Positions 1-64,000 of a stretch of 64,000 nucleotides of DNA are shown here, in pieces (positions within the stretch are counted from its first letter, which is position 1; each line of letters begins with the position of its first letter). Both the position numbers and the translations under genes were made by a program. A model generated the notes under the pieces. That model made no database searches, was not told where the DNA came from, and saw only the letters and a program-made list of their open reading frames with translations. The stretch lies in contig JAOUFJ010000006.1 in NCBI GenBank assembly GCA_029858255.1, positions 4,285-68,284 on the forward strand, given 5' to 3'. This stretch comes from a candidate division WOR-3 bacterium (GTDB lineage: Bacteria; Hydrothermota; Tepidihabitantia; SM23-42).

Positions 1-455
1 CGTCACAGCTCAATGTCGGCGGCAATACAGATTTTCTGAACATGCTCGAACGCTCAAGATTGGTATCTAAGAAAGTATCGAAAACCAGGGCAGTGACTTC
101 CCTTCTGCATTATGATATTGGTGAAGATAATATATATATCGGTCCTTCTGACTACGTGGCTTGGCTAAAAGACCGCAAATGGGCGCATATGAGACTCGAG
201 GGTCGCACTTTCGGTGACGTACCGTTGAATATCGAATTGAAACTCGAAGTCTGGGATTCTCCGAACTCTGCCGGCGTGGTCATCGACGCCGTGAGATGCG
301 CAAAACTCGCTCTTGATAATAGACTGAGCGGCGCCATGGTTGGGCCATCCAGTTATTTCTTCAAATCTCCGCCAGTGCAGTTTCCTGATTATATATGCCG
401 CGAAAAGACTGAGAAATACATTAAGAGATATACTAAAGGGAAAAAACGAAAATAG
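1..455 (+). CDS. myo-inositol-1-phosphate synthase family protein, C-terminal fragment (5' end lies outside the window; reading frame continues from position 3)
   Basis: Frame-3 translation runs open from position 3 ([18 protein letters not shown]...). The C-terminal block [39 protein letters not shown] matches the conserved C-terminus of archaeal/bacterial MIPS. Confidence 0.7.
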
Positions 456-472
456 GACAACGGTAGTCCCGG

Positions 473-1114
473 ATGCATGGCGTTAAACGCGGAATATTGA
501 TCAGTTTTGAGGGAGTCGAGGGTTCGGGGAAAACTACTCAGGCCAAAGCGCTGGTAGATTGGTTGGCCGCAGGTAAGATCCCACATATATTTGTGAGAGA
601 CCCGGGGAGCACAGAGATCGGCGAGAGGGTAAGAGATATTCTCCTCGATAGAAAGAACCGAGGCATGCACGCCAAGTGTGAAGTGTTGTTGTTTTTGGCA
701 GCTCGAAGTCAGTTGGCATATGAAGTACTACTGCCGGCTCTCAAGGATAAAAAGATCGTAATTACAGATCGTTTTTCCGATTCTACTTTTGCCTACCAGT
801 GCTACGCGCGCGGTCTGCCGCTGCGTTTGATCACTATTTTCAACCGATTTGCTGCTGCGGGATTGAAACCCGATCTGACTTTTCTTGTTGATATCGATGC
901 GGCAAAGCGCCGGGAGCGGGGCAAATATATTGACCGGATGGAGACTGAAGCCGAAGGTTATCATCAGAAGGTGCAGCGCGGCTTTCAATTGATGGCAATG
1001 CGTGCAAAGAAGCGATATAGAGTACTGGATGGTGAGAAATCAGTCGATGCGCTTCACCGTGAAGTAGTGAATCATGTTAAGGAAATTTTGGTGAGAAAGG
1101 GGTACAAGATATGA
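473..1114 (+). CDS. tmk: thymidylate kinase
   Basis: P-loop ISFEGVEGSGKTTQ, DPG...ERVRD region, DRF/DSTFAYQ lid region. Length 213 aa is typical for Tmk. Confidence 0.9.
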   Translation: MHGVKRGILISFEGVEGSGKTTQAKALVDWLAAGKIPHIFVRDPGSTEIGERVRDILLDRKNRGMHAKCEVLLFLAARSQLAYEVLLPALKDKKIVITDRFSDSTFAYQCYARGLPLRLITIFNRFAAAGLKPDLTFLVDIDAAKRRERGKYIDRMETEAEGYHQKVQRGFQLMAMRAKKRYRVLDGEKSVDALHREVVNHVKEILVRKGYKI

Positions 1115-2793
1115 AAAAGGCTTATATATTGGTGTGTCTCATTTTCCTCGTTTGCGGGGGAATGTTCATTGGTCAGAAACTATGGGCAGCCCCGGATACC
1201 TATTCAATGCTCAGAGCTTTCAACAAAATACTCAAGGAGTTACAGGATAGTTACGTAACACCGGTCAGCCCTGATAGTCTTATAAGGGGCGCGATCGATG
1301 GTATGATCGATATGGTCCACGACCCCCACACAGATTTCTTGACGCGTGAGGAATATAGTGCTCTGCGGGAATCGACGACTGGTGAGTTCGGGGGGATCGG
1401 AGCGACTATCGGCAAGCGCGACGAGCGTATCATGGTAATATCGCCGCTCGAGGGTACGCCGGCGTATCGGTCGGGTCTTCAGCCTGGTGATGAAATCTTG
1501 AATGTCAATGGTGTTTCGACCGAGGGCAAGAGTGTTGATGTGGTCGTAAAGGAGATTCGCGGCGATCCCGGCACCGAGGTTGTGCTCACAATACACCGTT
1601 CGTTGATCGATGAGCCATTCGATGTTGAGATCACACGTGCAATCATAAAACTCGATGCCGTGCCATATTTCGGCATGATCGACGACAAGATCGGTTATGT
1701 GTACCTGCGTAATTTTTCGATCTCCGCCGACGTTGAATTGAAAAAAGCTCTTGACTCGCTGTTCGCGATGGGCGTGGAAAAGCTGGTATTCGATCTGCGC
1801 CTGAATTCCGGGGGTTTGCTCAATGAGGGACTCACCGTGAGTGAACTATTTCTGCCGAAGGGCAAAGAGATCGTTGCTACCAAGGGAAGGAATGAGCGTG
1901 AGCGGATGTTCAGGTCACAGAAGACTTATTCTTATGTAGATTTTCCCATGGTGACCCTCGTGGATGGTGGGTCGGCTTCGGCATCCGAGATCGTGGCCGG
2001 TGCACTTCAGGATTGGGATAGAAGTCTGATAATCGGTACCACTACTTTTGGCAAGGGTTCGGTGCAGAATATCATACCCTTTGAAGACAGTACAGCTCTT
2101 AAGTTAACCACCGCCCGCTGGTATACTCCTTCGGGCAGGAGCATTGACAAACCAGTTGACTGGGACGGGTTGGACGGCAGGGTCACCTCGGCACAGCAAA
2201 GGTTAGTCGATAGGCTGATAAATGAACTTGAAGAGCTGCGGGAGCAGGCGAAAACCGATGGTGAGAAGAAGATCGTGGAAATGATCGAGGATGACCTGTA
2301 TGATATTGAGGATAACATTTACAGGCTTCGCGTGGATTCGACGAAATTGAATGAGCAAAAGGAATTTACTACATTGGGACCGCTCAAGCGCAAGGTGTAC
2401 GGCGAAGGAGGTATAATACCTGATGTTGTCATCGAACCTCAGCGGTTGTCCCAGCTGGAAACCGATATACTGACAAAGGGCCTGGGTTTTGATTTTGTCG
2501 TGAAGTACACGGCGGAACATAACGACATCGATAAGAATTTCGAGGTTGGGGATAAGCTGCTGAAAGAATTCGCGGTTTATCTTCTCGAACACGAAGTCGA
2601 GTTCACCGATAAAGAGTATGAAGACGTAAAGGAAAGGCTGCGCAGCCGGTTGAAGCAAGAGTTTTATACGAACCGGTGGGGTATGAAAGAGGGATACAGG
2701 ATACGCGTGGCTGATGATTCCCTGGTTCAGCAAGCCGTGAAAATGCTAAAGGAGGTTGCGTCTTCGCAGGACCTTTTTCGTCACGCAAAATGA
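1111..2793 (+). CDS. carboxyl-terminal processing (tail-specific) protease, S41 family, with PDZ domain
   Basis: N-terminal signal/TM. PDZ region GIGATIGKRDERIMVISPLEGTPAYRSGLQPGDEILNVNG. S41 catalytic region DLRLNSGGLL ... TLVDGGSASASEIVAGALQD. 4-bp ATGA overlap with tmk. Confidence 0.85.
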   Translation: MKKAYILVCLIFLVCGGMFIGQKLWAAPDTYSMLRAFNKILKELQDSYVTPVSPDSLIRGAIDGMIDMVHDPHTDFLTREEYSALRESTTGEFGGIGATIGKRDERIMVISPLEGTPAYRSGLQPGDEILNVNGVSTEGKSVDVVVKEIRGDPGTEVVLTIHRSLIDEPFDVEITRAIIKLDAVPYFGMIDDKIGYVYLRNFSISADVELKKALDSLFAMGVEKLVFDLRLNSGGLLNEGLTVSELFLPKGKEIVATKGRNERERMFRSQKTYSYVDFPMVTLVDGGSASASEIVAGALQDWDRSLIIGTTTFGKGSVQNIIPFEDSTALKLTTARWYTPSGRSIDKPVDWDGLDGRVTSAQQRLVDRLINELEELREQAKTDGEKKIVEMIEDDLYDIEDNIYRLRVDSTKLNEQKEFTTLGPLKRKVYGEGGIIPDVVIEPQRLSQLETDILTKGLGFDFVVKYTAEHNDIDKNFEVGDKLLKEFAVYLLEHEVEFTDKEYEDVKERLRSRLKQEFYTNRWGMKEGYRIRVADDSLVQQAVKMLKEVASSQDLFRHAK

Positions 2794-2931
2794 TGCAGAT
2801 TCAACGACACAAAGGCAGCCGCTGACACCGCGTGTACCGTGGGAATTTCCGGTGCTCGTCCTCCTCGCGGCGGTGTTAGCTGGTATTGTATGGTTTATTT
2901 CGCGAAGACATTCATGAAGGCGTAGAACTAT

Positions 2932-5748
2932 ATGGTGGATGAATCTTTCCGTATTGAGATAACGAATCGCTCAGACCCGAGGGGTAATTTCATTAAGGAG
3001 TCTTTTCATTCTTTTGGTCTGTCCGGTGTCGAAGGAGTATTGGTAAGCGATATTTATTACATATCCGGTGCCGTGTCGATGTCGCAGATCGAAAAGATCG
3101 CCCGGGAATTGTTATGCGATCCTGTTGTTGAGGAGTACCGAATAGGCGAGGGTGGAGAAGCGGCAGAAGGTTTTGAGGTATTGTTCAATTACGGGGTTAC
3201 CGATCCCAAGGAAGAAAGCGTAAGAAAGGCGATCGCCGATCTGCGTATCGAGATCCAATCGGTCAAGACCGGCAACAGTTATGTCATAAGAGGCGAATTC
3301 GACAGGAAACAGTTGATAAAGAGTGCCGAACTTTTCTTGTACAACCCGTTGATCCAACACGTAAAACACGGCAAAGAGGATACGCACAAGCCTGAAGCAT
3401 ATGAGCTGCGTATTAACTGTGTAGATCTGGGGGGCGACGTACTCAAGCTGAGTCGCGATATGGGGCTTTCTCTTTCAAAGACAGAAATGGAATGCATCAA
3501 AGATTACTTCGGTTCGGAAAAAAGGAAGCCAACAGATGTCGAACTCGAGACAATTGCTCAGACATGGAGCGAGCACTGCCGACACAAGACATTCCTCGGA
3601 AAGATCCTATTCGACGGTGAGCACATTGACAATCTCCTGAAGAATACAATAATGCAAGCCACACGGGAAATTGACCATCCGCTGTGTCTGTCTGTATTCC
3701 ACGATAATTCCGGAGTCATTGATTTTGATGAAGATCATGGAGTGTGTTTCAAGGTGGAAACGCATAATCATCCTTCGGCCCTTGAACCTTACGGTGGCGC
3801 GGCTACAGGAATTGGGGGAGTGATACGTGATATTCTCGGTACCGGATTAGGTGCTAGACCGATCCTCAACACGGACGTTTTCTGCTTCGGCATGCCCGAT
3901 TTCGATTACCATGAATTGCCCGACGGTATTCTACACCCAAAGACAATTATCAAGGGTGTGATCCGCGGTGTCCGCGACTACGGCAACCGGATGGGAATAC
4001 CTACGGCCAGCGGAGCGATATGTTTTGATGAATCATTCCTCTACAATCCACTCGTATACTGTGGCTGCGTCGGTCTGATCAGAAAGGACCGTATAAAGAA
4101 AGGTGCAAAGCCAGGTGATATGGTCTTGCTCGTTGGCGGTCGGACTGGCCGTGATGGCATACACGGTGTTACATTTGCCTCGGCCGAGCTATCCGGAGAA
4201 TCGGAAAAATCATGTGTCCAGATTGGCAATCCCATTATGGAAAGGCGCGTTATGGATTGTTTGCTGCAGGTGAACGAGCAGGGTATTCTGAATTCAGTGA
4301 CTGACTGCGGCGGTGGTGGATTATCGAGTGCAGTGGGTGAGATGGGGAAGGAGACCGGGGTCAAGGTATTCCTCGATCGAGTGCCCCTGAAATACAAAGG
4401 CCTTTCCCCTCGAGAAATATGGATATCCGAATCCCAGGAAAGAATGGTACTTGCTGTCCCTCAAGAGCATATCCAAAAGGTCATCCAGGTCTTTGAAGGT
4501 GAGGGAGTCCTGGCAACCGTCATTGGTGAATTCACCGATGATAGACGTCTAGTATTGCACTATAGAGAAAGCGAGGTGTGCGATCTGGATATGGAATTCC
4601 TACACGACGGGCTGCCAATGCCAGTAAAGAAAGCAGTGATAAAGGCAAAAGCACCGGGCGAAGTCGATGTCCCCAAACCTGTAGATTTAAATTCATTGAT
4701 CATCGAAATAGTCAGTGGTTTGAATGCGTGTTCAAGGGAATGGGTCATCAGGGAATACGATCACGAGGTCCAGGGCGCGAGCGCCATAAAACCATTGGTA
4801 GGAGTATACGGGATTGGTCCTCAGGACGCGGTCGTGGTTCGTCCCGATCTGAACAAGAAAAGGGGAGTGGTGATTTCCTGCGGGATCAATGTCCGGTACG
4901 GCAAACTGGATGCCTACAACATGGCGTTATCGGTCATCGATGAGGCGATGCGAAACATGGTCGCGACTGGCGGTGACATAACAAAGGCCACGATGTTAGA
5001 TAATTTCTGTTTATCCTCACCGGAACGCGAAGCGGTTCTTGGCGATCTCGTCCTTTCGGCAAGGGGCTGTTATGACGCCGCAAAATGCTTTGGTGTTCCT
5101 TTCATATCGGGTAAGGATAGCCTCTATAATGAATGGGTTGACAAAGATGGAAAAGTCATTGCGATCCCACCGGTGCTTCTAATATCAGCGATCGGTATTG
5201 TCGAGGATGTGGACAAATGCGTGACAATGGATCTTAAGGAGATCGGTTCTGAACTCTACATGCTGGGCGAGACCAAAGAGGAACTGGGCGGTTCTGAATA
5301 CTACCGGGTACTGGGCGTGGAAGCCGGAGCCGTTCCGGGTCTGGACCTTGTGAATGCTCCGAAGATAATGGCGCGTCTGCATTCGGCGATCCAGAAGGGT
5401 CTGGTTGTCGCCTGCCATGATCTTTCTGAAGGTGGCCTTGCACTGGCCGTGAGTGAAATGGCATTCAGCGGTGATATCGGTGCAGAGATCGACCTTCACA
5501 CCATTCCATTTACAGGCAAGAAGAAACGGTTTGATACGATCCTTTTTTCGGAGTCCAATACGCGCTTCCTGGTCGAGGTGCGTCAGGAGAACAAAGACGA
5601 ATTCACCCGATTGTTCAGCGGAACACCCGTTGCGAGGATCGGTAAGACGGTCCGTGACAAGCGTCTAAGAATATTCGCCGACGACCGCAAGCTCGTCGAC
5701 CTGCCACTTCTTGTTCTAAGGAAGAAGTGGCTTAGAAAAGTTGTCTGA
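2932..5748 (+). CDS. purL: phosphoribosylformylglycinamidine synthase, PurS-PurL fusion (FGAM synthase II with N-terminal PurS-like domain)
   Basis: The N-terminal ~80 aa (RIEITNRSDPRGNFIKESFHSFGLSGVEGVLVSDIYYI) resemble PurS. PurL signatures follow: TWSEHCRHKTF, ETHNHPSALEPYGGAATGIGGVIRD, and a second AIRS-like repeat. 938 aa. Confidence 0.85.
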   Translation: MVDESFRIEITNRSDPRGNFIKESFHSFGLSGVEGVLVSDIYYISGAVSMSQIEKIARELLCDPVVEEYRIGEGGEAAEGFEVLFNYGVTDPKEESVRKAIADLRIEIQSVKTGNSYVIRGEFDRKQLIKSAELFLYNPLIQHVKHGKEDTHKPEAYELRINCVDLGGDVLKLSRDMGLSLSKTEMECIKDYFGSEKRKPTDVELETIAQTWSEHCRHKTFLGKILFDGEHIDNLLKNTIMQATREIDHPLCLSVFHDNSGVIDFDEDHGVCFKVETHNHPSALEPYGGAATGIGGVIRDILGTGLGARPILNTDVFCFGMPDFDYHELPDGILHPKTIIKGVIRGVRDYGNRMGIPTASGAICFDESFLYNPLVYCGCVGLIRKDRIKKGAKPGDMVLLVGGRTGRDGIHGVTFASAELSGESEKSCVQIGNPIMERRVMDCLLQVNEQGILNSVTDCGGGGLSSAVGEMGKETGVKVFLDRVPLKYKGLSPREIWISESQERMVLAVPQEHIQKVIQVFEGEGVLATVIGEFTDDRRLVLHYRESEVCDLDMEFLHDGLPMPVKKAVIKAKAPGEVDVPKPVDLNSLIIEIVSGLNACSREWVIREYDHEVQGASAIKPLVGVYGIGPQDAVVVRPDLNKKRGVVISCGINVRYGKLDAYNMALSVIDEAMRNMVATGGDITKATMLDNFCLSSPEREAVLGDLVLSARGCYDAAKCFGVPFISGKDSLYNEWVDKDGKVIAIPPVLLISAIGIVEDVDKCVTMDLKEIGSELYMLGETKEELGGSEYYRVLGVEAGAVPGLDLVNAPKIMARLHSAIQKGLVVACHDLSEGGLALAVSEMAFSGDIGAEIDLHTIPFTGKKKRFDTILFSESNTRFLVEVRQENKDEFTRLFSGTPVARIGKTVRDKRLRIFADDRKLVDLPLLVLRKKWLRKVV

Positions 5749-5806
5749 TATCCCCGGAACCGTCATTGCGAGGGAGTGAAACGACCGAAGCAATCTCCTG
5801 GTGTGA

Positions 5807-8485
5807 TTATTTAACCACAGCGATCTTCACGACATCATTACCCGCGCCGTGTGTTATCAGTAGACAATAGTAAAGTCCGCTTCCCACATCTTTACCATCC
5901 TCGTCTGTGCCGTCCCATACAAAAGCCGATTCTCCGGTGTAGCTGCCTGGCAGGAGTAATCCTGAACGTTCTTCCTTTCTGACCAGACGGCCGCTCATCG
6001 AATATACTTTGAACTCGACCAAAGATTCGCGGTCCAATCTGAACGGCATGTATATATTATCGTGCTGGCTCAGCAGGAAGGGATTTGGATAAGGAGTCAA
6101 CCACCCGCTACCCCCAACAGAATCCACCTGGATCGGTGAGTGAGTGATCGCTGCGTAAGCATCAGGCCACCCGTAGCCCATACTATCACTAGGAGTGTCT
6201 GCGAAGCTCGCCGTGCTGTAAAGCGCCGTTTGGACCGAATCGACGGTCCAGTTCGGATGTGCTTCGAGGAGCAGGGCACATATGCCGGTGATCATCGCAG
6301 TGGCGCCTGAAGTGCCAAATGAATAGAGGTATGAATCGGTTGAGTCTGGATTTATGACGACCGGTGCCGCGGACAGGCACATTATTTCCGGTTTCATTCT
6401 TCCGTCAAATGTGGGGCCGTATCCGGAATACTGCCAGCGGTTATACAGCGAGTCGATACCTCCAACCGTGATGACATTCATTGCATCACCCGGTATTTCT
6501 ATTCTCGGCACCGATACATTACCTGCTGCAGTCACGACCAGAAGACCGCGTTTTGTTGCCTCATAGGCAGCGATCGAAGCGGGCGATGTCTTTCCATCGA
6601 AATCCCTGGGCCAGGCATACCAATCTGCATAGCCGAGTGAACTCGATACGATATCGGCTCCCTGTGCTTCACACCATTCAAGGCCCGCAATGTAAGTGTC
6701 CTCTTCCACAGGGAATTCGTATGATGTATCCGGATTCTCGGTTTTTGCGACAATGAATTGGGCGCCCGGTGCTACACCGATATAACGACCGCTGAAATAT
6801 CCTCCAACGAGTGCAAGCATTTCTGTTCCGTGTCTTGGATAATAATAGTCAGGATCAGTGACTGAATAGCCGTCGGTTATCGAATCACCTCTAACACTGG
6901 AGAATCGAACGATTTGCGCCTCAGGCGCAGCAAGTGTTGGCAAGTATGCGAATAGTGTGCTCATCGAATCAATACCACCGAAGGTAGTACCATTGTCATT
7001 TGATGTTCTTGAGTATATTCTACCGGCTGATTCCCATGTGACTGTTAGCGTATTGCTTGTTCTTGCCAGGGATATCTTGCCGATCGCATTTATTTCTGGT
7101 GTCAGGAAAAGATGTGTAGTAAAGGTTTCTCCGAAATCCTCAGATCTCGCGAATAGCACGCGAAACAGCGGGTCATTGGAAGTGTCCTTCCATATTGCAT
7201 ATATCGTGTCTCCTGCGGTGATCGCTTCAGCATCTTTGCCGGTTGTCGTGAACGTCTGGTTGAAAGTTGTCGGAGGTATGGCTGATTTTGTGAAGTACAG
7301 TGTGTTCGTTGGTGAAACGTGATAGAATATGCCGATCGCAGAATTACCCGTAACCATCTTTGGCGCCCGGATATTCATGGGGGAAGATTCAATCACCGAT
7401 TCCTGTGGAAATCCGGATATTGTGCCTCGTTTGAGCAGTAAGAAAGTTGTGTCGCTATCGCTGTCTTTACTGTGATATGCCACGTATACGGTATCACCCA
7501 CCCTAATCGAGCTTGGTTCCCTGCGCGGCGGGTCGCCGAGGGGCATTGATTGGACGAGGATAGTATCAGTGTGCACCAGGTATTTCAGGCCGTAGCGGTC
7601 GCGGTAGAACACGAACATCGTATCACCTCCACAGGCGTCCAGTTCCACTACCCAGTTGTTGTAATAGTTTGTCAACTTAATGAGGTTGGGTGACCATGTC
7701 TGACCGTTATCGGTTGAATATGTGTAGAGCAGGTCACGAACCGGGTCATTATATTGTAGCGTGTCTCCGGAAAGGAACAAATTGTAGCGGCTGCTTGTTC
7801 TGCGAAATATCAGATCACTGAAAGTACCGTATTTCGGAGTTATGGGCATGTTGTTCATCCAAATTTGGTCTCCACCAAGAAAATCATATTCGGCGATGAC
7901 GTTCACATTGTTCACTGCGATATGTGTGCGTCTTAATCCGGTATCAAGAAATCCAACTCTGACATTGGAGCCGAATATGCCCATATCATGAATACGTTCG
8001 ATACCGAACATCTGCGACTGTCTATAGGTCAATCCATAAATTGCCGTATCCTGAACCGTCGCTTCAGCTTCCAGGGGCGCGCGGAAAGGTGCAACCCTGG
8101 TGATTTTGTGCACAAAATCGAGCTGTGCGATCTGGTCGATATCTTCGATGGCAATGAGAAAACTCGCGGCATTGAGCCATTTTGAACAGGTGATCAGTAA
8201 CCCTCCATTGGCCTCAACTTCTGCGATGTAATCTTCGTATACCGGGATATCTGCATAGTCGGTCACGCCCCGGCGCAGTGCCCTCCGCTGCCTGGCCGCG
8301 TCTGTCAACTGCGTCCGCACAACCCTGATCGCCGCATCGTAATCTTCCACGGTGATATTCTTGTCGGTGAAGTAGACCCAGGCTCTGACATGAGCATCCG
8401 TGTAGCACCTGGGATCAACTTTGTTCTGGAGCGGTGCCTGATAGTCATACATCACTCCCACCAGAAGTAAAAAAGTTAACATCAA
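5807..8485 (-). CDS. secreted S8 subtilisin-family peptidase with BNR/sialidase-like repeat insertion and T9SS C-terminal sorting domain
   Basis: Asp motif GFLDTG, His motif HGTEMLALVGG, Ser motif FGTSGATAMITG. BNR motifs (STDNGQTWSP) lie between the Asp and His motifs. C-terminal ~80 aa (PNPF...GLYYCLLITHGAGNDVVKIAVVK) is T9SS CTD-like. Confidence 0.8.
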   Translation of the reverse strand: MMLTFLLLVGVMYDYQAPLQNKVDPRCYTDAHVRAWVYFTDKNITVEDYDAAIRVVRTQLTDAARQRRALRRGVTDYADIPVYEDYIAEVEANGGLLITCSKWLNAASFLIAIEDIDQIAQLDFVHKITRVAPFRAPLEAEATVQDTAIYGLTYRQSQMFGIERIHDMGIFGSNVRVGFLDTGLRRTHIAVNNVNVIAEYDFLGGDQIWMNNMPITPKYGTFSDLIFRRTSSRYNLFLSGDTLQYNDPVRDLLYTYSTDNGQTWSPNLIKLTNYYNNWVVELDACGGDTMFVFYRDRYGLKYLVHTDTILVQSMPLGDPPRREPSSIRVGDTVYVAYHSKDSDSDTTFLLLKRGTISGFPQESVIESSPMNIRAPKMVTGNSAIGIFYHVSPTNTLYFTKSAIPPTTFNQTFTTTGKDAEAITAGDTIYAIWKDTSNDPLFRVLFARSEDFGETFTTHLFLTPEINAIGKISLARTSNTLTVTWESAGRIYSRTSNDNGTTFGGIDSMSTLFAYLPTLAAPEAQIVRFSSVRGDSITDGYSVTDPDYYYPRHGTEMLALVGGYFSGRYIGVAPGAQFIVAKTENPDTSYEFPVEEDTYIAGLEWCEAQGADIVSSSLGYADWYAWPRDFDGKTSPASIAAYEATKRGLLVVTAAGNVSVPRIEIPGDAMNVITVGGIDSLYNRWQYSGYGPTFDGRMKPEIMCLSAAPVVINPDSTDSYLYSFGTSGATAMITGICALLLEAHPNWTVDSVQTALYSTASFADTPSDSMGYGWPDAYAAITHSPIQVDSVGGSGWLTPYPNPFLLSQHDNIYMPFRLDRESLVEFKVYSMSGRLVRKEERSGLLLPGSYTGESAFVWDGTDEDGKDVGSGLYYCLLITHGAGNDVVKIAVVK

Positions 8486-8519
8486 TCCTCCTTTTTATCC
8501 CAAATTAATACAAATTCAA

Positions 8520-9191
8520 TCAGTAAATATTATAATCGATCGTTTTTCCTCTCTTCCTGAAAGGTAGTGCGAGAAGCAGACCGGCAACAAAGCCTCCGAT
8601 GTGGGCAAAATACGCCACGCCGCCGCGTGCTCCGAGAGAAGAAACTCCAATAAGAAATTGGTACAAGAACCATATGCCGAGAAAGATAAAAGACGGCAGA
8701 TATGATATTCTCAAAAAGAACCCGAGGGGGATGAGCGCGAGGACCCGTGCTTTGGGGAACAGCAGTATATATGCACCAAGAACACCGGACACTGCTCCGC
8801 TTGCACCGATCATCGGGATCTTCGAACCCGGATCAATGGCACTTTGCAGTAGCGCCGCGGCAATACCGCAGGCAAAATAGAACAATATGAACTTCGCGTG
8901 TCCCATCCGGTCCTCGACATTATCTGCAAAGATCCAGAGAAAAAGCATATTCCCGAGAATATGCATGATGCTGTCGGCGTGGATGAACATGCTGGTAAAA
9001 AGCCTCATATAGCTTTCAATACCGGTCGGATGAAACAGCAGATAAGGGACGACGCCGAACTGCCGGACGAAATCGTTGAGCTCAGCCCCAAGTGATATTT
9101 CATAAAGGTAAACGAGGATGTTGGCCGTGAGAATGGCGTAGACAACGACCGGTCTGGTATGCGATTTCAGGTCATCTTTCAGGGGTAGCAT
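8520..9191 (-). CDS. rhomboid family intramembrane serine protease
   Basis: Multi-TM protein with rhomboid GASGAVSG (GxSG) in a TM segment and the downstream catalytic His (AHIGGFVAG). Confidence 0.85.
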   Translation of the reverse strand: MLPLKDDLKSHTRPVVVYAILTANILVYLYEISLGAELNDFVRQFGVVPYLLFHPTGIESYMRLFTSMFIHADSIMHILGNMLFLWIFADNVEDRMGHAKFILFYFACGIAAALLQSAIDPGSKIPMIGASGAVSGVLGAYILLFPKARVLALIPLGFFLRISYLPSFIFLGIWFLYQFLIGVSSLGARGGVAYFAHIGGFVAGLLLALPFRKRGKTIDYNIY

Positions 9192-9663
9192 ATATTCTCC
9201 CTATCTGGCAAACAGCCCAGGCAGCGATTGCCTTTCCCTCACCGATTTCGCCCATTCCTTCATTTGTCTTTCCCTTTATGGAGATCGCATCGCTTGAGAT
9301 GTTGATCGCGTTGGCAATGGTGGTTTTCATTTGTTCGATATGTGGCAGGATTCTGGGTGCTTCTGCTATGACAACAGTGTCAATATGTTTCACCATGTAT
9401 CCTGTATTTTTCAGGAACTTGCTCACTGATTTCAGTAGCTTCAGGCTCGAGATGTCCTTGTAGCGGTTGTCATCGGGCGGGAAATGTCTTCCGATATCAC
9501 CTAAATTGGCAGCTCCCAGTAGTGCATCGCATATGGCATGGATCAGTACATCGCCGTCTGAATGTCCCGCAAGTCCTTTTGGAAAATCGATTTTCACGCC
9601 GCCCAAAAATAACTGCCTTTTGGGCACGAGCTGATGTATGTCATAGCCGATTCCAACCATCAA
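9172..9663 (-). CDS. ispF: 2-C-methyl-D-erythritol 2,4-cyclodiphosphate synthase
   Basis: IGYDIHQL...GHSDGDVLIHAICDALLGA...DIG...SSLKLLK signature over full length (163 aa). Confidence 0.9.
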   Translation of the reverse strand: MMVGIGYDIHQLVPKRQLFLGGVKIDFPKGLAGHSDGDVLIHAICDALLGAANLGDIGRHFPPDDNRYKDISSLKLLKSVSKFLKNTGYMVKHIDTVVIAEAPRILPHIEQMKTTIANAINISSDAISIKGKTNEGMGEIGEGKAIAAWAVCQIGRIYATPER

Positions 9664-9697
9664 TAATTCTACTCGGGACGCGCATCAAAGTCAAGAA

Positions 9698-11545
9698 CTA
9701 GTGCCTTTTGCGCTTGCCGAGTAGTATGATGTCACGCAGGTCTTCGGTCGTTCCTGCTTTGTGCCACGTTTTGTCAAAATCAGGGTCTTGTGATATCTGA
9801 GCAATTGCCATCAGTGCTCTCAGATGTGATCGGCGTCTGTCTTGAGTGCCGACCAGCACGAAGATGATGTGGACTGGTTCAGGCGCATCGGGGAATATTA
9901 TACCTTCCTTAGCGCGCACAAGTAGCACATCGAATTTATCTTTTCCCTCGATGATGATATGTGGGATCGCCAATCCCGGCCTCAATGCCGTGCAGGATTG
10001 TTTCTCGCGTTCAATGAAGAGTTGAACGAATTTTGCCTTTTCAACACCCAGTCGATTGCTCAATTGCTCAGAGGCTATTTGTACAAAATCATCAAATTGC
10101 AGGGTTTTTTCGAAATCGAGTACTACGGCTTCTTTGATCAAATGGTCGAAGTCATCCTCGATTATCTCTTCTCGTTCTTTCACTACTTCGCGTAATTCCT
10201 CGCGTAGTGTATCTGTCGCGATCTGTCTGTCGGTAACACGTTCGACTATGCACATGAGCGCCGATTCTCTTGTTATCTTCGGCCGTACGTATAGCAAGTA
10301 CCAGATTAGTGCAGCGGCGATGAATGTCGCTGTCATCGCGAGCGTTAGAACGCCCATGTCAGCGATGAGAAAAAGATAGCCAAGGATGCCGGCGATCTGG
10401 ATATACGGGTAAAAGGGTGCATGGAAACTTGGCTGATAGTTCTGAAGCCGACTCTCGCGCATTACTATCACCGCAAGATTTGCCGAAATGTACAGGAGGA
10501 GCAGCATGGTCGAGGCGGCTTTTATCAGCACCTCGAGATCGAGAAATAGTATTGTGATGATCATAATAGAGGAGGTTACTATTATCGCGATATGCGGTGT
10601 CTTGAATTTTTTGCTTATTTTGGAGAAGAAGTGGGGCAGAATTTCGTCGCGGCTCATCGCAAGCGGATAGCGAGATGCAGACATGATCCCCGCGTTGGCG
10701 GTTGAAATGAATGCCAGAAGAGCGGCAATAGCAGTAACAACGATGCCACCCATTCCCCAGAATGTTTTTGCTCCGGCGGAAATCGGCGTGAGAGATGTTC
10801 TTAACGATTCTGGATCGAGTATGCCTACGGTCACGAAAGCCACGGCGACATAGAGGCCGAGAACCATTATGTACGCGAGCATCATCCCGAGCGGCACTGT
10901 TGTTTTTGGGTTCTTGATCTCCTCGGCAACGCTCGCGACCTTGGTGAGTCCACCAAAAGAGATGAACACAAGCCCGGCAGTGGAAAGTACGCGGCCAAAA
11001 CCATAGGGTGTGAAATTGTCGAGACGGTCCGGATGCACATTCGTGAAACCTACGATCACGTAGAGACAGAGAATGACAAACAGTGCTACAACGAGGAGGA
11101 TCTGAGTTCTGCCGGCCTCCTTTATGCCTAAGAGATTTACCATCATGAAGAAAAGGCATAATATGACCGCTATTGCCTTGATTGCCGGAATGCTGAGACC
11201 GGGGTTGATCAGCAGTGCGAATATTCCCATCCCCATCAATGCAAACGCCGTCTTCAGACTCAGTGACAGCCAGCTTGCCATCCCGGCAACCGTGCCCGGA
11301 GCAAAACCCATGCTTCTTGTTATGTAGAAATAGTCGCCGCCTGCTTTGGGCATGGCAGTTACCAGCTCTGCTTTGCTGAGCAGCGCCGGTATAACGAGCA
11401 CCCCGGCGATTATGTACGAAAGGATCATGGCCGGCCCAGCTTTGGCAAATGCGATGCCGGGCAGCACAAACAACCCGGAACTAATCATGGCTCCGGACGC
11501 GATAGCGAACACTTCGAAAAGGCCGAGTTCCTTTTTCAGAGCCAT
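9698..11545 (-). CDS. APC-superfamily amino acid permease fused to a C-terminal PTS EIIA type-2 (EIIA-Ntr-like) domain
   Basis: N-terminal ~430 aa with 12 predicted TMs and an APC-type start (LGLFEVFAIASGAMISSGLFVLPG). C-terminal ~150 aa resembles the PTS EIIA-2 fold (LIEREKQSCTALRPGLAIPH...LLVRAKEGIIFPDA...HIIFVLVG). Confidence 0.7.
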   Translation of the reverse strand: MALKKELGLFEVFAIASGAMISSGLFVLPGIAFAKAGPAMILSYIIAGVLVIPALLSKAELVTAMPKAGGDYFYITRSMGFAPGTVAGMASWLSLSLKTAFALMGMGIFALLINPGLSIPAIKAIAVILCLFFMMVNLLGIKEAGRTQILLVVALFVILCLYVIVGFTNVHPDRLDNFTPYGFGRVLSTAGLVFISFGGLTKVASVAEEIKNPKTTVPLGMMLAYIMVLGLYVAVAFVTVGILDPESLRTSLTPISAGAKTFWGMGGIVVTAIAALLAFISTANAGIMSASRYPLAMSRDEILPHFFSKISKKFKTPHIAIIVTSSIMIITILFLDLEVLIKAASTMLLLLYISANLAVIVMRESRLQNYQPSFHAPFYPYIQIAGILGYLFLIADMGVLTLAMTATFIAAALIWYLLYVRPKITRESALMCIVERVTDRQIATDTLREELREVVKEREEIIEDDFDHLIKEAVVLDFEKTLQFDDFVQIASEQLSNRLGVEKAKFVQLFIEREKQSCTALRPGLAIPHIIIEGKDKFDVLLVRAKEGIIFPDAPEPVHIIFVLVGTQDRRRSHLRALMAIAQISQDPDFDKTWHKAGTTEDLRDIILLGKRKRH

Positions 11546-11561
11546 ATCAACCCTTTTGTTT

Positions 11562-12563
11562 TCAGGAACACATTTTTCTGAGCTGAATAATCTGCTCGGG
11601 TGATCCGAATCCGATTAGGGTGTCGCCCGGATTGATTATACTGTCCGAACTTGGATTGAAAGTCAATTTGTTCAGTTCTGCAGACTTCAACGCAGGAATG
11701 ACGATTCCGATCTTTCTGGATATTTCTGTTTCTTTCAGTGTTTTACCGGCGATCGCTGAGCCCGTTTTCACAGTCACTTCATCGAGCAGGAGGTTGAGGT
11801 GTTGTCCACGTAGTATCGTATCGAGAAAAGACATGACCGTTGGCCTCAGTGCAGCCGCGGCAAGGTGTATCCCGCCGATCTTCTCCGGAGAAAATACGTA
11901 GTCGGCGCCCGCCTTTCTTAGTTTATCGATGGATGCTGCCTCAACGGCGCGCGATATGATGCGTAATTTTGGATTCAGAGATCGCGCGGTCAGACAAATG
12001 TATAGGTTATCCGCGTCATTTCCCAATGCGGCTATGATACCTTTGGCATTCTTGATCCCCGCGTACTTCAATACTTCATCATGGGTTGCATCACCTGTAA
12101 AGTAGAGTATCTTCGGATTTTCCCTGACGAATTTCTCGAGGACCTCCTGTTCTCTATCTATCAGGACAAAAGGCTCATCGGCACTGATGAATTCCTGTAT
12201 AATATCTTCGCCGACTGCGCCCACCCCGCAAATCACAAAATGATCTTTCATTTTCGAAATTCTCTGCTGCATTCCTTGCCTCCTGAATATCTCGCCGAAC
12301 GTTCCCTCCATGATTGAAGAGAAGATGAAGTTAGCACCTGTTGCGATGAGCAAAATGCCGCTGATTATTAGGGCGGCGGTGAAGATCCGCCCTGCCTCGC
12401 TTAACGGCCTCACTTCTCCGTATCCAACCGTCGATACAGTGATGATGGTCATATAAACTGCTTCATTGAATGACCATCCTTCGATGACCATATATCCAAC
12501 CGTTCCCCCGAAAAAAACCGCAACGATTGCCATTACTATGATAGCTACGCGTCTGTGGATCAT
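11562..12563 (-). CDS. potassium channel with TrkA-N/RCK NAD-binding domain (MthK-like)
   Basis: Two TMs flank a pore helix and selectivity filter TVGYGEV. A Rossmann GxGxxG (FVICGVGAVGEDII) begins the RCK domain. Confidence 0.8.
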   Translation of the reverse strand: MIHRRVAIIVMAIVAVFFGGTVGYMVIEGWSFNEAVYMTIITVSTVGYGEVRPLSEAGRIFTAALIISGILLIATGANFIFSSIMEGTFGEIFRRQGMQQRISKMKDHFVICGVGAVGEDIIQEFISADEPFVLIDREQEVLEKFVRENPKILYFTGDATHDEVLKYAGIKNAKGIIAALGNDADNLYICLTARSLNPKLRIISRAVEAASIDKLRKAGADYVFSPEKIGGIHLAAAALRPTVMSFLDTILRGQHLNLLLDEVTVKTGSAIAGKTLKETEISRKIGIVIPALKSAELNKLTFNPSSDSIINPGDTLIGFGSPEQIIQLRKMCS

Positions 12564-12651
12564 CTATTTAATTATACTTTTTATCTTTATGCCTGTCAAC
12601 AATAACTGGAATCCATACTTGAAAGTTGAACATAAATGTGTATTATTGGGC

Positions 12652-13626
12652 ATGGTGGAAAACGGCGAAATCGTTGTCAACGGTATACACAAAGTATTCA
12701 AGAAGGGCAAGCCAGATGAAGTCCGGGCAGTGGACGGCATTAGTTTTAATATCAACAAAGGCGAGCTATTTGGCCTGCTGGGTCCCAATGGTGCCGGTAA
12801 GACGACACTCATAAAGTGTATCTCGACTCTCTTGATCCCCGACAGTGGATCAGTGGAGGTCGGCGGTTACGATATCTGCCGTGAGCCGGTTGAGGTGAGA
12901 CGGCATATTGGAGTGTTGACCGGAGGCGAGCGTTCCCTCTATTGGAAACTCACTCCGGTCGAGAATCTGCGTTATTTTGCTGCTCTCTATGGTGTGCCCC
13001 GCAAGGTCACGAAAGAACGAATCGGGTATCTCCTTGAGTTAATGGGGTTGAAGGATAAGTCGAAGGTCCGGGTCGAGAAACTATCTTCGGGGATGAAGCA
13101 GAAGTTGTCCCTGGCCAGGGTTCTGGTCCATGACCCGCCGATACTGCTCGTGGACGAACCAACACTGGGTCTTGATCCTTATTTCGCACGTTTCATCAGG
13201 GATTTTGTGAAGAATGAACTTAACAAGAGACTCAAAAAGACGATTCTCCTGACCACTCATTATATGGATGAAGCCGATGAACTGTGTGAGCGGATCGCTT
13301 TTATGAATCGTGGCAAGATCGAGGCCATGGATACTCCAAATCGGTTGAAGCAGAGCATGCCACAGAAACAGGTGCTGGAAATAAAATGTCGGGGCACGAT
13401 CGAGAAAGAAATGTTTGAAAACATCGAGGGCGCAGCTAGCATCAATATTTCACATGGAGAGGGATTCGCTTATCTGAGGTGGAATACGGACAATTCGGAA
13501 ATGATCCTGGGTAATATCATTGAACTCGTGCGGGAAAAGGCAAAGATATTTTCCGTGCGTGTGACCGTGCCTACCCTCGAAGACGTTTTTGTGCATCTGA
13601 CAGGCGCAAGCCTAAAAGACGGATGA
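12652..13626 (+). CDS. ABC transporter ATP-binding protein (ABC-2/DrrA-like exporter ATPase)
   Basis: Walker A GPNGAGKTT, ABC signature LSSGMKQKLSLA, Walker B ILLVDEPTLGLD. The long ORF beginning at 12466 overlaps the channel gene on the opposite strand, so the start is set at the internal ATG 12652 (MVENGEIVVNG...). Confidence 0.85.
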   Translation: MVENGEIVVNGIHKVFKKGKPDEVRAVDGISFNINKGELFGLLGPNGAGKTTLIKCISTLLIPDSGSVEVGGYDICREPVEVRRHIGVLTGGERSLYWKLTPVENLRYFAALYGVPRKVTKERIGYLLELMGLKDKSKVRVEKLSSGMKQKLSLARVLVHDPPILLVDEPTLGLDPYFARFIRDFVKNELNKRLKKTILLTTHYMDEADELCERIAFMNRGKIEAMDTPNRLKQSMPQKQVLEIKCRGTIEKEMFENIEGAASINISHGEGFAYLRWNTDNSEMILGNIIELVREKAKIFSVRVTVPTLEDVFVHLTGASLKDG

Positions 13627-13660
13627 GATTAGCCGGACAAAATAAACGATAACGAGAATT

Positions 13661-14464
13661 ATGTGGGTGATAGTCGAGGAAGTGAGAAAGAGCGTCAGAA
13701 TACTGCTCGCATACCCTGCTGAAGTTATATTCTGGATATTTTCACCGCTGTTATGGGTGATCCCGCTTGTATTTCAGGGCAAGGCATTGGTCGGTGCTTT
13801 CAGCAGTACCCAGTTCGGCAGGCTTGCGGGTACTGATGAGTTCATCCCATATGTGCTAATCGGCGCGATCATAAGTACATATATGTTCTCTGCAGTGTGG
13901 AGCATGGGTAATTCGTTTCGAGATGAAACATACTACGGAACGCTCGAACACATTCTGTCATCCCCTGCGCGTCCGGCCTACATTCTCATAGGAAAAGGTT
14001 TGTACAACTCGATTCTATCTACCTCTTTTGTCATAGTGCAACTGCTTATCTGCGTTTTTATTTTTGGTCTGGACATCACACTGGTCAAGATCCTGCCAAT
14101 CTTCATGTTTCTGCTTTTACTCATTGTTGGTCTTTACGGTATCGGTTTCATGGCTGCCGCGCTCACCCTTCTTGTAAAGGAAGCCCACGGTTTGTTACAC
14201 ATGTTTGAGTACATACTTTTTCTATTTTCACCGATCCGCTATCCAGTCGAAGTGAATCCCATAACGAAAGCGATCAGTGTTTTTATACCGCTCACTTATG
14301 CACTCATTGCCCTTCGCGGTCTTATGCTCAACATCGAATTCAACTTTCTCAAGAACAGCATCATTCTGCTCGGAATTGACTGCGTGTTGATCCCCCTTGG
14401 TCTGGTTATCTTCCATTACGTTGAGAAGCGGACAAAGACCAGAGGTACGCTGTCAGACTATTAG
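13661..14464 (+). CDS. ABC-2 type transporter permease
   Basis: 6-TM hydrophobic protein immediately downstream of the ABC ATPase. Typical ABC-2 permease size. Confidence 0.7.
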   Translation: MWVIVEEVRKSVRILLAYPAEVIFWIFSPLLWVIPLVFQGKALVGAFSSTQFGRLAGTDEFIPYVLIGAIISTYMFSAVWSMGNSFRDETYYGTLEHILSSPARPAYILIGKGLYNSILSTSFVIVQLLICVFIFGLDITLVKILPIFMFLLLLIVGLYGIGFMAAALTLLVKEAHGLLHMFEYILFLFSPIRYPVEVNPITKAISVFIPLTYALIALRGLMLNIEFNFLKNSIILLGIDCVLIPLGLVIFHYVEKRTKTRGTLSDY

Positions 14465-14467
14465 TAT

Positions 14468-15331
14468 ATGGCATTGAAGCAGGGTCATAAAGGATTAGTC
14501 AAGACGTTCTTACACTATCTCCGTGCCGTGAACGCGGAGAATATCAAGGAATGGAAGATTGAATTGACCTACAAACCTGATTTTATCCGGCAATTCATCG
14601 AGCCTTTTGTGTATCTGTTTCCTTATTTTTTGTATGGTTTTGCTCTGCTCGGTGGTCGGTACTCAGAGCATCTGAGAAGCCTCACCGGGATAAGTGATAT
14701 GGTTGCCTATACGTTCATTGGCTACTTGTTCATAGGCTTCTTGAACACCGCATGTTGGGCGATGGGTTTCTCGTTGCGTAAGGAACAATGGTTTGGTACT
14801 CTTGAAACGATCTTCGTCGCACCGGTCCCGCGTTGGGTTTATGTGGCTGGGATGGCTCTCCATTCAACATGCCACCAGGGGTTGATAATGCTCATTCAAG
14901 CGGTGGTGATCGCTACTTTCTTCGCAATCGTCCTTCACATGAGCGGCATTTTCATGGCGCTGCTGATCGTTCTGCTGATGTTGCTTGGTTTGTACGGGCT
15001 GGGCATTATTGTCGCTGGTTTGACGATCGCACTCAAACAGTGGTGGGTCGTTTCAGAAGCGCTCTCGACGCTCATCGTCGTCGTAACCCCGATCGCGTAT
15101 CCGCTTGCGGTATTACCGTTTGTATTGCGTAAGATATCGATGTTCCTACCGACCACTTATGGCATCATCGGGGTCCGGCATCTCCTGCTGGGCGAGGAAC
15201 TTGTTATTGGCCTGCCGGCGATCTTCTTGCGTCTCTTCGTGATATTAGTTGTTTGGTTGACATTCGGGATGATCGTATTTCTGGTCATGGACCGGTATGG
15301 CCGTAAGAAAGGTTCACTTTCCATATATTAA
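14468..15331 (+). CDS. ABC-2 type transporter permease (second subunit)
   Basis: 6-TM hydrophobic protein, 3-bp gap from the preceding permease. Paralogous architecture. Confidence 0.7.
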   Translation: MALKQGHKGLVKTFLHYLRAVNAENIKEWKIELTYKPDFIRQFIEPFVYLFPYFLYGFALLGGRYSEHLRSLTGISDMVAYTFIGYLFIGFLNTACWAMGFSLRKEQWFGTLETIFVAPVPRWVYVAGMALHSTCHQGLIMLIQAVVIATFFAIVLHMSGIFMALLIVLLMLLGLYGLGIIVAGLTIALKQWWVVSEALSTLIVVVTPIAYPLAVLPFVLRKISMFLPTTYGIIGVRHLLLGEELVIGLPAIFLRLFVILVVWLTFGMIVFLVMDRYGRKKGSLSIY

Positions 15332-15343
15332 GAGGAGGAGAAG

Positions 15344-16771
15344 ATGAATAGCATTGTCACGATAGAATTTGTGCTATACCTGGCATTGATCATGGGGATT
15401 GGACTGTATTTTGCCAGGAAGAAGATGACCCAGGCTGATTTTCACCTCGGCGGTAAGAAGATTCCCGGCTGGGCACTTGCTCTTTCGGAAAGAGCGACCG
15501 GCGAATCGGCCTGGTGTCTGCTCGGGTTAACTGGTTTTGCATTTGCCGCCGGCCTTTCATCGGTGTGGATCGCTGTCGGGTGTGTGGCAGGTATCACTGT
15601 TTCCTGGCTCTGGCTGGCAAAAGAATTCAGACGGGAACGCGATAAATACGATACCCTGACGCTGCCCGATTACCTGGCTACGAAATATGCAAGTAGGGGT
15701 AAATTCATAAGATGGTTCTCCAGTATCATCATCATTTTCTTCTTTGTCCTCTATGTGGCGGCACAGTTCAGCGGCGGCGGTAAGACGTTGAACATCACAT
15801 TCGGCATTCCGGTCACATGGGGGATCATTATTTCTGCGGTCGTTGTTATTCTATATGCGATGGCAGGGGGTTTCTTGTCTGTGGTCTGGACCGATGTAGT
15901 ACAGGCTATTCTGATGATCATAACACTGGTAGTAACACCCATCGTGGCGCTCATTGCCATTGCGCAGAGTAATATATCAATCCCCGGAGCTCTGACTGTT
16001 GCCGGAGGTGGTTTGGATTCCTGGACCGGCGGTGCGGTCGGATTTGCCGCGGGGACCTTAATATTCAACAATTTTTCCTGGTTCTTCGGGTATTTGGGCG
16101 GACAGCCGCAGCTCGATGCACGCTGGATGGCAATGCGATCTGACCGGGATGTCAAGATCGGCGCGGCAGTTGCGATCACCTGGACACTACTTGCTTATGC
16201 CGGAGCGATCACACTTGGTATTGCGGCGATTGCGCTTTTCGGCGCGGGCGTGGTCTCTGATCCTGAACAGATCCTTCCGTTTATGCTATTGAAACTCATG
16301 CCTCCCTGGCTTGCGGGTATTCTCCTCGCCGGTGCGGTTGCGGCAATGATGTCGACTGCGGATTCGCAGTTATTGATTGCGACATCATCGATCAGCGAAG
16401 ACATCGTGCACAAAGCATTGCGCAGGGACTTTGACGATCGGAAGCTGGTTATGATCTCACGTATTACGATCCTTGTCGTCGGATTGATCGCACTCGTCAT
16501 GGCATTTACTTCAAAGAGTCTGATCTACACTATAGTCAGCTGGGCCTGGGCAGGTATCGGATGTTCTTTTGCCCCGGCCGTCATTCTATCGTTCTTCTGG
16601 AAGAAATTCAACTCGCGTGGCGTTATTGCTTCGCTCGTCTCGGGTTTTGTTACGACCATTATCTGGATGACCACGGGTCTCGATTCTATCTTCACCGCAC
16701 GAGCCGCAACATTTATTATCGCCTTTGTTTGTGCTGTGGTCGTTACTCTCTGGAAATCAGACAGAGACTAA
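15344..16771 (+). CDS. sodium:solute symporter family transporter (PutP/PanF-like)
   Basis: SSS-family N-terminus (GGKKIPGWALALSERATGESAWCLLGLTG), 13 predicted TMs, 475 aa. RBS GAGGAGGAG upstream. Confidence 0.8.
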   Translation: MNSIVTIEFVLYLALIMGIGLYFARKKMTQADFHLGGKKIPGWALALSERATGESAWCLLGLTGFAFAAGLSSVWIAVGCVAGITVSWLWLAKEFRRERDKYDTLTLPDYLATKYASRGKFIRWFSSIIIIFFFVLYVAAQFSGGGKTLNITFGIPVTWGIIISAVVVILYAMAGGFLSVVWTDVVQAILMIITLVVTPIVALIAIAQSNISIPGALTVAGGGLDSWTGGAVGFAAGTLIFNNFSWFFGYLGGQPQLDARWMAMRSDRDVKIGAAVAITWTLLAYAGAITLGIAAIALFGAGVVSDPEQILPFMLLKLMPPWLAGILLAGAVAAMMSTADSQLLIATSSISEDIVHKALRRDFDDRKLVMISRITILVVGLIALVMAFTSKSLIYTIVSWAWAGIGCSFAPAVILSFFWKKFNSRGVIASLVSGFVTTIIWMTTGLDSIFTARAATFIIAFVCAVVVTLWKSDRD

Positions 16772-16780
16772 CAGCGCACG

Positions 16781-18988
16781 CTATTTTGTATACCGGAATT
16801 CCCTGCCTATTGATATATAGTAATTAACGCGAGCTCCGATAAAATTTTCTTCATCGGTTTCGCCAATTCCCATAACGACGGTGAACGGACCGATCGGTGT
16901 ATTGGTTCTGACGCCAATGCCTGCACCCCAGTGAAGTTCTGATGCCGGGTTCTCGTTCCGGATAAGATCATCAAGACGTTCAAATGTAGCGACGTTGGAA
17001 ACCAACTGCAAATATACTGGGTAATCTTTCTGGTCCAGCAGGTTGAGTATCCTGTATTCAAGACCGAGATGCAAGATGGTACGGTTCTTGGTCGTGAAGA
17101 ATCCATTTTCGTATCCGGTGAGATTACTGCCGCCTGTATGATAATAGTAATCCCATGCCGGATCGCCGTGAGAGAATCCCAGGTTCAATCCCGGATTGAT
17201 CAATACACGTGAGGACAATGGTATATAGTGATCAAATGAAAAATCGATCCGGATGAAATCAGAGGAAGCTTTTAACCTTTCTGTAGAATATATGATTTCT
17301 GTTTTATATGATGAACCTTTATTGGGCAAATGCAGATCGTCGTAAGTGTTGTACTCCATCCGGAAAGTTGGTCCAACTATCCATTCATTCTCTGGTATCG
17401 AATCGAAGACCGGTATTTGTGGCAATCTGTGAATCGCTTCCCGTGCCGTAATGCCGAAGTTGAAAAAAGCATTGCGTCCGAGTATATACCCTGCCTCAAT
17501 CAACGCTCCATGGTAGGTTGTAGTATAAGCTGTCAACCAGGTATTATTCTCGAAAAAAGGTCTATCTATGGATCCCCGGAAGATATCGATCCGGTAGCCC
17601 ATCGGGACGGCGAATAGCCGGGTGCCTGTTAATCCGAGTCTTACGGCACGTGGATTGCCGAGATTGAGCGCGCCGCGTATGCTCGCTCCGGTTCCCCATA
17701 GGTTGCTTTGTCCACCCTCAATGCCAAGGATGAGATTGTCGCTGTTGTCATATCGAACACCCAGTGCGTAGAATCCATATTCAGACTCTTTGGTTTGGTA
17801 GATAACTTCAACCGAATCTTCGCCGTGAAATATCAGTCTGTAATTTATGTCCGAGAACAAACCTGTGTTGTATAGCGAGATCATATCTCTGTGCAGCAAT
17901 TGAAAATCGAGTTTCATGCCTTTCTTCGTCCTCACGAGATGGCTTATAGTCGAAGAACCGGTGACTTCAAGACCTTCAAATCGAATACCGCTTACGAAAG
18001 GCAAGGGACGACGCGTTATCCCGTTGGGCTTTACATATGCCTTTCTACCATTCAACTTAGCTCTTATCTCAGGTAATGCAGCTTCCGCTGCTTTTTCGCC
18101 GGCCGCGATCAGTTCACGGGCACGGTTGAAGTCCGATGACATGAAAGGATCGACATTCGGTTCAATAACAATATCCGTAAGCTGCAATTGTGCACGGTAA
18201 TCGCAGATATTTATTAGATCCATTGTGCGTGAAATTACGTCTATCAAACCTTCGTTGTTCGATCTTTGTTTGTTACGGATAGTTGTACTTGCTATGATCA
18301 GATCGGGCTCGAATTCAAGCAGAGGCTGAACCGGAAGAAACTGCTGGACACCGCCATCAATGAGCTCAAGTGTATCAATCGTCTCCGGAGAGAATACTCC
18401 GGGAATAGCTATACTTGCTCTTATTGCCTGTTCGAGTCGTCCATTCTTCATGGTGATAAGATCGCCGCTTGTGAGATCGACTGCTATTGCCCGATAAGGG
18501 ATGGGAAGGCTGTCAAAATCGTAGTAAGTGTCGAATTCGATTTCTGACAATAGATTCATTAGCAAGAATTCGACGTTTTGAAGCGATATCAAACCGGACG
18601 GAAGGGTTGGAACGAATTTCTTGTGTCCTAATACAAGGATATATCGTTGGTTCTGCTGGCGTTCAGGTAGATAAAGCGCACCAAATGGAACGCTCGAGCT
18701 GAAGAGTTTGGAAAAATCTGCGTTGACAGCAATACTCTCTATTTCTGCTGCGGTGTATCCGGCTGCGTACACACCGCCCACGAGTGAGCCCATACTGTTT
18801 CCAACAATACAGCATGGGTGAATGCCCTCGCGCTCCAGTACCTTTAGCACACCGATGTGTGCAAATCCAAGCGCAGCACCGCCCGATAGGGCATATCCGA
18901 TACGGACCTGCGATGTATCACCATCCTTAGTGTCAGGGGAAGGAACGAGGCTAACAAAGAACGCTGTAATGATAAATATCGATATCAT
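16781..18988 (-). CDS. patatin-like phospholipase fused to POTRA/Omp85 (surface antigen D15-type) outer-membrane barrel (PlpD-like, type Vd-like)
   Basis: Patatin Gly-rich loop GGAALGFAHIGVL and the GxSxG nucleophile (GNSMGSLVGG) in the N-terminal part. The C-terminal half is beta-barrel-like with alternating aromatic patterns and an Omp85-type C-terminus. Confidence 0.75.
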   Translation of the reverse strand: MISIFIITAFFVSLVPSPDTKDGDTSQVRIGYALSGGAALGFAHIGVLKVLEREGIHPCCIVGNSMGSLVGGVYAAGYTAAEIESIAVNADFSKLFSSSVPFGALYLPERQQNQRYILVLGHKKFVPTLPSGLISLQNVEFLLMNLLSEIEFDTYYDFDSLPIPYRAIAVDLTSGDLITMKNGRLEQAIRASIAIPGVFSPETIDTLELIDGGVQQFLPVQPLLEFEPDLIIASTTIRNKQRSNNEGLIDVISRTMDLINICDYRAQLQLTDIVIEPNVDPFMSSDFNRARELIAAGEKAAEAALPEIRAKLNGRKAYVKPNGITRRPLPFVSGIRFEGLEVTGSSTISHLVRTKKGMKLDFQLLHRDMISLYNTGLFSDINYRLIFHGEDSVEVIYQTKESEYGFYALGVRYDNSDNLILGIEGGQSNLWGTGASIRGALNLGNPRAVRLGLTGTRLFAVPMGYRIDIFRGSIDRPFFENNTWLTAYTTTYHGALIEAGYILGRNAFFNFGITAREAIHRLPQIPVFDSIPENEWIVGPTFRMEYNTYDDLHLPNKGSSYKTEIIYSTERLKASSDFIRIDFSFDHYIPLSSRVLINPGLNLGFSHGDPAWDYYYHTGGSNLTGYENGFFTTKNRTILHLGLEYRILNLLDQKDYPVYLQLVSNVATFERLDDLIRNENPASELHWGAGIGVRTNTPIGPFTVVMGIGETDEENFIGARVNYYISIGREFRYTK

Positions 18989-19047
18989 CTTATACTGAGC
19001 GCAGTCAAACGCAATGGCTTATATTCAGATGTATGCTTATACCGTTA

Positions 19048-19617
19048 TCAGTTCTGCCCGCAGCATTTCTTGAATTTCTTTCCACTGCCGCAAGGGCAGG
19101 GGTCGTTGCGGCCTATTTTTGCCTCAGTTTTCGCTTTTTGTGCTGTTTTGCCTTTGCCTGTTTTCTTCGGAGCAACCGGGCTTTTTGATTTCCTGGATTG
19201 TGTCCGAGCGGGCAGTGCTTTTTGGAAGGCCTTGTTTTCCTTCTTGATCATTCCATTGAGTTGTTCGCCGTTCTTTATGTGTCCGGTGTCATCGAGAAAA
19301 CCAATAAAGTCTATCAATATGTCAGATACATGCTCTTTCACTTGTGAGGACAAGGTAAGTTTGCTGGGGGCGTAAACGAGCATGAAGTGCTGGATGTGAT
19401 TTTCGTGCAGTTCTCTCAGTTCCTTTCTTTCCTCGAAGAAGAGGTAATCGAGCAGGCTCTTGGTCAGGTATTCTGCAGCGTCTTTATATGACTTTGTTTT
19501 TGCCTTGAATGCTTTTGACTCAAGAAACCCGCGACTCAATGCATTGGTTGTATGTACCAGTCTTTTTTCCCGCTTCCGTTCCTCTGCGCTTTTTTTCTGA
19601 ATGTCTGCTAATGCCAT
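19048..19617 (-). CDS. hypothetical protein with C-terminal SEC-C metal-binding motif
   Basis: C-terminus [15 protein letters not shown] is a SEC-C zinc-binding motif. The rest is unassigned, with a Lys-rich linker. Confidence 0.6.
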
Positions 19618-19623
19618 ACGTTC

Positions 19624-19651
19624 ATTATACGCGGGTTTGTTGCGTTGTCAA
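19624..19651 (-). promoter_or_regulatory. consensus sigma70-type promoter (TTGACA-16-TATAAT) driving the SEC-C gene as a probable leaderless mRNA
   Basis: Minus strand reads TTGACAacgcaacaaacccgcgTATAATgaacgtATG. The -35 is at 19646-19651 and the -10 at 19624-19629. The ATG at 19617 sits 6 nt past the -10 with no room for an SD. Confidence 0.6.
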
Positions 19652-19657
19652 TCCTGG

Positions 19658-19716
19658 AGACACGCCTCCGGCTGAAGAAATTTAGCTTCGCTCCTGCAGA
19701 CACGCTTACGCTGAAG
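19658..19716. repeat. two imperfect 19-20 bp direct repeats AGACACGC(C/T)T(CC/A)CGGCTGAAG, 40 bp apart, abutting the -35 of the SEC-C promoter
   Basis: Copy 1 at 19658-19677 (agacacgcctccggctgaag), copy 2 at 19698-19716 (agacacgcttacgctgaag). Position relative to the promoter (-41 to -100) fits activator or repressor sites. Confidence 0.5.
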
Positions 19717-19773
19717 CATAATTTAAAGACAGAAATTAGGAGGTTAAGAGGATGAGAACTTGAGAAACGAAAG

Positions 19774-19818
19774 TAACGGTATTAACGAGAATAACGAAAT
19801 TAACGAACGTAACGTCTC
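19774..19818. repeat. 5 tandem 9-bp units each starting with TAACG (TAACGnnnn x5)
   Basis: TAACG starts at 19774, 19783, 19792, 19801 and 19810 with an exact 9-bp period (taacggtat taacgagaa taacgaaat taacgaacg taacgtctc). Located between the 3' end of the membrane-protein operon and the SEC-C promoter. Confidence 0.7.
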
Positions 19819-19838
19819 TTAGTAAATTCGAAATACCG

Positions 19839-20468
19839 TCACCGTATTATCCCCAACCACTCTCCCAAGAGGAATTGCAGCCTGCCGATGAGCAGGCTTA
19901 TACGAGCCATGACCGTATAGCCGAAAGAAGCGCCGAATCCGAGCATGATGAATATAATACCGAGATTCGCCACCGGTTTGATTATGCCCTTGCGTTCCCT
20001 CGAGAAAAAGAAGTAGACCAAAGTTGATATGACACCGATCAGTATTACTACAGCCCAGAGGCCTGTGTCCCATTTTGCGAATGCATCACGTACCAGCAAG
20101 GTTCCTCGTGTTTGTCCCAGGATGTCTCTCTGGAAGTAAGCAGGAATTGCCACGCCAGAACCCCATCCCAAAACGAATGCGATAGGCAGCCGTATCAGAT
20201 GATTGAATCTGGGGACAAATCGAGCGAAGTAACATAGTGCAAAGAGGAGCGGTACGATATAAAGCAGGTTACCCTGGATGAACAGTGGTTCGATAAGATT
20301 TGGCCGTATTTGATTATGCCAGGTCAGGGCTACAAGATATCCTGCAGAGACGCCGACGAACAAATGTTCGGCAAAGCGGTAGAGTATATTATCACGGTAT
20401 AGAAATGAAAATATGCAGAGGGTCAGGAAAGCAGCAAGCCAAACCCAGGGATCTGGTGATATATTCAT
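19839..20468 (-). CDS. hypothetical multi-pass membrane protein (gene 4 of an uncharacterised 4-gene operon)
   Basis: 209 aa with ~6 hydrophobic helices and no recognisable catalytic motif. The start overlaps the stop of the upstream gene by 4 bp. Confidence 0.5.
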   Translation of the reverse strand: MNISPDPWVWLAAFLTLCIFSFLYRDNILYRFAEHLFVGVSAGYLVALTWHNQIRPNLIEPLFIQGNLLYIVPLLFALCYFARFVPRFNHLIRLPIAFVLGWGSGVAIPAYFQRDILGQTRGTLLVRDAFAKWDTGLWAVVILIGVISTLVYFFFSRERKGIIKPVANLGIIFIMLGFGASFGYTVMARISLLIGRLQFLLGEWLGIIR

Positions 20469-21328
20469 TTCTTCCTCCTGAGGTAGAAATACCCAACATT
20501 TCCAAGAATAATAAAGATCATGATCAATAGATGACCGAGTGACTGTGCGTCCATACCTTGTGAAGCCTTGAATGTTCCTTTTGCATATCCCTTTCTTTGT
20601 ACGAGATTTTCATATTCAGACGCGCCCTTCATTCCTGCGAGGAGCCCGGTGACCTGTCCGGTTTCTACATAAGGATAAACGTCAGCTGCGGATACCGCTG
20701 TTACTCCAACTCCGAGGCGCGCACCGTACCTTGATTGGGCAAAGAGTAACCACTGTCGCCATCCAGGATCGCCCGTTGACAGTGTGACGATCATACTTAC
20801 GTCCCTGTAATTCTTTACCGAACGCATCATTGGCAGCGAATCAAGGGGAGTGCCGTAGTAATCGACAGGGAACACCGCTTTAATGTTTTCGCCCATTCCC
20901 AGGAGTACTGCTGCAACACCGAACTTGTAGCCCAGAAAGGCAAAGTCGACACCATATTGCTTGCTGAAATCGTTAGAGAGTTCTTCCAGTCCCATTTCCA
21001 CCATGCCGGTACCCTGCGGCCAGAGCGCCATGAGAATCACCCTTACGTTCTTCGAAAAGCATTGACGCGATATTGCCAGAAACATTGGGTAGAGCTCAGG
21101 GAGTGACTGTGGATCAAAATCACATGATATCAGAACGGGTTTTGATTCGCTGTCGAGTGCCTCGATCGCTTCGAAGAGTTTTTTGCTTTGAGGCATGACA
21201 TTCACGGGTATTCCTATCGGTATGACAAGAGGTATAGCCACAGCGAGCGCAATAGTGAGAAAGATAATGCGTCGGGGTATTTTTGTTAAAGACTCGAGAA
21301 ATTTCATTTCGAACCTCCTCCGAGCCAT
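20465..21328 (-). CDS. hypothetical bitopic membrane protein: N-terminal TM, ~230-aa soluble domain, C-terminal TM (gene 3 of the operon)
   Basis: 287 aa. TM helices at the N-terminus ([20 protein letters not shown]) and C-terminus ([17 protein letters not shown]). Middle domain unassigned. Overlaps the upstream gene by 25 bp. Confidence 0.5.
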
Positions 21329-21930
21329 GAGCGTTCGATACCGAGGATGATCTTGAGTGCAGTTGAGATACTGCCAAAGGCAACACCGAAAATTATTCCG
21401 CGTTTTGCCGCTGTGTTAGGTACGCTCAAAAGCCATTCAGCGAATTCGGGGAGTCTCGGTGTGATATAATATCCGAACGGGACCATGCCGAGCATTACCA
21501 CGAAGGCAGCCACGAGCAGTATCGTCGCTTCTGTTGTTCGGGCGCGGAACGCACGGTATGCTGCCGACGCCATGTAGAATGCGAGAATGGCGTACATCGA
21601 AGCGCCCAGCGGTAAGATAATGTACGTCCACAGGGTCATGAATAAACTTCCTCTTTGTATACCCCAGAAGATCCCCAGTGTGGCCATTACCGCTAGTCCA
21701 GCCAGAGTAACATAACTGAAATACCAACTTTCCTTTTTCCTCCTGATGCGATTTGTGTGGTGGTCGATGATACTCCCGATCCCGAGAACCCAGGCAAACC
21801 CGACGATCGCGATGTACCAGCGTGTTGTGTGATCATAGAATTGAGTGCTGATAGAGTGCGGTACGAAGAACTGAATGATCATTGCAAGCCCGAGGAACAT
21901 ACATATTATTAGTGGCATTTTCTTATTCAT
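21304..21930 (-). CDS. hypothetical multi-pass membrane protein (gene 2 of the operon)
   Basis: 208 aa with ~6 TMs. RBS AGGAGG in the 14-bp gap to the upstream gene. Confidence 0.5.
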
Positions 21931-21944
21931 CTTATCCTCCTACG

Positions 21945-23039
21945 TCAAATGCTGAATAGATCGCGAATCCACGGCAGGCCAAGTAATATAAGGGCCGAGC
22001 CAGCGAGCAGGATACCCAGGATGATCATTTTGCCCCAGTCCTGGCCTTTTATCGATCCCATGAGTAATGGTTCCTTTGATAGATATGCCGACGCCGCGTA
22101 TAGTTCCTCGCCGATCAGGGTATAGTCACATGCAGTGATGAAGAATGGTAGTTGGAAGACGGAATCGGTTCCGGCGATCTGGATCGCTCCCGTTGCTGCG
22201 CCGGTTTCTGCGAGCACTAAAGATTCGGCCCAGAAATATCCAAGGAAGAGATTCGTTGCAGGTTTTTCCCTCACCATCGTACCGCAGACTGCTGCCGTGT
22301 ACGCCCACTGGTTTTCGGTCAGGAAGTACACATTGTCTGGATTGAAGGCATCCGGTCTGCCCGCATCGGTATAGGCTTCTTTCACTATCTCGCGGGCAAC
22401 GACGTAGACAACCGGACTTCGGTTGGGCACGAGTAATGTCGTGTTGTATTCGGCTGTTTTCTTGGCGACGAGGGATAGTATGTTCAGTGAGGCAAGGGTT
22501 GCGATATCGTCGATCGTAGAAAGGCCAGGAACGTATAGAATGGGTTTACCCATTTCCGTTGCCCTGCCTACCGCGTCTTCCAACGCTTCGAGCCCGGCCA
22601 GTTTTCGTATGAAGAGATTTTTCCCCTTACGTGCGCTGTAGATGAACCAGAATAGTAGTATCGCATATATAATGAACCCGATGAGCACATTGGTCCGGTC
22701 TGTATTGAACCATTGCTGATAGCTCATTGCGTATTCCGATATTTCAGACTGCGCGATAGCGTCTCCATCTTTGATGGCAAGTATTTGGTAGCGGTAGGGG
22801 ATACCATCCTCTGTTTGTGAATCAAGATATTCCTGCTCGAGTCGGTTCAGGCTGGCGACTTTTTCGAGTTCCTCGTCCTGTTCAGCGCGCCAGACTTCAT
22901 AAGCATCGATCGACATGTCTCCGATGTATGGTTCCCAGGAAACGAGGATCCTGCCACCATCATCGTTAGGATTGTCCCTCGCATGCGGTACACCTATTTC
23001 CCCGAATAGCGATACTGCAATGATGAGTATTATTCCCAT
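21945..23039 (-). CDS. hypothetical membrane protein: N-terminal TM, small beta-rich (FN3-like?) domain, second TM, then a ~200-aa domain and C-terminal TM (gene 1 of the operon)
   Basis: ~364 aa. The ATG at 23039 is preceded by AGGAGG-aagtg. The ORF track starts one codon earlier at a GTG. No recognisable family. Confidence 0.5.
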   Translation of the reverse strand: MGIILIIAVSLFGEIGVPHARDNPNDDGGRILVSWEPYIGDMSIDAYEVWRAEQDEELEKVASLNRLEQEYLDSQTEDGIPYRYQILAIKDGDAIAQSEISEYAMSYQQWFNTDRTNVLIGFIIYAILLFWFIYSARKGKNLFIRKLAGLEALEDAVGRATEMGKPILYVPGLSTIDDIATLASLNILSLVAKKTAEYNTTLLVPNRSPVVYVVAREIVKEAYTDAGRPDAFNPDNVYFLTENQWAYTAAVCGTMVREKPATNLFLGYFWAESLVLAETGAATGAIQIAGTDSVFQLPFFITACDYTLIGEELYAASAYLSKEPLLMGSIKGQDWGKMIILGILLAGSALILLGLPWIRDLFSI

Positions 23040-23142
23040 CACTTCCTCCTCACGTGATTGTTGTTGCTATATCATTAAAAATATTGGAAGTATTCCGCGT
23101 GTTTGGATTTCTTGATCACTCGGGATGATATGAAATCGCAAA

Positions 23143-24414
23143 CTATTTGGTGAGTGTAAGATATGATATTAGAAGGGATGCGATGACCGCTGTGATTTCA
23201 AGATAGTCCTGCCAGAATTTGAAAACCTTTCGCGGCACAAAGACTACATCGCCCTCCTCGATCAGCGGATCACTGTCTACGTCGATCTTTTTGTTATCCC
23301 TCTTCACGTATGCGCTTCCCATACTTGCGTCGCCGAGGGGCCCGCCTGCGATGCCGATATAATCAGTTGCTCGCAAGTTGGGTTGGAACGGAAAAGATCC
23401 GGGGGTGACAACTTGGCCCTGCACGTAGACCACGGAATTCACGGATGGAACAACCAGAACATCGCCGGTTTTCAATCTTATGTTCTGTTGGCTGCTCGTA
23501 TCGACAAGAACGTCTGAAAGATTGATGTAGAGTTTATCTTCGTTTCTTTCGATATATGTATGAATTGGGTCAGCCCAGGGTGTAAGACCACCTGCTTTCA
23601 GTACTAGATCGGCGACACGTTCGCCTTCCAGGAGCTCATACAACCCCTCGCTTGATTTTTCTCTCGCCGCAGTGAGTTCTGCTACGCGTAATTCGTACTC
23701 CCTCTTCCCGAAAACCGCACCCTTCACGACCACTGATTGTTCCATTTTTGGGATTATCACCACGTCTCCGTCTTGAACGAACGGATTCGAGAGTGCATCA
23801 CCAGTTTTTTCGAATTCTGTGAGATTCACTTTAGCATATAGGCGCCCTTGTCTTCTCAGTTCAATTTTTGCTCTCGAACCGATTGCATTGATGCCGCCAG
23901 CGTCATCGATGACCCTTGAGGCCCGGTAGATTGGTAACGCCCGGACGACGCCCGGGTTAGTCACTTCGCCGACCACCAGTACATCAAAGGTGCGCATGCC
24001 GATCAGGGTGAGATCCAACCTGAAATTCCTGAGGTATCTGGAGAACGCCCTGGCTACCGAGTCCTTGGCAGCCTTCAGAGTCAATCCGTAGACGGGGATA
24101 GCCGCGACTACATCATATTGAGGTATGTAGGACCCATCCATGGTTGGGAGTGAAGCCACAGGTGTATTCAGGGTCATCTTTCCCTCGAAGGTGACACCTG
24201 TGATATAGGAATAGTTGGTCGCGCCGGTGATCGTCACAAGCAGTGAGTCACCGGGCATGAGCATGTATTCTTCATCAGATACGACCGGTTTTGGAAATGT
24301 TGCTTCCTGGTTTACATCAGATGTTCCTTGTGTTTCGGTTGCATTCGATTGTAGGGCGATGGCAATCAAAACAATGACCAGCAGCGAGAATTTTTTCATG
24401 GTTAAATTATACAA
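23143..24414 (-). CDS. polysaccharide export protein, OPX/Wza family (Poly_export + SLBB domains)
   Basis: Signal peptide. Poly_export-like region YMLMPGDSLLVTI...YGLTLKAAKDSVARAFSRYL. Repeated SLBB-type GDVVIIP / GDVLVVP / GDVVFVP motifs. Confidence 0.7.
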   Translation of the reverse strand: MYNLTMKKFSLLVIVLIAIALQSNATETQGTSDVNQEATFPKPVVSDEEYMLMPGDSLLVTITGATNYSYITGVTFEGKMTLNTPVASLPTMDGSYIPQYDVVAAIPVYGLTLKAAKDSVARAFSRYLRNFRLDLTLIGMRTFDVLVVGEVTNPGVVRALPIYRASRVIDDAGGINAIGSRAKIELRRQGRLYAKVNLTEFEKTGDALSNPFVQDGDVVIIPKMEQSVVVKGAVFGKREYELRVAELTAAREKSSEGLYELLEGERVADLVLKAGGLTPWADPIHTYIERNEDKLYINLSDVLVDTSSQQNIRLKTGDVLVVPSVNSVVYVQGQVVTPGSFPFQPNLRATDYIGIAGGPLGDASMGSAYVKRDNKKIDVDSDPLIEEGDVVFVPRKVFKFWQDYLEITAVIASLLISYLTLTK

Positions 24415-24471
24415 AAATCACCGAACCTGTCAACATAAAAAATGCCATGTTCATGCGCCGTAAACATCTGC

Positions 24472-24499
24472 TTGACGCGCCATGATATCGAGCTATAAT
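24472..24499 (+). promoter_or_regulatory. sigma70-type promoter for the TonB-receptor / CTD-cargo / PorV-like operon
   Basis: TTGACG (24472-24477), 16-nt spacer, TATAAT (24494-24499). RBS AAGGAGG at 24521-24527 and ATG at 24531. Confidence 0.55.
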
Positions 24500-24530
24500 C
24501 TGTAATAATACTCTAAGAGAAAGGAGGCAT

Positions 24531-27086
24531 ATGAGCAAATTACTACTGATTTTGACTCCCCTAATTCTATATGCAGGTACTGTAGGTAAGATAGCTGGTC
24601 GCGTACTCGACGGCGAGACAAATGAACCTTTGATTGCGGTCGACGTCTATATTGAGGCCCTCGGTGCGGGTGGTGCCACGGATTTGGAGGGGTACTACTT
24701 CATCCTGAATGTTCCTCCTGGTAGTTACGAAGTAGAGGCATCGATGATCGGCTATCGTGCTGAGATAAAAAAGTCGGTAGCGGTTTTTTCTGACCGTACC
24801 ACTTATGTAGATTTCAAACTCGACCCCACGGTTATTGAACTTGAGACACCTGTGGTCGTTGTGGCAAAGAAACCGGTTATTGAGATAGACATGACCTCGA
24901 AAGAGACCCGTATTACACGGGAACAGTTCGACATTACCCCGGTCGAAAAACCTTCAGAAGCCCTGGCTCTCCAGGGCGGGGTAACCACTGACGCGGCTGG
25001 CGATCTCCACGTGCGCGGTGGCCGCAGCGGCGAACTGGCATACTATATTGAGGGGATCGAGGTTTCAAACGCCCTGTTGGGCAGTGCCCCGGTCCTCAAC
25101 AAGAATCTCATCTCCGAAATGTCCCTTCTCTCAGGTACTTTCAATGCTGAGTACGGAAACATAATGAGCGGCGTTGTCAACATCATTACACCGGAAGGTG
25201 GTAGAGAGATATCAACAAATTTAGAGTACACTTCTTTTTTGATCAACTCGTCGCCGTATCGTAAGAAGGATTGGATCAACGATATCGATTCTTCTTACTA
25301 TGACGCGCATCGCACTTTTGACTCCGTCTCGCAGGAGTGGATCTCGGATTACGAGGTGCCTGATTTGATGGATTCCAAGGATTTGCATTTTCTCGGTGAG
25401 ATAAATGGAAGTATCGAAGGGCCGGTTCCCGGTGACCGTTCGACGCGCTTTTTCATCGCCGGCAATTATGCGAATCAGGAGTCCTATCTTCCTTTTGGCT
25501 ACGATCTGACCCGGTCGGTCAATGGCAAGCTGACACGGAGATTCGGTCCCAATTTTAAAGTACTTATCGACGCGCAGTACATCGATGATGAATCGCAGCG
25601 CTACAGCCACTTATACAAGTATTTGTATGATAACTATCTGGTGAGTCGAGAAAAGAGTATGCGTGGTATCATTGGGTTGAATCATTCACCGGCAAACAAT
25701 TTCTTCTACAACGTGCGTGTTGGGTATATAGAAGACAGATTCGATACAAAGGTGCCATCGGATAGTTTAGACATATTTGGCTCCATCGAAGAGCCGGTCA
25801 GTGATAATTACTCTGAATTCTACATCTCGGGTTACCCGCAATTCCGTCAGGAAGTGAAAACCAAACAGTACATTGCGAAAGCCGACTTCAACTGGCAGCT
25901 GGGCAAAATGCACAGCCTGAAATTTGGCGGAGAACAAAGCTTCTACGTTTTTGAACTGGCGAACCGGCAGCAATTGTTCCCGCGGACGCCGATCATATAT
26001 CAGCAGTATGAGCAGAAACCACGTGATGCGGCAATCTTCGTCCAGGATAAGATCGAGCACAAGTATCTCGTGGTAAATGCTGGCTTGCGTTTTGACTACA
26101 GCTACCCGAATGCTGATATGTGGGAGGATATAGAGGACCCTACATCTGATGTCACCGATGTGAAACCGCAGTACCAGGTTTCTCCAAGGCTGGGCCTTTC
26201 TCATCCTATAACCGATGATGCGATGCTTCATTTCGCTTACGGCCATTTCTTCCAGATGCCGCCTTATGAGATCATGTATTTTAACAGCAGCTACGTGGCC
26301 AACCCCGAGGACATCCCGCGGTACGGATTGGTCGGTAACCCGCGCATATTGCCCCAGCGTGCGACCGCGTATGAGGTTGGCATAAAGTATGCGATCCTGG
26401 ATATCTACGGCGTCGATGTTACACTTTTCCTGAAGGATATCAAGAACCTGCTTTCGACGACCGAAGTGCGTACGTTTCCGTACAATTACATAATCTACAC
26501 GAACGATGATTTCGGGAGCGTGCAGGGGATCGATGTTACGTTGCAGAGGGAACTCGTATCCAATATCGGCTTTAGCATTAACTACACTTATCAAGTGGCG
26601 CGCGGTAACCGCTCGTTCGCGATGCAGGGTTTCTATGATGTCTACACTGGTCTGCCCGAGCGCATAAAGGAATACTTCCTTGATTTTGACCGCCGACACA
26701 CGCTCGCGTCAACGTTCCAATTTCTCCTGACAGAGCGGGGCGGTATCGGTGTCAATTTCAGGATTGCGAGTGGATTACCTTACACACCTTATATCAGTGA
26801 AGGCGTAGTCGTTGAAGAGAATTCCGCACGCATGGCCTGGTCGTATTCGCTGGACATCCTTCTTCATCAGGGTATTCAGGTTGGCGGCGCACTGCTTGAG
26901 TTCTTCGTCAGCGCCACGAATCTGACCGATGCAAAGAATCCTCTTTACGTCTATTCACGCAGCGGTGAGCCGTGGGTGACTGGCGAGGAAGCAGGTGGAC
27001 TAATGGGCTCGCAAGACTATATCATCGATCCTTCGAACGTCGGACCAAGAAGAACGATCAAAGCCGGTCTGAGAACAAAACTGTGA
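24531..27086 (+). CDS. TonB-dependent receptor-like outer-membrane protein with N-terminal carboxypeptidase-regulatory-like domain (SusC/RagA-like architecture)
   Basis: Signal peptide. CarbopepD_reg-like GKIAGRVLDGETNEPLIAVDVYIEA...GYYFILNVPPGSYEVEASMIGY. Plug-like region (LHVRGGRSGELAYYIEGIEV). Long barrel-like remainder, 851 aa. Confidence 0.75.
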   Translation: MSKLLLILTPLILYAGTVGKIAGRVLDGETNEPLIAVDVYIEALGAGGATDLEGYYFILNVPPGSYEVEASMIGYRAEIKKSVAVFSDRTTYVDFKLDPTVIELETPVVVVAKKPVIEIDMTSKETRITREQFDITPVEKPSEALALQGGVTTDAAGDLHVRGGRSGELAYYIEGIEVSNALLGSAPVLNKNLISEMSLLSGTFNAEYGNIMSGVVNIITPEGGREISTNLEYTSFLINSSPYRKKDWINDIDSSYYDAHRTFDSVSQEWISDYEVPDLMDSKDLHFLGEINGSIEGPVPGDRSTRFFIAGNYANQESYLPFGYDLTRSVNGKLTRRFGPNFKVLIDAQYIDDESQRYSHLYKYLYDNYLVSREKSMRGIIGLNHSPANNFFYNVRVGYIEDRFDTKVPSDSLDIFGSIEEPVSDNYSEFYISGYPQFRQEVKTKQYIAKADFNWQLGKMHSLKFGGEQSFYVFELANRQQLFPRTPIIYQQYEQKPRDAAIFVQDKIEHKYLVVNAGLRFDYSYPNADMWEDIEDPTSDVTDVKPQYQVSPRLGLSHPITDDAMLHFAYGHFFQMPPYEIMYFNSSYVANPEDIPRYGLVGNPRILPQRATAYEVGIKYAILDIYGVDVTLFLKDIKNLLSTTEVRTFPYNYIIYTNDDFGSVQGIDVTLQRELVSNIGFSINYTYQVARGNRSFAMQGFYDVYTGLPERIKEYFLDFDRRHTLASTFQFLLTERGGIGVNFRIASGLPYTPYISEGVVVEENSARMAWSYSLDILLHQGIQVGGALLEFFVSATNLTDAKNPLYVYSRSGEPWVTGEEAGGLMGSQDYIIDPSNVGPRRTIKAGLRTKL

Positions 27087-27099
27087 ACAAGGAGTCTGT

Positions 27100-29850
27100 A
27101 TGTTATTAATTCTATTTTTGTTTTTCTACCCCGAGGCCGATAAGGCAGTCGGTATTTCGGACAAAGGTGAATTATCCAACGTCACTTCCAACTTCGGATT
27201 GATCGCGAATTTGCATTATTTCACGCCAGCCTTCCACTGGCCGAATTCGGCACCTTTTCAACATCAATACAGTCCCGGATGCGGAATCTTTGCCGCGAGG
27301 AACGATACGGTTATCGAATCTTTCCTGAGTCTGGCAACTCCGGAATGGGCGCCGTTGGAGGGTTCATACGGAACGTTCTATTCAGGTACAGTGACGACCC
27401 CCGACGGCACGCCAGTCATCGCCACATCGGATGACATGGAGACGTGGCCGTTGATAGGAGGAGTACCTACATGGCCGGGACCGTGGCGCAAGGATACCAC
27501 AGGGCAGCAGGTGCCTGGCGAATTTACTTCGGACCAGGATCTTTTCTGTATCTTCAACGACCAGTCTGTCTTGGGGTTGCAGGTGAATCAATCCACTTAT
27601 TCTTACGGCCGTAACTACGCCCAGGATTTTATCTTCTACGATTTTAAAATCTACAATACAAACGGTACATCGATCGATGATATCTATTTTGGTTTCCGGG
27701 GGAATTTCAGGTGCGACTATGACATGCAGGACTATGTCGGACTCTACCGTGACTCTGCCGTGACATTCGTTTATCACTGGGATGCCGATGGTATACCGCA
27801 GGATCCCTGGGAATCGGTGGGTATGATCGGCGTGGCATTTCTTAATCAGCAGATCGACAATTTCCATTACTATCGCAAAGAGGATGAGCCGAGTGATGAT
27901 TTCCGTCTGTTCCCGATAATAGCATCTGACCCCAGTAATCCTAATATCGATCCCAGCCTTTACTTCCATGGTTCGAATGTTTATATTGATGACCCATCGT
28001 TCGTGCAATCCCTGCCACCTGAATCGACAAGCGCATACAATTACATGGTTTCAGCGGGACCCAGAACGATCATGCCTGATGATACGCTTCAATTTACGAT
28101 TGCAGTCATCTGTGGTGAGGATTCGGCAGACTTGTTCGAAAATCTCGAGACGGCGCTCATGATGGCCGACAACTACTTTCTGGGTAGTGGTGCACCAGCA
28201 GCACCGACAGTGCAGGCAGTGGCTGACTACAGGAAGATCACGTTATTCTGGGATGCGCAACCCTCCGAATCATCGACCGACATACTGACCGGTAAACAGG
28301 ATTTCGAAGGTTACAAGATATACCGAAGCGAAGATCTGGGTATTAGTTGGGGAGACGAGATTACCGATCATACAGGGTCTTTGGTCGGGTATGTCCCGCT
28401 CGCTCAATTCGACCTTATCGACGGCATCGAGGGAGTAGACCCGGCTTTCCCGTATCAGTCCCTGGGTCGTGAGACAGGATTGGCGCATACCTTCGTCGAT
28501 ACTACGGTCTATAATGGTATCGAATACTGGTACTGTGTCGCTGCATATGATCAGGGCAATCAGGTTCCTGATTCTCTCGAACCGTCCTATGAGAATTCCA
28601 AAGGACGTCCCAGCGCAGCCAATGTTGTTTCGGCTGTTGCCGCGACAATGCCATCTGGCTATGTCCCGGCCTACATCGAGGGCGGTGATACGCTCGCTCC
28701 TATCGGTGGCAGCTGTGACGGATCGGCGTTGGTGAGAGTCATTGACCCCGCTCAGATCCTACCTCATACCTACCGGATAACCTTTTCGGTTGATTCTGTA
28801 TACCACCCGGCAGAAACGACATGGGTCGACACTACTATGTTCACTCTTTTCGACGTGACCGATCAGGAGACCCTCCTGAGCAAATACGAAATTTCCGATA
28901 ACTCACTCGATAACATTCCTGTAGTCGATGGTTTCAGACTCATCCTTGCGAATTCAGAGAAGACCGTGTCAATGGATTGGACTCAAACCTCAGCCACGCC
29001 AAGCACTTTCGAGTGGTGGGTTTGGTCTGAGCCTTATAGCCCTATGGTTGGCCCGTCCTATATTTATGGTAATCCAAACTTCCGTGTTGTCGTGGACCAT
29101 GATGCGCACTCTGTATTCGGCATTGAAGACGGTTTTGGCGGCGATACCCTGACGATCGAGATGCCATTACGGGTATACGATATAACCGACGAGTTGAACC
29201 CGGTCGACGTCAGCGAGTACTGCTGGCTGCTCGATTATGCATACTCTGACGTCTTCTCACCGCAGATCGAATCATTGTATTTCGGTCCGGAAGGATGGGA
29301 CCTCATTCCGGGCGGGGCTGGTTATAACGGCACGGCTGCCGGGCAAACTGCCGGGTTCTATGATCAGCTCGGGCTGTGGAATGGCGACGCGTCAACGGCA
29401 ACGGCTGTTGTCTACTTTGGTACTCAAAACGGCGACAGCAGCGCAATTCCGCCGGTGGATGGTGATGAATTTACGGTGAAGCTCCTGGCTCCTTTTTCCG
29501 ATTCAATATCATATGAGTTCAGTGCCGTGCCATACGCGATCAACGCCGCGCAGGTACGCCTGGATAGTGTCAGGGTCGTGCCCAACCCCTACATACTTGC
29601 ATCGAAATTCGAGAGCACGCCATATGACCGCCGGTTGATGTTCACGCACCTGCCTGAGGAGTGTAAAATAATGATATACAACGTTGCTGGAGAGCACATC
29701 AACACAATAGAGCACAACAATAATCTGGGCTACGAGTACTGGGATTTACGCACGAAATTCGGTGTGGAAGTGGCATATGGAATGTACATATTCGTGGTTA
29801 GAGCGGATGGCAATGTCAAGGCAGAAGGCAAATTCGTAATAATCAAATAG
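27100..29850 (+). CDS. large secreted hypothetical protein with FN3-like region and T9SS C-terminal sorting domain
   Basis: 916 aa. RBS AAGGAG 8 nt upstream. C-terminus VRVVPNPY...MIYNVAGEHI...GMYIFVVRADGNVKAEGKFVIIK is CTD-like. Internal FN3-like segment (ITLFWDAQPSESSTD...YKIYRSEDLG). Confidence 0.6.
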   Translation: MLLILFLFFYPEADKAVGISDKGELSNVTSNFGLIANLHYFTPAFHWPNSAPFQHQYSPGCGIFAARNDTVIESFLSLATPEWAPLEGSYGTFYSGTVTTPDGTPVIATSDDMETWPLIGGVPTWPGPWRKDTTGQQVPGEFTSDQDLFCIFNDQSVLGLQVNQSTYSYGRNYAQDFIFYDFKIYNTNGTSIDDIYFGFRGNFRCDYDMQDYVGLYRDSAVTFVYHWDADGIPQDPWESVGMIGVAFLNQQIDNFHYYRKEDEPSDDFRLFPIIASDPSNPNIDPSLYFHGSNVYIDDPSFVQSLPPESTSAYNYMVSAGPRTIMPDDTLQFTIAVICGEDSADLFENLETALMMADNYFLGSGAPAAPTVQAVADYRKITLFWDAQPSESSTDILTGKQDFEGYKIYRSEDLGISWGDEITDHTGSLVGYVPLAQFDLIDGIEGVDPAFPYQSLGRETGLAHTFVDTTVYNGIEYWYCVAAYDQGNQVPDSLEPSYENSKGRPSAANVVSAVAATMPSGYVPAYIEGGDTLAPIGGSCDGSALVRVIDPAQILPHTYRITFSVDSVYHPAETTWVDTTMFTLFDVTDQETLLSKYEISDNSLDNIPVVDGFRLILANSEKTVSMDWTQTSATPSTFEWWVWSEPYSPMVGPSYIYGNPNFRVVVDHDAHSVFGIEDGFGGDTLTIEMPLRVYDITDELNPVDVSEYCWLLDYAYSDVFSPQIESLYFGPEGWDLIPGGAGYNGTAAGQTAGFYDQLGLWNGDASTATAVVYFGTQNGDSSAIPPVDGDEFTVKLLAPFSDSISYEFSAVPYAINAAQVRLDSVRVVPNPYILASKFESTPYDRRLMFTHLPEECKIMIYNVAGEHINTIEHNNNLGYEYWDLRTKFGVEVAYGMYIFVVRADGNVKAEGKFVIIK

Positions 29851-29858
29851 GAGGAGTC

Positions 29859-30887
29859 ATGGTGAAAATGATAACACGCATAATGAAAATGGTTGCCCTT
29901 GTGGTCATGATATCCCTTTCCCTGGGTTTCTGTTTCACTAAGGTTGGTACTACAGCGGCACCTTTCCTGAAGATCGAGTATGGTGCGCGGCCTGTGGCGA
30001 TGGGCGGTGCATTCGTGGCTTTGGCTAATGATCCATCCGGGATATACTACAATCCTGCCGGCATTGCTGAGATCAAGACTGCTCACTTCATGGGTGGCTA
30101 TACTGTATGGTTTGCCGATCTGAAATACAACTATGCCACGTTCATATTGCCGACTCAAAGGATGAACTTTGCCCTCTGGGGTTCTTTCCTATATTCTGAT
30201 GAAATTGAGGTTACTACAGTAGAGAATCCTGAGGGTACTGGGCAGGAATTCAGTTATGTAGACGGTCTGCTCGGTATTACGGTGTCAGCATTTCTGTCAG
30301 ACCGGCTTTCAATTGGGATCTCAGGCAAGTATATCCAGCAGAAGTTGTTCAATGAAAGCGCTTCAACATTTGCCCTGGATGTTGGTTCAATACTGCGTAC
30401 ACCTTTGAAAGGTGCACGACTGGGAATGTGTCTGGCGAACTACGGCGGGCGGATGCAGCTGTTCGGTAACGATCTTATCGTGCAGACAGATCCCTGGCCT
30501 GAATATACGGGTAACCCGGAAGTCGAAGCGAGGCTTACAACAGAATCATTTCCGCTGCCGCTCGCCTTCAAACTGGGTATTGCAGTCGACCTTTTTGGTC
30601 CTGGGGAGGCGTTCGCAAATAGTGAAGTTCACCGGGTGACGCTGGCAGTGGATGGAATACATCCAAACGATGGCGAAGAGAAATTACAGTTCGGCATAGA
30701 GTATGGTCTCTATAACACGCTCTTTCTCCGCGGTGGGTACAAGGTCAATTATGATACCCAGAAATACACCGCGGGTGCGGGCATGAAGTTCAGTATCGGA
30801 CAGCGAACCTTCGCATTCGATTATGCCTACGTTGATATGGATGTGCTGGAAGCCACACATCGTTTTTCACTTTTTATCGGGTTCTGA
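29859..30887 (+). CDS. PorV/LptO-like (UPF0164-like) outer-membrane beta-barrel protein, putative T9SS cargo shuttle
   Basis: Signal peptide, then the N-terminal motif GTTAAPFLKIEYGARPVAMGGAFVALANDPSGIYYNPAGIA. I recall this from the PorV/LptO/UPF0164 family. Beta-barrel-like C-terminus ending in F. 9-bp gap after the CTD protein with RBS GGAGGAG. Confidence 0.55.
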   Translation: MVKMITRIMKMVALVVMISLSLGFCFTKVGTTAAPFLKIEYGARPVAMGGAFVALANDPSGIYYNPAGIAEIKTAHFMGGYTVWFADLKYNYATFILPTQRMNFALWGSFLYSDEIEVTTVENPEGTGQEFSYVDGLLGITVSAFLSDRLSIGISGKYIQQKLFNESASTFALDVGSILRTPLKGARLGMCLANYGGRMQLFGNDLIVQTDPWPEYTGNPEVEARLTTESFPLPLAFKLGIAVDLFGPGEAFANSEVHRVTLAVDGIHPNDGEEKLQFGIEYGLYNTLFLRGGYKVNYDTQKYTAGAGMKFSIGQRTFAFDYAYVDMDVLEATHRFSLFIGF

Positions 30888-31087
30888 CACTGTGAAACGG
30901 TGAAAATGAGAAGCGGAGGCCCGGAGAACATGCTTACTATATGACAACCACGATTATGACAATATTGATGAATTGTCGGTTCCTAAATCTGACTATCGAA
31001 TGACCTGGATCCGGCCTACGCTTTCTGTTATTTGTATTTTGGGTTTGTTTAGGATTTCGTGTTCAGTTATTAGTGGAAGGAGGTTGC

Positions 31088-31945
31088 ATGGATAGAAGAA
31101 GTTTTCTGAAAACGATTGGATTTTTGGCACCGGTCGTCGTTTTCTTTGGTAAAATACCACGGTTGCTGTGGGCCGGGAAGCTGGAGCGCGGCAAAAAGAA
31201 TTTCTGGCAGAACGGTGGGTTCACCCAGCCATCCGTAAATATTTCGGGATACGAGAAGGGTATCATAAAGGCGCGGATTGACAATGAATGGCACGATTTC
31301 AATATACGGAACGCCAGTAAGGATTTCGTCGAGTGGAATATGAGCAAGCGTATCGAGTTTCTCGAGCACATAAAGACAGGGCAGATGCCCGGATTTGGTG
31401 GTCCGCATTCCGGCGCGGTCGCCACCTATGGGCTCGGCCGCCTCGATTCGGAGTTCACGCTGAATAACGCGATCAAGGGTATTGGTCTGGCGCCGAAAGA
31501 TGAGAACATCGATACTGCGATCGAGCGATTGCGCGACACTTACGAGAGTTCAATGAAGGAAAAGATGGATGTGCTAAAATCATTCTATGAAGACCCCGAT
31601 TTCATCGATTGGCGCAAGCAGACATCACTCGAGTTGTATGCTACACCCGATTTCGAGACCCATACCTTTCTCAATGTCATGGATAATCCGATCGCGACCC
31701 TGGTCTTTCTTGATATTCCTTCGATTGAGCTGAGGACCATCGCACGAATCGTACATCCGGATGACAAGAATGCATTGCCGTCGGAAAAGAAACTGCTCGA
31801 GTTCGTTAACCTGGCCCACTCGTATATGCACGGAGAATTCCCCCGCCTTTATCCGCTCCTGCTTTTCTACATCGTTGAGGAGTTCGATAACACGCCGGGA
31901 CGCAAGCGCGGTATTAGAGTTGTGCCAGAAAGACCAAAAGAATAG
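31088..31945 (+). CDS. hypothetical protein with twin-arginine (Tat) signal peptide
   Basis: MDRRSFLKTIGFLAPVVVF is a classic Tat motif. The ATG at 31088 has RBS GGAAGGAGG 4 nt upstream. The ORF track begins at a GTG 15 nt earlier. Confidence 0.55.
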   Translation: MDRRSFLKTIGFLAPVVVFFGKIPRLLWAGKLERGKKNFWQNGGFTQPSVNISGYEKGIIKARIDNEWHDFNIRNASKDFVEWNMSKRIEFLEHIKTGQMPGFGGPHSGAVATYGLGRLDSEFTLNNAIKGIGLAPKDENIDTAIERLRDTYESSMKEKMDVLKSFYEDPDFIDWRKQTSLELYATPDFETHTFLNVMDNPIATLVFLDIPSIELRTIARIVHPDDKNALPSEKKLLEFVNLAHSYMHGEFPRLYPLLLFYIVEEFDNTPGRKRGIRVVPERPKE

Positions 31946-32075
31946 ACATGGACAGAAGGCGGATAATGGTTGGAGAAGGCGGAAAAGGGCAGTAATGATA
32001 AGTCGGACAAGCCTGAATAGCCCGCTTTTTGCCTTTTTGATCTTTTTTCAGCCTTCTTAAGATAGGGGAGGTATT

Positions 32076-33023
32076 ATGAAGTTATTATGTACAGTCATGT
32101 TGTTGAGCAGCATGCTCTTCGGTCAAATACTTTATGAAGAGCATTTTACGGGTGGTGCCACTCAGCTGCAATGGGATCCCTGGGTTATATACACGACAAT
32201 GGATGTGGTCAATGATCCCACCACTCCTGGCGGTGATTCGTGGATAGGCAGTGTTTCAAATGATTCTGCTCCGATCGCCGCTATGTACGCGGGCAGCTAC
32301 GACCTCAACGATTATATCGCTGAGGCATGGATTTTTACCGAAGTCAGCCCGGCAATGGGATCATACAACGGGCTATGCGTGAGGATCGACACGGCGACCG
32401 GCGTGAATGCATTGTATCACCTGGTTTCAGATTTTGACAACAGCGCAAGGTTGATGTTGCGTCATATCACCGGTGCCACGCCTTCGATTATCAGGGAATG
32501 GACGTCCGGAGAGATCCCCGGAGGAATACCGGCCTCATCGTCCTGGCACAAGTTCAAGATAAAGATCGTAGCAGATTCGATCTGGGCATATTACGATGAT
32601 GTCGAACTACCAGACTGTCCGTTCATCGACAATCGCGTGACAAAGGGCTTCTTCGGAATATATTTCTTCAATGCACTTGCTTTCAGTTCGACCAACTGTG
32701 ATGATATCGTTGTAACCGGTCCGACCGGTATCAGTGAATATGGTTCCGAGTCAGTAAGTTCCTTCAGAGTCTATCCGAACCCTTTCCGCACCACGACAGC
32801 TATCAGATATCAGATACCAGATATCGGAAATCCGTCACTCATGATATATGATGCGGCAGGACGGCTAGTCAGGGATATTTCAAGTCAGGTATCTGTTATC
32901 GGTGATCAGGTATCGGTAAGCTGGGACGGTCGGGATGCCTCAGGTAATGCGGTTACGCCCGGTGTGTATTTTATTGCCGATGGTATTGGTAACGGACTTG
33001 AAAAAGTGATCAAACTGCCTTAG
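32076..33023 (+). CDS. secreted protein with N-terminal jelly-roll/lectin-like (LamG or DUF1080-like) domain and T9SS C-terminal sorting domain
   Basis: Signal peptide. C-terminal FRVYPNPF...LMIYDAAGRLV...VSWDGRDASGNAVTPGVYFI...KVIKLP is CTD-like. The N-domain assignment is tentative. Confidence 0.6.
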   Translation: MKLLCTVMLLSSMLFGQILYEEHFTGGATQLQWDPWVIYTTMDVVNDPTTPGGDSWIGSVSNDSAPIAAMYAGSYDLNDYIAEAWIFTEVSPAMGSYNGLCVRIDTATGVNALYHLVSDFDNSARLMLRHITGATPSIIREWTSGEIPGGIPASSSWHKFKIKIVADSIWAYYDDVELPDCPFIDNRVTKGFFGIYFFNALAFSSTNCDDIVVTGPTGISEYGSESVSSFRVYPNPFRTTTAIRYQIPDIGNPSLMIYDAAGRLVRDISSQVSVIGDQVSVSWDGRDASGNAVTPGVYFIADGIGNGLEKVIKLP

Positions 33024-33039
33024 TCAGTATGTAAAAAAA

Positions 33040-33068
33040 AGGGGGCAGCTAGGCTGCCCCTTTTTTTT
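33040..33068. terminator. bidirectional rho-independent terminator between convergent CTD-protein genes
   Basis: A8 run, a perfect 9-bp GC stem GGGGGCAGC (33040-33048), loop tag, GCTGCCCCC (33052-33060), then T8. Serves both strands. Confidence 0.85.
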
Positions 33069-34599
33069 ATTCGATCTTGACTATTTTTCGCGTGATGGCG
33101 TCCGTACCGATCTCCGCTCTTAGCAGATATATGCCGGTGGGCAGAGACATGCCGTTCATGTCTCTCATGCTCAGCAGCATGCTATTATTACCGGCATTAA
33201 ACCTGCCACTGTAGATTGTATTGATTTTGCGTCCAAGACAATCGTAAAGAACCAGGTTGATGTGTTGTGCATCATCGAGTAGCAGGCTTAGGTTGATTTG
33301 GTCGCTCACCGGATTACTGACAGAAAGTTCGGTACCAGGAAGTGTATTGATAACGTTTTCTGCTATCTGTGTGCTGTGTCCGGTCGGTTTAAGAAAAGGA
33401 TCACCGAGTAGTGTCATTCCATAATGCCAGCAAACTCTTTCAAGTGTTATGCCGATGGAATCGTAAATGCAGTCAAACCAATAACGGAATGCTTCGCCCA
33501 TTGTTTTGTATTCACCCAACGGTCGGTAGAAGAATTGAAAGTCGAGCATGCTACCGGATTTGGTTGAACCGATCGCACCTATTCCATAGTCTTCGTTAAA
33601 GATGGCCTGACCGCCGCCATAGCCGGCTTGTGTGTAACGGCAGAAAGAGCACGCGAAGAAATTATAGAAGTTTGTTGGCGGGTTCTGGTTTATGTATTCA
33701 TAGGCATAGTAATAATCATACTGGGAACCACTATTATAGGAGAATTGGTGTATGCTGGGTGATGAATGGGCAAATACCGAGACCCATGCCTGCAAGCTGT
33801 CGAGTCTTGTCCGGTATAACGATGCCCTGGTCGTTTCTGGATGCCAGTAATTTGTGGTATCAGGGAAAAGTAGTGATACGTCATTTGCCCACGTCGGAGC
33901 CCAGGGTACCCAGTCGTCATCAACAAAGACGAGCGCACGTTTCTGCAAATTCATCGAACCTTCGCGGTATCTTTTGTCCTTAGCGAAGTATTTTCTCAAT
34001 ACGAGCGTGTCGAGGCCAATACCGGTCGGGAGCAACCTTCCAACATATATTTCGAGGTTGGTGTTTCCAACATGTCCGTCGTATTTTCCGTTACCAGTGC
34101 TTATGGTATCGAGCCAGGTGCCGTCCAGATCCATGTAGAAAAGGTCCATGGGGAACTGGGCCAGACTTCCGCCGTAATCGTATACTTCAAACCATGCGAC
34201 CGGCATGTTTCCAATCATCAGGACACCTTCGATCCCATCGGTGCTGTATATTTCTTGCAGAAAGGTCCGTAGCGTCTCGGGCGTGCCTCCTGAAGTCTGG
34301 TAGTCGAATACGGTGTAGCCCTCGGCGGTCAATGATTGTGCCAGTTGTTCGATCTCGGTTTCCAGATACTGGGCGATGGTTTGTTCCGTAAGAACGGCAA
34401 CATTACCGAGACGGCCGTCACCCTGGTACACTCTGTTCAGTATGTAGTGGAATTGACTGTAAGGATGATCTTCCATCCATTCTTCATAAGTACCGGGCCT
34501 GCTGCCTGATGGATCTGCCCATTTGAGTATTGGAATGTCTTCTATGCCAGCACCAAATAACGAAGTCAGGCAAAACAATATTATCATGAGTCGAATCAT
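33067..34599 (-). CDS. secreted gingipain-like (peptidase C25-related) protein with T9SS C-terminal sorting domain
   Basis: Signal peptide. Region TVFDYQ...IEGVLMIGNMPVAWFEVYDYGG...DLFYMDLDGTW...YVGRLLPT parallels the C25 catalytic-domain pattern of the 1151-aa protein below. C-terminus (NLVLYDCLGRKINTIYSG...GIYLLRAEIGTDAITRKIVKIE) is CTD-like. Confidence 0.6.
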   Translation of the reverse strand: MIRLMIILFCLTSLFGAGIEDIPILKWADPSGSRPGTYEEWMEDHPYSQFHYILNRVYQGDGRLGNVAVLTEQTIAQYLETEIEQLAQSLTAEGYTVFDYQTSGGTPETLRTFLQEIYSTDGIEGVLMIGNMPVAWFEVYDYGGSLAQFPMDLFYMDLDGTWLDTISTGNGKYDGHVGNTNLEIYVGRLLPTGIGLDTLVLRKYFAKDKRYREGSMNLQKRALVFVDDDWVPWAPTWANDVSLLFPDTTNYWHPETTRASLYRTRLDSLQAWVSVFAHSSPSIHQFSYNSGSQYDYYYAYEYINQNPPTNFYNFFACSFCRYTQAGYGGGQAIFNEDYGIGAIGSTKSGSMLDFQFFYRPLGEYKTMGEAFRYWFDCIYDSIGITLERVCWHYGMTLLGDPFLKPTGHSTQIAENVINTLPGTELSVSNPVSDQINLSLLLDDAQHINLVLYDCLGRKINTIYSGRFNAGNNSMLLSMRDMNGMSLPTGIYLLRAEIGTDAITRKIVKIE

Positions 34600-34675
34600 T
34601 TATCCTCCATGAGAGATTATAGTAATGAATTCAGATAAGTCAATGAAGCAATGGCGGTGAGGTGGGTTCCTTGAC

Positions 34676-36619
34676 TTGAAATTGAATAATGATATAATGA
34701 TGAAAATGGACGAGTTGCTTGCGCAATTGAATTCTGAACAAAGTAAGGCCGTCAAGATCACCAAGGGGCCGATCTTGATACTGGCCGGAGCTGGCAGTGG
34801 GAAGACGAGAGTGATCACCTACCGGATTGCATATCTGATAAAGAACAAGAAAGTAGCCCCGAAGAACATACTTGCCATAACGTTCACGAACAAGGCAGCT
34901 GGTGAGATGCAATCGAGGATTCAGGCGCTCCTGGGAAGCGACCATGAAGTCTGGATAAGGACATTCCATTCGACATGCGCCAAGATCTTGCGGGGTGGAG
35001 CAGAGAGAATTGGTATCAAGAACAATTTTGTGATATATGATGAATACGATCAGCTCAGTGTCATAAAAGAGTGTCTGTCCGACCTTGAAATAGACGCAAA
35101 AGCTTTTTCACCGGCGTATGTTGCCGCGGTAATCAATAACACAAAAGAAAATCTGTCATCGGCCAGCACGATCGAGGATGATACACTGAGGCATATATAC
35201 AATTTATATAATAAGAAATTGTCCGAATACAATGCGCTCGATTTTGATGATTTGATAATGAAGGTCGTGGAACTCTTCAAGATTGATGCAGACATCCTGG
35301 AATACTATCAAAACAAATTCAAATACATCCTCGTTGATGAGTACCAGGACACCAATCGAGCGCAGTACGTGCTCACAAAAATGCTGGCAGATAAACACCG
35401 GAATCTCTGCGTCGTGGGGGATGACGACCAGTCAATTTATTCCTGGCGCGGTGCCGAGATCAGGAATATACTCGATTTCGAAGCAGATTTTCCAGATACG
35501 ACCGTAATCAAGTTGCAGCAGAACTACCGTTCGACAAGGAGGATCCTCAAAGCTGCTTCTGCAGTGGTTAGTAATAATGAGTACCGTAAATCGAAAACCC
35601 TCTGGTGCGAAAACGAAACAGGGGAGAAGATCGTTTTTTTTGACGCCGATGATTCCTATACTGAAGCAGCCTATGTTGCGCGTAAGATAATGGAATTGAG
35701 ATTGAGGGGTGTCAATCTCGGCGATATCGCGGTATTCTATCGGGTTAATTACCAGTCGAGGTTGTTTGAGGAGTGTTTCATAACATATCGCATTCCATAT
35801 GAGGTAGTTGGATCTTTACGTTTCTATGAACGGGCTGAGATCAAGAACGTGCTTGCCTATCTTCGCGTCATAAATAATCCGCTCGATGCCGTGAGTTTGA
35901 GAAGGATAATAAATGTCCCGTCGCGTAAGATCGGTCATGAGACCATGGAGAAGATAATGGCTTACGGTGAAAAAAAGGGTATCAGCAGTTATGAAGTACT
36001 ACACGAGATAGACAGTATCAAGAAGATAAATACGGGTACACGTAAGAGAATAAAGGACTTCACGAAAATGATGGATCGGTACATCAATGCACAGCAGCGA
36101 ATGGACATCTATGAGTTGGCACTGCAGGTAGTCAAGGATAGCGGATATTTGACCAGTCTCAGTGAAGACAAGACCGAGCGCGATTACGTGCGGCGCAAAA
36201 ATGTGGAAGAATTGCTCATTTCGATGAAGGAATACGTAAGGGAAAGACCGCAAGCAACTCTCAATGATTATCTCGAGGAAGTGTCATTACGCAGTGATAT
36301 CGATGACTGGAACGATTCCACCGAACGGGTGAATTTGATGACCCTGCATAATGCCAAAGGACTGGAATTCGATGTCGTCTTCATTACGGGATTCGAGGAT
36401 GGTCTGATCCCCCACTACAAATCACAGCAAGATCCAAGGCAATACGAGGAAGAGCGAAGGCTTTTGTATGTTGGCATTACACGGGCGCGTAAGTTGTTAC
36501 ACATGACCTATGCCCGACAGCGGGATATGTTCCGTGCCGGGCCGAGTTACACAGAGCTATCGCCGTTCTATGACGAAATTCCGCGTGATCTAATGTGTGC
36601 CGGATACGGTGTTGATTGA
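34676..36619 (+). CDS. ATP-dependent DNA helicase, UvrD/PcrA/Rep family
   Basis: Helicase motifs: LNSEQSKAV, ILILAGAGSGKTRVITYRIAYL (motif I), NILAITFTNKAAGEM, VDEYQDTN, YRST. The start may be the internal ATG near 34706 (MDELLAQLN). Confidence 0.85.
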   Translation: MKLNNDIMMKMDELLAQLNSEQSKAVKITKGPILILAGAGSGKTRVITYRIAYLIKNKKVAPKNILAITFTNKAAGEMQSRIQALLGSDHEVWIRTFHSTCAKILRGGAERIGIKNNFVIYDEYDQLSVIKECLSDLEIDAKAFSPAYVAAVINNTKENLSSASTIEDDTLRHIYNLYNKKLSEYNALDFDDLIMKVVELFKIDADILEYYQNKFKYILVDEYQDTNRAQYVLTKMLADKHRNLCVVGDDDQSIYSWRGAEIRNILDFEADFPDTTVIKLQQNYRSTRRILKAASAVVSNNEYRKSKTLWCENETGEKIVFFDADDSYTEAAYVARKIMELRLRGVNLGDIAVFYRVNYQSRLFEECFITYRIPYEVVGSLRFYERAEIKNVLAYLRVINNPLDAVSLRRIINVPSRKIGHETMEKIMAYGEKKGISSYEVLHEIDSIKKINTGTRKRIKDFTKMMDRYINAQQRMDIYELALQVVKDSGYLTSLSEDKTERDYVRRKNVEELLISMKEYVRERPQATLNDYLEEVSLRSDIDDWNDSTERVNLMTLHNAKGLEFDVVFITGFEDGLIPHYKSQQDPRQYEEERRLLYVGITRARKLLHMTYARQRDMFRAGPSYTELSPFYDEIPRDLMCAGYGVD

Positions 36620-36625
36620 GATACC

Positions 36626-37777
36626 GTGGACATGATGGCCAAGGATACGATGGCGGAATACGTTGAATTTCGTAGGCTTTTTCCGATCACAGATAACTGC
36701 ATATATTTCAATCACGCGGGAACCGGACCAATGTCTCTGCCTGCTCAACGTGCCGTCGAACAGTGCTTGGGTGTATACTCGAGCCAGGCGGAATTCGATA
36801 CCGAGAGGTATTTTTCGATGATCCGGGAGGCACGTTCAACCGTGGCGCGTTTTATTAATGCAATACCAGAAGAAATAGCATTCACTCATAATACCTCCGA
36901 GGGTATATACATCGCTTTGTGTAATCTGCCATTCAGTGAGAATGATATGATACTGGTAATGGATGAAGTTTTTCCCGCTGTGAGATATGTCGTAGACCAC
37001 AACCTACCACATGTCAAAAAGAAATATATCCCTTTCGCAGGGCAGGACCCCATTGCCGTTGTGGGATCAAATATGGACAAGAGGTTAAAGGCCGTTGTGG
37101 TAGATTATGTTCAATTCCTGAGCGGTGAAACGATCGACCTGCAGCGGCTTAGCGAGTTCACGAGCGAACGTGGCCTGTATCTTGTTGTCGACGGCATACA
37201 GGGAGTTGGTGCCATGAGTTTCGACGCGGCAGAGAGCAAGGTGGATTTTCTCGCATGTGGAAGTGCCAAATGGCTGTTCGGACCGAGCGGCGCAGGGTTT
37301 CTTTATGTGAACAAGCGAAACTTCGATAAATTGAGGTGCCAGCATACTGGCTGGCTTGGTGCTGGTTGGACTGGATTTGAAGACATCACGAGAAACCCTC
37401 CTTTATATGAAGATGCGAGAAAATATGAGATGGGTACAAGAAATGTAATTGGAATACAGGCATTATCTGAGAATATTAACATATTACTTCAATATGGTAT
37501 GACTCAAGTCGAGGCGCGTATATTAAAACTTAAAAGCCTCCTGCGAGACTCCTTTGAAGATTTGGGATTGAGAATATTGACACCAGCCTCAGGTAAGCAG
37601 TCCGGCATCCTAACAGTTTGTCCACCGGTAGGAGTCGAGGGTCTCTATCATCGCCTGAAAGAGGCCGGGATGATCGTATCAATGCGCAATCAGAGCCTTC
37701 GGTTCTCACCCCATTTCTACAATAGCGAAGAAGAAGTGGAGCAGGTAGTTGAGACGATCGCTCAATACCGGGTTTGA
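36626..37777 (+). CDS. class V aminotransferase / cysteine-desulfurase-like PLP enzyme
   Basis: FNHAGTGP N-terminus, ...GSAKWLFGPSGAGFLYV PLP-lysine region. 383 aa. Confidence 0.7.
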   Translation: MDMMAKDTMAEYVEFRRLFPITDNCIYFNHAGTGPMSLPAQRAVEQCLGVYSSQAEFDTERYFSMIREARSTVARFINAIPEEIAFTHNTSEGIYIALCNLPFSENDMILVMDEVFPAVRYVVDHNLPHVKKKYIPFAGQDPIAVVGSNMDKRLKAVVVDYVQFLSGETIDLQRLSEFTSERGLYLVVDGIQGVGAMSFDAAESKVDFLACGSAKWLFGPSGAGFLYVNKRNFDKLRCQHTGWLGAGWTGFEDITRNPPLYEDARKYEMGTRNVIGIQALSENINILLQYGMTQVEARILKLKSLLRDSFEDLGLRILTPASGKQSGILTVCPPVGVEGLYHRLKEAGMIVSMRNQSLRFSPHFYNSEEEVEQVVETIAQYRV

Positions 37778-37804
37778 ACTTCAATAGTAGTGCTGCAACC
37801 CTCC

Positions 37805-40800
37805 TTAATGGATAATGATGATTTTCTCGCTCGTGACATCATTAGCAATGGATAGTACTGCGAAGTAGATTCCTGGCGCCAACCTTCTGCCCTTATCGTC
37901 ATGGCCATCCCAATTTACTGATGTATGCAAGTCAATATGTGATGATAGCCCAGAAAAAGTTTTTACCAGACGTCCAGTAACATCGAAAATTCTCAGGTCG
38001 ACTTCGCCACTCGCATACTGGTTTCTGTAATCATTTACGACGTATCGGATATCAGTTGAATACCTGAATGGATTTGGTCTGACATCGAGAATAAGTGGAT
38101 AGATGTTACTACTGCTATATTCCTCAAGGAAGGTTATGGCTTCAATATTAATGTCATCAATGTAGAATCCTTCTGCAACATCTCCATCATAGTCACTCTT
38201 GAAGGCAATTCTTAGTTGGATTGTGTCGCCGCCCGCGTATTGCCCGAGTGGATATTGGTCTTTGAACCAATCACCCTGAATGGCGCGGCTGCTGTCCAGC
38301 GCACCGCCTGTACCGATGAAGTTCAACGTGTCCGAGCCATTTCCATGCACTATTATGACATAAATGCCGTCAGAACCATAAATCGGTACTTCAAACCAAC
38401 GCATGAAGTTGAGTGTTGAATTATGGTCGACCATGAAAGGAATCGTTTGTATATAGCAATCCATATTATTGAGATAAAGACCATTTGATTCTTGGCCGCA
38501 ATACCATGCGTGATCGGCTGAGAATGCTCGGCGCGTTGAGATATGCCATTGGTTGTTACTTCCGCCTGTTGTCCAGAGGCCGCTGCCCGATTCCATATCG
38601 TCAATGAATCCGGTTTCGCCAATGAGTAATACTATGTCTTGGTTAAAATTGTACGATTCTGTTGCCATATTGAATGACAATTGCGGGTGATGACCAGGTG
38701 GGCAGGAAGATGATACTGCGACATGGAACGGACCAACTGCACATGTTGTGTCCGGTGGAATTTCCCCAGCGCTGACGCTATCGGTAATAACGGTGACGTA
38801 CGGGTCTGTCGAACTCAATGAGATCTGGGTTGTGTGAGCAAAACCATAGCCTGCGTTGGCGATACTAATGTTGATCTGGGCGGTGTCACCTGGCATGGTC
38901 GGGGCATTCGATACGGAAAAATCTGGTATGCTCAACTCCGGCGTACCCACCAAGATGCCGGGGTAGTGGGTTAGTGTCCTGCTTGCTTCTGTTATTTCGA
39001 GTTCAAAACTCAAGGTATGTGCATTTGTTGTATTACCAACGAGAATGGAAAAAGCATGGTCGAGGCATGTTGAGTCCTGCTGATTCAGTGTGCCTAGATA
39101 CTCAATACTGTCCGAAATTATGACGTAAGGATCTTGCGAACGCAGCCGGAAATCCATATTGTTAGCCGTTGCGTTACCGGTATTCTTGATCAGCAGTGAA
39201 AGCAGAATAATTTCGTTGGGATTGGCAATACCGTCGCCATTGCCGAGCGAGTCGTTGAGTATCCATCTCTGGTAATTTACATACGGGCCACTGACCACGG
39301 GAAGGGTCGTCTCCAAAGGAACGTAATTTTGTGCCGTAACAGTGAGTTCAAAATCACCAAGGGTGGCCGGGCTTGCCTGCAGAAATATCTGTCCACTCAC
39401 ATCTGTATAGCCTGCGGCGTAGGATTCATCTGCCTTCATGAGGCAGACCAAGGCGTTTTTGATGGGCGCGTTAGTGTTCTTGGCCCTCACTGAGATGAGG
39501 ATGCTACTGCTACCAAGAGCAACTGATTGGGGTGCAGCTACGGCGATTGATTCTGGTAATGCGGTCCAGACCATCATTTCCGGTTCGCCCAATAGATTTA
39601 ATTGATACTGATGCCAGCGGTAGACATTCTTTTCACGTGAATACGGGATAAAGTATGCTTTACACATTGCCAATGCTTCCCCGATGTGGTAGTTATTCTC
39701 GACGAGCAGTGAGTAGAAGAAACGGCTGTCGAATATGTCGGATATTCCGAACCCAGGATTCCCGGGTGATCCCCACCCGTAGCTTGAATTCCCGACGAAT
39801 GCTACGCCGCCGCCATTTTCGTTATTCATCCAGCCTTCAGCGATGCATGCGAAATCAAAGGCGGCAGTCCAGCAGCCAAGGCTAAAGATAATGCCATAAC
39901 GCGGCGCATTTGTGATCGTATCGAGGTCGATCGTATTGAGGTATCCGACACCTACACCCATGACACTTGTGCTGCCATGTCCGTCGTGATTAATCAGATT
40001 CTGTCCACTCCTTATTGCGGCCATTACGCTTTGACGGTTTTCATTACCAAGTGTTTCATAGAGTTTGGTTACAACAAGATTGGGTAGGAATGATTCTTCC
40101 TCTATACGGTTCTTATGAATCGCCTGGTCGGTGAACGGGCTCTGCCAGAGCACTTCAGCGAGCAAGAGTGCCTTATCGAGATATTCGTTTGGTGGATTCT
40201 TTTCATAGGTCAGGATTTTGTTGACAAAATTCTGTGCTTCTGTTACGGAAGAGACCGGGGCTCTTCCGACCGATAGGTCAGGATATAGATCTATGCTATC
40301 TTCTACCTCACCATACAAACCATCACCATCAAAATTCCAGTTACCCTGCAAATCGGCATAGTACAGGTCACAAGGCAGTGAATCCTCTCGGTTCCAAATG
40401 GAAGCACTGCACGTCATTGCATAGGCAAATCGACAGGGGATCATGTATGTATCACCACCAAGCAGGACGTACTGAATGTTCGAATCAGGCAGAGTCTTTA
40501 TGTAATTACGAATGCACGCAGCGTTATCTTCACCGGTGTAATTCGCCAGTATCCAGTCGACTGTCCTAACGTGTGCCGGTAGTCCTTTCTTAGTTTTCCA
40601 ATCTGCCAACCTCTGGAAAACTGTGTCGAACGGCGGATTACTAATGATGAGATAGGTAATATCATCAGGATCACGAGTTCTTTCATATTCCGAGATATCC
40701 TCTGGATTAATGATCATCTTTTTTAAAAGAGAAGATTGCGCGGTGCGTTTAGTCCCTCCACGGTAGGTGATGCGGAATCTCACTGATCTGTTAAAAATGA

Positions 40801-49750: not shown

Positions 49751-49810
49751 AACTCCTGCAATAACGCAGATTCTTAACAACATTATTTCAGGGCGATTTT
49801 TGGAGAACTA

Positions 49811-50794
49811 ATGAAGAAAACCGACCTCAATGATATTGACGAGCTCCGGAAAAGTTATATAGGGATGCGTGATGAAATCGGCAAACTTATCATCGGTCAG
49901 AAAGAAGTGATCGACCAGGTCCTGGCGTGTCTGTTTTGTAATGGCCATTCTTTGATAATAGGGGTGCCGGGCCTGGCAAAAACGATGCTTGTCAATACTA
50001 TCGCGGACATCCTTGCCCTTACATTTAACCGGATCCAGTTCACCCCTGATCTAATGCCCGCCGACATAACCGGCACGCAGGTAATTGAGGAAGATCTGAG
50101 CACCGGCCGAAGAAATTTCCGTTTTGTCAAGGGGCCTATTTTTGCAAATGTCATTCTGGCCGATGAGATCAACCGCGCTCCACCCAAAACGCAATCGGCT
50201 TTGCTGCAGGCAATGCAGGAATACAAGGTCACTTATGGCGGTGAGACACACAGTCTGTCCTTGCCTTTCTTTGTGCTGGCAACACAGAACCCGATCGAGC
50301 AGGAGGGCACTTACCCACTGCCTGAGGCACAGCTAGACCGCTTCATGTTCACGATTTTCATAGAATATCCATCCTCAGAGGAAGAGGTCGAGATCGTCCG
50401 GACCACAACTTCGGCTTATGAGGTCGATCTGGAGAAAGTGCTCGACGGGAGCAAAGTCCTCCGTTTTCAGAAACTAATAAGGAAAATGCCGGTTGCTGAT
50501 GATATCATCGAAAAAGTGGTCCGGCTGGTTTCCTTGACCAGGCCGAATCATGCGAGTGCTCCACAAAATGTGAGGAATTATGTCAGTTGGGGCGCAGGAC
50601 CACGTGCTTCCCAGTATCTCATCCTGGGCGCGAAGGCCGTTGCTGCCCTTGACGGTCGGTACTCACCAAACCTCGAGGACGTTAGAAGCGTTGCCCGGCC
50701 GGTATTGAGGCACCGGGTCATCACCAATTTCGCCGCCGAAGCTGAAGGGGTGAAGTCGGACAACATAATCGAAGAGCTTCTGCAAGCTCTCTGA
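49811..50794 (+). CDS. MoxR-family AAA+ ATPase
   Basis: Walker A GVPGLAKT, Walker B ILADEINRA, sensor regions. 327 aa, typical MoxR length and start. No adjacent VWA-domain partner. Confidence 0.9.
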   Translation: MKKTDLNDIDELRKSYIGMRDEIGKLIIGQKEVIDQVLACLFCNGHSLIIGVPGLAKTMLVNTIADILALTFNRIQFTPDLMPADITGTQVIEEDLSTGRRNFRFVKGPIFANVILADEINRAPPKTQSALLQAMQEYKVTYGGETHSLSLPFFVLATQNPIEQEGTYPLPEAQLDRFMFTIFIEYPSSEEEVEIVRTTTSAYEVDLEKVLDGSKVLRFQKLIRKMPVADDIIEKVVRLVSLTRPNHASAPQNVRNYVSWGAGPRASQYLILGAKAVAALDGRYSPNLEDVRSVARPVLRHRVITNFAAEAEGVKSDNIIEELLQAL

Positions 50795-50806
50795 TTTCAG
50801 CGTGGT

Positions 50807-51661
50807 CTATTTGATGATTATTGAAGGATTCAGATTGAACAAGACAGTAAGTACTCCGATAAATACAAAATAAATCACGAAAACACGCTTCTCACTGAGA
50901 GGCTTCTGGATGCATACATGGCCGCTGGCCAGACCCAGGGGGATGCAAATGGCAAAGAGCAATGAATATTGAAGTATGACTGCCACGGAAACGTAGGATA
51001 GTAATATCAGTACAGCATTTACGAGTCTCCCTCTTTCAAGTCCAATCAAGGTAAACAGCGTCGTTGTGTCTGTTCTGCGGTCACCTTGATAGTCTGCAAG
51101 GTCTCGGAAGTTCAGGGCTAGAAAAAGAGGTACCATGATGAATAATGACGCTCTCAGAGGAAATGATAGAAATGGCCTCGATGCTTCGTAGAGACTGTAT
51201 CCGGCGATCGCTGCGAGTAATGCCCCCAGCGCAAGCAGGAATATCGATAGTGGATAGAAGCGTTTCAGCCGAAATGGTTTCGAGGAATATGCAAAGTGCA
51301 GGATATTGCCGAGTATGACAATAAGCAGGGTGCGGTAGCCGGTACCCAGTGCCAGCAAAATGGAGATCACGAGGCACACTACTGCAATTTGCAGGTATGC
51401 CCCCACTGAAACGTATCCGCAATTGATCGGTGTGCGTCTTTTTACTATCGCATCAGCCCTGACGTCGTTGACGTCGTTCAGAATCACCGAAGCCTGGAAG
51501 GAGAAGAATACGGACAGAAGAATGAGGCAACTATTCAGTAAATAGATCGGTTCGTTGAATGTCTTTGCACCCAGAAAGATACCGAAGGCGGTCGGAAAAA
51601 GATAATGTACTGCGATATATGGCCTTGAGCCGAAAAACAGACAGCGGATGATCCTAATCAT
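50807..51661 (-). CDS. UbiA-family prenyltransferase
   Basis: 8-9 TMs. First Asp-rich motif NDVNDVRADAI (NDxxDxxxD) on a cytoplasmic loop. 284 aa. 8-bp overlap with the upstream TPR membrane-protein gene. Confidence 0.65.
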   Translation of the reverse strand: MIRIIRCLFFGSRPYIAVHYLFPTAFGIFLGAKTFNEPIYLLNSCLILLSVFFSFQASVILNDVNDVRADAIVKRRTPINCGYVSVGAYLQIAVVCLVISILLALGTGYRTLLIVILGNILHFAYSSKPFRLKRFYPLSIFLLALGALLAAIAGYSLYEASRPFLSFPLRASLFIMVPLFLALNFRDLADYQGDRRTDTTTLFTLIGLERGRLVNAVLILLSYVSVAVILQYSLLFAICIPLGLASGHVCIQKPLSEKRVFVIYFVFIGVLTVLFNLNPSIIIK

Positions 51662-53726
51662 TTGTCAGTATCCCATCAAGTGCGATTCTGGCCTGGGTAA
51701 AGCCAGGATTGACTTTCAGCGCGTCCGAATACATGTTTATTGCTTCTTCATTCCGGCCAAAAGCTTGCGCGATCAGGCCAAGATTATAATACGCCTCAGC
51801 CTGGAGCGGATTGATTTTCAGCGATTTCCTAAAATGATCCTCAGCTTTCTTATATTCCTTTTTCATCATATAGATGGCGCCGAGATTATTGTACAGTGCA
51901 TCAATATCAGGATCGAGGACCAACGCATCGAGGAACGCCTGCTCGGCTTCAGAGAGATCACCTTTGGCATAGTACGCCATACCCCTGCCTGCATATGCTA
52001 GTGTCGACCGTCCATTATCGTATATTGCTCTGTCGTACTCTATTATCGCTTCTTCGTAATTACCTGATTGTAGAAAACAATCTCCCCGTATCTGGTGAAA
52101 TCGTGCCCGGTGCATGCCGTGCTTTTTCCCGGCAAGTAAGAATGCATCCATCTGTACTTCTGAACCCCTACGAGCCGCTGCTTGAGCGAGCAGGGTAAGG
52201 AATTCAGCGGGTTCGATATTTTCACTTACAGCATGACGATATAAACGGTCAGCCTTATCCTGCATGCCTTTTTGCATGTACGCTTGCCCCAGGGAGAGTA
52301 TGGTTTCGTAATCGAGGCGGTCGACTGCCTGGAGTATAGCAATGCCTTCATCGCTTCTACCTTTATGAAGATATGATTGACCGAGTCTCTTTCTGATCTC
52401 ATCCGTTTTCTCGAATGAATAGGCGATCTCGTAATGTCTTATTGCATCGCTATGATCACCGTTGATGAAATAGTCCCAGCCCGTGATTTTGTGGCCATGC
52501 GCTTCAATTCTGGCATGGTCATAGGGGATGATACATGACAATGTGGTTTCCTGGAAGATGATTGCGAATCCAGCGATGAAGGACAGTACAGAACCTACTC
52601 CGACAGTCATGTATTTCGACAAAAAACGGTTGGAAATTGTTTGCTCCAGCTTTGGAGCGAGGTAGGTGGCATAAACGAAGTACGAAAGAATTACAAAGAA
52701 AAAAGTCAATCCGATCGCGAGTGCTGCGAAAAGAGCGGAAATCGACAGAAGGATGAATGGGAATGATGATTTGTCTCTGATCGAGGCCAGCTTTGCCGTA
52801 TGAACAGTGAATAGCGCAGCGAGTAAGATAAGATAGTGTATCGGACTGATAAAGATGAATGGGAAATATGGACTGACCAGGACGACGGCGTAAGCAAGGC
52901 CCAACAGCGTGCCGATGATCAGCAGAAGGGATTTTCTGATTTCCAGTATGTCGTGGGCAAGTTCACGATCGTATTTTCTCACGACAAACCAACCGATGAC
53001 GACTGTCGAACAGATGAAAATGATCGAATAATTCTGACTGTCAACGTTCAGTATGCCGGCGGAGATGATTGTTCGGTAGTGTAATTGGGTAAACCCTAGA
53101 GACGAAGGGATCTGCGCGATCGTGTTGGGCAATGCACCGTGAATGAAAATGATCAAATATGAAATAACGGGTGCAATGAGGGTTTTCAGGATACTCCTCG
53201 TTTTTGTGAAGACATACATGCTGGCACCGAAAAGGATGGCTACGATCTCGATGCGTTGGCCCCAGCTCGCCTGGAGCAATTCCTGTCTGAAGTCAAAGAG
53301 TCGGTAAATTTGTGTGAATTCTTCGATTCCTTTCAAATAGGTCAGTGTGTACCCGCTGCCGCGTGATACGATTATGTCGATGAAAGGGGTGATTACGATC
53401 ACTGACAGACCGATAAGCAGGGGTTTCGCGATGATATCCGGCTTTTCTTTCGTCATTAGCAGGAAGAAGAAAAGGAACCAGATGTAGAGTGAGATGTAGA
53501 ATAGCGGGAAATGTGAGAAGATCATAAAAAAGGAATTTTCAGTGATGGGGGAGAAGCCGAATGTCTGGGTACCTTCGAACGCGCTCTCAAAGATATTGCG
53601 GACAGTTATTATGGAAAATAGACCTATGAGTCCGAGGTGAAAAGAATACTTTTCTTCTTCGAGTCTATTGATTATTGATTTAATGCTTGCACCTCTTTCT
53701 GTGCAATAAGAAAAAGGGGGAGTCAC
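51654..53726 (-). CDS. integral membrane protein (about 11 TMs) with C-terminal tetratricopeptide repeats
   Basis: The N-terminal 430 aa are polytopic. The C-terminal 250 aa hold at least 5 TPR units (AYYNLGLIAQAFGRNEEAINMYSDALKVNP etc.). The N-terminal region is paralogous to the partial ORF at 63406. The annotated GTG start lies inside the upstream terminator hairpin. The next in-frame ATG (at the MIFSHF residues) would remove part of the conserved region. Confidence 0.6.
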   Translation of the reverse strand: MTPPFSYCTERGASIKSIINRLEEEKYSFHLGLIGLFSIITVRNIFESAFEGTQTFGFSPITENSFFMIFSHFPLFYISLYIWFLFFFLLMTKEKPDIIAKPLLIGLSVIVITPFIDIIVSRGSGYTLTYLKGIEEFTQIYRLFDFRQELLQASWGQRIEIVAILFGASMYVFTKTRSILKTLIAPVISYLIIFIHGALPNTIAQIPSSLGFTQLHYRTIISAGILNVDSQNYSIIFICSTVVIGWFVVRKYDRELAHDILEIRKSLLLIIGTLLGLAYAVVLVSPYFPFIFISPIHYLILLAALFTVHTAKLASIRDKSSFPFILLSISALFAALAIGLTFFFVILSYFVYATYLAPKLEQTISNRFLSKYMTVGVGSVLSFIAGFAIIFQETTLSCIIPYDHARIEAHGHKITGWDYFINGDHSDAIRHYEIAYSFEKTDEIRKRLGQSYLHKGRSDEGIAILQAVDRLDYETILSLGQAYMQKGMQDKADRLYRHAVSENIEPAEFLTLLAQAAARRGSEVQMDAFLLAGKKHGMHRARFHQIRGDCFLQSGNYEEAIIEYDRAIYDNGRSTLAYAGRGMAYYAKGDLSEAEQAFLDALVLDPDIDALYNNLGAIYMMKKEYKKAEDHFRKSLKINPLQAEAYYNLGLIAQAFGRNEEAINMYSDALKVNPGFTQARIALDGILTND

Positions 53727-53737
53727 CTCCCCCTTTT
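53716..53737 (-). terminator. rho-independent terminator after the BNR/CTD gene (minus strand)
   Basis: Minus strand reads GGGGGAG-gtga-CTCCCCC followed by TTTTTCTTATT. Plus-strand stem at 53716-53722 / 53727-53733. Confidence 0.75.
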
Positions 53738-53751
53738 GCGTGGTTCTTTTT

Positions 53752-55491
53752 CTATTCGAGAATCACTTTTCTCGTGGCGTCGACATCATCGTATTCCAAT
53801 TTTAGGAAGTACACACCTTTTGGTAAATCGGCGCCTACATTGTCTTTACCGTTCCAGGACACAGTGTACGTGCCCGCGGTTTTGTGTTCATGGACCACCG
53901 TTGCGACATGTTGGCCTATCGCGTTGAACGCACGGATTGAAACCATTCCACTGACCGGAACCGTGTATGAGAAACGGGTCATGGAAATGAACGGATTCGG
54001 ATAGCTCGGCCCCAGAAGGTTTCTTGGCGCGACGATCTTGTTTTCCTCGACCCCGGTATTTGACCAGGCATCAAAATAGACATTGTCGCCGCCTTCACCG
54101 ACGTAAGCGAGCGCCGGAACTCCGGGCGCCTGGAAGGTCTGGATCGGCCTTGTGAATTCGGGCACCGAGTCATTGAACGTGTCTGGCTGTGCCCAGCTGC
54201 TGTCTGTATCCCATACAGTAGTATGTATGATCTGTCCGGTCCAGGTTGTGTCGTTCTCAGTAATTATGAAGCTGAGGTATGGAGTGTAGTGGGTAGCCGA
54301 ATCGTAAACGACGATGCTTGGCAGAACTTCGTGCTTGAAGTAGGAAGACACGAACGCAGGTGACGACCATGCGCCGCCTTCGTCTTGTGTCCAGGAATAC
54401 CACAGGTCATAGTCATATGGTGTGCCAGACCAGCGCCTCGGCCAGACGACCCAGGCATCGTCCGTGCCATCGTGAGAAGCCGCGATCTGTGGGCCGTGTT
54501 TAATTAACGTATCGGTTTGAACGACCTGAGAGCTAGCCCAGTTGGTACCGTAGTTTGTGCTGACGCGGGTTTGTATGTTCTTGTTGCCACCGGTCGGTCT
54601 GTAGAGATAAGCCTCGAAAATGGTACCGCCGCTGCCGTAGGTGATGTCCGGATAACCGGACCCGCTAAATTGAAGCTGCGTGGCTGCTTCCCAGGTTGTG
54701 CCATAATCGACCGTGCTGGTCCACCAGATTCCGTCCTGACCTGGACCCCCGAGAGATTTATGGTACGCGCAATAAACATAGTAGCCGGACGGCCAGTCTG
54801 CCCGGTCTGAGCAAACCGAGTAATTGGTGACTGTGTCTGCGGTGCTCTCGATCCCCGTGCCGCTCAGCGTGCCCGTATCGTCGTACCTGGCACCATAAAG
54901 ATTACCGTTGCCCAGGGAATTGCGGACGATGATGTGGTAATAACTGCCGGTTGGGCCATGGATGATTTCGGGTTCATATACCGCAGACGGCGTAGTGAAA
55001 AAGAAGCCGTGTTCGTATGCCCAACTCAGTCCGTTATCTAACGAGATGAATACCCTCACCAACGAGTCAAGGCATGCGACAACTGCGCGGACCGTATCAC
55101 CGCGGTGATAATCAACCGATATCGCTTCGTCATCAACGTCTGCAACCATAGCCCAGCTGTTGTAATTGACCTGTCCACTGTATATTATCTTATCATCACC
55201 CCATCTCAAGAGCGGGTCGTCTTCCGGCTTAACATTGATGACGTCTGGGAGCCTGTATTCATCCGCTGGCAGCGACATGCTCTTGTATTCTTCGAGCAAT
55301 TTATTGTAGGTTTCCATATCCTGATTCTTTCTGGCTTCCATCAGGCGCTCGACAAGCGGATGAACTTCAGGAAAAAGGTCAGCGCCGATCGCTGGTTCAG
55401 GATTCTGTATGGTGACGTCATCGGAAATGTTCTTCTGCGGCGCTGCAAACGCAACTGCACATATTGCCAACATAATTACCACTTTGTTCAT
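53752..55491 (-). CDS. secreted BNR-repeat (sialidase-like beta-propeller) protein with T9SS C-terminal sorting domain
   Basis: Signal peptide. BNR-type motifs (YGTTWEAATQ, TNYGTNWAS, DEGGAWSSP). C-terminus PNPF...VSIRAFNAIGQHV...GVYFLKLEYDDVDATRKVILE is CTD-like. Confidence 0.7.
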   Translation of the reverse strand: MNKVVIMLAICAVAFAAPQKNISDDVTIQNPEPAIGADLFPEVHPLVERLMEARKNQDMETYNKLLEEYKSMSLPADEYRLPDVINVKPEDDPLLRWGDDKIIYSGQVNYNSWAMVADVDDEAISVDYHRGDTVRAVVACLDSLVRVFISLDNGLSWAYEHGFFFTTPSAVYEPEIIHGPTGSYYHIIVRNSLGNGNLYGARYDDTGTLSGTGIESTADTVTNYSVCSDRADWPSGYYVYCAYHKSLGGPGQDGIWWTSTVDYGTTWEAATQLQFSGSGYPDITYGSGGTIFEAYLYRPTGGNKNIQTRVSTNYGTNWASSQVVQTDTLIKHGPQIAASHDGTDDAWVVWPRRWSGTPYDYDLWYSWTQDEGGAWSSPAFVSSYFKHEVLPSIVVYDSATHYTPYLSFIITENDTTWTGQIIHTTVWDTDSSWAQPDTFNDSVPEFTRPIQTFQAPGVPALAYVGEGGDNVYFDAWSNTGVEENKIVAPRNLLGPSYPNPFISMTRFSYTVPVSGMVSIRAFNAIGQHVATVVHEHKTAGTYTVSWNGKDNVGADLPKGVYFLKLEYDDVDATRKVILE

Positions 55492-55735
55492 TGATCCTCC
55501 TTGTAGTACGTGAAAAACAGACTGTAACTTGTTTGCCCCAATATCACCCCCTTTTGTTTTTGATGTATTTTTTACTATTTGATTATTATATTGAACGAGG
55601 ATTAAATGTCAAGATTTTTCTATGGTTTCCTGTCAGCAACGGGTGTGCAATATCGTGCGATATTATTACGGTACACAGATTTCGTTTTCCTTTTATTCTC
55701 GATGTATAGGTTTTGCAGATATTTTGAAGTAGAAA

Positions 55736-55789
55736 GGGACAGCATTGCTGTCCCTTTTCTCTATTCTGGTGAGTGCATACAATGCACTC
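55736..55789 (-). terminator. tandem hairpins downstream of the second BNR/CTD gene (candidate terminator)
   Basis: Hairpin GAGTGCA-tacaa-TGCACTC at 55771-55789 and hairpin GGGACAGC-att-GCTGTCCC at 55736-55754. T-rich flanks are present but less ideal on the minus strand. Confidence 0.45.
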
Positions 55790-55797
55790 GGTTGTTG

Positions 55798-57462
55798 TTA
55801 TCTTACAACGGTCATTGTTTGGGTACCGACACCCTCAGGAGCTTCTACTCGCACAAAATAGATGCCAGCAGAGATATTTCTGGCTTCAATGTTGACCGAG
55901 TGGTCACCCGCCGTCATTGTCTGGTCGACGAGTGTATTGACCATCCTGCCTGCTGCATCATAGAGCGAGACGCTGACATGTCCTGGAGTACGAATCGTGA
56001 ATGAGAGCCTTGCTATGTTTCGGGATATGGTAGGTGTCAAGAGCAGGTTTCTGATGGACGGTTCAGTTACGGGATATTCCTGTACTGCCGTGTTCCAATA
56101 ATAGTCAAACCAAATAGCATTGTATCCACAATAGACTATCGCGCCGCCGCCAGCTGCTAGCACGTAGTTGACCGATGGCGCAGTGCCAACCTTGGACAGA
56201 TGATCGCTGAGATTTTGAGTTGTGGTCCAGCTTCCGTACTGGCAGAATTGATAATCGACCCTTGTATCTGCCATGGTTGTCTGCGTATTATACACTGCGC
56301 GCGCCTGATTTGCGGCGTCCGAACCAACCAGGAGCTCAAAATATTTTTCATCGCGTGCCGGGTCGTTGGCCAGGTCTATATCAGGGAACAAGCTGTCATT
56401 GCGCCACGCGATGCCATCGTAGGAGTAATCCCACACAAGATTCCAGTCGCCGGAGTTGTTAAGGTTCTCTTCGGCAACCACCCATGCCGTATCACTGTCA
56501 TAGAAACCGGTGATCTGGCCGTTGACATCATCCGAAAGCCCGCGGAAATTATGGGTGTGAGGCGTGATTCCTTCCCAACCGGCAAAACCCTGGTAGTCAT
56601 TGCCTTTTGAGTAGGTGACAGGACCATTGTCCCAGACGATGTATGACCAGATTTCAGGCGCCGCAAGCATCCTGATATCGGGGTTGTGCACTGTTTGACC
56701 ACTGAGCACATTGTAAGACGAGGTCCATGTGGCTCCATAATCGCTCGATGCCCTGAATCTGAGTATTGTGTCGTACACGCAGTATGCCATGTACATGTAT
56801 TCCGAGCCAGGCAGCTCGAGTTGATCTAATGCCGGATCGAAAACAAATCCTGTCGTAACCTCGACCCAGTTAGTCGTTCCGGCAGTTATGTTGTATCTCA
56901 GCAACCAGATATCATCGTCCTGGGCATTGCACATCACAAAGATGAATGTGGAATCACTTTCATCCTCAAGGACGACATCGATATTATAGATCTCTGTTGT
57001 GTCGTCGACCGATGCGTCGAGGATCCAGCTCCAGGATTCTCCGTTATTCGTTGACCTGCATATCGTGATGGAAGAATTAGCACTGATGAGCGGTCCCATA
57101 TACTTGTAGACGACATATAGCGTGCCGTCAGATGACTTGAGGAGTTTGCTGTCAGTTGCAAGCGTGTCATCGATAACCAACACATCCGTTCCCCAGTCAG
57201 GATTGGTCCCACTGCCATGTCTCTCTGTTTGTATGATTCCAGGGATCCGTGTGTTGGATGTTACATCACACTCAGCGTTGTAAGGTACAGTGGATTCGAT
57301 GTATGGCGTACCTCCAGTCTCGATCAGTGTTCTGTCTCCCGCCTTTACGGGGGCAGGGGTTACTTCACTTACACCGTAGATTTCCTGATCACTTGCTGGT
57401 TGTGCGATGCTCATCGCAGTCAAAGCCAACACGCTAATAACAATATAAGACACATACTTCAT
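55798..57462 (-). CDS. secreted BNR-repeat protein with T9SS C-terminal sorting domain (paralog of 53752..55491)
   Basis: Signal peptide. BNR motifs (RSTNNGESWSW, SSDYGATWTSS). C-terminus (LLLTPTISRNIARLSFTIRTPGHVSVSLYDAAGRMV...GIYFVRVEAPEGVGTQTMTVVR) is CTD-like. Confidence 0.7.
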   Translation of the reverse strand: MKYVSYIVISVLALTAMSIAQPASDQEIYGVSEVTPAPVKAGDRTLIETGGTPYIESTVPYNAECDVTSNTRIPGIIQTERHGSGTNPDWGTDVLVIDDTLATDSKLLKSSDGTLYVVYKYMGPLISANSSITICRSTNNGESWSWILDASVDDTTEIYNIDVVLEDESDSTFIFVMCNAQDDDIWLLRYNITAGTTNWVEVTTGFVFDPALDQLELPGSEYMYMAYCVYDTILRFRASSDYGATWTSSYNVLSGQTVHNPDIRMLAAPEIWSYIVWDNGPVTYSKGNDYQGFAGWEGITPHTHNFRGLSDDVNGQITGFYDSDTAWVVAEENLNNSGDWNLVWDYSYDGIAWRNDSLFPDIDLANDPARDEKYFELLVGSDAANQARAVYNTQTTMADTRVDYQFCQYGSWTTTQNLSDHLSKVGTAPSVNYVLAAGGGAIVYCGYNAIWFDYYWNTAVQEYPVTEPSIRNLLLTPTISRNIARLSFTIRTPGHVSVSLYDAAGRMVNTLVDQTMTAGDHSVNIEARNISAGIYFVRVEAPEGVGTQTMTVVR

Positions 57463-57700
57463 TTTGCTCCTTTCTGTTGATTGATCACGTGACCTATTTC
57501 TATTCGTTGTGTTTATCCATCACCTCCTTCCCCTTTGAAGATACGCATGATCTGATATGTCAAATCAAAACACGCGTTTTTATACATTATTACTCTCTGC
57601 GCCAAAACAACTCTAAGATTATAACGAATTTTTGGGTATGTGTCAAGCTTGTTATGATGCGCGAATATTCAACATACTATTTGCAGATGCGTAAGAAAAT

Positions 57701-57719
57701 GGGGCGGTTTTGCCGCCCC
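57701..57719 (-). terminator. rho-independent terminator at the end of the serC-like/serA/DUF1015 operon
   Basis: Plus strand GGGGCGG-ttttg-CCGCCCC. On the minus strand the hairpin is followed by ATTTTCTTAC. Lies 28 nt past the DUF1015 stop. Confidence 0.7.
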
Positions 57720-57746
57720 ATTCCAATGATTATTCTTGGTTTACGG

Positions 57747-64000: not shown

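Follow-up and report, generated by a model that had tools for sequence, protein, structure and literature searches.

The 221-nt spacer that separates a DUF6754 membrane-protein operon from the gene of a SEC-C motif protein in a candidate division WOR-3 bacterium carries a 9-nt tandem array, and comparison with related genomes indicates that this array is kept by purifying selection on its motif and register and not on its copy number. The SEC-C gene itself starts directly behind a consensus promoter of a kind that is common in the 64-kb stretch of DNA analyzed here (the window). As a combined explanation we favor, at slightly better than even confidence, an ordinary leaderless promoter together with a separate, protein-coated 9-nt array in the spacer. 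The features of the locus are listed in Table 1; relatives are designated by locus numbers (L082 and so on).

Table 1. Features of the SEC-C locus (positions in the window)
Feature	Position	Strand	Remarks
209-aa membrane protein gene	19839..20468	minus	last of four-gene DUF6754 membrane-protein cluster
Post-stop module CGGTATTTCGAATTTACTAAGA	19817..19838	minus	
9-nt array	19761..19816	minus	six head-to-tail units, motif nYCGTTAnT
Antisense 20-codon ORF MRNESNGINENNEINERNVS	19760..19822	plus	TTG start; judged spurious
C/T-rich module CTCAAGTTCTCATCCTCTTAACCTCCTAATTTCTGTC...	19718..19760	minus	plus strand purine-rich, AGGAGG...GAGGATGAGAAC
Distal box CTTCAGCGTAA-GCGTGTCTGCAGGAGCGAAGC	19685..19716	minus	
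Proximal box CTTCAGCCGGAG-GCGTGTCTCCAGGA	19652..19677	minus	adjoins -35
-35 hexamer TTGACA	19646..19651	minus	invariant in 11/11 aligned orthologs, also in L295 and L296
-10 hexamer TATAAT	19624..19629	minus	16-nt spacer from -35; followed by GAACGT
ATG of SEC-C gene	19615..19617	minus	6 nt after -10
SEC-C motif protein gene	19048..19617	minus	189 aa, Lys-rich C-terminal tail, zinc-binding SEC-C motif

The 9-nt array and its conservation

The first-pass annotation had described five exact-period 9-bp units beginning with TAACG. The array and its period are real, but there are six units instead of five: five exact TAACG units on the plus strand are joined by a sixth, degenerate AAACG. On the minus strand, CGTTA cores start at 19814, 19805, 19796, 19787, and 19778 and a CGTTT core at 19769; TRF reports period 9 and 5.4 copies at 19766-19814. 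The array begins 24 nt after the stop codon of the 209-aa membrane protein gene. Three consecutive units (at most two mismatches) are found only at this locus (0.11 expected; none of 100 shuffles reached the observed count), and the array is the only fixed-period chain of 4-mers with at least four units in the 64-kb window (0 in five shuffles). The rest of the window has no complementary TAACG cluster on the same strand that could act as a pairing partner, and the only papers that a literature search for the 9-mer TACGTTAAT retrieved concerned SARS-CoV-2 primers. The locus is no artefact of assembly, for an independent assembly (L292) shows the identical sequence.

Orthologous arrays of 4 to 14 units are present in L082, L086, L167, L168, L169, and L171, and a related array is present in L295. 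The motif nYCGTTAnT and its orientation are common to the seven close taxa, and 59 of 61 gaps keep to a period of exactly 9. Non-consensus bases, counted by column, number 39, 31, 0, 2, 11, 5, 13, 37, and 12 (chi-square p = 6.6e-20); which columns are free does not differ between taxa. The C is found in 62/62 units, the G in 60/62, and the Y in 84%. At the same time, 49 of 61 units are distinct, and similarity at the free columns is no higher between neighbors than between units farther apart (0.89 versus 0.95 of 3). The array is identical in L292, L293, and L294, whereas a copy of the box beside the promoter (see below) was gained or lost between near-identical strains.

With respect to its surroundings, the array lies 0 to 48 nt from the upstream stop codon and about 60 to 450 nt from the promoter. 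Its sense strand is pyrimidine-rich and, outside the invariant CG, G-poor. L295 carries an inverted copy of the array and the boxes, and sister lineages have 7- and 8-nt arrays, direct and inverted, at the same site. The array types are CGTTA-9, ATCAG-8, GATTTG-7, and GAGAC-8.

The SEC-C promoter and the predicted leaderless layout

The reading of the SEC-C upstream region as TTGACA-16-TATAAT with the ATG 6 nt after the -10 holds in every element, and the promoter matches the consensus at 12/12 positions. Among the 11 aligned orthologs, the -10 is TATAAT in nine and TATACT in two, and the ATG follows it after 6 nt in ten and after 5 nt in L169. The -35/-10/ATG geometry is kept in 13/13 distinct orthologous loci with 54 to 100% protein identity, while the spacer and discriminator bases between the promoter elements vary among them. 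The 6 nt before the ATG, GAACGT only, leave no room for a Shine-Dalgarno (SD)-like sequence. The published leaderless signature is TANNNT with its first T about 12 nt before the start codon (PMC3160421, PMC12340547); here, the first T of TATAAT is 12 nt upstream of the A of the ATG. The gene thus combines what marks leaderless genes of the sigma-70 type, namely TANNNT within a gap of 5 to 8 nt, no SD, an AUG start, and conserved geometry.

That the mRNA is leaderless had been predicted at first pass, and the prediction is strongly supported: the geometry is conserved in every ortholog examined, the intervening bases drift, and the published signature matches. Very probably, then, this is a conserved housekeeping promoter of sigma-70-type consensus that gives a leaderless mRNA. 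From promoter geometry alone, by the usual 7-nt distance between -10 and transcription start site, we infer a start at the A at 19617, the seventh nucleotide after the -10. Transcription would begin at the A of the ATG, and ribosomes would read the resulting leaderless mRNA from its 5'-terminal AUG without an SD sequence.

The start codon is consistent with the protein family. The homologs have 187 to 195 aa, cover 99 to 100% of the query, and share its first residue, and the ORF has no upstream in-frame start. The 189-aa product contains the SEC-C motif (Pfam PF02810, E = 7.5e-11) and belongs to a conserved family whose nearest named member is from candidate division WOR-3; its PDB matches are limited to the C-terminal motif of SecA and YchJ. 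Synteny with the DUF6754 operon is kept in L082, L086, L168, L169, L295, and L296. A scan of genome contigs with the SEC-C protein was swamped by generic SEC-C motif matches and gave no syntenic loci.

The first-pass annotation had also set the SEC-C gene apart from every other gene in the window. This distinction cannot be upheld, since at least eight other window genes share the layout in which the promoter abuts the ATG, which is a habit of the genome. The window contains eight perfect consensus promoters, against 0.06 expected from shuffles, and in 8 of its 13 promoters scoring at least 11/12 an ATG 6 to 7 nt downstream opens an ORF of 132 to 667 aa. The IspF gene has the same layout with a 5-nt gap, and altogether nine window genes, including that of the SEC-C protein, have their ATG 5 to 7 nt after the -10. 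The other ORFs with this layout encode IspF, a TrkA-type channel, GlnA, a UvrD-like helicase, UPF0047, two GGDEF proteins, and an SLBB exporter; the N-termini of such ORFs are consistent with Pfam. SD-led genes in the window carry AGGAGG-type sites. The leaderless layout is ordinary in this WOR-3-like lineage: about one gene in five of the window has it, and so do most first genes of transcription units.

These genes are like the leaderless genes described previously (PMC3160421) in the position of TANNNT, the lack of an SD, the AUG start, and their occurrence in large numbers alongside SD-led genes in the same genome. In medium-GC genomes the leaderless motif is a full TAtaaT (PMC3160421). 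The motif is full here too, but in nearly every case it is accompanied by a perfect TTGACA with a 16-nt spacer. The WOR-3-like lineage is apparently outside the coverage of the leaderless-gene surveys.

Boxes and other modules of the spacer

Two GCGTGTCT-type direct repeats, a distal one (CTTCAGCGTAAGCGTGTCTGCAGGA at 19716-19692) and a proximal one (CTTCAGCCGGAGGCGTGTCTCCAGGA at 19677-19652), lie on the minus strand upstream of the -35. They are 40 nt apart from start to start, with a 1-nt indel between the copies, and the 14-mer GCGTGTCTSCAGGA occurs exactly only in the SEC-C upstream region. They represent a family of boxes of about 18 nt. A GCGTGTCTsCrGGA-like box adjoins the -35 in 6/11 orthologs, GTGTCTTCAGC-type boxes recur beside the promoter as far out as L296 (63% identity), and the module GCGTGyyTnCAGGAGCGAAGC is kept in L082, L084, and L169 at a variable distance to the promoter. 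The boxes are missing in L167, the closest sequenced relative, and in L086. The box-to-box spacing among relatives ranges from 18 to about 180 nt. In a near-identical strain, one additional 18-nt copy, GCGTGTCTTCAGCGTGAA, is inserted at the proximal box, giving three copies against two.

The earlier reading of the two direct repeats as activator sites in the -41 to -100 zone was thus right about the repeats but not about a fixed activator geometry, which is not conserved: the number of boxes is 2 or 3, their spacing is 18 to 180 nt, and L167 and L086 lack them. Likewise, conservation in relatives, proposed at first pass as a check of the prediction, is seen for the array, with orthologs in close taxa, but not for the boxes in these two genomes. 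The GCGTGTCT boxes are probably sites for a putative regulator of the SEC-C promoter; if the ~18-nt boxes are considered by themselves, neutral turnover is quite possible.

The ~18-nt box gains and loses copies next to the -35, and its copy number differs between close strains, as in a VNTR. Haemophilus hmw promoters have 7-bp VNTR/contingency repeats upstream. The GCGTGTCT box beside the -35, one copy apart between near-identical strains, resembles such repeats, whereas the 9-nt array differs from them in that its units are non-identical and stable between near-identical strains.

The remainder of the spacer is also modular. Copies related to the C/T-rich module (TTCTCAyCCTCTyAACyTCTGTC) exist in L082, L084, L168, and L169, sometimes twice, and GGTATTTCGAATTT is found again behind the stop codon of L086 as well as at other places in the intergenic regions of L084 and L168. 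Part of the post-stop module can pair with the fifth array unit in a stem of 11 to 12 bp (19773-19783 with 19832-19842); near-identical strains differ in the stop codon, TGA versus TAA, and a G·U pair of this stem thereby becomes an A-U pair. For neither strand is the predicted fold of the whole intergenic region better than that of shuffles (z = -0.45 and -0.08), and no intrinsic-terminator-like hairpin was found on the minus strand between 19618 and 19839. A sister lineage, L087, has a long hairpin at the same position (z = -2.45). An Rfam search of the whole window gave no matches at the gathering score, and a permissive search gave only a chance snoRNA match (E = 0.38).

The intergenic length among relatives varies from 196 to 950 nt, and the spacer between the DUF6754 operon and the SEC-C promoter is a fast-evolving mosaic of short-period repeat modules. 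Cyanobacterial STRR heptamers and enterobacterial REP/BIME mosaics are dispersed in many copies per genome. The locus is like them in its intergenic location at an operon 3' end, its tandem short units, its sometimes inverted, hairpin-forming pairs, and its module mosaics that vary between relatives; unlike them, the array is unique in 64 kb and has non-identical units with column-specific conservation.

What the array may be

Of the possibilities raised at first pass for the array, a nucleoprotein site is the best fit to the selection pattern found. We tentatively suggest, at a little less than even confidence for this part of the explanation, that a small nucleic-acid-binding protein which forms oligomers coats the array cooperatively. 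If the target is double-stranded DNA, a step of 9 bp would lead the protein in a spiral around the helix, like ribbon-helix-helix (RHH) proteins on contiguous repeats of 7 to 9 bp. The coated array would then serve as a marker or an insulator at the 3' boundary of the upstream operon, in front of the leaderless promoter. The binding protein, DNA rather than RNA as its target, and the boundary function are all inferred. The inverted copy in L295 and the sister 7- and 8-nt arrays in both orientations are easier to reconcile with recognition of double-stranded DNA. The 64-kb window holds no RHH, LytTR, or other DNA-binding gene (Pfam on ORFs of at least 90 aa; small ORFs in the gaps were inspected) and no par operon, so the context of the precedent systems is missing.

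Contiguous repeat systems coated by RHH proteins include type Ib partition centromeres and operators, the omega heptads, and the MetJ metboxes. The closest precedent for the array is a plasmid system: on pCXC100, nine modestly conserved 9-bp direct repeats follow one another without interruption, and dimers of the RHH protein ParB coat them at an interval measured as 9 bp (PMC3074162). Similarly, ParG of TP228 coats parH/OF, in which degenerate 4-bp boxes are separated by 4-bp spacers (PMC3130281). The array is like the RHH-coated ones in (i) its uninterrupted head-to-tail repeats, (ii) a period of 7 to 9 bp that is off the helical repeat, (iii) a degenerate core with free positions, (iv) a copy range of at least 4 to about 14, (v) tolerance of copy number and orientation, and (vi) a motif that differs between related systems. 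Like them, it is a run of at least four uninterrupted 7- to 9-bp repeats with a degenerate core (six here, 4 to 14 in relatives). It differs in being chromosomal, between a membrane-protein operon and the SEC-C gene, in that its coating is a prediction, and in not overlapping a promoter; there is no parA/parB or RHH gene nearby, and an adjacent small RHH gene with a ParA ATPase was not found within the 64 kb.

The 9-bp unit also resembles the consensus of the sites of LytTR response regulators (AgrA, AlgR, ComE, and PlnC/D), which Nikolskaya and Galperin reportedly gave in 2002 as [TA][AC][CA]GTTN[AG][TG]. LytTR sites are pairs of 9-bp repeats with a 12-bp spacer (PMC2766830). The units here are contiguous, number 4 to 14, and are not at a constant distance from the promoter, and there is no LytTR gene in the window; a LytTR site was thus rejected, and the resemblance is probably coincidental.

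An alternative to coating of DNA, which we regard as possible though clearly less probable, is that the array acts as RNA, with the 3' UTR of the DUF6754 operon providing an unstructured YCGUUAnU platform for Rho or another multimeric RNA-binding protein. The effect, of which we are no more confident, might be termination, pausing, or mRNA stabilization before the leaderless promoter. The near-constant stop distance, the single orientation in the seven close taxa, and the pyrimidine-rich sense strand suit a 3'-UTR RNA element equally well: the array is 0 to 48 nt from the stop codon in every taxon, while the promoter distance is free. Rho primary sites take YC dinucleotides, and Rho utilisation (rut) sites are stretches of unstructured RNA, about 60-80 nt long, that are rich in C and poor in G and have YC at intervals. 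In the array, YC recurs every 9 nt in an unstructured region (fold z = -0.45; C in 62/62 units, Y in 84%), and apart from the invariant G the sense strand has few Gs. An RNA role would also fit the lack of an intrinsic-terminator-like hairpin, the long hairpin of L087, which suggests a 3'-end RNA role for the site, and the change from G·U to A-U in the unit-5 stem. Yet the excess of C over G is modest (C/G 1.0-1.7, 90th percentile in the window), Rho does not account for the invariant G of each unit or the conserved UUA-n-U, the inverted copy of L295 would give a complementary RNA, and no Rfam family matches. Moreover, we know of no bacterial RNA-binding protein with a 9-nt step.

Less likely still, the site could be a chromosomal boundary or centromere-like element coated by a small, fast co-evolving DNA-binding protein encoded elsewhere, or a new 3'-UTR platform for an RNA-binding multimer with a 9-nt step. 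The basis for this reading is that one site hosts 7-, 8-, or 9-nt phased arrays and that sister lineages swap motif and orientation but keep the register and the column-specific conservation. Against the coated-array reading in the main explanation, sister lineages have other motifs at this place, which demands that the protein co-evolve rapidly or that the exact motif not matter for the function.

It appears improbable that the array and the boxes are functionless, neutral, hypervariable minisatellite-like DNA arising from slippage or unequal recombination. Such DNA would explain the copy number of 4 to 14 units between species, the intergenic lengths of 196 to 950 nt, the different 7-, 8-, and 9-nt arrays at the same place in relatives, and the ~18-nt box that is one copy apart between near-identical strains. 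Under neutral decay or concerted evolution, however, all nine columns should behave alike, whereas two are saturated with changes and C and G are kept in 62/62 and 60/62 units, and the register is exact in 59/61 gaps. The distinctness of 49/61 units, neighbors that are no more alike, and an array that is unchanged in a near-identical strain count against neutrality as well, and the same three observations speak against the slipped-strand repeat that the first-pass annotation had entertained.

We give similarly little credence to a specially regulated promoter, at which the two phased direct repeats would bind an activator and the array would be an iteron-like or wrapped site of the same control region. 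The proximal box that adjoins the -35 in 6/11 orthologs and the boxes found out to L296 make a regulator site plausible. But a perfect consensus promoter needs no activator, the SEC-C gene is one of nine such genes in the window, the boxes vary in number within one species (2 versus 3) and in spacing (18 to 180 nt) and are missing in L167 and L086, and the array tracks the upstream stop codon and not the promoter. For an iteron-like array in particular, also proposed at first pass, there is neither a replication context nor a GC-skew inversion. A replication origin or terminus was considered separately and rejected, as cumulative GC skew is monotonic across 19.7 kb and no DnaA-box cluster is present here.

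Least of all do we expect the 9-nt period to be coding, that is, to reflect a plus-strand small ORF (19760..19822) for an Asn-rich (x-N-x)n peptide, although nine nucleotides make three codons, an AGGAGG (19738-19743) stands 8 nt before a 3-codon mini-ORF that opens with ATG and ends in a TGA overlapping the TTG start, the array can be read through in this frame in every taxon, and viral contigs with the same pattern are mostly xxN-repeat ORFs (66/80 under open frames of at least 150 aa): the start codon is missing in three of seven taxa (L086, L169, and L171) and the C-termini differ, the AAC wobble position is fixed in 60/62 units, the A-n-T codon keeps its first and third bases with the second free (I/N/T/S), which has no amino-acid logic, the plus strand has no consensus promoter in a genome with near-perfect promoters, and the 7- and 8-nt arrays at the same site in relatives cannot be coding. 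The open frame is automatic, because neither the AnT-AAC-GRn nor the nTA-ACG-RnA frame can contain a stop. The viral-contig matches to the four-unit pattern, being coding xxN repeats, were set aside as unrelated in kind.

The promoter result is mainly a correction: a near-perfect TTGACA-16-TATAAT placed 6 to 7 nt before the ATG is routine in this uncultured lineage. It is useful for the annotation of start codons and operons in WOR-3-like MAGs and adds one more phylum to those that make heavy use of leaderless mRNAs. The 9-nt array is the more important result, as a clean case of selection on a phased motif in which the spacer columns and the copy number are free, and as one conserved chromosomal place at which the repeats turn over from one sister lineage to another. 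If a protein does coat the array, it would be a chromosomal counterpart of the plasmid RHH-centromere/operator arrays, or a new RNA-binding platform, and would open a way to study how operon boundaries are controlled in an uncultured phylum.

The SEC-C locus and its promoter

All of the elements listed in the first-pass annotation (promoter, ATG, direct repeats, and array) were found on reading the minus strand. The SEC-C protein is one of a well-conserved family whose members are about 189 aa long (query coverage by homologs, 99 to 100%), its nearest named homolog is from candidate division WOR-3, and its PDB matches are confined to the C-terminal SEC-C zinc-binding motif (Pfam PF02810; E = 7.5e-11). 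Orthologous loci, collected both via the SEC-C protein and via the upstream membrane protein, keep the order DUF6754 four-gene membrane cluster, intergenic region, SEC-C, and patatin-Omp85 gene, and an independent assembly (L292) is identical to the window throughout the locus. Two tandem patatin-POTRA-Omp85 genes lie downstream of SEC-C in some relatives (L081:877-5374 and L086:1923-6424); the window has one.

Coordinates of features in the window
Feature	Coordinates	Strand	Remarks
SEC-C ORF	19048..19617	minus	189 aa; ATG at 19617
-35 TTGACA	19651-19646	minus	16-nt spacer to -10
-10 TATAAT	19629-19624	minus	then GAACGT, then the ATG
Direct repeats	19716-19692 and 19677-19652	minus	common CTTCAGC and GCGTGTCTsCAGGA; copies differ by a 1-nt indel
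9-nt array	19766-19814		TRF, period 9
Patatin-POTRA-Omp85 gene	16781..18988		downstream of SEC-C
Perfect TTGACA/TATAAT promoters	12599, 19651, 24433, 43294, 47255, 55612, 57646, 61641	minus	
Type IX sorting-domain/PorV-like genes	33067..34599, 37805..41260, 53752..55491, 55798..57462, 29859..30887		

Across an alignment of 11 ortholog promoter regions, TTGACA is unchanged, the -10 is TATAAT in nine and TATACT in two, and the gap from the -10 to the ATG is 6 nt (5 nt in the related locus L169), while spacer and discriminator bases vary freely; loci L295 and L296 share this layout. The seventh base after the -10, the usual transcription start position, is the A of the SEC-C ATG. The start codon lies 12 nt downstream of the first T of the -10, and a distance of about 12 nt between the two has been published as the signature of leaderless genes (PMC3160421), experimentally validated in Deinococcus (PMC12340547). 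On the strength of the conserved layout, this signature, and the usual start position, we accept the earlier prediction of a leaderless SEC-C mRNA, with its predicted start at the ATG.

The claim that SEC-C is distinct in this respect was wrong, as several window genes have a promoter abutting the ATG. Eight perfect (12/12) consensus promoters were observed in the window versus 0.06 in dinucleotide shuffles, six of them with a 16-nt spacer (the Escherichia coli optimum is 17 nt). Of 13 promoters with a score of 11/12 or higher, 8 are followed 6 to 7 nt downstream by an ATG that opens an ORF of 132 to 667 aa, and the IspF gene has the same layout with a 5-nt gap. Other leaderless-type ORFs encode a TrkA-type channel, an SLBB exporter, a UvrD-like helicase, two GGDEF proteins, GlnA, and UPF0047, and the Pfam domains of such ORFs start at the predicted N termini. 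Strong AGGAGG-type SD sites are found on the remaining window genes, which are mostly operon internal. The SEC-C promoter is thus ordinary for its genome. Divergent promoter pairs also occur (24433/24472, 34643/34671, and 61641/61659).

Elsewhere in the window, which should contain about 0.5 perfect DnaA boxes in total, three (TTATCCACA; 49655-49663 and 49676-49684, minus strand; 49742-49750, plus strand) cluster within 100 nt. They occupy the 166-nt gap that precedes a MoxR-type AAA+ gene (49811..50794). The GC skew does not invert at this cluster, which may therefore serve as a promoter regulated by DnaA or as a site of DnaA titration rather than as oriC. No convincing ORF and no Rfam match were found in the 937-nt gap at 44934-45870, which separates lnt (43344..44933) from glnA (45871..47220); a degraded gene or a noncoding element that escaped annotation could lie there. 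Several large secreted proteins with type IX secretion C-terminal sorting domains (Por_Secre_tail and FlgD_ig), plus one PorV-like gene, are consistent with an FCB-related or WOR-3-like organism.

Conservation of the 9-nt array

The 9-nt array is genuine: a phased array of motifs under selection. Its exact period was described correctly, but it has six units rather than five (five exact CGTTA cores and a sixth, CGTTT). The 64-kb window has no other fixed-period chain of this type, and three consecutive units at no more than two mismatches occur at this locus alone (0.11 expected). Arrays alike in core, orientation, and register are present in L082 (14 units), L167 (13), L168 (6 + 5), L086 (7), L169 (4), and L171 (at least 6, reaching the contig end), and L295 has a related 9-nt array.

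The pooled units (61 to 62) give the logo n-Y-C-G-T-T-A-n-T, with C in 62/62, G in 60/62, the second T in 57/62, and A and the last T each in 79%, whereas two columns hold just 0.09 and 0.15 bits. Nonconsensus bases number 39, 31, 0, 2, 11, 5, 13, 37, and 12 in columns 1 to 9 (chi-square P = 6.6e-20), and the free columns are the same in each taxon. Distinct units make up 49 of 61, adjacent pairs are no more similar in the free columns than distant pairs, and 59 of 61 steps are exactly 9 nt. The array is also identical between near-identical strains in which box copy number differs. Neither slippage plus decay nor concerted evolution would be expected to produce this pattern, and the slipped-strand origin once proposed is not supported. 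The pattern indicates that purifying selection acts on motif and phase but leaves copy number free. The array starts 0 to 48 nt past the upstream stop codon, and its other end lies some 60 to 450 nt from the -35; it tracks the operon end, not the promoter.

Several other readings were rejected. As a coding sequence, the array lacks a start codon in L086, L169, and L171, and the C termini are unlike; the AAC wobble base and the first and third bases of the A-n-T codon are conserved while the second is free; and no consensus promoter occurs on the plus strand at the array. Given the motif, the two antisense frames without TAA cannot hold any stop, so open antisense frames are automatic. In 80 viral contigs examined among carriers of the 4-unit pattern, it lies nearly always in long ORFs as perfect xxN repeats. 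There is no Rfam match, and the fold of the region is not significant (z = -0.45). LytTR sites are pairs of 9-mers with 12 bp between them, unlike these contiguous units. The GC-skew profile and DnaA-box distribution speak against an origin or terminus, and the iteron-like interpretation is not supported.

Turnover of boxes and other repeats

Relative to the window, a near-identical strain (L293 and L294; about 97% identity over the region) has exactly 18 nt more, an added box (GCGTGTCTTCAGCGTGAA) inserted beside the proximal repeat; therefore, the direct repeats belong to an approximately 18-nt tandem box family (core GTGTCTnCAGs). The two clean boxes of the window are flanked by degenerate copies (GCTTCAGCGTAA and tCTTCAGCCGGAG). 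A GCGTGTCTsCrGGA-like box adjoins the -35 in 6 of the 11 aligned orthologs; L169 has five copies and L296 three (period of about 18 nt), and there are none in L086 or in L167, the closest relative by SEC-C identity. The conserved distal module GCGTGyyTnCAGGAGCGAAGC and the proximal box are 40 nt apart in the window; this distance rises to about 130 nt for L084 and about 180 nt for L082. The "activator repeats" are an unstable box family: a regulator site is plausible, but orthologs do not keep a fixed two-site activator geometry, and a promoter of perfect consensus has no need of an activator.

Other short-period arrays occupy the same position in sister lineages with a similar membrane protein (87 to 90% identity). 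In L087 (3150-3290), an 8-nt-period ATCAG/ACCAG array and then an inverse CTGAT array directly follow the membrane-gene stop; together they give a long, imperfectly paired hairpin (z = -2.45), and six 8-nt GTCTCCCn units adjoin the SEC-C -35, where boxes sit elsewhere. In L088, L090, and L091, 7-nt AAAT-type units precede inverted ATTTG-type units; a 7-nt CTTGATG run stands ahead of the CGTTA arrays in L082 and L168; and 8-nt GAGAC arrays, reverse complementary to the box core, occur in L296, L090, and L091. The 950-nt intergenic version in L295 (1538-2500) combines forward CGTT 9-mers with an inverted block of AACG 9-mers and GCTGAAGACAC boxes; an 80-aa ORF called there has no Pfam match. Evidently, the repeat modules can invert and duplicate. 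Intergenic length ranges from 196 to 950 nt among relatives; such arrays are missing from more-distant relatives (membrane-protein identity of 75% or less), where another gene comes next. The array is located in an unusual repeat-turnover hotspot.

At 19738-19763, the plus strand has a perfect AGGAGG and, 8 nt on, a three-codon ORF (ATG AGA ACT TGA); the stop codon of this ORF overlaps a TTG (TTGA). The sense strand of the same bases reads AACCUCCUAAUUUCU, resembling the 16S rRNA 3' end (anti-SD), and the C/T-rich module is conserved in several relatives.

Possible modes of action of the array

The best precedent is the coating of contiguous short repeats by ribbon-helix-helix (RHH) proteins. 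The pCXC100 centromere has nine uninterrupted, modestly conserved 9-bp direct repeats, to which ParB dimers bind cooperatively with a measured spacing of 9.0 bp (PMC3074162), and in TP228 parH/OF, degenerate 4-bp boxes with 4-bp spacers, direct and inverted, are coated by ParG (PMC3130281). Our array resembles these in that its units are contiguous, its period is off the helical repeat, its core is degenerate, and its copy number and orientation are tolerant, but it is chromosomal, overlaps no promoter, and has no par/RHH gene nearby; Pfam scans and small gap ORFs revealed no LytTR regulator, RHH, or HTH gene in the 64-kb window. As the context of those systems is missing, we do not file it as a member of that class.

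The main rival, which we consider unlikely, is that the array acts as RNA in the 3' UTR of the upstream operon. Such a role would suit an array that is anchored to the stop codon, carries a YC dinucleotide every 9 nt, has a sense strand that is G poor and unstructured, and is not accompanied by an intrinsic terminator, although the C>G bias is modest, each unit has an invariant G, and L295 carries an inverted copy. By analogy with the plasmid systems, we tentatively favor, at somewhat short of even chances, an array that would work like an RHH-coated repeat array.

Follow-up and report, generated by a model that had tools for sequence, protein, structure and literature searches.

A conserved four-gene cassette of membrane proteins with DUF6754, found behind a Wza-like gene in a candidate division WOR-3 bacterium

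In a 64-kb stretch of DNA from a candidate division WOR-3 bacterium, which we call the window, four successive ORFs on the minus strand are listed with sizes of 365, 208, 287 and 209 aa. They lie beside a gene coding for a Wza-like (OPX) protein. An earlier note could not place any of the four in a known family, and suggested that they form an inner-membrane partner of the exporter, for polysaccharide or another envelope polymer. Are these ORFs real genes, do their products work together, and what could they do next to a Wza-like gene?

The four ORFs are real genes and not chance reading frames, since each of them has many homologues (hundreds to thousands) and their order is conserved across phyla. 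They form one translationally coupled unit, as had been described: AGGAGG is found 5–6 nt ahead of the ATG in all four genes, the 14 nt gap between genes 1 and 2 contains this motif, and genes 3 and 4 share a 4 bp ATGA overlap. Two starts differ from the listed ORFs. ATG 23039 is the most likely start of gene 1, because AGGAGG lies 5 nt upstream and the homologues have 364 aa. For gene 3 the most likely start is ATG 21307, because nearly all listed homologues have 280 aa and GGAGGAGG is found 6 nt upstream. The junction of genes 2 and 3 is then an ATGA overlap too, which replaces the 25 bp overlap given previously. Coordinates are shown in Table 1.

The OPX gene is co-oriented with the cassette, but it lies upstream (5') of gene 1 and not downstream, as the earlier note had it: It heads the predicted operon which contains genes 1–4. 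The spacer between the OPX gene and gene 1 has 100 bp, with neither promoter nor hairpin. A perfect sigma-70 promoter precedes the OPX gene; its -10 hexamer is separated from ATG 24399 by 6 nt, and a leaderless OPX mRNA is thus probable. The promoter scan gave only one other 12/12 site on this strand between 19000 and 24700 (19651–19624, ahead of the next gene, SEC-C), and no promoter of comparable quality between the OPX gene and gene 4. No significant hairpin was found inside the five-gene unit. The hairpin which follows gene 4 is a possible, weak operon terminator: The fold of this region has -25.3 kcal/mol over a 146-nt stretch, with a z of -1.39, which is not significant.

Table 1. Features of the five-gene unit and its surroundings in the window.
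Feature	Coordinates	Strand	Size	Remarks
Promoter	24406..24433	-		TTGACA, 16 nt, TATAAT; sigma-70, 12/12 matches (promoter scan and sequence)
OPX/Wza-like gene	23143..24399	-	418 aa	Signal peptide, Poly_export (PES), three SLBB matches
Gene 1, listed ORF	23042..21945	-	365 aa	
Gene 1, most likely start	21945..23039	-	364 aa	364 aa from ATG 23039; 365 aa from GTG 23042
FN3 domain of gene 1	about 22713-22985	-		Profile and AF2 model
DUF6754 domain of gene 1	about 21960-22718	-		Predicted cytoplasmic, conserved
Gene 2, ORF	21930..21304	-	208 aa	AGGAGG 5 nt before ATG
Gene 3, listed ORF	21328..20465	-	287 aa	
Gene 3, most likely start	20465..21307	-	280 aa	ATGA overlap with gene 2 stop
Gene 4, ORF	20468..19839	-	209 aa	
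Imperfect long hairpin	19772..19843	-		Begins at gene 4 stop codon, then U-rich stretch; inverted repeat I2

The product of the first gene of the operon is, by its matches, a true, distant Wza homologue, in agreement with the earlier note. BLASTP against E. coli Wza gives an E of 3e-9, with 21% identity over 203 aa spanning the PES region. The Poly_export domain (PF02563) scores 30.4 bits, with a cut-off of 28, and three SLBB matches follow the PES region (SLBB PF10531, 1.7e-19; SLBB_2 PF22461, 4.4e-16). The protein stays below the cut-offs of all the NCBIfam exporter models (pepcterm_export, EpsE, PRK15078), the best score being 78.4 against 180 bits. Its N-terminus, MKKFSLLVIVLIAIALQSNATETQG, is a signal peptide with no Cys and hence no lipobox: The Wza-type lipoprotein signal is absent. 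The C-terminus, YLEITAVIASLLISYLTLTK, is hydrophobic with periodic Ser/Thr, as read from the sequence, and may be an amphipathic helix like the one which forms the outer-membrane pore in the OPX/Wza family.

Gene 1 can be placed in a family. It is a full-length member of Pfam PF20539 (DUF6754), with 386.6 bits (5.4e-116, gathering cut-off 27) over positions 3–255 of the 257 in the profile. The Pfam entry is a domain of unknown function, and no paper mentioning the family was found in the literature searched. The beta-rich module between hydrophobic segments noticed earlier corresponds to an FN3 domain: The profile of residues 13–107 matches titin and Fn3-like chains, and only FN3 domains in PDB. 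PF00041 matches are present in gene 1 homologues, and the AF2 model of this part is a beta-sandwich with a pLDDT around 90. A conserved cytoplasmic domain of ~200 aa and a C-terminal TM segment had been overlooked. TM segments and charge distribution predict the order N-terminal hydrophobic segment, periplasmic FN3, TM, cytoplasmic DUF6754, C-terminal TM. In the homologue alignment about 100 positions of the DUF6754 domain are invariant, and here the gene 1 of the window keeps the residues most conserved across phyla; identity across phyla is about 50% over most of the gene. Residues 244–334, in DUF6754, have a pLDDT below 50 and give no usable AF2 model.

The three other families have no Pfam model, so the opinion that they could not be placed still stands for them: Gene 2 has no consistent match in Pfam, NCBIfam or PDB, genes 3 and 4 have none. 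Their topologies are also as previously described, and all four products are predicted membrane proteins. Genes 2 and 4 are polytopic, with about six hydrophobic segments each as read from their sequences, and no internal repeat symmetry. Gene 2 carries an invariant 11-letter loop and an invariant Arg cluster. The conserved motifs of gene 4 are SFLYxDNPxYxFAEH and YFFFSxEHKG, and its second hydrophobic segment opens with a nearly invariant Glu-His. Gene 3 has a confident predicted structure: an N-in TM, a 226-aa periplasmic Rossmann-like alpha/beta domain, a second TM and a short basic cytoplasmic tail. A natural fusion of genes 3 and 4 (P0410) can be aligned along the full length of gene 4, with an E of 1e-35. 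No homology was detected among the four families, so the gene pairs are not duplicates. Periplasmic parts vary among homologues: The number of FN3 domains ranges from one to several, and gene 3 may have Ig-like or HEAT inserts. The FN3 and CARDB-like Ig inserts fall in segments predicted to be outside.

Genes 1–4, adjacent, in order and on the same strand, define what we call a DUF6754 cassette, and the genes in the window have this arrangement. The order is kept across phyla: In 82 loci, genes 2, 3 and 4 follow in order after 82 of the 102 DUF6754 genes, and another 16 are broken off by contig ends. Solo DUF6754 genes, not accompanied by genes 2–4, are found in a few genomes (L087, L033, L065). 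Going by their names, the loci come from about a dozen phylum-level lineages, including WOR-3, Zixibacteria, Ignavibacteria, Poribacteria, Eisenbacteria and Fermentibacteria. Judging from these comparisons, the cassette would be an ancient module of the FCB group and of candidate phyla near to it, and no relative was detected among characterised systems. Cassettes often occur as tandem arrays of two or three, and a 2.3-Mb WOR-3 chromosome (CP070705.1) has at least five cassettes at three loci. Array copies from Zixibacteria and Ignavibacteria share 69–79% identity at the same position and at most 72% between positions; they are position-specific orthologues. Most cassette loci are self-contained units with heterogeneous neighbours. 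A divergent TonB-dependent-receptor-like barrel gene and a PorV-like gene show conserved synteny with the cassette.

The association with the OPX gene is much more restricted. A profile search found this gene in only 4 of 83 loci, two of which are one contig from two sources, leaving three independent cases; all belong to a WOR-3/TA06 subclade. Within this subclade the five-gene unit does recur, in at least three different genomic contexts (L002, L001 and L009; L086; the window, L085 and L092). All OPX-linked gene 1 sequences fall in one orthogroup, with 77–82% identity. The link persists down to 64% gene 1 identity, while flanking genes are replaced.

In other phyla the cassette is found with a different set of genes. 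In 13 loci of the gene 1 search, the cassette is immediately preceded by genes C9, C3 and C1 on its own strand, and all three loci of the C1 search have a MutL-like gene upstream and DUF6754 cassettes downstream. C3 matches the GlmL/MutL family of ASKHA ATPases. K4 and C9 are both small tethers in the membrane, the former perhaps carrying a bPH-like domain. C1 is a barrel-sandwich/Rossmann/KOW protein, in which a barrel-sandwich hairpin of RnfC_N/NqrA_N type is weakly recognised. Four loci (L047, L054, L088, L090) contain the entire operon gcvT-gcvH-gcvPA-gcvPB-K4-C9-C3-C1-[cassettes]-lplA, and in L080 it can be followed through the first cassette. Parts of it, bounded by contig ends, are found in L037 and L056, and gcv genes also adjoin cassettes in L060 and L040: The link covers about nine loci only. 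In the window there are no gcv genes, and tblastn with K4, C9, C3 and C1 gave no match at E <= 1e-3; the only match at E <= 1 is a weak one to C3 (E 0.21). No locus was found to contain both the ATPase module and the OPX gene.

Comparison with known systems gives only partial likenesses. The most obvious is to Wza/OPX systems with Wzx/Wzy/Wzc or ABC-2/PCP partners: The first gene of the operon has PES, SLBB and a putative C-terminal helix, inner-membrane genes come next, and their periplasmic domains could bridge to the OPX protein. On the other hand, the cassette proteins are unrelated to Wzx, Wzy, Wzc/PCP or ABC-2 and mostly occur with no OPX gene nearby, the unit in the window has no glycan-synthesis genes, and the lipobox is missing. 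The earlier note saw no Wzc, Wzx, Wzy or ABC component in the unit, and Pfam and NCBIfam scans agree, with no HMM match to Wzx, Wzy, Wzc (PCP) or ABC-2 for genes 1–4 at E <= 0.1. Among 29 gene 2 and 25 gene 4 homologues, the lone export-type match at E <= 1 is Wzy_C_2, in one member (E 0.029).

Two polytopic subunits of ~200 aa and a TM-anchored subunit with a periplasmic domain give a superficial likeness to Rnf/Na+-NQR. Kinship was rejected: hhalign gives 0.1–0.2% for genes 2, 4 and 3 against RsxA, RsxE and RsxG, and at most 4.4% when C1 and RsxC are included; the window proteins have no Rnf-Nqr Pfam match. An electron-transfer complex was also rejected, because conserved Cys and flavin motifs are absent. 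PilMNOPQ and MreBCD resemble the cassette of other phyla in having an ASKHA-fold ATPase encoded with membrane proteins, and the operon in the window in the attached gene for an outer-membrane channel, but Pfam and NCBIfam scans place none of the four proteins in such a family, and the ATPase belongs to the GlmL/MutL branch instead. So far as we know, the only role described for this branch is that of an accessory protein to B12-dependent mutases. ExbBD-TonB, TolQRA and GldLM share with the cassette a conserved inner-membrane core, a variable periplasmic reach, paralogues and adjoining genes for outer-membrane barrels; subunit number and topology differ, no proton-relay residue was identified, and no homology to MotA/ExbB/TolQ or GldL/GldM was detected. 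PADLOC models for anti-phage defence do not match genes 1–4, the OPX protein, C1, C3, K4 or C9. No known transporter, motor, enzyme, characterised family or solved structure resembling any subunit was found.

We consider it very likely that genes 1–4 code for the subunits of one obligate heteromeric inner-membrane complex. Genes 2 and 4 would form its membrane core. Gene 1 would extend its variable FN3 part into the periplasm and its strongly conserved alpha/beta DUF6754 domain into the cytoplasm, where this domain may dock a partner or an activity, while gene 3 would hold its Rossmann-like domain on the periplasmic side, anchored at both ends. FN3 and gene 3 domains would reach a periplasmic or outer-membrane partner, which would make the complex a trans-envelope transport or translocation machine. 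The chances of a transport or translocation function are slightly below even: It is drawn from the architecture only, since no subunit resembles a known transporter, motor or enzyme. Several specialised paralogous cassettes would be retained per genome. In WOR-3/TA06 one paralogue would have been placed behind the Wza-like gene, in its operon, and its complex would be the inner-membrane partner of the outer-membrane channel, with a substrate which need not be a polysaccharide. In other phyla, K4, C9, C3 and C1 would supply the cytoplasmic partner. The balance tips slightly in favour of a functional link between the complex and the OPX protein in this lineage. The whole model, a heteromeric trans-envelope complex coupled here to the OPX protein, is tentative, and we would put it somewhat lower than its transport component.

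The role of inner-membrane partner proposed in the earlier note is thus plausible for this lineage only, where the OPX operon agrees with it. As a polysaccharide exporter the cassette is only partly supported by these comparisons: No glycan genes are enriched, and other phyla are wired to the GlmL-like module and gcv. Most specifically, a dedicated export machine for polysaccharide or another envelope polymer might take the place of Wzx/Wzy/Wzc or ABC/PCP and pass the polymer on to the OPX channel. It would fit the shared operon kept with several flanking gene sets, the Wza homology and Poly_export domain, periplasmic FN3 and alpha/beta domains able to bridge like a PCP, and a unit which encodes no canonical inner-membrane partner. 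We still find it quite improbable. The profile search found no OPX gene in the other 79 loci; glycosyltransferases, flippases, polymerases and PCPs are not enriched among 111 other immediate neighbours of cassettes, nor present in the window ORFs scanned (roughly 9.7–34.6 kb). The OPX-like protein falls under every NCBIfam exporter cut-off and has no lipoprotein signal, and the links to the ATPase and to gcv elsewhere also argue against this role. So does the very high conservation: Polysaccharide export machinery evolves fast, unlike gene 1. The linkage could also be retained synteny with no physical interaction. The cassette would then be independent, a membrane enzyme or part of envelope or lipid biogenesis, lying next to the OPX gene by inheritance in one WOR-3/TA06 subclade. 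Its self-contained character in most loci agrees with this, as do invariant polar residues in DUF6754 at enzyme-like density, and the linkage may have arisen only once, since the OPX-linked gene 1 sequences form a single orthogroup. We judge this explanation unlikely, given the 100-bp spacer with neither promoter nor hairpin, the single perfect promoter upstream and a link which survives the replacement of the surrounding genes.

The gcv operon hints at a metabolic role which the trans-envelope model does not explain. Uptake or exchange of a solute or nutrient (glycine, other amino acids or a cofactor, for example) would agree with it, with paralogues differing in substrate, the OPX protein as a pore and the GlmL-like module energising the system in some phyla. 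Uptake systems typically have several specialised paralogues in a genome, and the periplasmic domain of gene 3 could bind a ligand. This is also a poor candidate: No transporter family resembles the cassette, genes 2 and 4 lack repeat symmetry, the gcv link is limited to a few loci and does not extend to the window, and to our knowledge OPX proteins serve export, not import. We know of no ASKHA ATPases which energise transporters. A platform for energy transduction or signalling, with the logic of ExbBD-TonB, TolQRA and GldLM, would carry no substrate: Ion flow or a cytoplasmic ATPase would power conformational work on outer partners, here on the OPX-like protein. Variable periplasmic parts around a strongly conserved core in membrane and cytoplasm, the paralogues, the Glu-His of gene 4 and the Arg cluster of gene 2 would agree with this, as would the synteny with barrel and PorV-like genes. 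But this idea is purely architectural, none of the expected homologies was found and no conserved acidic residue is clearly buried in the membrane, which makes it very unlikely. Returning to the heteromeric complex, its broadest version makes the cassette the membrane core of an unrecognised class of envelope machines in the FCB group and related candidate phyla: a heterotetrameric platform, docking of a GlmL-type ATPase module in the cytoplasm and interchangeable periplasmic domains for different outer partners, with one paralogue in WOR-3 providing a new OPX-dependent trans-envelope route which would need no Wzx/Wzy, ABC or synthase partners. We regard this version as doubtful.

In summary, a four-gene unit with ~50% identity over about a dozen phylum-level lineages includes three families for which no model exists, and no paper mentioning the four-gene set was found. 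A WOR-3 genome of 2.3 Mb devotes at least 20 genes to five copies of it. Current annotation leaves blank a large conserved envelope or membrane component of uncultured FCB-group bacteria, for which there are now three handles on function: a Wza-like channel, an actin-fold GlmL-like ATPase module and a glycine-cleavage operon. If the complex is a partner of the OPX protein, it would bear on the inner-membrane side of those OPX proteins which have no adjacent Wzc/PCP.

The four minus-strand reading frames of 365, 208, 287 and 209 amino acids described in the earlier note are present in the window, and an AGGAGG motif is found 5–6 nt before each of the four starts. Sequence reading also agrees with the 14-nt gap containing AGGAGG between genes 1 and 2, and with the ATGA overlap between genes 3 and 4. 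The 25-bp overlap proposed for genes 2 and 3 should be corrected: it depends on a gene 3 start at 21328, and the most likely start is ATG 21307, which is preceded by GGAGGAGG; nearly all of the homologues listed have 280 amino acids. The junction between genes 2 and 3 would therefore also be an ATGA overlap. For gene 1 the most likely start is ATG 23039, and the protein then has 364 amino acids. The set is translationally coupled.

The gene for a Wza-like outer-membrane channel (OPX), which had been placed downstream, is in fact upstream of genes 1–4 on the minus strand. The spacer between OPX and gene 1 has 100 nt, and folding detects no significant hairpin in it. A perfect promoter precedes the OPX gene, the next one on this strand in our promoter scan lies ahead of a gene for a SEC-C motif protein, and a long imperfect hairpin is found 3' of the gene 4 stop. 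Because of these promoter positions, the lack of a significant hairpin in the spacer and the hairpin after gene 4, the transcription unit most likely has five genes, OPX-g1-g2-g3-g4. The OPX promoter ends so close to the ATG that its mRNA is probably leaderless. Since both promoters show the same spacing, the first genes of operons appear to be leaderless, and internal genes to have strong AGGAGG sites. Between gene 4 and the promoter of the SEC-C gene there is also a run of repeats, with families of 18- and 9-nt spacing.

Features of the window and of related loci
Location	Feature	Position	Strand	Remarks
Window	Perfect TTGACA-16-TATAAT promoter	24406-24433	-	Ends exactly 6 nt before OPX ATG 24399
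Window	Perfect TTGACA-16-TATAAT promoter	19624-19651	-	Ends exactly 6 nt before SEC-C gene ATG 19617
Window	OPX gene	24399..23143	-	Upstream of gene 1
Window	Repeat run	19766-19819		9-nt-periodic, AACGAAANT-like
Window	Divergent unit	24531-30887	+	CarboxypepD_reg and TonB-dependent-receptor-like barrel (851 aa); 916-aa protein without Pfam match; PorV/UPF0164-like 342-aa protein
Window	Genes with T9SS sorting domains	32076-34599		After the divergent unit
Window	Patatin phospholipase-POTRA-Omp85 barrel fusion	16781-18988	-	735 aa
Window	Amino-acid permease with C-terminal PTS EIIA-2 domain	9698-11545	-	Fusion, 615 aa
L001 (CP070664.1)	Disrupted cassette	11108-16118		Gene 2 called as 89-aa product; genes 3 and 4 missing
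L087	Intact solo DUF6754 gene	9001-11198		Without genes 2–4; directly after purF
L033	Intact solo DUF6754 gene	6792-7928		Without genes 2–4; directly after purF
L065	Intact solo DUF6754 gene	7998-9167		Without genes 2–4

None of the four proteins had been assigned to a known family. This still holds for genes 2, 3 and 4, which have no match in Pfam or NCBIfam, but gene 1 matches the Pfam family DUF6754 (5e-116, residues 109-361), and the beta module at its N-terminus is, according to a structure model and a profile search, an FN3 domain. Scanning 29 gene 2 and 25 gene 4 diverse homologues gave nothing consistent. PDB sequence and profile searches with genes 1–4, and with C1 and C3 (two genes found upstream of cassettes in other phyla), gave FN3 matches only, and a 30-sequence alignment produced no usable structure model of the DUF6754 core. 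Homologues are named 'hypothetical protein' in databases, except where a label is taken from a domain, as in 'DUF6754 domain-containing' or 'fibronectin type III domain-containing' for gene 1. One gene 3 homologue is labelled CHASE2 in UniRef; the window protein has no Pfam CHASE2 match (E <= 0.1). A literature search of one library found no paper mentioning DUF6754 or PF20539, and on GlmL, a family matched by C3, it returned only noise.

The four families show no homology to one another by BLASTP or hhalign, so a duplicated two-gene module (gene 1 related to gene 3, gene 2 to gene 4) may be discarded; no internal repeats were found in genes 2 and 4. Hydropathy and charge predict domains on the cytoplasmic as well as the periplasmic side of the inner membrane. 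Gene 1 would have its FN3 domain outside, a TM segment, about 200 amino acids of cytoplasmic DUF6754 and a second TM segment. Gene 3 would have an N-in TM segment, a 226-aa periplasmic domain and a TM segment with an RRKK tail. About six hydrophobic segments can be read by eye in each of genes 2 and 4.

Scanning species-representative genomes with the DUF6754 alignment gave at least 599 confirmed stretches. The names of the best 80 of these include WOR-3, Stahlbacteria, TA06, Latescibacterota, Edwardsbacteria, Eisenbacteria, Poribacteria, Zixibacteria, Ignavibacteria, Cloacimonadota, Fermentibacteria/Aegiribacteria, Coatesbacteria, Mcinerneyibacteriota and CSSED10-310. A search of the six-frame ORFs of the loci with the window proteins detected 102 copies of gene 1 in 82 loci. 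Conservation of the four-gene order had been chosen beforehand as a test by the earlier note: genes 2, 3 and 4 follow in order, on the same strand, after 82 of these 102 copies, so a lack of conservation is clearly not what we find. Contig ends cut another 16, and the four exceptions are a disrupted cassette, an ORF-calling artefact and two solo copies. The four-gene set is thus strictly conserved. For the gene 3 family by itself, 3771 representatives (clusters at 50% identity) match at E <= 1e-3. As a group, the gene 3 relatives P0300, P0366, P0349 and P0410 have large inserts in one single loop of the periplasmic domain: CARDB-like Ig, HEAT or helical repeats. P0410 is a natural fusion of genes 3 and 4, which aligns with the whole of gene 4 at E 1e-35.

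In L001, a WOR-3 chromosome, small reverse-strand ORFs (DUF7717, DUF7417, Metallophos) occupy about 5 kb after gene 2; a mobile element seems to have inserted here, destroying the cassette and sparing the OPX gene and gene 1. The solo gene of L087 is followed by a Kelch-like propeller gene, whose product has a C-terminal tail resembling a T9SS sorting domain.

Cassettes commonly stand in tandem, two or three to an array. When arrays of Zixibacteria and Ignavibacteria are compared, identity is 69–79% within the same position and at most 72% between positions. Judged by these identities, each of the three positions (first, second, third) has its own set of orthologous cassettes; therefore the array is ancient and its members have specialised. 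The complete 2.30-Mb WOR-3 chromosome CP070705.1 contains at least five paralogous cassettes in three loci (L016, L044, L092): three are in tandem, one is beside acyl-CoA dehydrogenase and DUF4388 genes, and one is OPX-linked. One of these loci is syntenic with the window.

The OPX protein has a Poly_export domain just over the Pfam cut-off, three SLBB matches and a BLASTP E value of 3e-9 with E. coli Wza. It falls under every NCBIfam exporter cut-off, and has a signal peptide and no lipobox. By these sequence comparisons it is a genuine but divergent relative of Wza. A profile search detects the gene in only 4 of 83 loci, two of which are one contig from two sources, leaving three independent cases. 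All OPX-linked gene 1 sequences belong to one orthogroup. The five-gene unit is found in three contexts: L085 and L092 have the same flanking genes as the window, L086 (64% gene 1 identity) has wholly different ones, and L001/L002/L009 share yet another set. Within a WOR-3/TA06 subclade the OPX link is real and has been kept, as a lineage-specific operon fusion; it is not a general property of the cassette.

Some neighbours in the window are also found elsewhere. Synteny between the OPX cassette and the TonB-dependent-receptor-like barrel is seen in both L085 and L092; in L092 it extends to the protein of about 920 amino acids. L092 and L085 also retain the patatin-POTRA-Omp85 gene downstream of the cassette, in duplicate in L085.

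Other phyla show a different link. Three cytoplasmic genes, C9-C3-C1, are found directly upstream, on the same strand, in 13 loci detected through gene 1. C9 (about 135 aa) has a hydrophobic hairpin and a coiled coil. C3 (about 610 aa) matches GlmL/MutL (PF13941), an ASKHA-fold ATPase. C1 (about 375 aa) has a barrel-sandwich hairpin weakly similar to RnfC_N/NqrA_N; its middle is Rossmann-like and its end KOW-like. A reverse search with C1 gave three loci, all with a MutL-like gene upstream and DUF6754 cassettes downstream, so an actin-fold ATPase module is linked to the cassette across phyla. A fourth small protein, K4, precedes C9; it has two TM segments, and one homologue has a weak, sub-threshold bPH-like match. 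The full operon, gcvT-gcvH-gcvPA-gcvPB-K4-C9-C3-C1-[g1-g4]xn-lplA, opens with the glycine-cleavage (gcv) genes, ends with a LplA/LipB-type ligase gene and is complete in four loci (L047, L054, L088, L090). L080 has the stretch from gcvT to the first cassette inclusive and shows no lplA, and L037 and L056 contain parts, limited by contig ends. In L060 and L040, gcv genes flank cassettes without the K4-C9-C3-C1 module. None of K4, C9, C3, C1 or the gcv genes is found in the window. The ligase gene suggested that C1 might be a lipoylated or biotinylated carrier, but its hairpin lysine is not conserved; GcvH, encoded in that operon, accounts better for the ligase. The RnfC_N/NqrA_N match, together with the subunit sizes, suggested a relative of Rnf/Nqr: hhalign against E. 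coli Rsx subunits is negative and there are no conserved redox motifs. PADLOC is also negative for a defence system. We reject these three ideas.

As far as sequence comparison can tell, no characterised system is detectably related to the cassette. What comes nearest is the OPX-dependent export pathways, solely through the upstream OPX gene, together with the bare Pfam entry DUF6754. The reading we tentatively prefer is, taken as a whole, a real possibility rather than a probable one. In it, the four proteins would form one inner-membrane complex. The conserved cytoplasmic DUF6754 domain would dock a cytoplasmic partner, and the periplasmic FN3 and alpha/beta domains would extend to a partner in the periplasm or the outer membrane, in this case the OPX channel. 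Such a complex would thus be a trans-envelope transport route.

The Wza homologue might instead point to a dedicated polysaccharide exporter. We consider this unlikely: among 111 other immediate cassette neighbours every Pfam family occurs four times at most, and families of polysaccharide synthesis do not stand out. Equally unlikely is a transporter of solutes or one related to glycine, as the gcv operons might suggest. An energising or signalling platform seems very unlikely. Finally, the cassette could have a stand-alone function, the OPX gene being adjacent by synteny only. The single orthogroup of OPX-linked gene 1 sequences agrees with this, the differing flanks of the OPX-linked units do not, and we regard it as fairly unlikely.

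In any case, there appears to be no earlier description of the four-gene cassette, of its arrays or of its partner modules. The cassette is not an oddity of one window: it is a large and conserved piece of biology, still blank in many uncultured phyla, and now with concrete handles for testing.

Follow-up and report, generated by a model that had tools for sequence, protein, structure and literature searches.

An unannotated gene trio found across the FCB superphylum probably encodes a nutrient-capture machine resembling Bacteroides SusC/SusD

We describe three adjacent genes of a candidate division WOR-3 bacterium, located in a 64,000-nucleotide (64-kb) stretch of DNA hereafter called the window, that form an unannotated, FCB-wide module, probably a nutrient-capture machine resembling the SusC/SusD systems of Bacteroides. 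The genes encode a TonB-dependent receptor (TBDR), a large protein predicted to be secreted to the cell surface (BIG) and an outer-membrane protein of the PorV/PorQ family. Our preferred reading, in which we place somewhat more belief than doubt, is that the trio forms a PUL-like TonB-dependent uptake complex in which a dedicated PorV paralog delivers and holds the surface component.

The locus comprises the following features, with positions counted from the first nucleotide of the window:

24433-24406, minus strand: divergent promoter-like site (12/12), back to back with the plus-strand promoter
24472-24499, plus strand: putative sigma-70-type promoter TTGACG-16-TATAAT, an 11/12 consensus match only
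24531-27086, plus strand: ORF 1, TonB-dependent receptor, 851 aa
27100-29850, plus strand: ORF 2, BIG, predicted conserved secreted surface protein, 916 aa
29859-30887, plus strand: ORF 3, PorV/PorQ-family outer-membrane protein (PorV-like), 342 aa
31073-31945, plus strand: 290-aa protein with a Tat-like leader (MDRRSFLK), likely start at the ATG at 31088, possibly co-transcribed
32076-33023, plus strand: 315-aa T9SS type A C-terminal domain (CTD) protein, its N-terminal ~225 aa forming an unannotated domain
33042-33060, no strand assigned: G+C-rich hairpin between convergent genes, the sole terminator-like site downstream of the unit

The three genes of the trio lie on the same strand and are separated by gaps of 13 nt (TBDR/BIG) and 8 nt (BIG/PorV-like). 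Each is preceded by its own Shine-Dalgarno sequence, namely AGGAGG for the start at 24531, AAGGAG for that at 27100 and, overlapping the BIG stop codon, GGAGG for that at 29859. Both promoter-like sites fall within the 117-bp intergenic region and are the top two promoter matches in 8.9 kb. Because promoter-like sites total 14 compared to 12.6 in shuffled sequences, and are therefore not raised in number, the evidence lies in the position and quality of the site rather than in the count. The original prediction, made from the sequence alone, had read these genes as one transcription unit with a near-consensus promoter, short gaps and individual ribosome-binding sites, and its coordinates proved exact. 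No terminator was found on the plus strand after position 30887, so that the transcription unit may reach 33023.

Synteny among BIG homologs indicates that the arrangement of the trio is not due to chance. A PorV-like gene is found directly downstream of BIG in 68 of 71 homologs (96% of evaluable loci) and a TBDR gene directly upstream in 59 of 65 (91% of loci); the full order TBDR, BIG, PorV-like is kept in 54 of 59 evaluable loci, and the gaps between the trio genes are near zero across loci. Hosts include WOR-3, Calditrichota, Marinimicrobia, Ignavibacteria, KSB1 and Bacteroidota-labelled metagenome-assembled genomes (MAGs). The MAGs include some labelled Flavobacteriales, Cytophagia or Chitinophagales and others assigned to Caldithrix abyssi, Melioribacter and Ignavibacterium. 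At 50% identity the BIG family falls into at least 1,482 clusters (E<=1e-30), and its named members are all called hypothetical, none with a Pfam domain. What had been described as an unusual cargo-specific module belongs to a large conserved module family and is no one-off operon.

Some genomes hold several diverged copies of the module, which evolve as units. Copies within the same genome are 27-43% identical, versus 57-75% with copies of other genomes; a GH94-linked copy (locus L039) is 46-75% identical to copies in other genomes. In genomes with two modules, two mutually diverged PorV-like proteins are found, each matched to its own BIG and TBDR subtype. Pairwise identity matrices of the trio proteins correlate with r of 0.78-0.86 (0.86 for TBDR versus BIG), a result that is expected for any co-inherited operon and is no proof of physical interaction. 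One locus (L002) contains a BIG and PorV-like pair without a TBDR.

The 342-aa protein consists of a signal peptide, a conserved N-terminal hatch (GTTAAPFLKI...YYNPAG) and a 14-strand barrel. It is a member of the PorV/PorQ family, matching model NF033709 at 180.8 bits (E 4.9e-53, cutoff 90) over model positions 1-325 of 326, in line with the PorV/LptO likeness earlier read from its N-terminal motif. The AF2 model (pLDDT 87.5) has 14 strands, with the hatch at residues 30-72, and its best structural match in the PDB is Flavobacterium johnsoniae PorV (TM 0.70; chains 8gl6_F and 6h3i_F); by profile search of the PDB, PorV was the only natural match (E 2e-24). Nevertheless, the protein is an ortholog neither of PorV (NF033710, 64.9 bits vs 250; PF19572, 19.8 vs 27; N-terminal half only) nor of PorQ (NF033711, 69.4 bits vs cutoff 220), and the PorP_SprF model is absent from its Pfam matches at E<=0.01. 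Its long extracellular loops at 114-132 and 197-235 are as conserved as the strands (0.59-0.60 vs 0.59).

These results bear on two other accounts of the barrel. One would make the gene a housekeeping porV that happens to sit beside a cargo gene of the usual sort and a receptor with no connection to it, and the window indeed holds no second PorV-family ORF. We find this account hardly credible given the failed equivalog models, the conservation of the trio across phyla, the occurrence of at least two diverged copies in a genome, each accompanied by a BIG and a TBDR of its own, and the presence of the module in Flavobacteriales-, Cytophagia- or Chitinophagales-labelled MAGs, these being lineages that carry canonical PorV. 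The failed equivalogs, the 96% linkage to BIG and the two-module genomes instead sustain the earlier view that the PorV-like protein is dedicated to its module. The other account, very unlikely in our judgement, would have the barrel work beside the TBDR as a channel of FadL type, its substrate being hydrophobic or small, with BIG reaching the surface via a general PorV. The FadL-like fold with its hatch and NPAG motif would suit such a channel, as would Pfam matches to UPF0164 and Toluene_X (PF03349, the FadL/TodX transporter family). Both matches are weak, however, the latter at 15.3 bits against a cutoff of 29.7. PorV is closer than FadL both by sequence, with no FadL match in the PDB at E<=1, and by structure (TM about 0.55 for FadL/TodX), and the gene linkage is specifically to the CTD protein, including at the TBDR-less locus L002.

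The 851-aa protein carries a signal peptide, a CarboxypepD_reg-like domain, a TonB-box-like ETPVVVVA, a plug and a barrel. It had been described as a receptor of SusC/RagA type with CarbopepD_reg, plug and barrel regions. The CarbopepD_reg domain was detected by Pfam scan together with the barrel (PF00593, TonB_dep_Rec, 92.5 bits vs cutoff 27) and, at the borderline, the plug (23.2 bits vs cutoff 23.9), but the SusC/RagA identity was rejected: TIGR04056 gave 52.2 bits against a cutoff of 368, and only over the N-terminus (residues 20-280). The receptor belongs to a module-specific TBDR subfamily (63-member alignment) with conserved EVVV.AERP, RGGRSGE and ISGTFNAEYG..MSGVVNI.TK, that is, plug motifs and an EVVV.A TonB-box-like motif, and with a C-terminal F or W in 51 of 63 members. 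SusD-family matches were found in no scanned neighbour, and no tonB or exbBD genes were seen among the scanned ORFs of the window.

Downstream of the trio, the 290-aa protein had no match in a family search and is seen only in WOR-3 loci. The 315-aa protein, in contrast to a description of the operon as serving a single cargo, is a fourth conserved companion of the window's trio subtype: homologs of its N-terminal domain adjoin the trio in 12/12 loci of this subtype, spanning WOR-3, Calditrichia, Marinimicrobia and Ignavibacteriaceae. It scores 30 bits with TIGR04183 (cutoff 23), and in the PDB its profile matches the CTDs of PorU and PorZ; there is also a hint of CBM66 that falls short of significance (E about 0.13). 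The window encodes no fewer than four other type A CTD proteins, which suggests that the host uses a T9SS-type pathway. Also in the window, a CTD-bearing C25 peptidase reaches 102 bits on the PorU model (cutoff 420); core T9SS genes (sprA, gldK/L/M/N, a porU ortholog) were not seen in these 64 kb.

Across loci, accessory genes encode CBM20/X25 proteins (18 loci), GH13 (14), GH94 (5) and LacI (9), and trio subtypes correlate with starch-binding, amylase, GH94, LacI and sugar ABC-transporter neighbours. This neighbourhood shifts the emphasis of the original prediction: export and surface anchoring would serve nutrient import. As no CAZyme is present among the window's own neighbours, a glycan substrate for its subtype would be an extrapolation from paralogous subtypes and from a generically carbohydrate-associated fold. 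M16 peptidases and an S51 peptidase are among the neighbours in related subtypes, so a peptide substrate is equally possible.

The fold in question belongs to BIG, in which no Pfam domain, including fn3, was found. Its leader is short and hydrophobic, unusually short in WOR-3 and devoid there of basic residues. In the AF2 model, a galactose-mutarotase-like supersandwich extends to about residue 360 and is followed by an FN3-like domain at about 366-500, two more beta-sandwich regions and, at about 820-916, a divergent 7-strand T9SS-type CTD (strands at 825-915). The predicted FN3-like and CTD folds are supported by both the AF2 model and profile-profile comparison. The FN3 and T9SS CTD calls of the original prediction are weaker than it stated, the CTD being supported in a divergent form.

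The CTD of BIG scores 16.5 bits with the type A model TIGR04183 (cutoff 23), and the second type A model, PF18962 (cutoff 27), is matched by 1/46 family members; aligned with hhalign to the type A CTD profile of its neighbours, the domain gives a probability of 91.5% (E 8.5e-7). The type B models CHU_C (PF13585) and TIGR04131 do not match the BIG of the window. In the family, CHU_C is matched at E<=0.01 by 16/46 members (best E 1.6e-5), a match that does not separate types A and B because genuine type A neighbours also match it weakly. Judged on its sequence, the domain appears to be a divergent third flavour, assignable to neither type; in a profile search of the PDB, BIG matched no CTD.

A PorV-family barrel beside a CTD protein could also be a non-Bacteroidia counterpart of the attachment-complex pairs PorZ-PorQ or PorU-PorV, processing or anchoring other CTD cargo, with the receptor an incidental or structural partner. 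We consider this unlikely. BIG has no match to PorU (NF033707) and reaches PorZ (NF052228) at 14.5 bits against a cutoff of 260, through its C-terminus only; its model contains no beta-propeller, C25 or caspase-like domain. Multi-copy modules with variable heads and with starch or GH94 neighbours and LacI regulators are not expected of core machinery, and the TBDR, linked in 91% of loci, co-diverges with both other genes.

Rather unlikely, in our estimation, is a second arrangement, in which BIG, an enzyme or adhesin at the cell surface, would have a carrier to itself, like SprB with SprF, and the TBDR would be a co-regulated importer of the products, with no physical complex. Carrier-cargo gene pairs of this kind are known (PMC12618676), an active site could be built from the many invariant D, H, W and R residues in the BIG N-domain, and locus L002 shows that the pair can occur without a TBDR. 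Yet the supersandwich resembles N-domains without catalytic function and BIG showed no catalytic domain, while a dedicated TBDR subfamily co-diverges with BIG and is encoded at near-zero distance from it.

Under the uptake-complex reading, the trio would constitute one outer-membrane machine of three core parts, joined in the window's subtype by a fourth, accessory protein. The 851-aa protein would be a genuine TonB-dependent transporter importing a substrate. BIG would pass first through Sec and next through the type IX secretion pathway (T9SS), its conserved divergent CTD being recognised by its own carrier, the 342-aa barrel, which would take it from the translocon and then tether it at the cell surface, much as is the case for PorQ-PorZ and for PorP/SprF-like carriers with type B cargo. 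Held there, BIG would capture the substrate with its carbohydrate-binding-type supersandwich head for the adjacent transporter, and may thereby fill the functional role that SusD/SusE-type surface lipoproteins have in Bacteroidota PULs. The module would have diversified into substrate-specific subtypes, of which the window holds a widely conserved one.

Elements of this scheme have precedents. It is established that type B cargo genes are directly followed by genes for cognate PorP/SprF carriers (PMC12618676, PMC9143113), that the CTD binds loops of PorV and that carriers then anchor the cargo (PMC10994853), and that PorQ is a PorV paralog holding PorZ (PMC12618676, PMC9143113, PMC10994853); the notion of one genome-wide PorV as the norm consequently overstated the novelty of the operon. 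Like the T9SS carrier/anchor pairs (PorV with type A cargo, PorQ-PorZ, PorV-PorU, SprB-SprF), the trio pairs a 14-strand FadL/PorV-fold barrel with a beta-sandwich-CTD protein. The carrier gene lies directly downstream of the cargo gene, an order known from sprF-like genes and type B cargo; as with T9SS carriers, each appears to have one cognate cargo, and surface retention of that cargo is expected (PMC12618676, PMC9143113, PMC10994853). Unlike SprF, the trio barrel belongs to the PorV/PorQ rather than the PorP/SprF family, being an ortholog of neither PorV nor PorQ. The trio further differs from these pairs in its divergent CTD, its fixed association with a TBDR and its hosts, which lie mostly outside the classes where T9SS has been studied.

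With SusC/SusD(/E/F) PULs, the module shares the co-encoding of a TonB-dependent transporter, bearing an N-terminal CarboxypepD_reg-like extension, and a large, predicted surface-exposed binding-type protein, as well as many substrate-specific paralogs beside CBM proteins, glycoside hydrolases, LacI-type regulators and inner-membrane sugar transporters. In contrast to these PULs, it has no SusD and its TBDR fails the SusC/RagA model; the surface partner is predicted to be a barrel-held CTD protein rather than a lipoprotein, and accessory proteins bear T9SS type A CTDs in place of lipoprotein signals.

In the Slam clusters of Proteobacteria (TbpA-TbpB-Slam, HpuA/B), whose genes are often clustered, a TonB-dependent receptor is combined with a surface capture lipoprotein and a dedicated 14-strand barrel. 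The trio would follow the same three-part logic of receptor, displayed capture protein and surface-delivery barrel, but the barrels are unrelated (PorV vs DUF560), the cargo is a CTD protein rather than a lipoprotein, and phyla and export routes differ. Finally, in BamG-BamH of the Bacteroidota BAM complex, a 14-strand barrel of FadL fold lies against a larger barrel and, via its extracellular loops, binds a large protein outside the cell (PMC12578637). The trio would share this layout; the partner barrel of BamG is nevertheless BamA and not a TBDR, BamG is less similar to the trio barrel than PorV is (TM 0.44 vs 0.70), and the BamG loops touching BamH are not conserved, whereas the PorV-like loops of the trio are.

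Taken further, and with somewhat less than even belief on our part, the module may represent a new class of TonB-dependent uptake machine across the FCB superphylum: a 'SusD-less PUL' whose T9SS-delivered capture subunit is permanently held next to the transporter by a dedicated PorV paralog, the parts having co-diversified by substrate (for example starch, or beta-glucan or cellobiose). The module could explain how glycans or peptides are captured at the surface without SusD-type lipoproteins in FCB lineages outside the classical Bacteroidia, among them Ignavibacteria, Calditrichota, Marinimicrobia, KSB1 and WOR-3, which abound in sediments and oceans. If true, PorV-family carriers would act not only in secretion but also as permanent parts of import machinery, and a T9SS carrier protein would for the first time be seen as a structural component of a nutrient importer. 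A very large family of hypothetical proteins would gain a name and a testable function, directly so since such modules seem to be present in cultivated species, and the trio would serve as a genomic marker for substrate-utilisation loci in uncultured FCB genomes.

The three open reading frames (ORFs) of the original prediction were recovered at the positions it had given, and are arranged with their flanking elements as follows:

19839-24414, - strand: divergent cluster of a Wza-like Poly_export/SLBB protein, DUF6754 and three ORFs
24472-24499, + strand: promoter-like site TTGACG-16-TATAAT, agreeing with 11/12 consensus positions
24531-27086, + strand: TBDR, 851-aa TonB-dependent receptor (ORF call)
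27100-29850, + strand: BIG, 916-aa secreted surface protein (ORF call)
29859-30887, + strand: PorV-like, 342-aa barrel (ORF call)
31073-31945, + strand: 290-aa protein with a twin-arginine-type leader (MDRRSFLK)
33042-33060: first terminator-like hairpin downstream of the trio

Intergenic gaps within the trio are 13 nt and 8 nt. Shine-Dalgarno sequences are found at all three starts, namely AGGAGG (24531), AAGGAG (27100) and GGAGG (29859), the last overlapping the BIG stop codon. This site at 24472-24499 and a divergent, perfect 12/12 site (24433-24406) are the top two promoter-like matches of 8.9 kb, and both fall inside the 117-bp intergenic region; the total number of promoter-like sites is no higher than in shuffles. 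Because the TTG listed as the start codon of the Wza-like gene is overlapped by the divergent site, translation of this ORF probably begins at an ATG near 24399 (MKKFSLL). Since no + strand terminator was found after 30887 before the hairpin, the genes at 31073-31945 and 32076-33023 may be carried on the same transcript as the trio. The former, lying between the PorV-like gene and the gene for a small CTD protein, encodes a product with no family match and with homologs at WOR-3 loci only (L001, L003). An exact-sequence query with the 342-aa protein returned no match, but BIG matches OEV79_04570, from a MAG of candidate division WOR-3, at 100% identity, and the entire neighbourhood is syntenic with WOR-3 contig CP070705.1 (2.3 Mb; locus L001), including the divergent cluster, whose three ORFs (209, 287 and 208 aa) gave no family match.

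The arrangement extends well beyond WOR-3. A distant genome, CP070762.1 (5.2 Mb), encodes a full-length 1001-aa BIG homolog (30% identity, E 9e-100) directly upstream of a PorV-like gene 45% identical to that of the window. A BIG profile scan of GTDB species representatives yielded more than 578 relatives, from which 80 loci were taken and annotated by HMM and phmmer; the following counts refer to the evaluable loci among these 80. PorV-like lies directly 3' of BIG in 68/71 cases, the specific TBDR directly 5' in 59/65, and full trios are present at 54/59 loci, with stop-to-stop ORF distances of median about 0. Hosts, labelled as deposited, are WOR-3, Calditrichota (including a Caldithrix abyssi MAG), Marinimicrobia, Ignavibacteria, Melioribacter, KSB1, Rhodothermales, Eisenbacteria and various Bacteroidota. 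Among the exceptions, L029 and L072 are rearrangements inside the same cluster and L002 lacks the upstream TBDR. At L009, in a Cloacimonetes MAG with no TBDR upstream, BIG is followed by an unrelated 388-aa ORF (11564-12727) that does not match the PorV-like family even at E<10 and may be a carrier replacement. In a search of 1.84 billion representative proteins, 1,482 clusters matched the BIG profile at E<=1e-30. It is essentially certain that the trio is a conserved module.

As proposed from sequence, the 342-aa protein belongs to the PorV/PorQ family (NF033709, 180.8 bits versus a cutoff of 90), and its AlphaFold2 model (pLDDT 87.5) has the expected 14 strands plus an N-terminal hatch. Conservation peaks in the hatch (0.72), and extracellular loops 114-132 and 197-235 are conserved to 0.59-0.60 compared with 0.59 for the strands. 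Flavobacterium johnsoniae PorV ranks first among PDB structural matches (8gl6_F and 6h3i_F, TM 0.70) and is the sole natural PDB match of the family profile (E 2e-24). FadL/TodX (about 0.55) and BamG (0.44) rank lower and Toluene_X scores below cutoff (15.3 versus 29.7); that the barrel is a FadL-type channel is very improbable. Scores also fall below cutoff for Pfam PorV (19.8 versus 27) and for the PorV and PorQ equivalogs (64.9 versus 250 and 69.4 versus 220). Canonical PorV is known from orders named on some trio-carrying MAGs. The simplest alternative, that this gene is the housekeeping porV, has hardly any likelihood, because both equivalog tests fail, each copy of a multi-copy module has its own barrel, and the module occurs in MAGs labelled as orders with canonical PorV.

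For BIG itself, single-sequence and profile searches against PDB returned nothing useful, and its named homologs are all called 'hypothetical' or just after their sorting domain. For many paralogs the match to BIG begins near residue 300, which marks the head domain as variable; no Pfam domain was found in the variable N-terminal heads of seven long paralogs. The BIG leader of the WOR-3 clade (window 27100-27140) is conserved, very short and free of basic residues (MLLILFLFFYPEA|DKA), and a longer N-terminus is ruled out by an in-frame stop 9 codons upstream; homologs of other phyla have ordinary signal peptides. We considered whether BIG could be a divergent PorU, making a housekeeping porU-porV pair, and rejected this: there is no NF033707 match and no C25/caspase-like fold, and a different gene of the window encodes a C25 protein that carries a CTD.

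The receptor carries a signal peptide; Pfam identifies a CarboxypepD_reg-like domain and a clear TonB_dep_Rec barrel (92.5 bits), with Plug borderline (23.2 versus 23.9). Its assignment to the SusC/RagA type did not hold, as TIGR04056 reaches 52 bits where 368 are required, and matches the N-terminus only. In an alignment of 63 module-linked homologs, a TonB-box-like EVVV.AERP and the plug motifs RGGRSGE and ISGTFNAEYG..MSGVVNI.TK are conserved, and 51/63 end in F or W. By its sequence features, the 851-aa protein has genuine TonB-dependent transporter architecture.

More than one trio is present in some MAGs, in part in tandem (L032 with L077, L039 with L066, L059, L067); in L059 and L067, from an FCB group and a Calditrichota MAG, two (nearly) complete trios stand in tandem on one contig. 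Same-genome copies share just 27-43% identity in all three proteins; each copy shares 57-75% with trios of other genomes (46-75% for the GH94-linked copy, L039). L080 is the best partner of L032 for all three proteins, and for the other copies the best partner locus differs from protein to protein. Compared between the three proteins, the pairwise identity matrices give correlations of r 0.78-0.86, as expected for any co-inherited operon. Judged by these comparisons, the three genes evolve together, and in subtypes. We regard a cargo-carrier pair with a receptor that is just co-regulated as unlikely.

Subtypes, defined as clusters by BIG, have characteristic same-strand neighbours. In two clusters CBM20/X25/SusE-F-like type A CTD proteins (18 loci in total) and GH13 amylases (14 loci) abound, accompanied by LacI regulators. 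GH94 phosphorylases lie immediately 3' in 5 loci, and BNR-repeat (6/7 loci) and MAM-domain CTD proteins (4/4) are each tied to one subtype. Other recurring neighbours are ABC sugar transporters, SurA-like PPIases and M16 peptidases. The 12 loci of the window's subtype come from WOR-3, Calditrichia, Marinimicrobia and Ignavibacteriaceae, and 12/12 encode a homolog of the small type A CTD protein at 32076-33023. A CBM66 hint for the 315-aa companion protein (E about 0.13) was non-significant and was discarded as evidence. No CAZyme is adjacent to the window's trio, and peptidase neighbours occur at loci related to it. That BIG and PorV-like are instead attachment-complex-like machinery appears distinctly unlikely.

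Within the 64-kb window no core T9SS or TonB genes were seen. Its other features include:

5807-8485, - strand: 892-aa subtilase
9698-11545, - strand: amino-acid permease with a C-terminal PTS EIIA-2 domain fusion
16781-18988, - strand: 735-aa patatin-like phospholipase, POTRA and Omp85 barrel fusion
33067-34599, - strand: type A T9SS sorting-domain protein, body otherwise unannotated
37805-41260, - strand: 1151-aa protein with Propeptide_C25, Peptidase_C25, MAM-like domain and type A CTD
53752-55491, - strand: type A T9SS sorting-domain protein, body otherwise unannotated
55798-57462, - strand: type A T9SS sorting-domain protein, body otherwise unannotated

The three otherwise unannotated type A proteins suggest that CTD-dependent secretion is heavily used in this WOR-3 genome. 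The PorU sortase model gives the 1151-aa protein 102 bits (cutoff 420), which leaves two readings, T9SS cargo of the gingipain kind or divergent PorU; its gene is absent at the syntenic site of CP070705.1, where an aminotransferase is directly followed by a GGDEF gene. The 735-aa architecture is one we take to be type Vd (PlpD-like) secretion. In the subtilase, the S8 match is stretched over residues 175-772, indicating a large insertion within the catalytic domain.

Type A cargo is served by PorV, and type B cargo by cognate PorP/SprF-like carriers, typically encoded just downstream, which subsequently anchor it (PMC10994853, PMC12618676, PMC9143113). BIG and PorV-like fit the same carrier-cargo logic, with a carrier of the PorV family and a BIG CTD that would be a third flavour. 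PorV-like is likely the cognate carrier or anchor of BIG, and it is plausible that BIG function is coupled to import. Because the pair is firmly linked to a TonB-dependent transporter that diverges along with it, the head of BIG has a carbohydrate-associated fold and the neighbour sets resemble those of PULs, we lean towards BIG as the putative subunit that does the capturing at the surface for a TonB-dependent uptake system, in which case the trio would be a functional analogue of SusC with SusD/E/F. Read this way, it would also be convergent with Slam-TbpB-TbpA clusters. Within the literature library searched, queries on PorV, T9SS and SusD in WOR-3/Ignavibacteria/Melioribacter found no description of the trio, and the Caldithrix genome paper is silent on it. 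T9SS carrier-cargo pairs and TonB-dependent transporters with a surface accessory protein are both known principles, and the trio joins them in a hitherto undescribed configuration.

Follow-up and report, generated by a model that had tools for sequence, protein, structure and literature searches.

A putative split member of a large, undescribed two-module family of UbiA-type membrane enzymes in a candidate division WOR-3 bacterium

The window analysed here, a stretch of 64,000 nucleotides from a candidate division WOR-3 bacterium, encodes on its reverse strand a UbiA-family prenyltransferase and, immediately upstream of it, a polytopic membrane protein of 690 aa (Table 1). The open reading frames confirm what an earlier note on this DNA had stated, namely that the UbiA-like gene with its NDVNDVRADAI motif overlaps the 690-aa gene by 8 bp, the start of the former and the end of the latter sharing positions 51654-51661. 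The description of the larger protein as some 11 TM helices followed by at least five TPRs holds as well: an AF2 model of residues 1-412 (pTM 0.78) contains 11 long helices and suggests that they pack into one compact bundle, and Pfam TPR matches span residues ~410-685, with TPR_1 and TPR_2 found in residues 406-690 at 110 bits (cut-offs 27-28, E ~1e-32).

Table 1. Features of the window discussed in the text, with coordinates as positions in the window.
Feature	Position	Strand	Basis
UbiA-family prenyltransferase gene, 284 aa	50807..51661	-	ORF; Pfam PF01040
Whole gene of the 690-aa polytopic protein	51654..53726	-	ORF
TPR array, residues ~406-690, ~8 repeats, plus stop codon	51654..52511	-	Pfam TPR_1, TPR_2
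Pseudo-UbiA remnant, residues ~251-405, TM7-TM11	52512..52976	-	Homology to the N-terminal two-thirds of UbiA
N-domain of the 690-aa protein, residues 1-250, six TM helices	52977..53726	-	No known family
Terminator-like hairpin AAAAGGGGGAGG-TGA-CTCCCCCTTTTT	53712..53737	-	Sequence scan
Secreted Asp-box protein with T9SS type-A sorting domain, 579 aa	53752..55491	-	Pfam, TIGR04183
Promoter-like site TTGACA-16-TATAAT	55585..55612	-	Consensus match only
Second secreted type-A CTD protein, 554 aa	55798..57462	-	Profile matches
GAF-GGDEF protein with degenerate KDDEF signature	61544-62713	+	Pfam
Lipoprotein-like ORF, 183-193 aa	62727/62757-63308	+	ORF
N-domain-UbiA fusion paralog, first 198 codons	63406..64000	+	ORF running past the window end

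UbiA enzymes are the makers of quinones, hemes, chlorophylls, archaeal lipids and cell-wall lipid carriers. The 284-aa protein matches the Pfam UbiA family with E=5.5e-24 and 85.3 bits (gathering cut-off 34.2) over profile positions 2-222 of 250, and carries both Asp-rich motifs, NDVNDVRAD and RDLADYQGD, in alignment with the family consensus; it is accordingly predicted to be an active-type prenyltransferase. Compared with the UbiA domains of proteins in which the N-domain of the 690-aa protein is fused to UbiA it reaches 90-130 bits, and compared with the nearest solved structure, the DGGGPS of M. jannaschii (6m31), 28 bits. None of the curated NCBIfam cut-offs (ChlG, BchG, HPT, DGGGPS, DPPR synthase, UbiA, MenA, EboC) is reached, the scores being 52.7 for ChlG (cut-off 313), 50.6 for HPT (226), 33.7-38.7 for DGGGPS-type models (269-296), 32.3 for DPPR synthase (207) and 30 for UbiA (275). 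The same pattern extends across 74 fusion members, over which the best-scoring models are ChlG/BchG, archaeal DGGGPS and HPT, all of them subfamilies that use C20 diphosphates; DGGGPS-type models match 69-70 of the 74, and DPPR-synthase models only five. In common with the members of that group, both the 284-aa protein and the fused domains exceed the gathering score of PF01040 and possess NDxxDxxxD and (K/R)DxxDxxGD motifs. What defines the clade, against every characterised UbiA subfamily, is an obligatory partner domain found in none of them; nor does any member pass a subfamily cut-off, ChlG included (53 bits here). By sequence, then, the clade appears to lie nearest to ChlG, DGGGPS and HPT, yet far under every curated cut-off, and because this is true of all similarities to characterised UbiA subfamilies, the donor and acceptor proposed below are guesses.

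Residues 1-410 of the 690-aa protein find nothing in Pfam or NCBIfam even at E<=1; with the 74 relatives included, UbiA and TPR are the only families detected and the N-domain stays unmatched. The PDB contains no match to the N-domain, and a Foldseek search of the TM domain against the PDB gives none better than E=0.5. The top Foldseek matches, to the Rh, MFS and MATE transporter folds, all have E>0.5 and a TM-score of ~0.15, and were discarded as noise. We likewise rejected the N-domain as another degenerate half of UbiA, for which hhalign returns only 0.2% probability; nor did structure comparison of the N-domain model yield a UbiA or prenyl-synthase match. Literature searches on UbiA proteins with TPRs or from FCB or CPR bacteria turned up no such architecture, and the Lipocone/YfiM-UbiA operons (bioRxiv 10.1101/2025.01.14.632903) are a different system, set apart by its neighbours. 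The N-domain is a six-helix membrane domain undescribed in the family databases and papers searched. Its conserved positions are R43, E47, H72 (in the HFPLFY block), P114, D117, G156, R158 and E160, and the R, E, H and D residues together with a G.RiE block are found within or at the ends of TM helices in 137 divergent members that are ~25-30% identical. Judging from helix boundaries and the positive-inside rule, the conserved polar residues would lie mostly towards the periplasmic helix ends.

The five helices that follow have another source. With family-wide profiles, hhalign aligns residues 251-405 with the UbiA domain of the family at 98% probability and E ~1e-13, a significance that emerged only with such profiles, an earlier comparison against four UbiA sequences having given 10%. 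Residues 251-405 have lost the first Asp-rich motif through a deletion and have no counterpart to the second half of UbiA, leaving homology to UbiA without its catalytic Asp-rich motifs. Helices 7-11 are, on this evidence, a degenerate, catalytically dead part of a UbiA enzyme. UbiA enzymes have an N-in topology, which in conjunction with 11 TM helices and the positive-inside rule predicts a periplasmic location for the TPR array.

The gene that begins at position 63406 had been taken for a second copy of the same polytopic family. Over its first 198 aa it does show 32% identity with the 690-aa protein (E=1e-13), HFPLFY block included, and the relationship of the N-domains stands. The TM-plus-TPR architecture does not: completed on a near-identical contig (700/701 nt; L001:10650-12206), the gene encodes a 518-aa N-domain-UbiA fusion in which Pfam UbiA occupies residues 272-488, the UbiA half falling outside the window. 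The same genome also retains an unsplit N-UbiA paralog. The degenerate-GGDEF protein and the lipoprotein-like ORF reported upstream of it are both present, and orthologs of the former precede the fusion gene in six related loci and orthologs of the latter in four; in L004 and L005 both genes lie at the locus edge, consistent with the layout of the window. An orthologous FG-GAP/CTD protein is encoded 3' of the fusion paralog in four related loci and on the contig of the window organism itself.

A word-index search with the N-domain of this paralog found two matches only, and an exhaustive profile search was required to recover the family, which, counted in clusters at 50% identity, has at least 1288 members with E<=1e-3, 898 of them with E<=1e-10. 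Among 147 newly found members, drawn from the best 150 of these at least 1288 matches, 83 consist of N-domain and UbiA, some 33 add a C-terminal extension (TPR in six of the seven checked) and about 20 combine the N-domain with TPRs and no recognisable UbiA. Typical sizes are ~500-550 aa for N-UbiA and 740-956 aa for N-UbiA-TPR proteins; in one triple fusion, P0040, 15 hydrophobic segments (6+9) are present. The family is seen in MAGs only, those of WOR-3, TA06, Stahlbacteria, Edwardsbacteria, Elusimicrobiota, Planctomycetota, Chlorobiota, Bacteroidetes and CPR-like bacteria. As in the window, an overlapping UbiA ORF comes after the gene for an N-domain, pseudo-UbiA and TPR protein in all 14 related WOR-3/TA06 loci with downstream sequence, and the flanking genes vary among them. 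That the UbiA gene and the polytopic protein are functionally coupled, as the earlier note suggested, is supported both by this arrangement and by the fusion of N-domain and UbiA in most family members. These comparisons show the N-domain coupled, through fusion or adjacency, to its own clade of UbiA: most relatives hold both modules in a single polypeptide and many others add a TPR array, and in WOR-3/TA06 the internal UbiA has decayed to a five-helix remnant devoid of catalytic motifs, with an intact UbiA of the same clade encoded immediately downstream, the stop codon of the one gene and the start codon of the other overlapping. We therefore regard the locus as a putative split member of a large, undescribed family of two-module membrane enzymes.

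The third recurrent element of the locus is the secreted protein encoded upstream. The 579-aa protein has a Sec signal peptide, three to four Asp-box (BNR-like) motifs and a C-terminal type-A domain (FlgD_ig / Por_Secre_tail) that scores 32.3 bits against TIGR04183 (cut-off 23) over residues 497-578; with sorting domain and signal peptide it has the makings of T9SS type-A cargo. A PDB sequence search with the protein gave nothing beyond weak FlgD-type matches without significance (E 0.5-0.7), all to its C-terminal domain. Orthologs spanning most or all of the protein, at 35-74% identity, are the immediate upstream neighbours in 14 related loci, always in the same orientation, and a fifteenth locus has a partial one; Asp-box positions and signal peptides are conserved. 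In addition to the window, an Asp-box/CTD ortholog is thus the direct upstream neighbour in 15 of 16 related loci, and in the remaining locus the neighbour shares the CTD only. The 554-aa type-A CTD protein is a distant relative that is not conserved beside the cassette beyond close relatives. The Asp-box gene is separated from the 690-aa gene by a hairpin whose loop contains the GTG start (53726) of the latter, and each of the 13 related loci folded has an equivalent G5/C5 hairpin with a T-tract; given this conserved terminator-like structure between them, the two genes may not be co-transcribed. A promoter-like site ~95 nt upstream of the Asp-box gene agrees with 12 of 12 consensus positions, such sites being no more numerous in the region than expected from shuffled sequence. 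In T9SS, the PorU sortase joins type-A CTD cargo to anionic LPS. The conserved type-A CTD neighbour of the 690-aa gene recalls this mode of anchoring, and the window also encodes a C25 peptidase partially similar to PorU; in contrast to T9SS cargo anchoring, nothing was found that ties the UbiA system to it, and no CTD protein neighbour occurs in any of the 80 CPR-like metagenome loci. The link between the UbiA system and CTD proteins may be lineage-specific.

As the best explanation of the whole, in which we place a little more belief than doubt, we propose that the locus encodes a split two-module member of the UbiA family working along the following lines. To our knowledge, all UbiA enzymes act at the cytoplasmic face. 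There the UbiA module would take a polyprenyl chain, probably C20 of the geranylgeranyl type, off its diphosphate and attach it to a small polar acceptor, so generating a lipid-linked product, which the N-domain would bind or chemically process in the outer leaflet. The remnant would mainly serve to preserve an odd number of helices and thereby keep the TPR array periplasmic, where the array might dock a protein partner, the best candidate being the secreted Asp-box protein with its T9SS domain. As regards the donor, a geranylgeranyl reductase is encoded directly upstream in a Bacteroidetes locus (L031) and a homologous gene of the same cluster upstream in a Chlorobiota locus (L030), the reductase call stemming from the L031 scan. 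A polyprenyl synthetase adjoins the family gene in four metagenome loci; otherwise the 80 metagenome loci are uninformative, their neighbours being housekeeping and T4SS-like genes of the kind usual in CPR synteny.

The earlier note had tentatively likened the 690-aa protein to GT-C transferases that use polyprenyl-phosphate-linked sugars and had drawn an analogy with decaprenyl-phosphoribose; in full, this model gives the protein a TPR acceptor arm and has a UbiA enzyme akin to DPPR synthase help to make its polyprenyl-phosphate-sugar. Lipid-linked sugar donors are indeed among the products of UbiA enzymes, as in the case of Rv3806c, the succession of 11 TM helices and a TPR array predicted to be periplasmic resembles TMTC/PMT-like layouts, and the N-domain has conserved acidic and basic residues close to the periplasmic face. 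The TM domain nonetheless models as a non-GT-C fold, an outcome that had been named as evidence against the proposal. No GT-C family (ArnT, PMT, PglB, DUF2723) in Pfam or NCBIfam is matched even at E<=1 with the 74 relatives included, Foldseek E-values in the PDB never fall under 0.5, and the first periplasmic loop, EGTQTFGFSPITE (residues 51-63), contains no DxD or ExD, E51 alone being nearly invariant; fold, profile and catalytic motif alike are lacking. Helices 7-11 being UbiA-derived, just six helices would be left for a GT-C core. The analogy with DPPR synthase is weak too: the clade scores best against other subfamilies, and in contrast to the mycobacterial system the match falls on the catalytically dead remnant, the active UbiA reaches a mere 32 bits with these models, and the partner lacks the GT-C fold of the arabinosyltransferases that DPPR synthase feeds. 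We consider this reading very improbable. On the other hand, the UbiA gene does not group with quinone or heme O prenyltransferases, a placement that would likewise have spoken against the proposal. TMTC1-4, PMT-like and DUF2723/TMEM260 proteins share with the 690-aa protein a polytopic membrane domain followed by an extracytoplasmic TPR array, and TPRs that present a protein acceptor might be a common logic; they differ in that there is no similarity of sequence or fold, five of the 11 helices here deriving from UbiA and the other six forming a domain without known relatives. The broader idea, in which a module facing outwards handles a lipid-linked product and has a TPR arm to dock the acceptor, may still be retained.

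Two further explanations leave the coupling intact and assign it other roles. The family might constitute a bacterial ether- or phytyl-lipid synthase like archaeal DGGGP synthase, making bulk or specialised isoprenoid lipids, with the N-domain supplying or positioning an acceptor of the glycerol-phosphate type and the TPR and CTD neighbours incidental. The nearest solved structure, the matches of nearly all 74 members to DGGGPS-type models and the reductase and polyprenyl synthetase neighbours all point this way, as does the second motif of the family consensus, KDxKDxxGDxxxGxxTLP, which we take to resemble the DGGGPS/ChlG type. In addition, GGGPS and DGGGPS homologs have been reported from FCB-group bacteria and Parcubacteria (PMC7852524). 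The scores, however, lie 3-8 times under the equivalog cut-offs, ChlG and HPT models score equal or higher, so that the acceptor is not defined, and no GGGPS or G1P dehydrogenase gene adjoins any locus examined; moreover, the recurrent TPR fusion and the polar cluster on the periplasmic side of the N-domain would be left unexplained, and we deem such a synthase unlikely. Somewhat less probable still is a purely non-catalytic role for the 690-aa protein: as a TPR-bearing pseudoenzyme whose N-domain carries out no chemistry, it would serve as a scaffold that positions the standalone UbiA or as a regulator of it. The loss of catalytic motifs from its UbiA-like part, the nature of TPRs as protein-interaction modules and the lack of a recognised catalytic fold in the N-domain would agree with this, and the N-domain could be a non-catalytic module for substrate access or oligomerisation. 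Against a scaffold speak the charged and polar residues and the G.RiE block kept across very divergent members, and the persistence of the N-domain in minimal N-UbiA proteins that have no TPRs, a conservation that one would sooner expect of a binding or active site than of a passive scaffold.

The preferred reading of a split two-module enzyme admits a bolder version, to which we give only a slim chance: the N-domain would represent a new class of outward-facing, lipid-dependent transferase and would form, together with UbiA and TPRs, a self-contained machine by which an isoprenoid lipid made on the inner face, or a head group that it carries, would be attached to periplasmic or secreted proteins, in WOR-3/TA06 the beta-propeller T9SS cargo encoded nearby. 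If true, uncultured bacteria would possess a hitherto unknown way of lipidating proteins or of anchoring them at the surface. More generally, our analysis corrects an attractive but wrong GT-C annotation and points to a clear case of domain fission in which a pseudo-enzyme remnant appears to have been left behind as a topological spacer. It also defines a large branch of UbiA, of at least 1288 clusters, whose hallmark is an unannotated six-helix partner domain, often accompanied by a predicted periplasmic TPR arm, and provides a concrete, testable handle on a putative isoprenoid lipid pathway in uncultured bacteria.

The analysis shows that the window locus belongs, in split form, to a two-module family: a six-helix membrane module (N-domain) is combined with a dedicated UbiA clade, and the 690-aa protein at this locus also has a TPR arm and, as a spacer, a pseudo-UbiA. 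The earlier note had described the gene pair as a UbiA ORF overlapping by 8 bp a 690-aa ORF with transmembrane and TPR regions, and the ORF table, Pfam and AlphaFold2 agree with it throughout; by its homologs, the organism belongs to candidate division WOR-3. Judging from its sequence, the 284-aa product is clearly a UbiA-superfamily member, with 85 bits against PF01040 (cut-off 34) and the motifs NDVNDVRAD and RDLADYQGD in its translation. In the 690-aa protein, TPR profiles span residues about 410 to 685, residues 1-410 have no match in Pfam or NCBIfam, and an AlphaFold2 model of residues 1-412 contains 11 long helices (pLDDT 77, pTM 0.78). The protein reads as an N-domain (residues 1-250, six helices), a pseudo-UbiA lacking the catalytic motifs (about 251-405, five helices) and a TPR array. 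Conservation of the MoxR-type ATPase gene beside the UbiA gene is confined to the closest relatives (L004, L005 and L011).

Features of the UbiA/N-domain locus and of other genes in the window
Feature	Position	Strand	Description
Patatin-like phospholipase	16781-18988	-	735 aa; fused to Omp85/BamA-type beta-barrel
C25 protein	37805-41260	-	1151 aa; Peptidase_C25 domain, propeptide, own type-A sorting domain
GAF-GGDEF protein	41257-43260	-	
MoxR-type AAA+ ATPase	49811-50794	+	AAA_3 plus AAA_lid_2; convergent with UbiA gene
Standalone UbiA	50807-51661	-	284 aa (ORF table); Pfam PF01040
N-domain + pseudo-UbiA + TPR	51654-53726	-	690 aa (ORF table); Pfam TPR
Intrinsic-terminator-like hairpin	53712-53737	-	AAAAGGGGGAG..CTCCCCCTTTTT; between Asp-box gene and TPR gene
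Secreted protein	53752-55491	-	579 aa; Sec signal peptide, 3-4 Asp-box motifs, TIGR04183
GAF-GGDEF protein	61544-62713	+	degenerate KDDEF signature
N-UbiA fusion paralog	63406 onward, past window end	+	ORF table; full gene L001:10650-12206

The N-domain is set apart as a module by the gene that starts at 63406, which the earlier note took for a second copy of the polytopic family, sharing an HFPLFY block and preceded by a degenerate-GGDEF protein and a lipoprotein. Both neighbours are present (the latter as a lipoprotein-like ORF), and the ORF matches the N-terminus of the 690-aa protein (32% identity, E=1e-13), with HFPLFY in both. The complete gene, read from a contig matching the window end at 700/701 nt, encodes a 518-aa fusion: about 230 N-domain-like residues (30% identity, E=5e-20) precede an entire UbiA domain, which Pfam UbiA matches at residues 272-488 and which has 27% identity to the standalone UbiA (E=3e-13). 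P0028 (528 aa), a distant relative, has the same fusion. What the polytopic proteins share is thus a module in its own right, with six helices in about 230-250 aa. In its UbiA half, the paralog has KNL after the first motif, where the family has RPL, and KDIGHVEGD for KDxKDxxGD; both deviations fall at family-invariant or nearly invariant positions and suggest that substrate use may be altered or activity reduced. The GGDEF protein is a conserved upstream neighbour of the paralog (6 related loci; the lipoprotein precedes it in 4), a hint of c-di-GMP-linked control.

A profile built from 13 N-domains and searched exhaustively against 1.84 billion cluster representatives matched 1288 proteins at E<=1e-3, of which 898 also passed E<=1e-10. 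Architectures were scored with our own N-domain, UbiA and remnant-region HMMs on those 147 of the 150 best matches that were new, with Pfam spot checks of ten proteins. N-UbiA fusions of about 500-550 aa prevail (83 of 147); about 33 proteins of 740-956 aa bear a further C-terminal extension (TPR in 6 of 7 checked), about 20 of about 530-790 aa are, like the window protein, N-TPR proteins without recognisable UbiA, and the rest are fragments. UbiA was the only consistent match when 74 fusions were scanned singly against Pfam at E<=1. The N-domain profile matched no PDB sequence, and no entry in Pfam, NCBIfam or PDB covers the domain. Source names, where given, read only "UbiA family prenyltransferase", for proteins from MAGs of Edwardsbacteria, Planctomycetota and Elusimicrobiota; a GTDB genome scan extends the family to WOR-3, TA06, Stahlbacteria, Theseobacter, Zhuqueibacter, Chlorobiota and Bacteroidetes MAGs. 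Full-text literature searches found no description of the architecture, the nearest reports concerning other UbiA contexts, namely YfiM-Lipocone operons (bioRxiv 10.1101/2025.01.14.632903) and DGGGPS homologs of the FCB group (PMC7852524).

The coupling of UbiA to the polytopic protein, as originally proposed, is borne out well beyond the window. In all 14 GTDB loci with downstream sequence the N-TPR gene is followed, as in the window, by an overlapping or directly abutting UbiA ORF of 284-316 aa, and genes farther out vary among sub-lineages, so synteny by descent alone does not account for the pairing. Against the UbiA domains of N-UbiA and N-UbiA-TPR proteins, the standalone UbiA reaches 90-130 bits, but M. 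jannaschii DGGGP synthase, the closest solved structure, gives it only 28 bits; it therefore groups with the fused domains in a single clade. By Rosetta-stone reasoning, the fusion seen in most lineages, together with the translational coupling seen here, argues that the N-domain works as one unit with this clade of UbiA.

The earlier note had further proposed that the polytopic protein is a GT-C-type glycosyltransferase, acting with UbiA as a module for lipid-carrier synthesis and transfer. In MAFFT alignments, residues 250-405 align with the first helices of the fusions' UbiA domain, with VHTAKLASIRDKS in place of the NDxxDxxxD loop. An hhalign comparison of this region with only four UbiA sequences was weak (probability 10%); with family-wide profiles it reached 97.9-98.6% (E 3.5e-13 to 1e-14, 136-146 columns), in a match that runs from position 1 to about 181-207 of the 294-position UbiA profile and places the first Asp-rich motif inside a deletion, whereas the control, N-domain against UbiA profile, gave 0.2%. 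The remnant-region HMM also matches the UbiA domains of the related proteins P0082 and P0109 (E about 1e-5) and P0085 (E 5e-4). Helices 7-11 are thus a dead UbiA remnant, outside any GT-C core. No GT-C structure appeared in either match list, and Foldseek against the PDB gave a best E no better than 0.5; hence, the GT-C interpretation is not supported, a non-GT-C fold being one of the outcomes that the earlier note had named as refuting it.

UbiA enzymes have a cytoplasmic N-terminus and nine helices, with their Asp-rich loops facing the cytoplasm, a topology established by solved structures of archaeal homologs (e.g. 4od4 and 4tq3). The N-domain of the fusions should therefore start and end in the cytoplasm, and the odd helix counts of the window protein (11) and of the triple fusion P0040 (15 hydrophobic segments, the TPRs directly after the last) would place the TPR array in the periplasm. 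The loops of the 690-aa protein rich in Lys/Arg (92-96, 175-181, 250-263, 314-322 and 357-372, the remaining loops not being so) agree with this arrangement. In this predicted arrangement, the polar residues that the N-domain conserves (R43, E47, E51, H72, P114, D117, G156, R158, E160, N201 and D229-N232) would lie towards the periplasmic helix ends, which suggests a putative outward-facing binding or active site.

For the standalone UbiA and the 74 fusions, the best-scoring models are ChlG/BchG, archaeal DGGGPS-type and homogentisate phytyltransferase (67-72 of 74 members), rather than the quinone or heme O enzymes that would have told against the proposed coupling; only 5 of 74 fusions match decaprenyl-phosphate phosphoribosyltransferase models, and no score comes near a curated cut-off. 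The consensus second motif, KDxKDxxGDxxxGxxTLP, is presumably of DGGGPS/ChlG type. In a Bacteroidetes MAG, the N-UbiA fusion is immediately preceded by a co-directional geranylgeranyl reductase gene (GGR_cat, FAD-binding; L031:2891-4078); a homologous 396-aa gene of the same cluster holds this position in a Chlorobiota locus (L030:5739-6926), and a polyprenyl synthetase adjoins N-UbiA genes in 4 metagenome loci. Motif type, reductase and synthetases together hint at a C20-type donor.

Both paralogous systems adjoin secreted beta-propeller-type T9SS cargo. The 579-aa protein scores above cut-off for TIGR04183 (type-A sorting domain), and its Asp-box positions are conserved. Upstream sequence is available for 16 related loci: in 14, an ortholog covering all or most of the protein lies immediately upstream on the same strand, in one the ortholog is partial, and in L009 the upstream neighbour shares only the sorting domain. 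The fusion paralog, for its part, is followed by a 601-aa FG-GAP protein with this domain on the contig of the window organism, and by its orthologs in 4 related loci of WOR-3/Stahlbacteria. Sorting domains occur in 42 of 297 ORFs of the sampled loci, more than half of the 42 being genes that adjoin the system. The association is absent in 80 metagenome loci; in L032-L111, one subclade of N-UbiA fusions sits in a conserved block with KsgA, UvrD, an M23 peptidase, ComM, PrgI/VirB4-like T4SS genes and three conserved proteins of about 295, 550 and 720 aa without Pfam family, which looks like CPR/Patescibacteria synteny. In the window, the C25 protein is partly similar to PorU, the T9SS sortase (102 bits, cut-off 420), which together with its domains suggests that the organism may have a T9SS-like cargo-processing system. 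The patatin/Omp85 fusion presumably resembles PlpD-like type Vd autotransporters in architecture.

The hairpin, a strong one (G5/C5, flanked by A- and T-tracts), occurs in the window and in 13 of 13 related loci folded, and was noted between the Asp-box and TPR genes also in L004, L005, L007, L008 and L010-L019. In the window, its loop contains the GTG annotated as start codon of the 690-aa gene, and the 3' arm encodes TPPF, an N-terminus common to the relatives P0002 and P0003. Its conservation indicates that the two genes may be linked by attenuated read-through, not simple co-transcription, and the hairpin may be an attenuator that sets how much secreted protein is made relative to the membrane enzymes.

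We propose that UbiA would make a prenyl lipid-linked product, probably C20, at the inner face, that the putative outward-facing polar pocket of the N-domain would bind or process it in the outer leaflet, and that the periplasmic TPR array would recruit a partner protein, for which the neighbouring propeller cargo is a plausible candidate. Rival accounts would see in the system an archaeal-type ether-lipid synthase, assign the 690-aa protein a purely scaffolding role, or keep to the GT-C model. The locus represents a UbiA prenyltransferase system with an obligatory partner domain not recognised before, and the interest of the family lies in its large size, its confinement to poorly known lineages and its clean history of fission and pseudo-enzyme formation.
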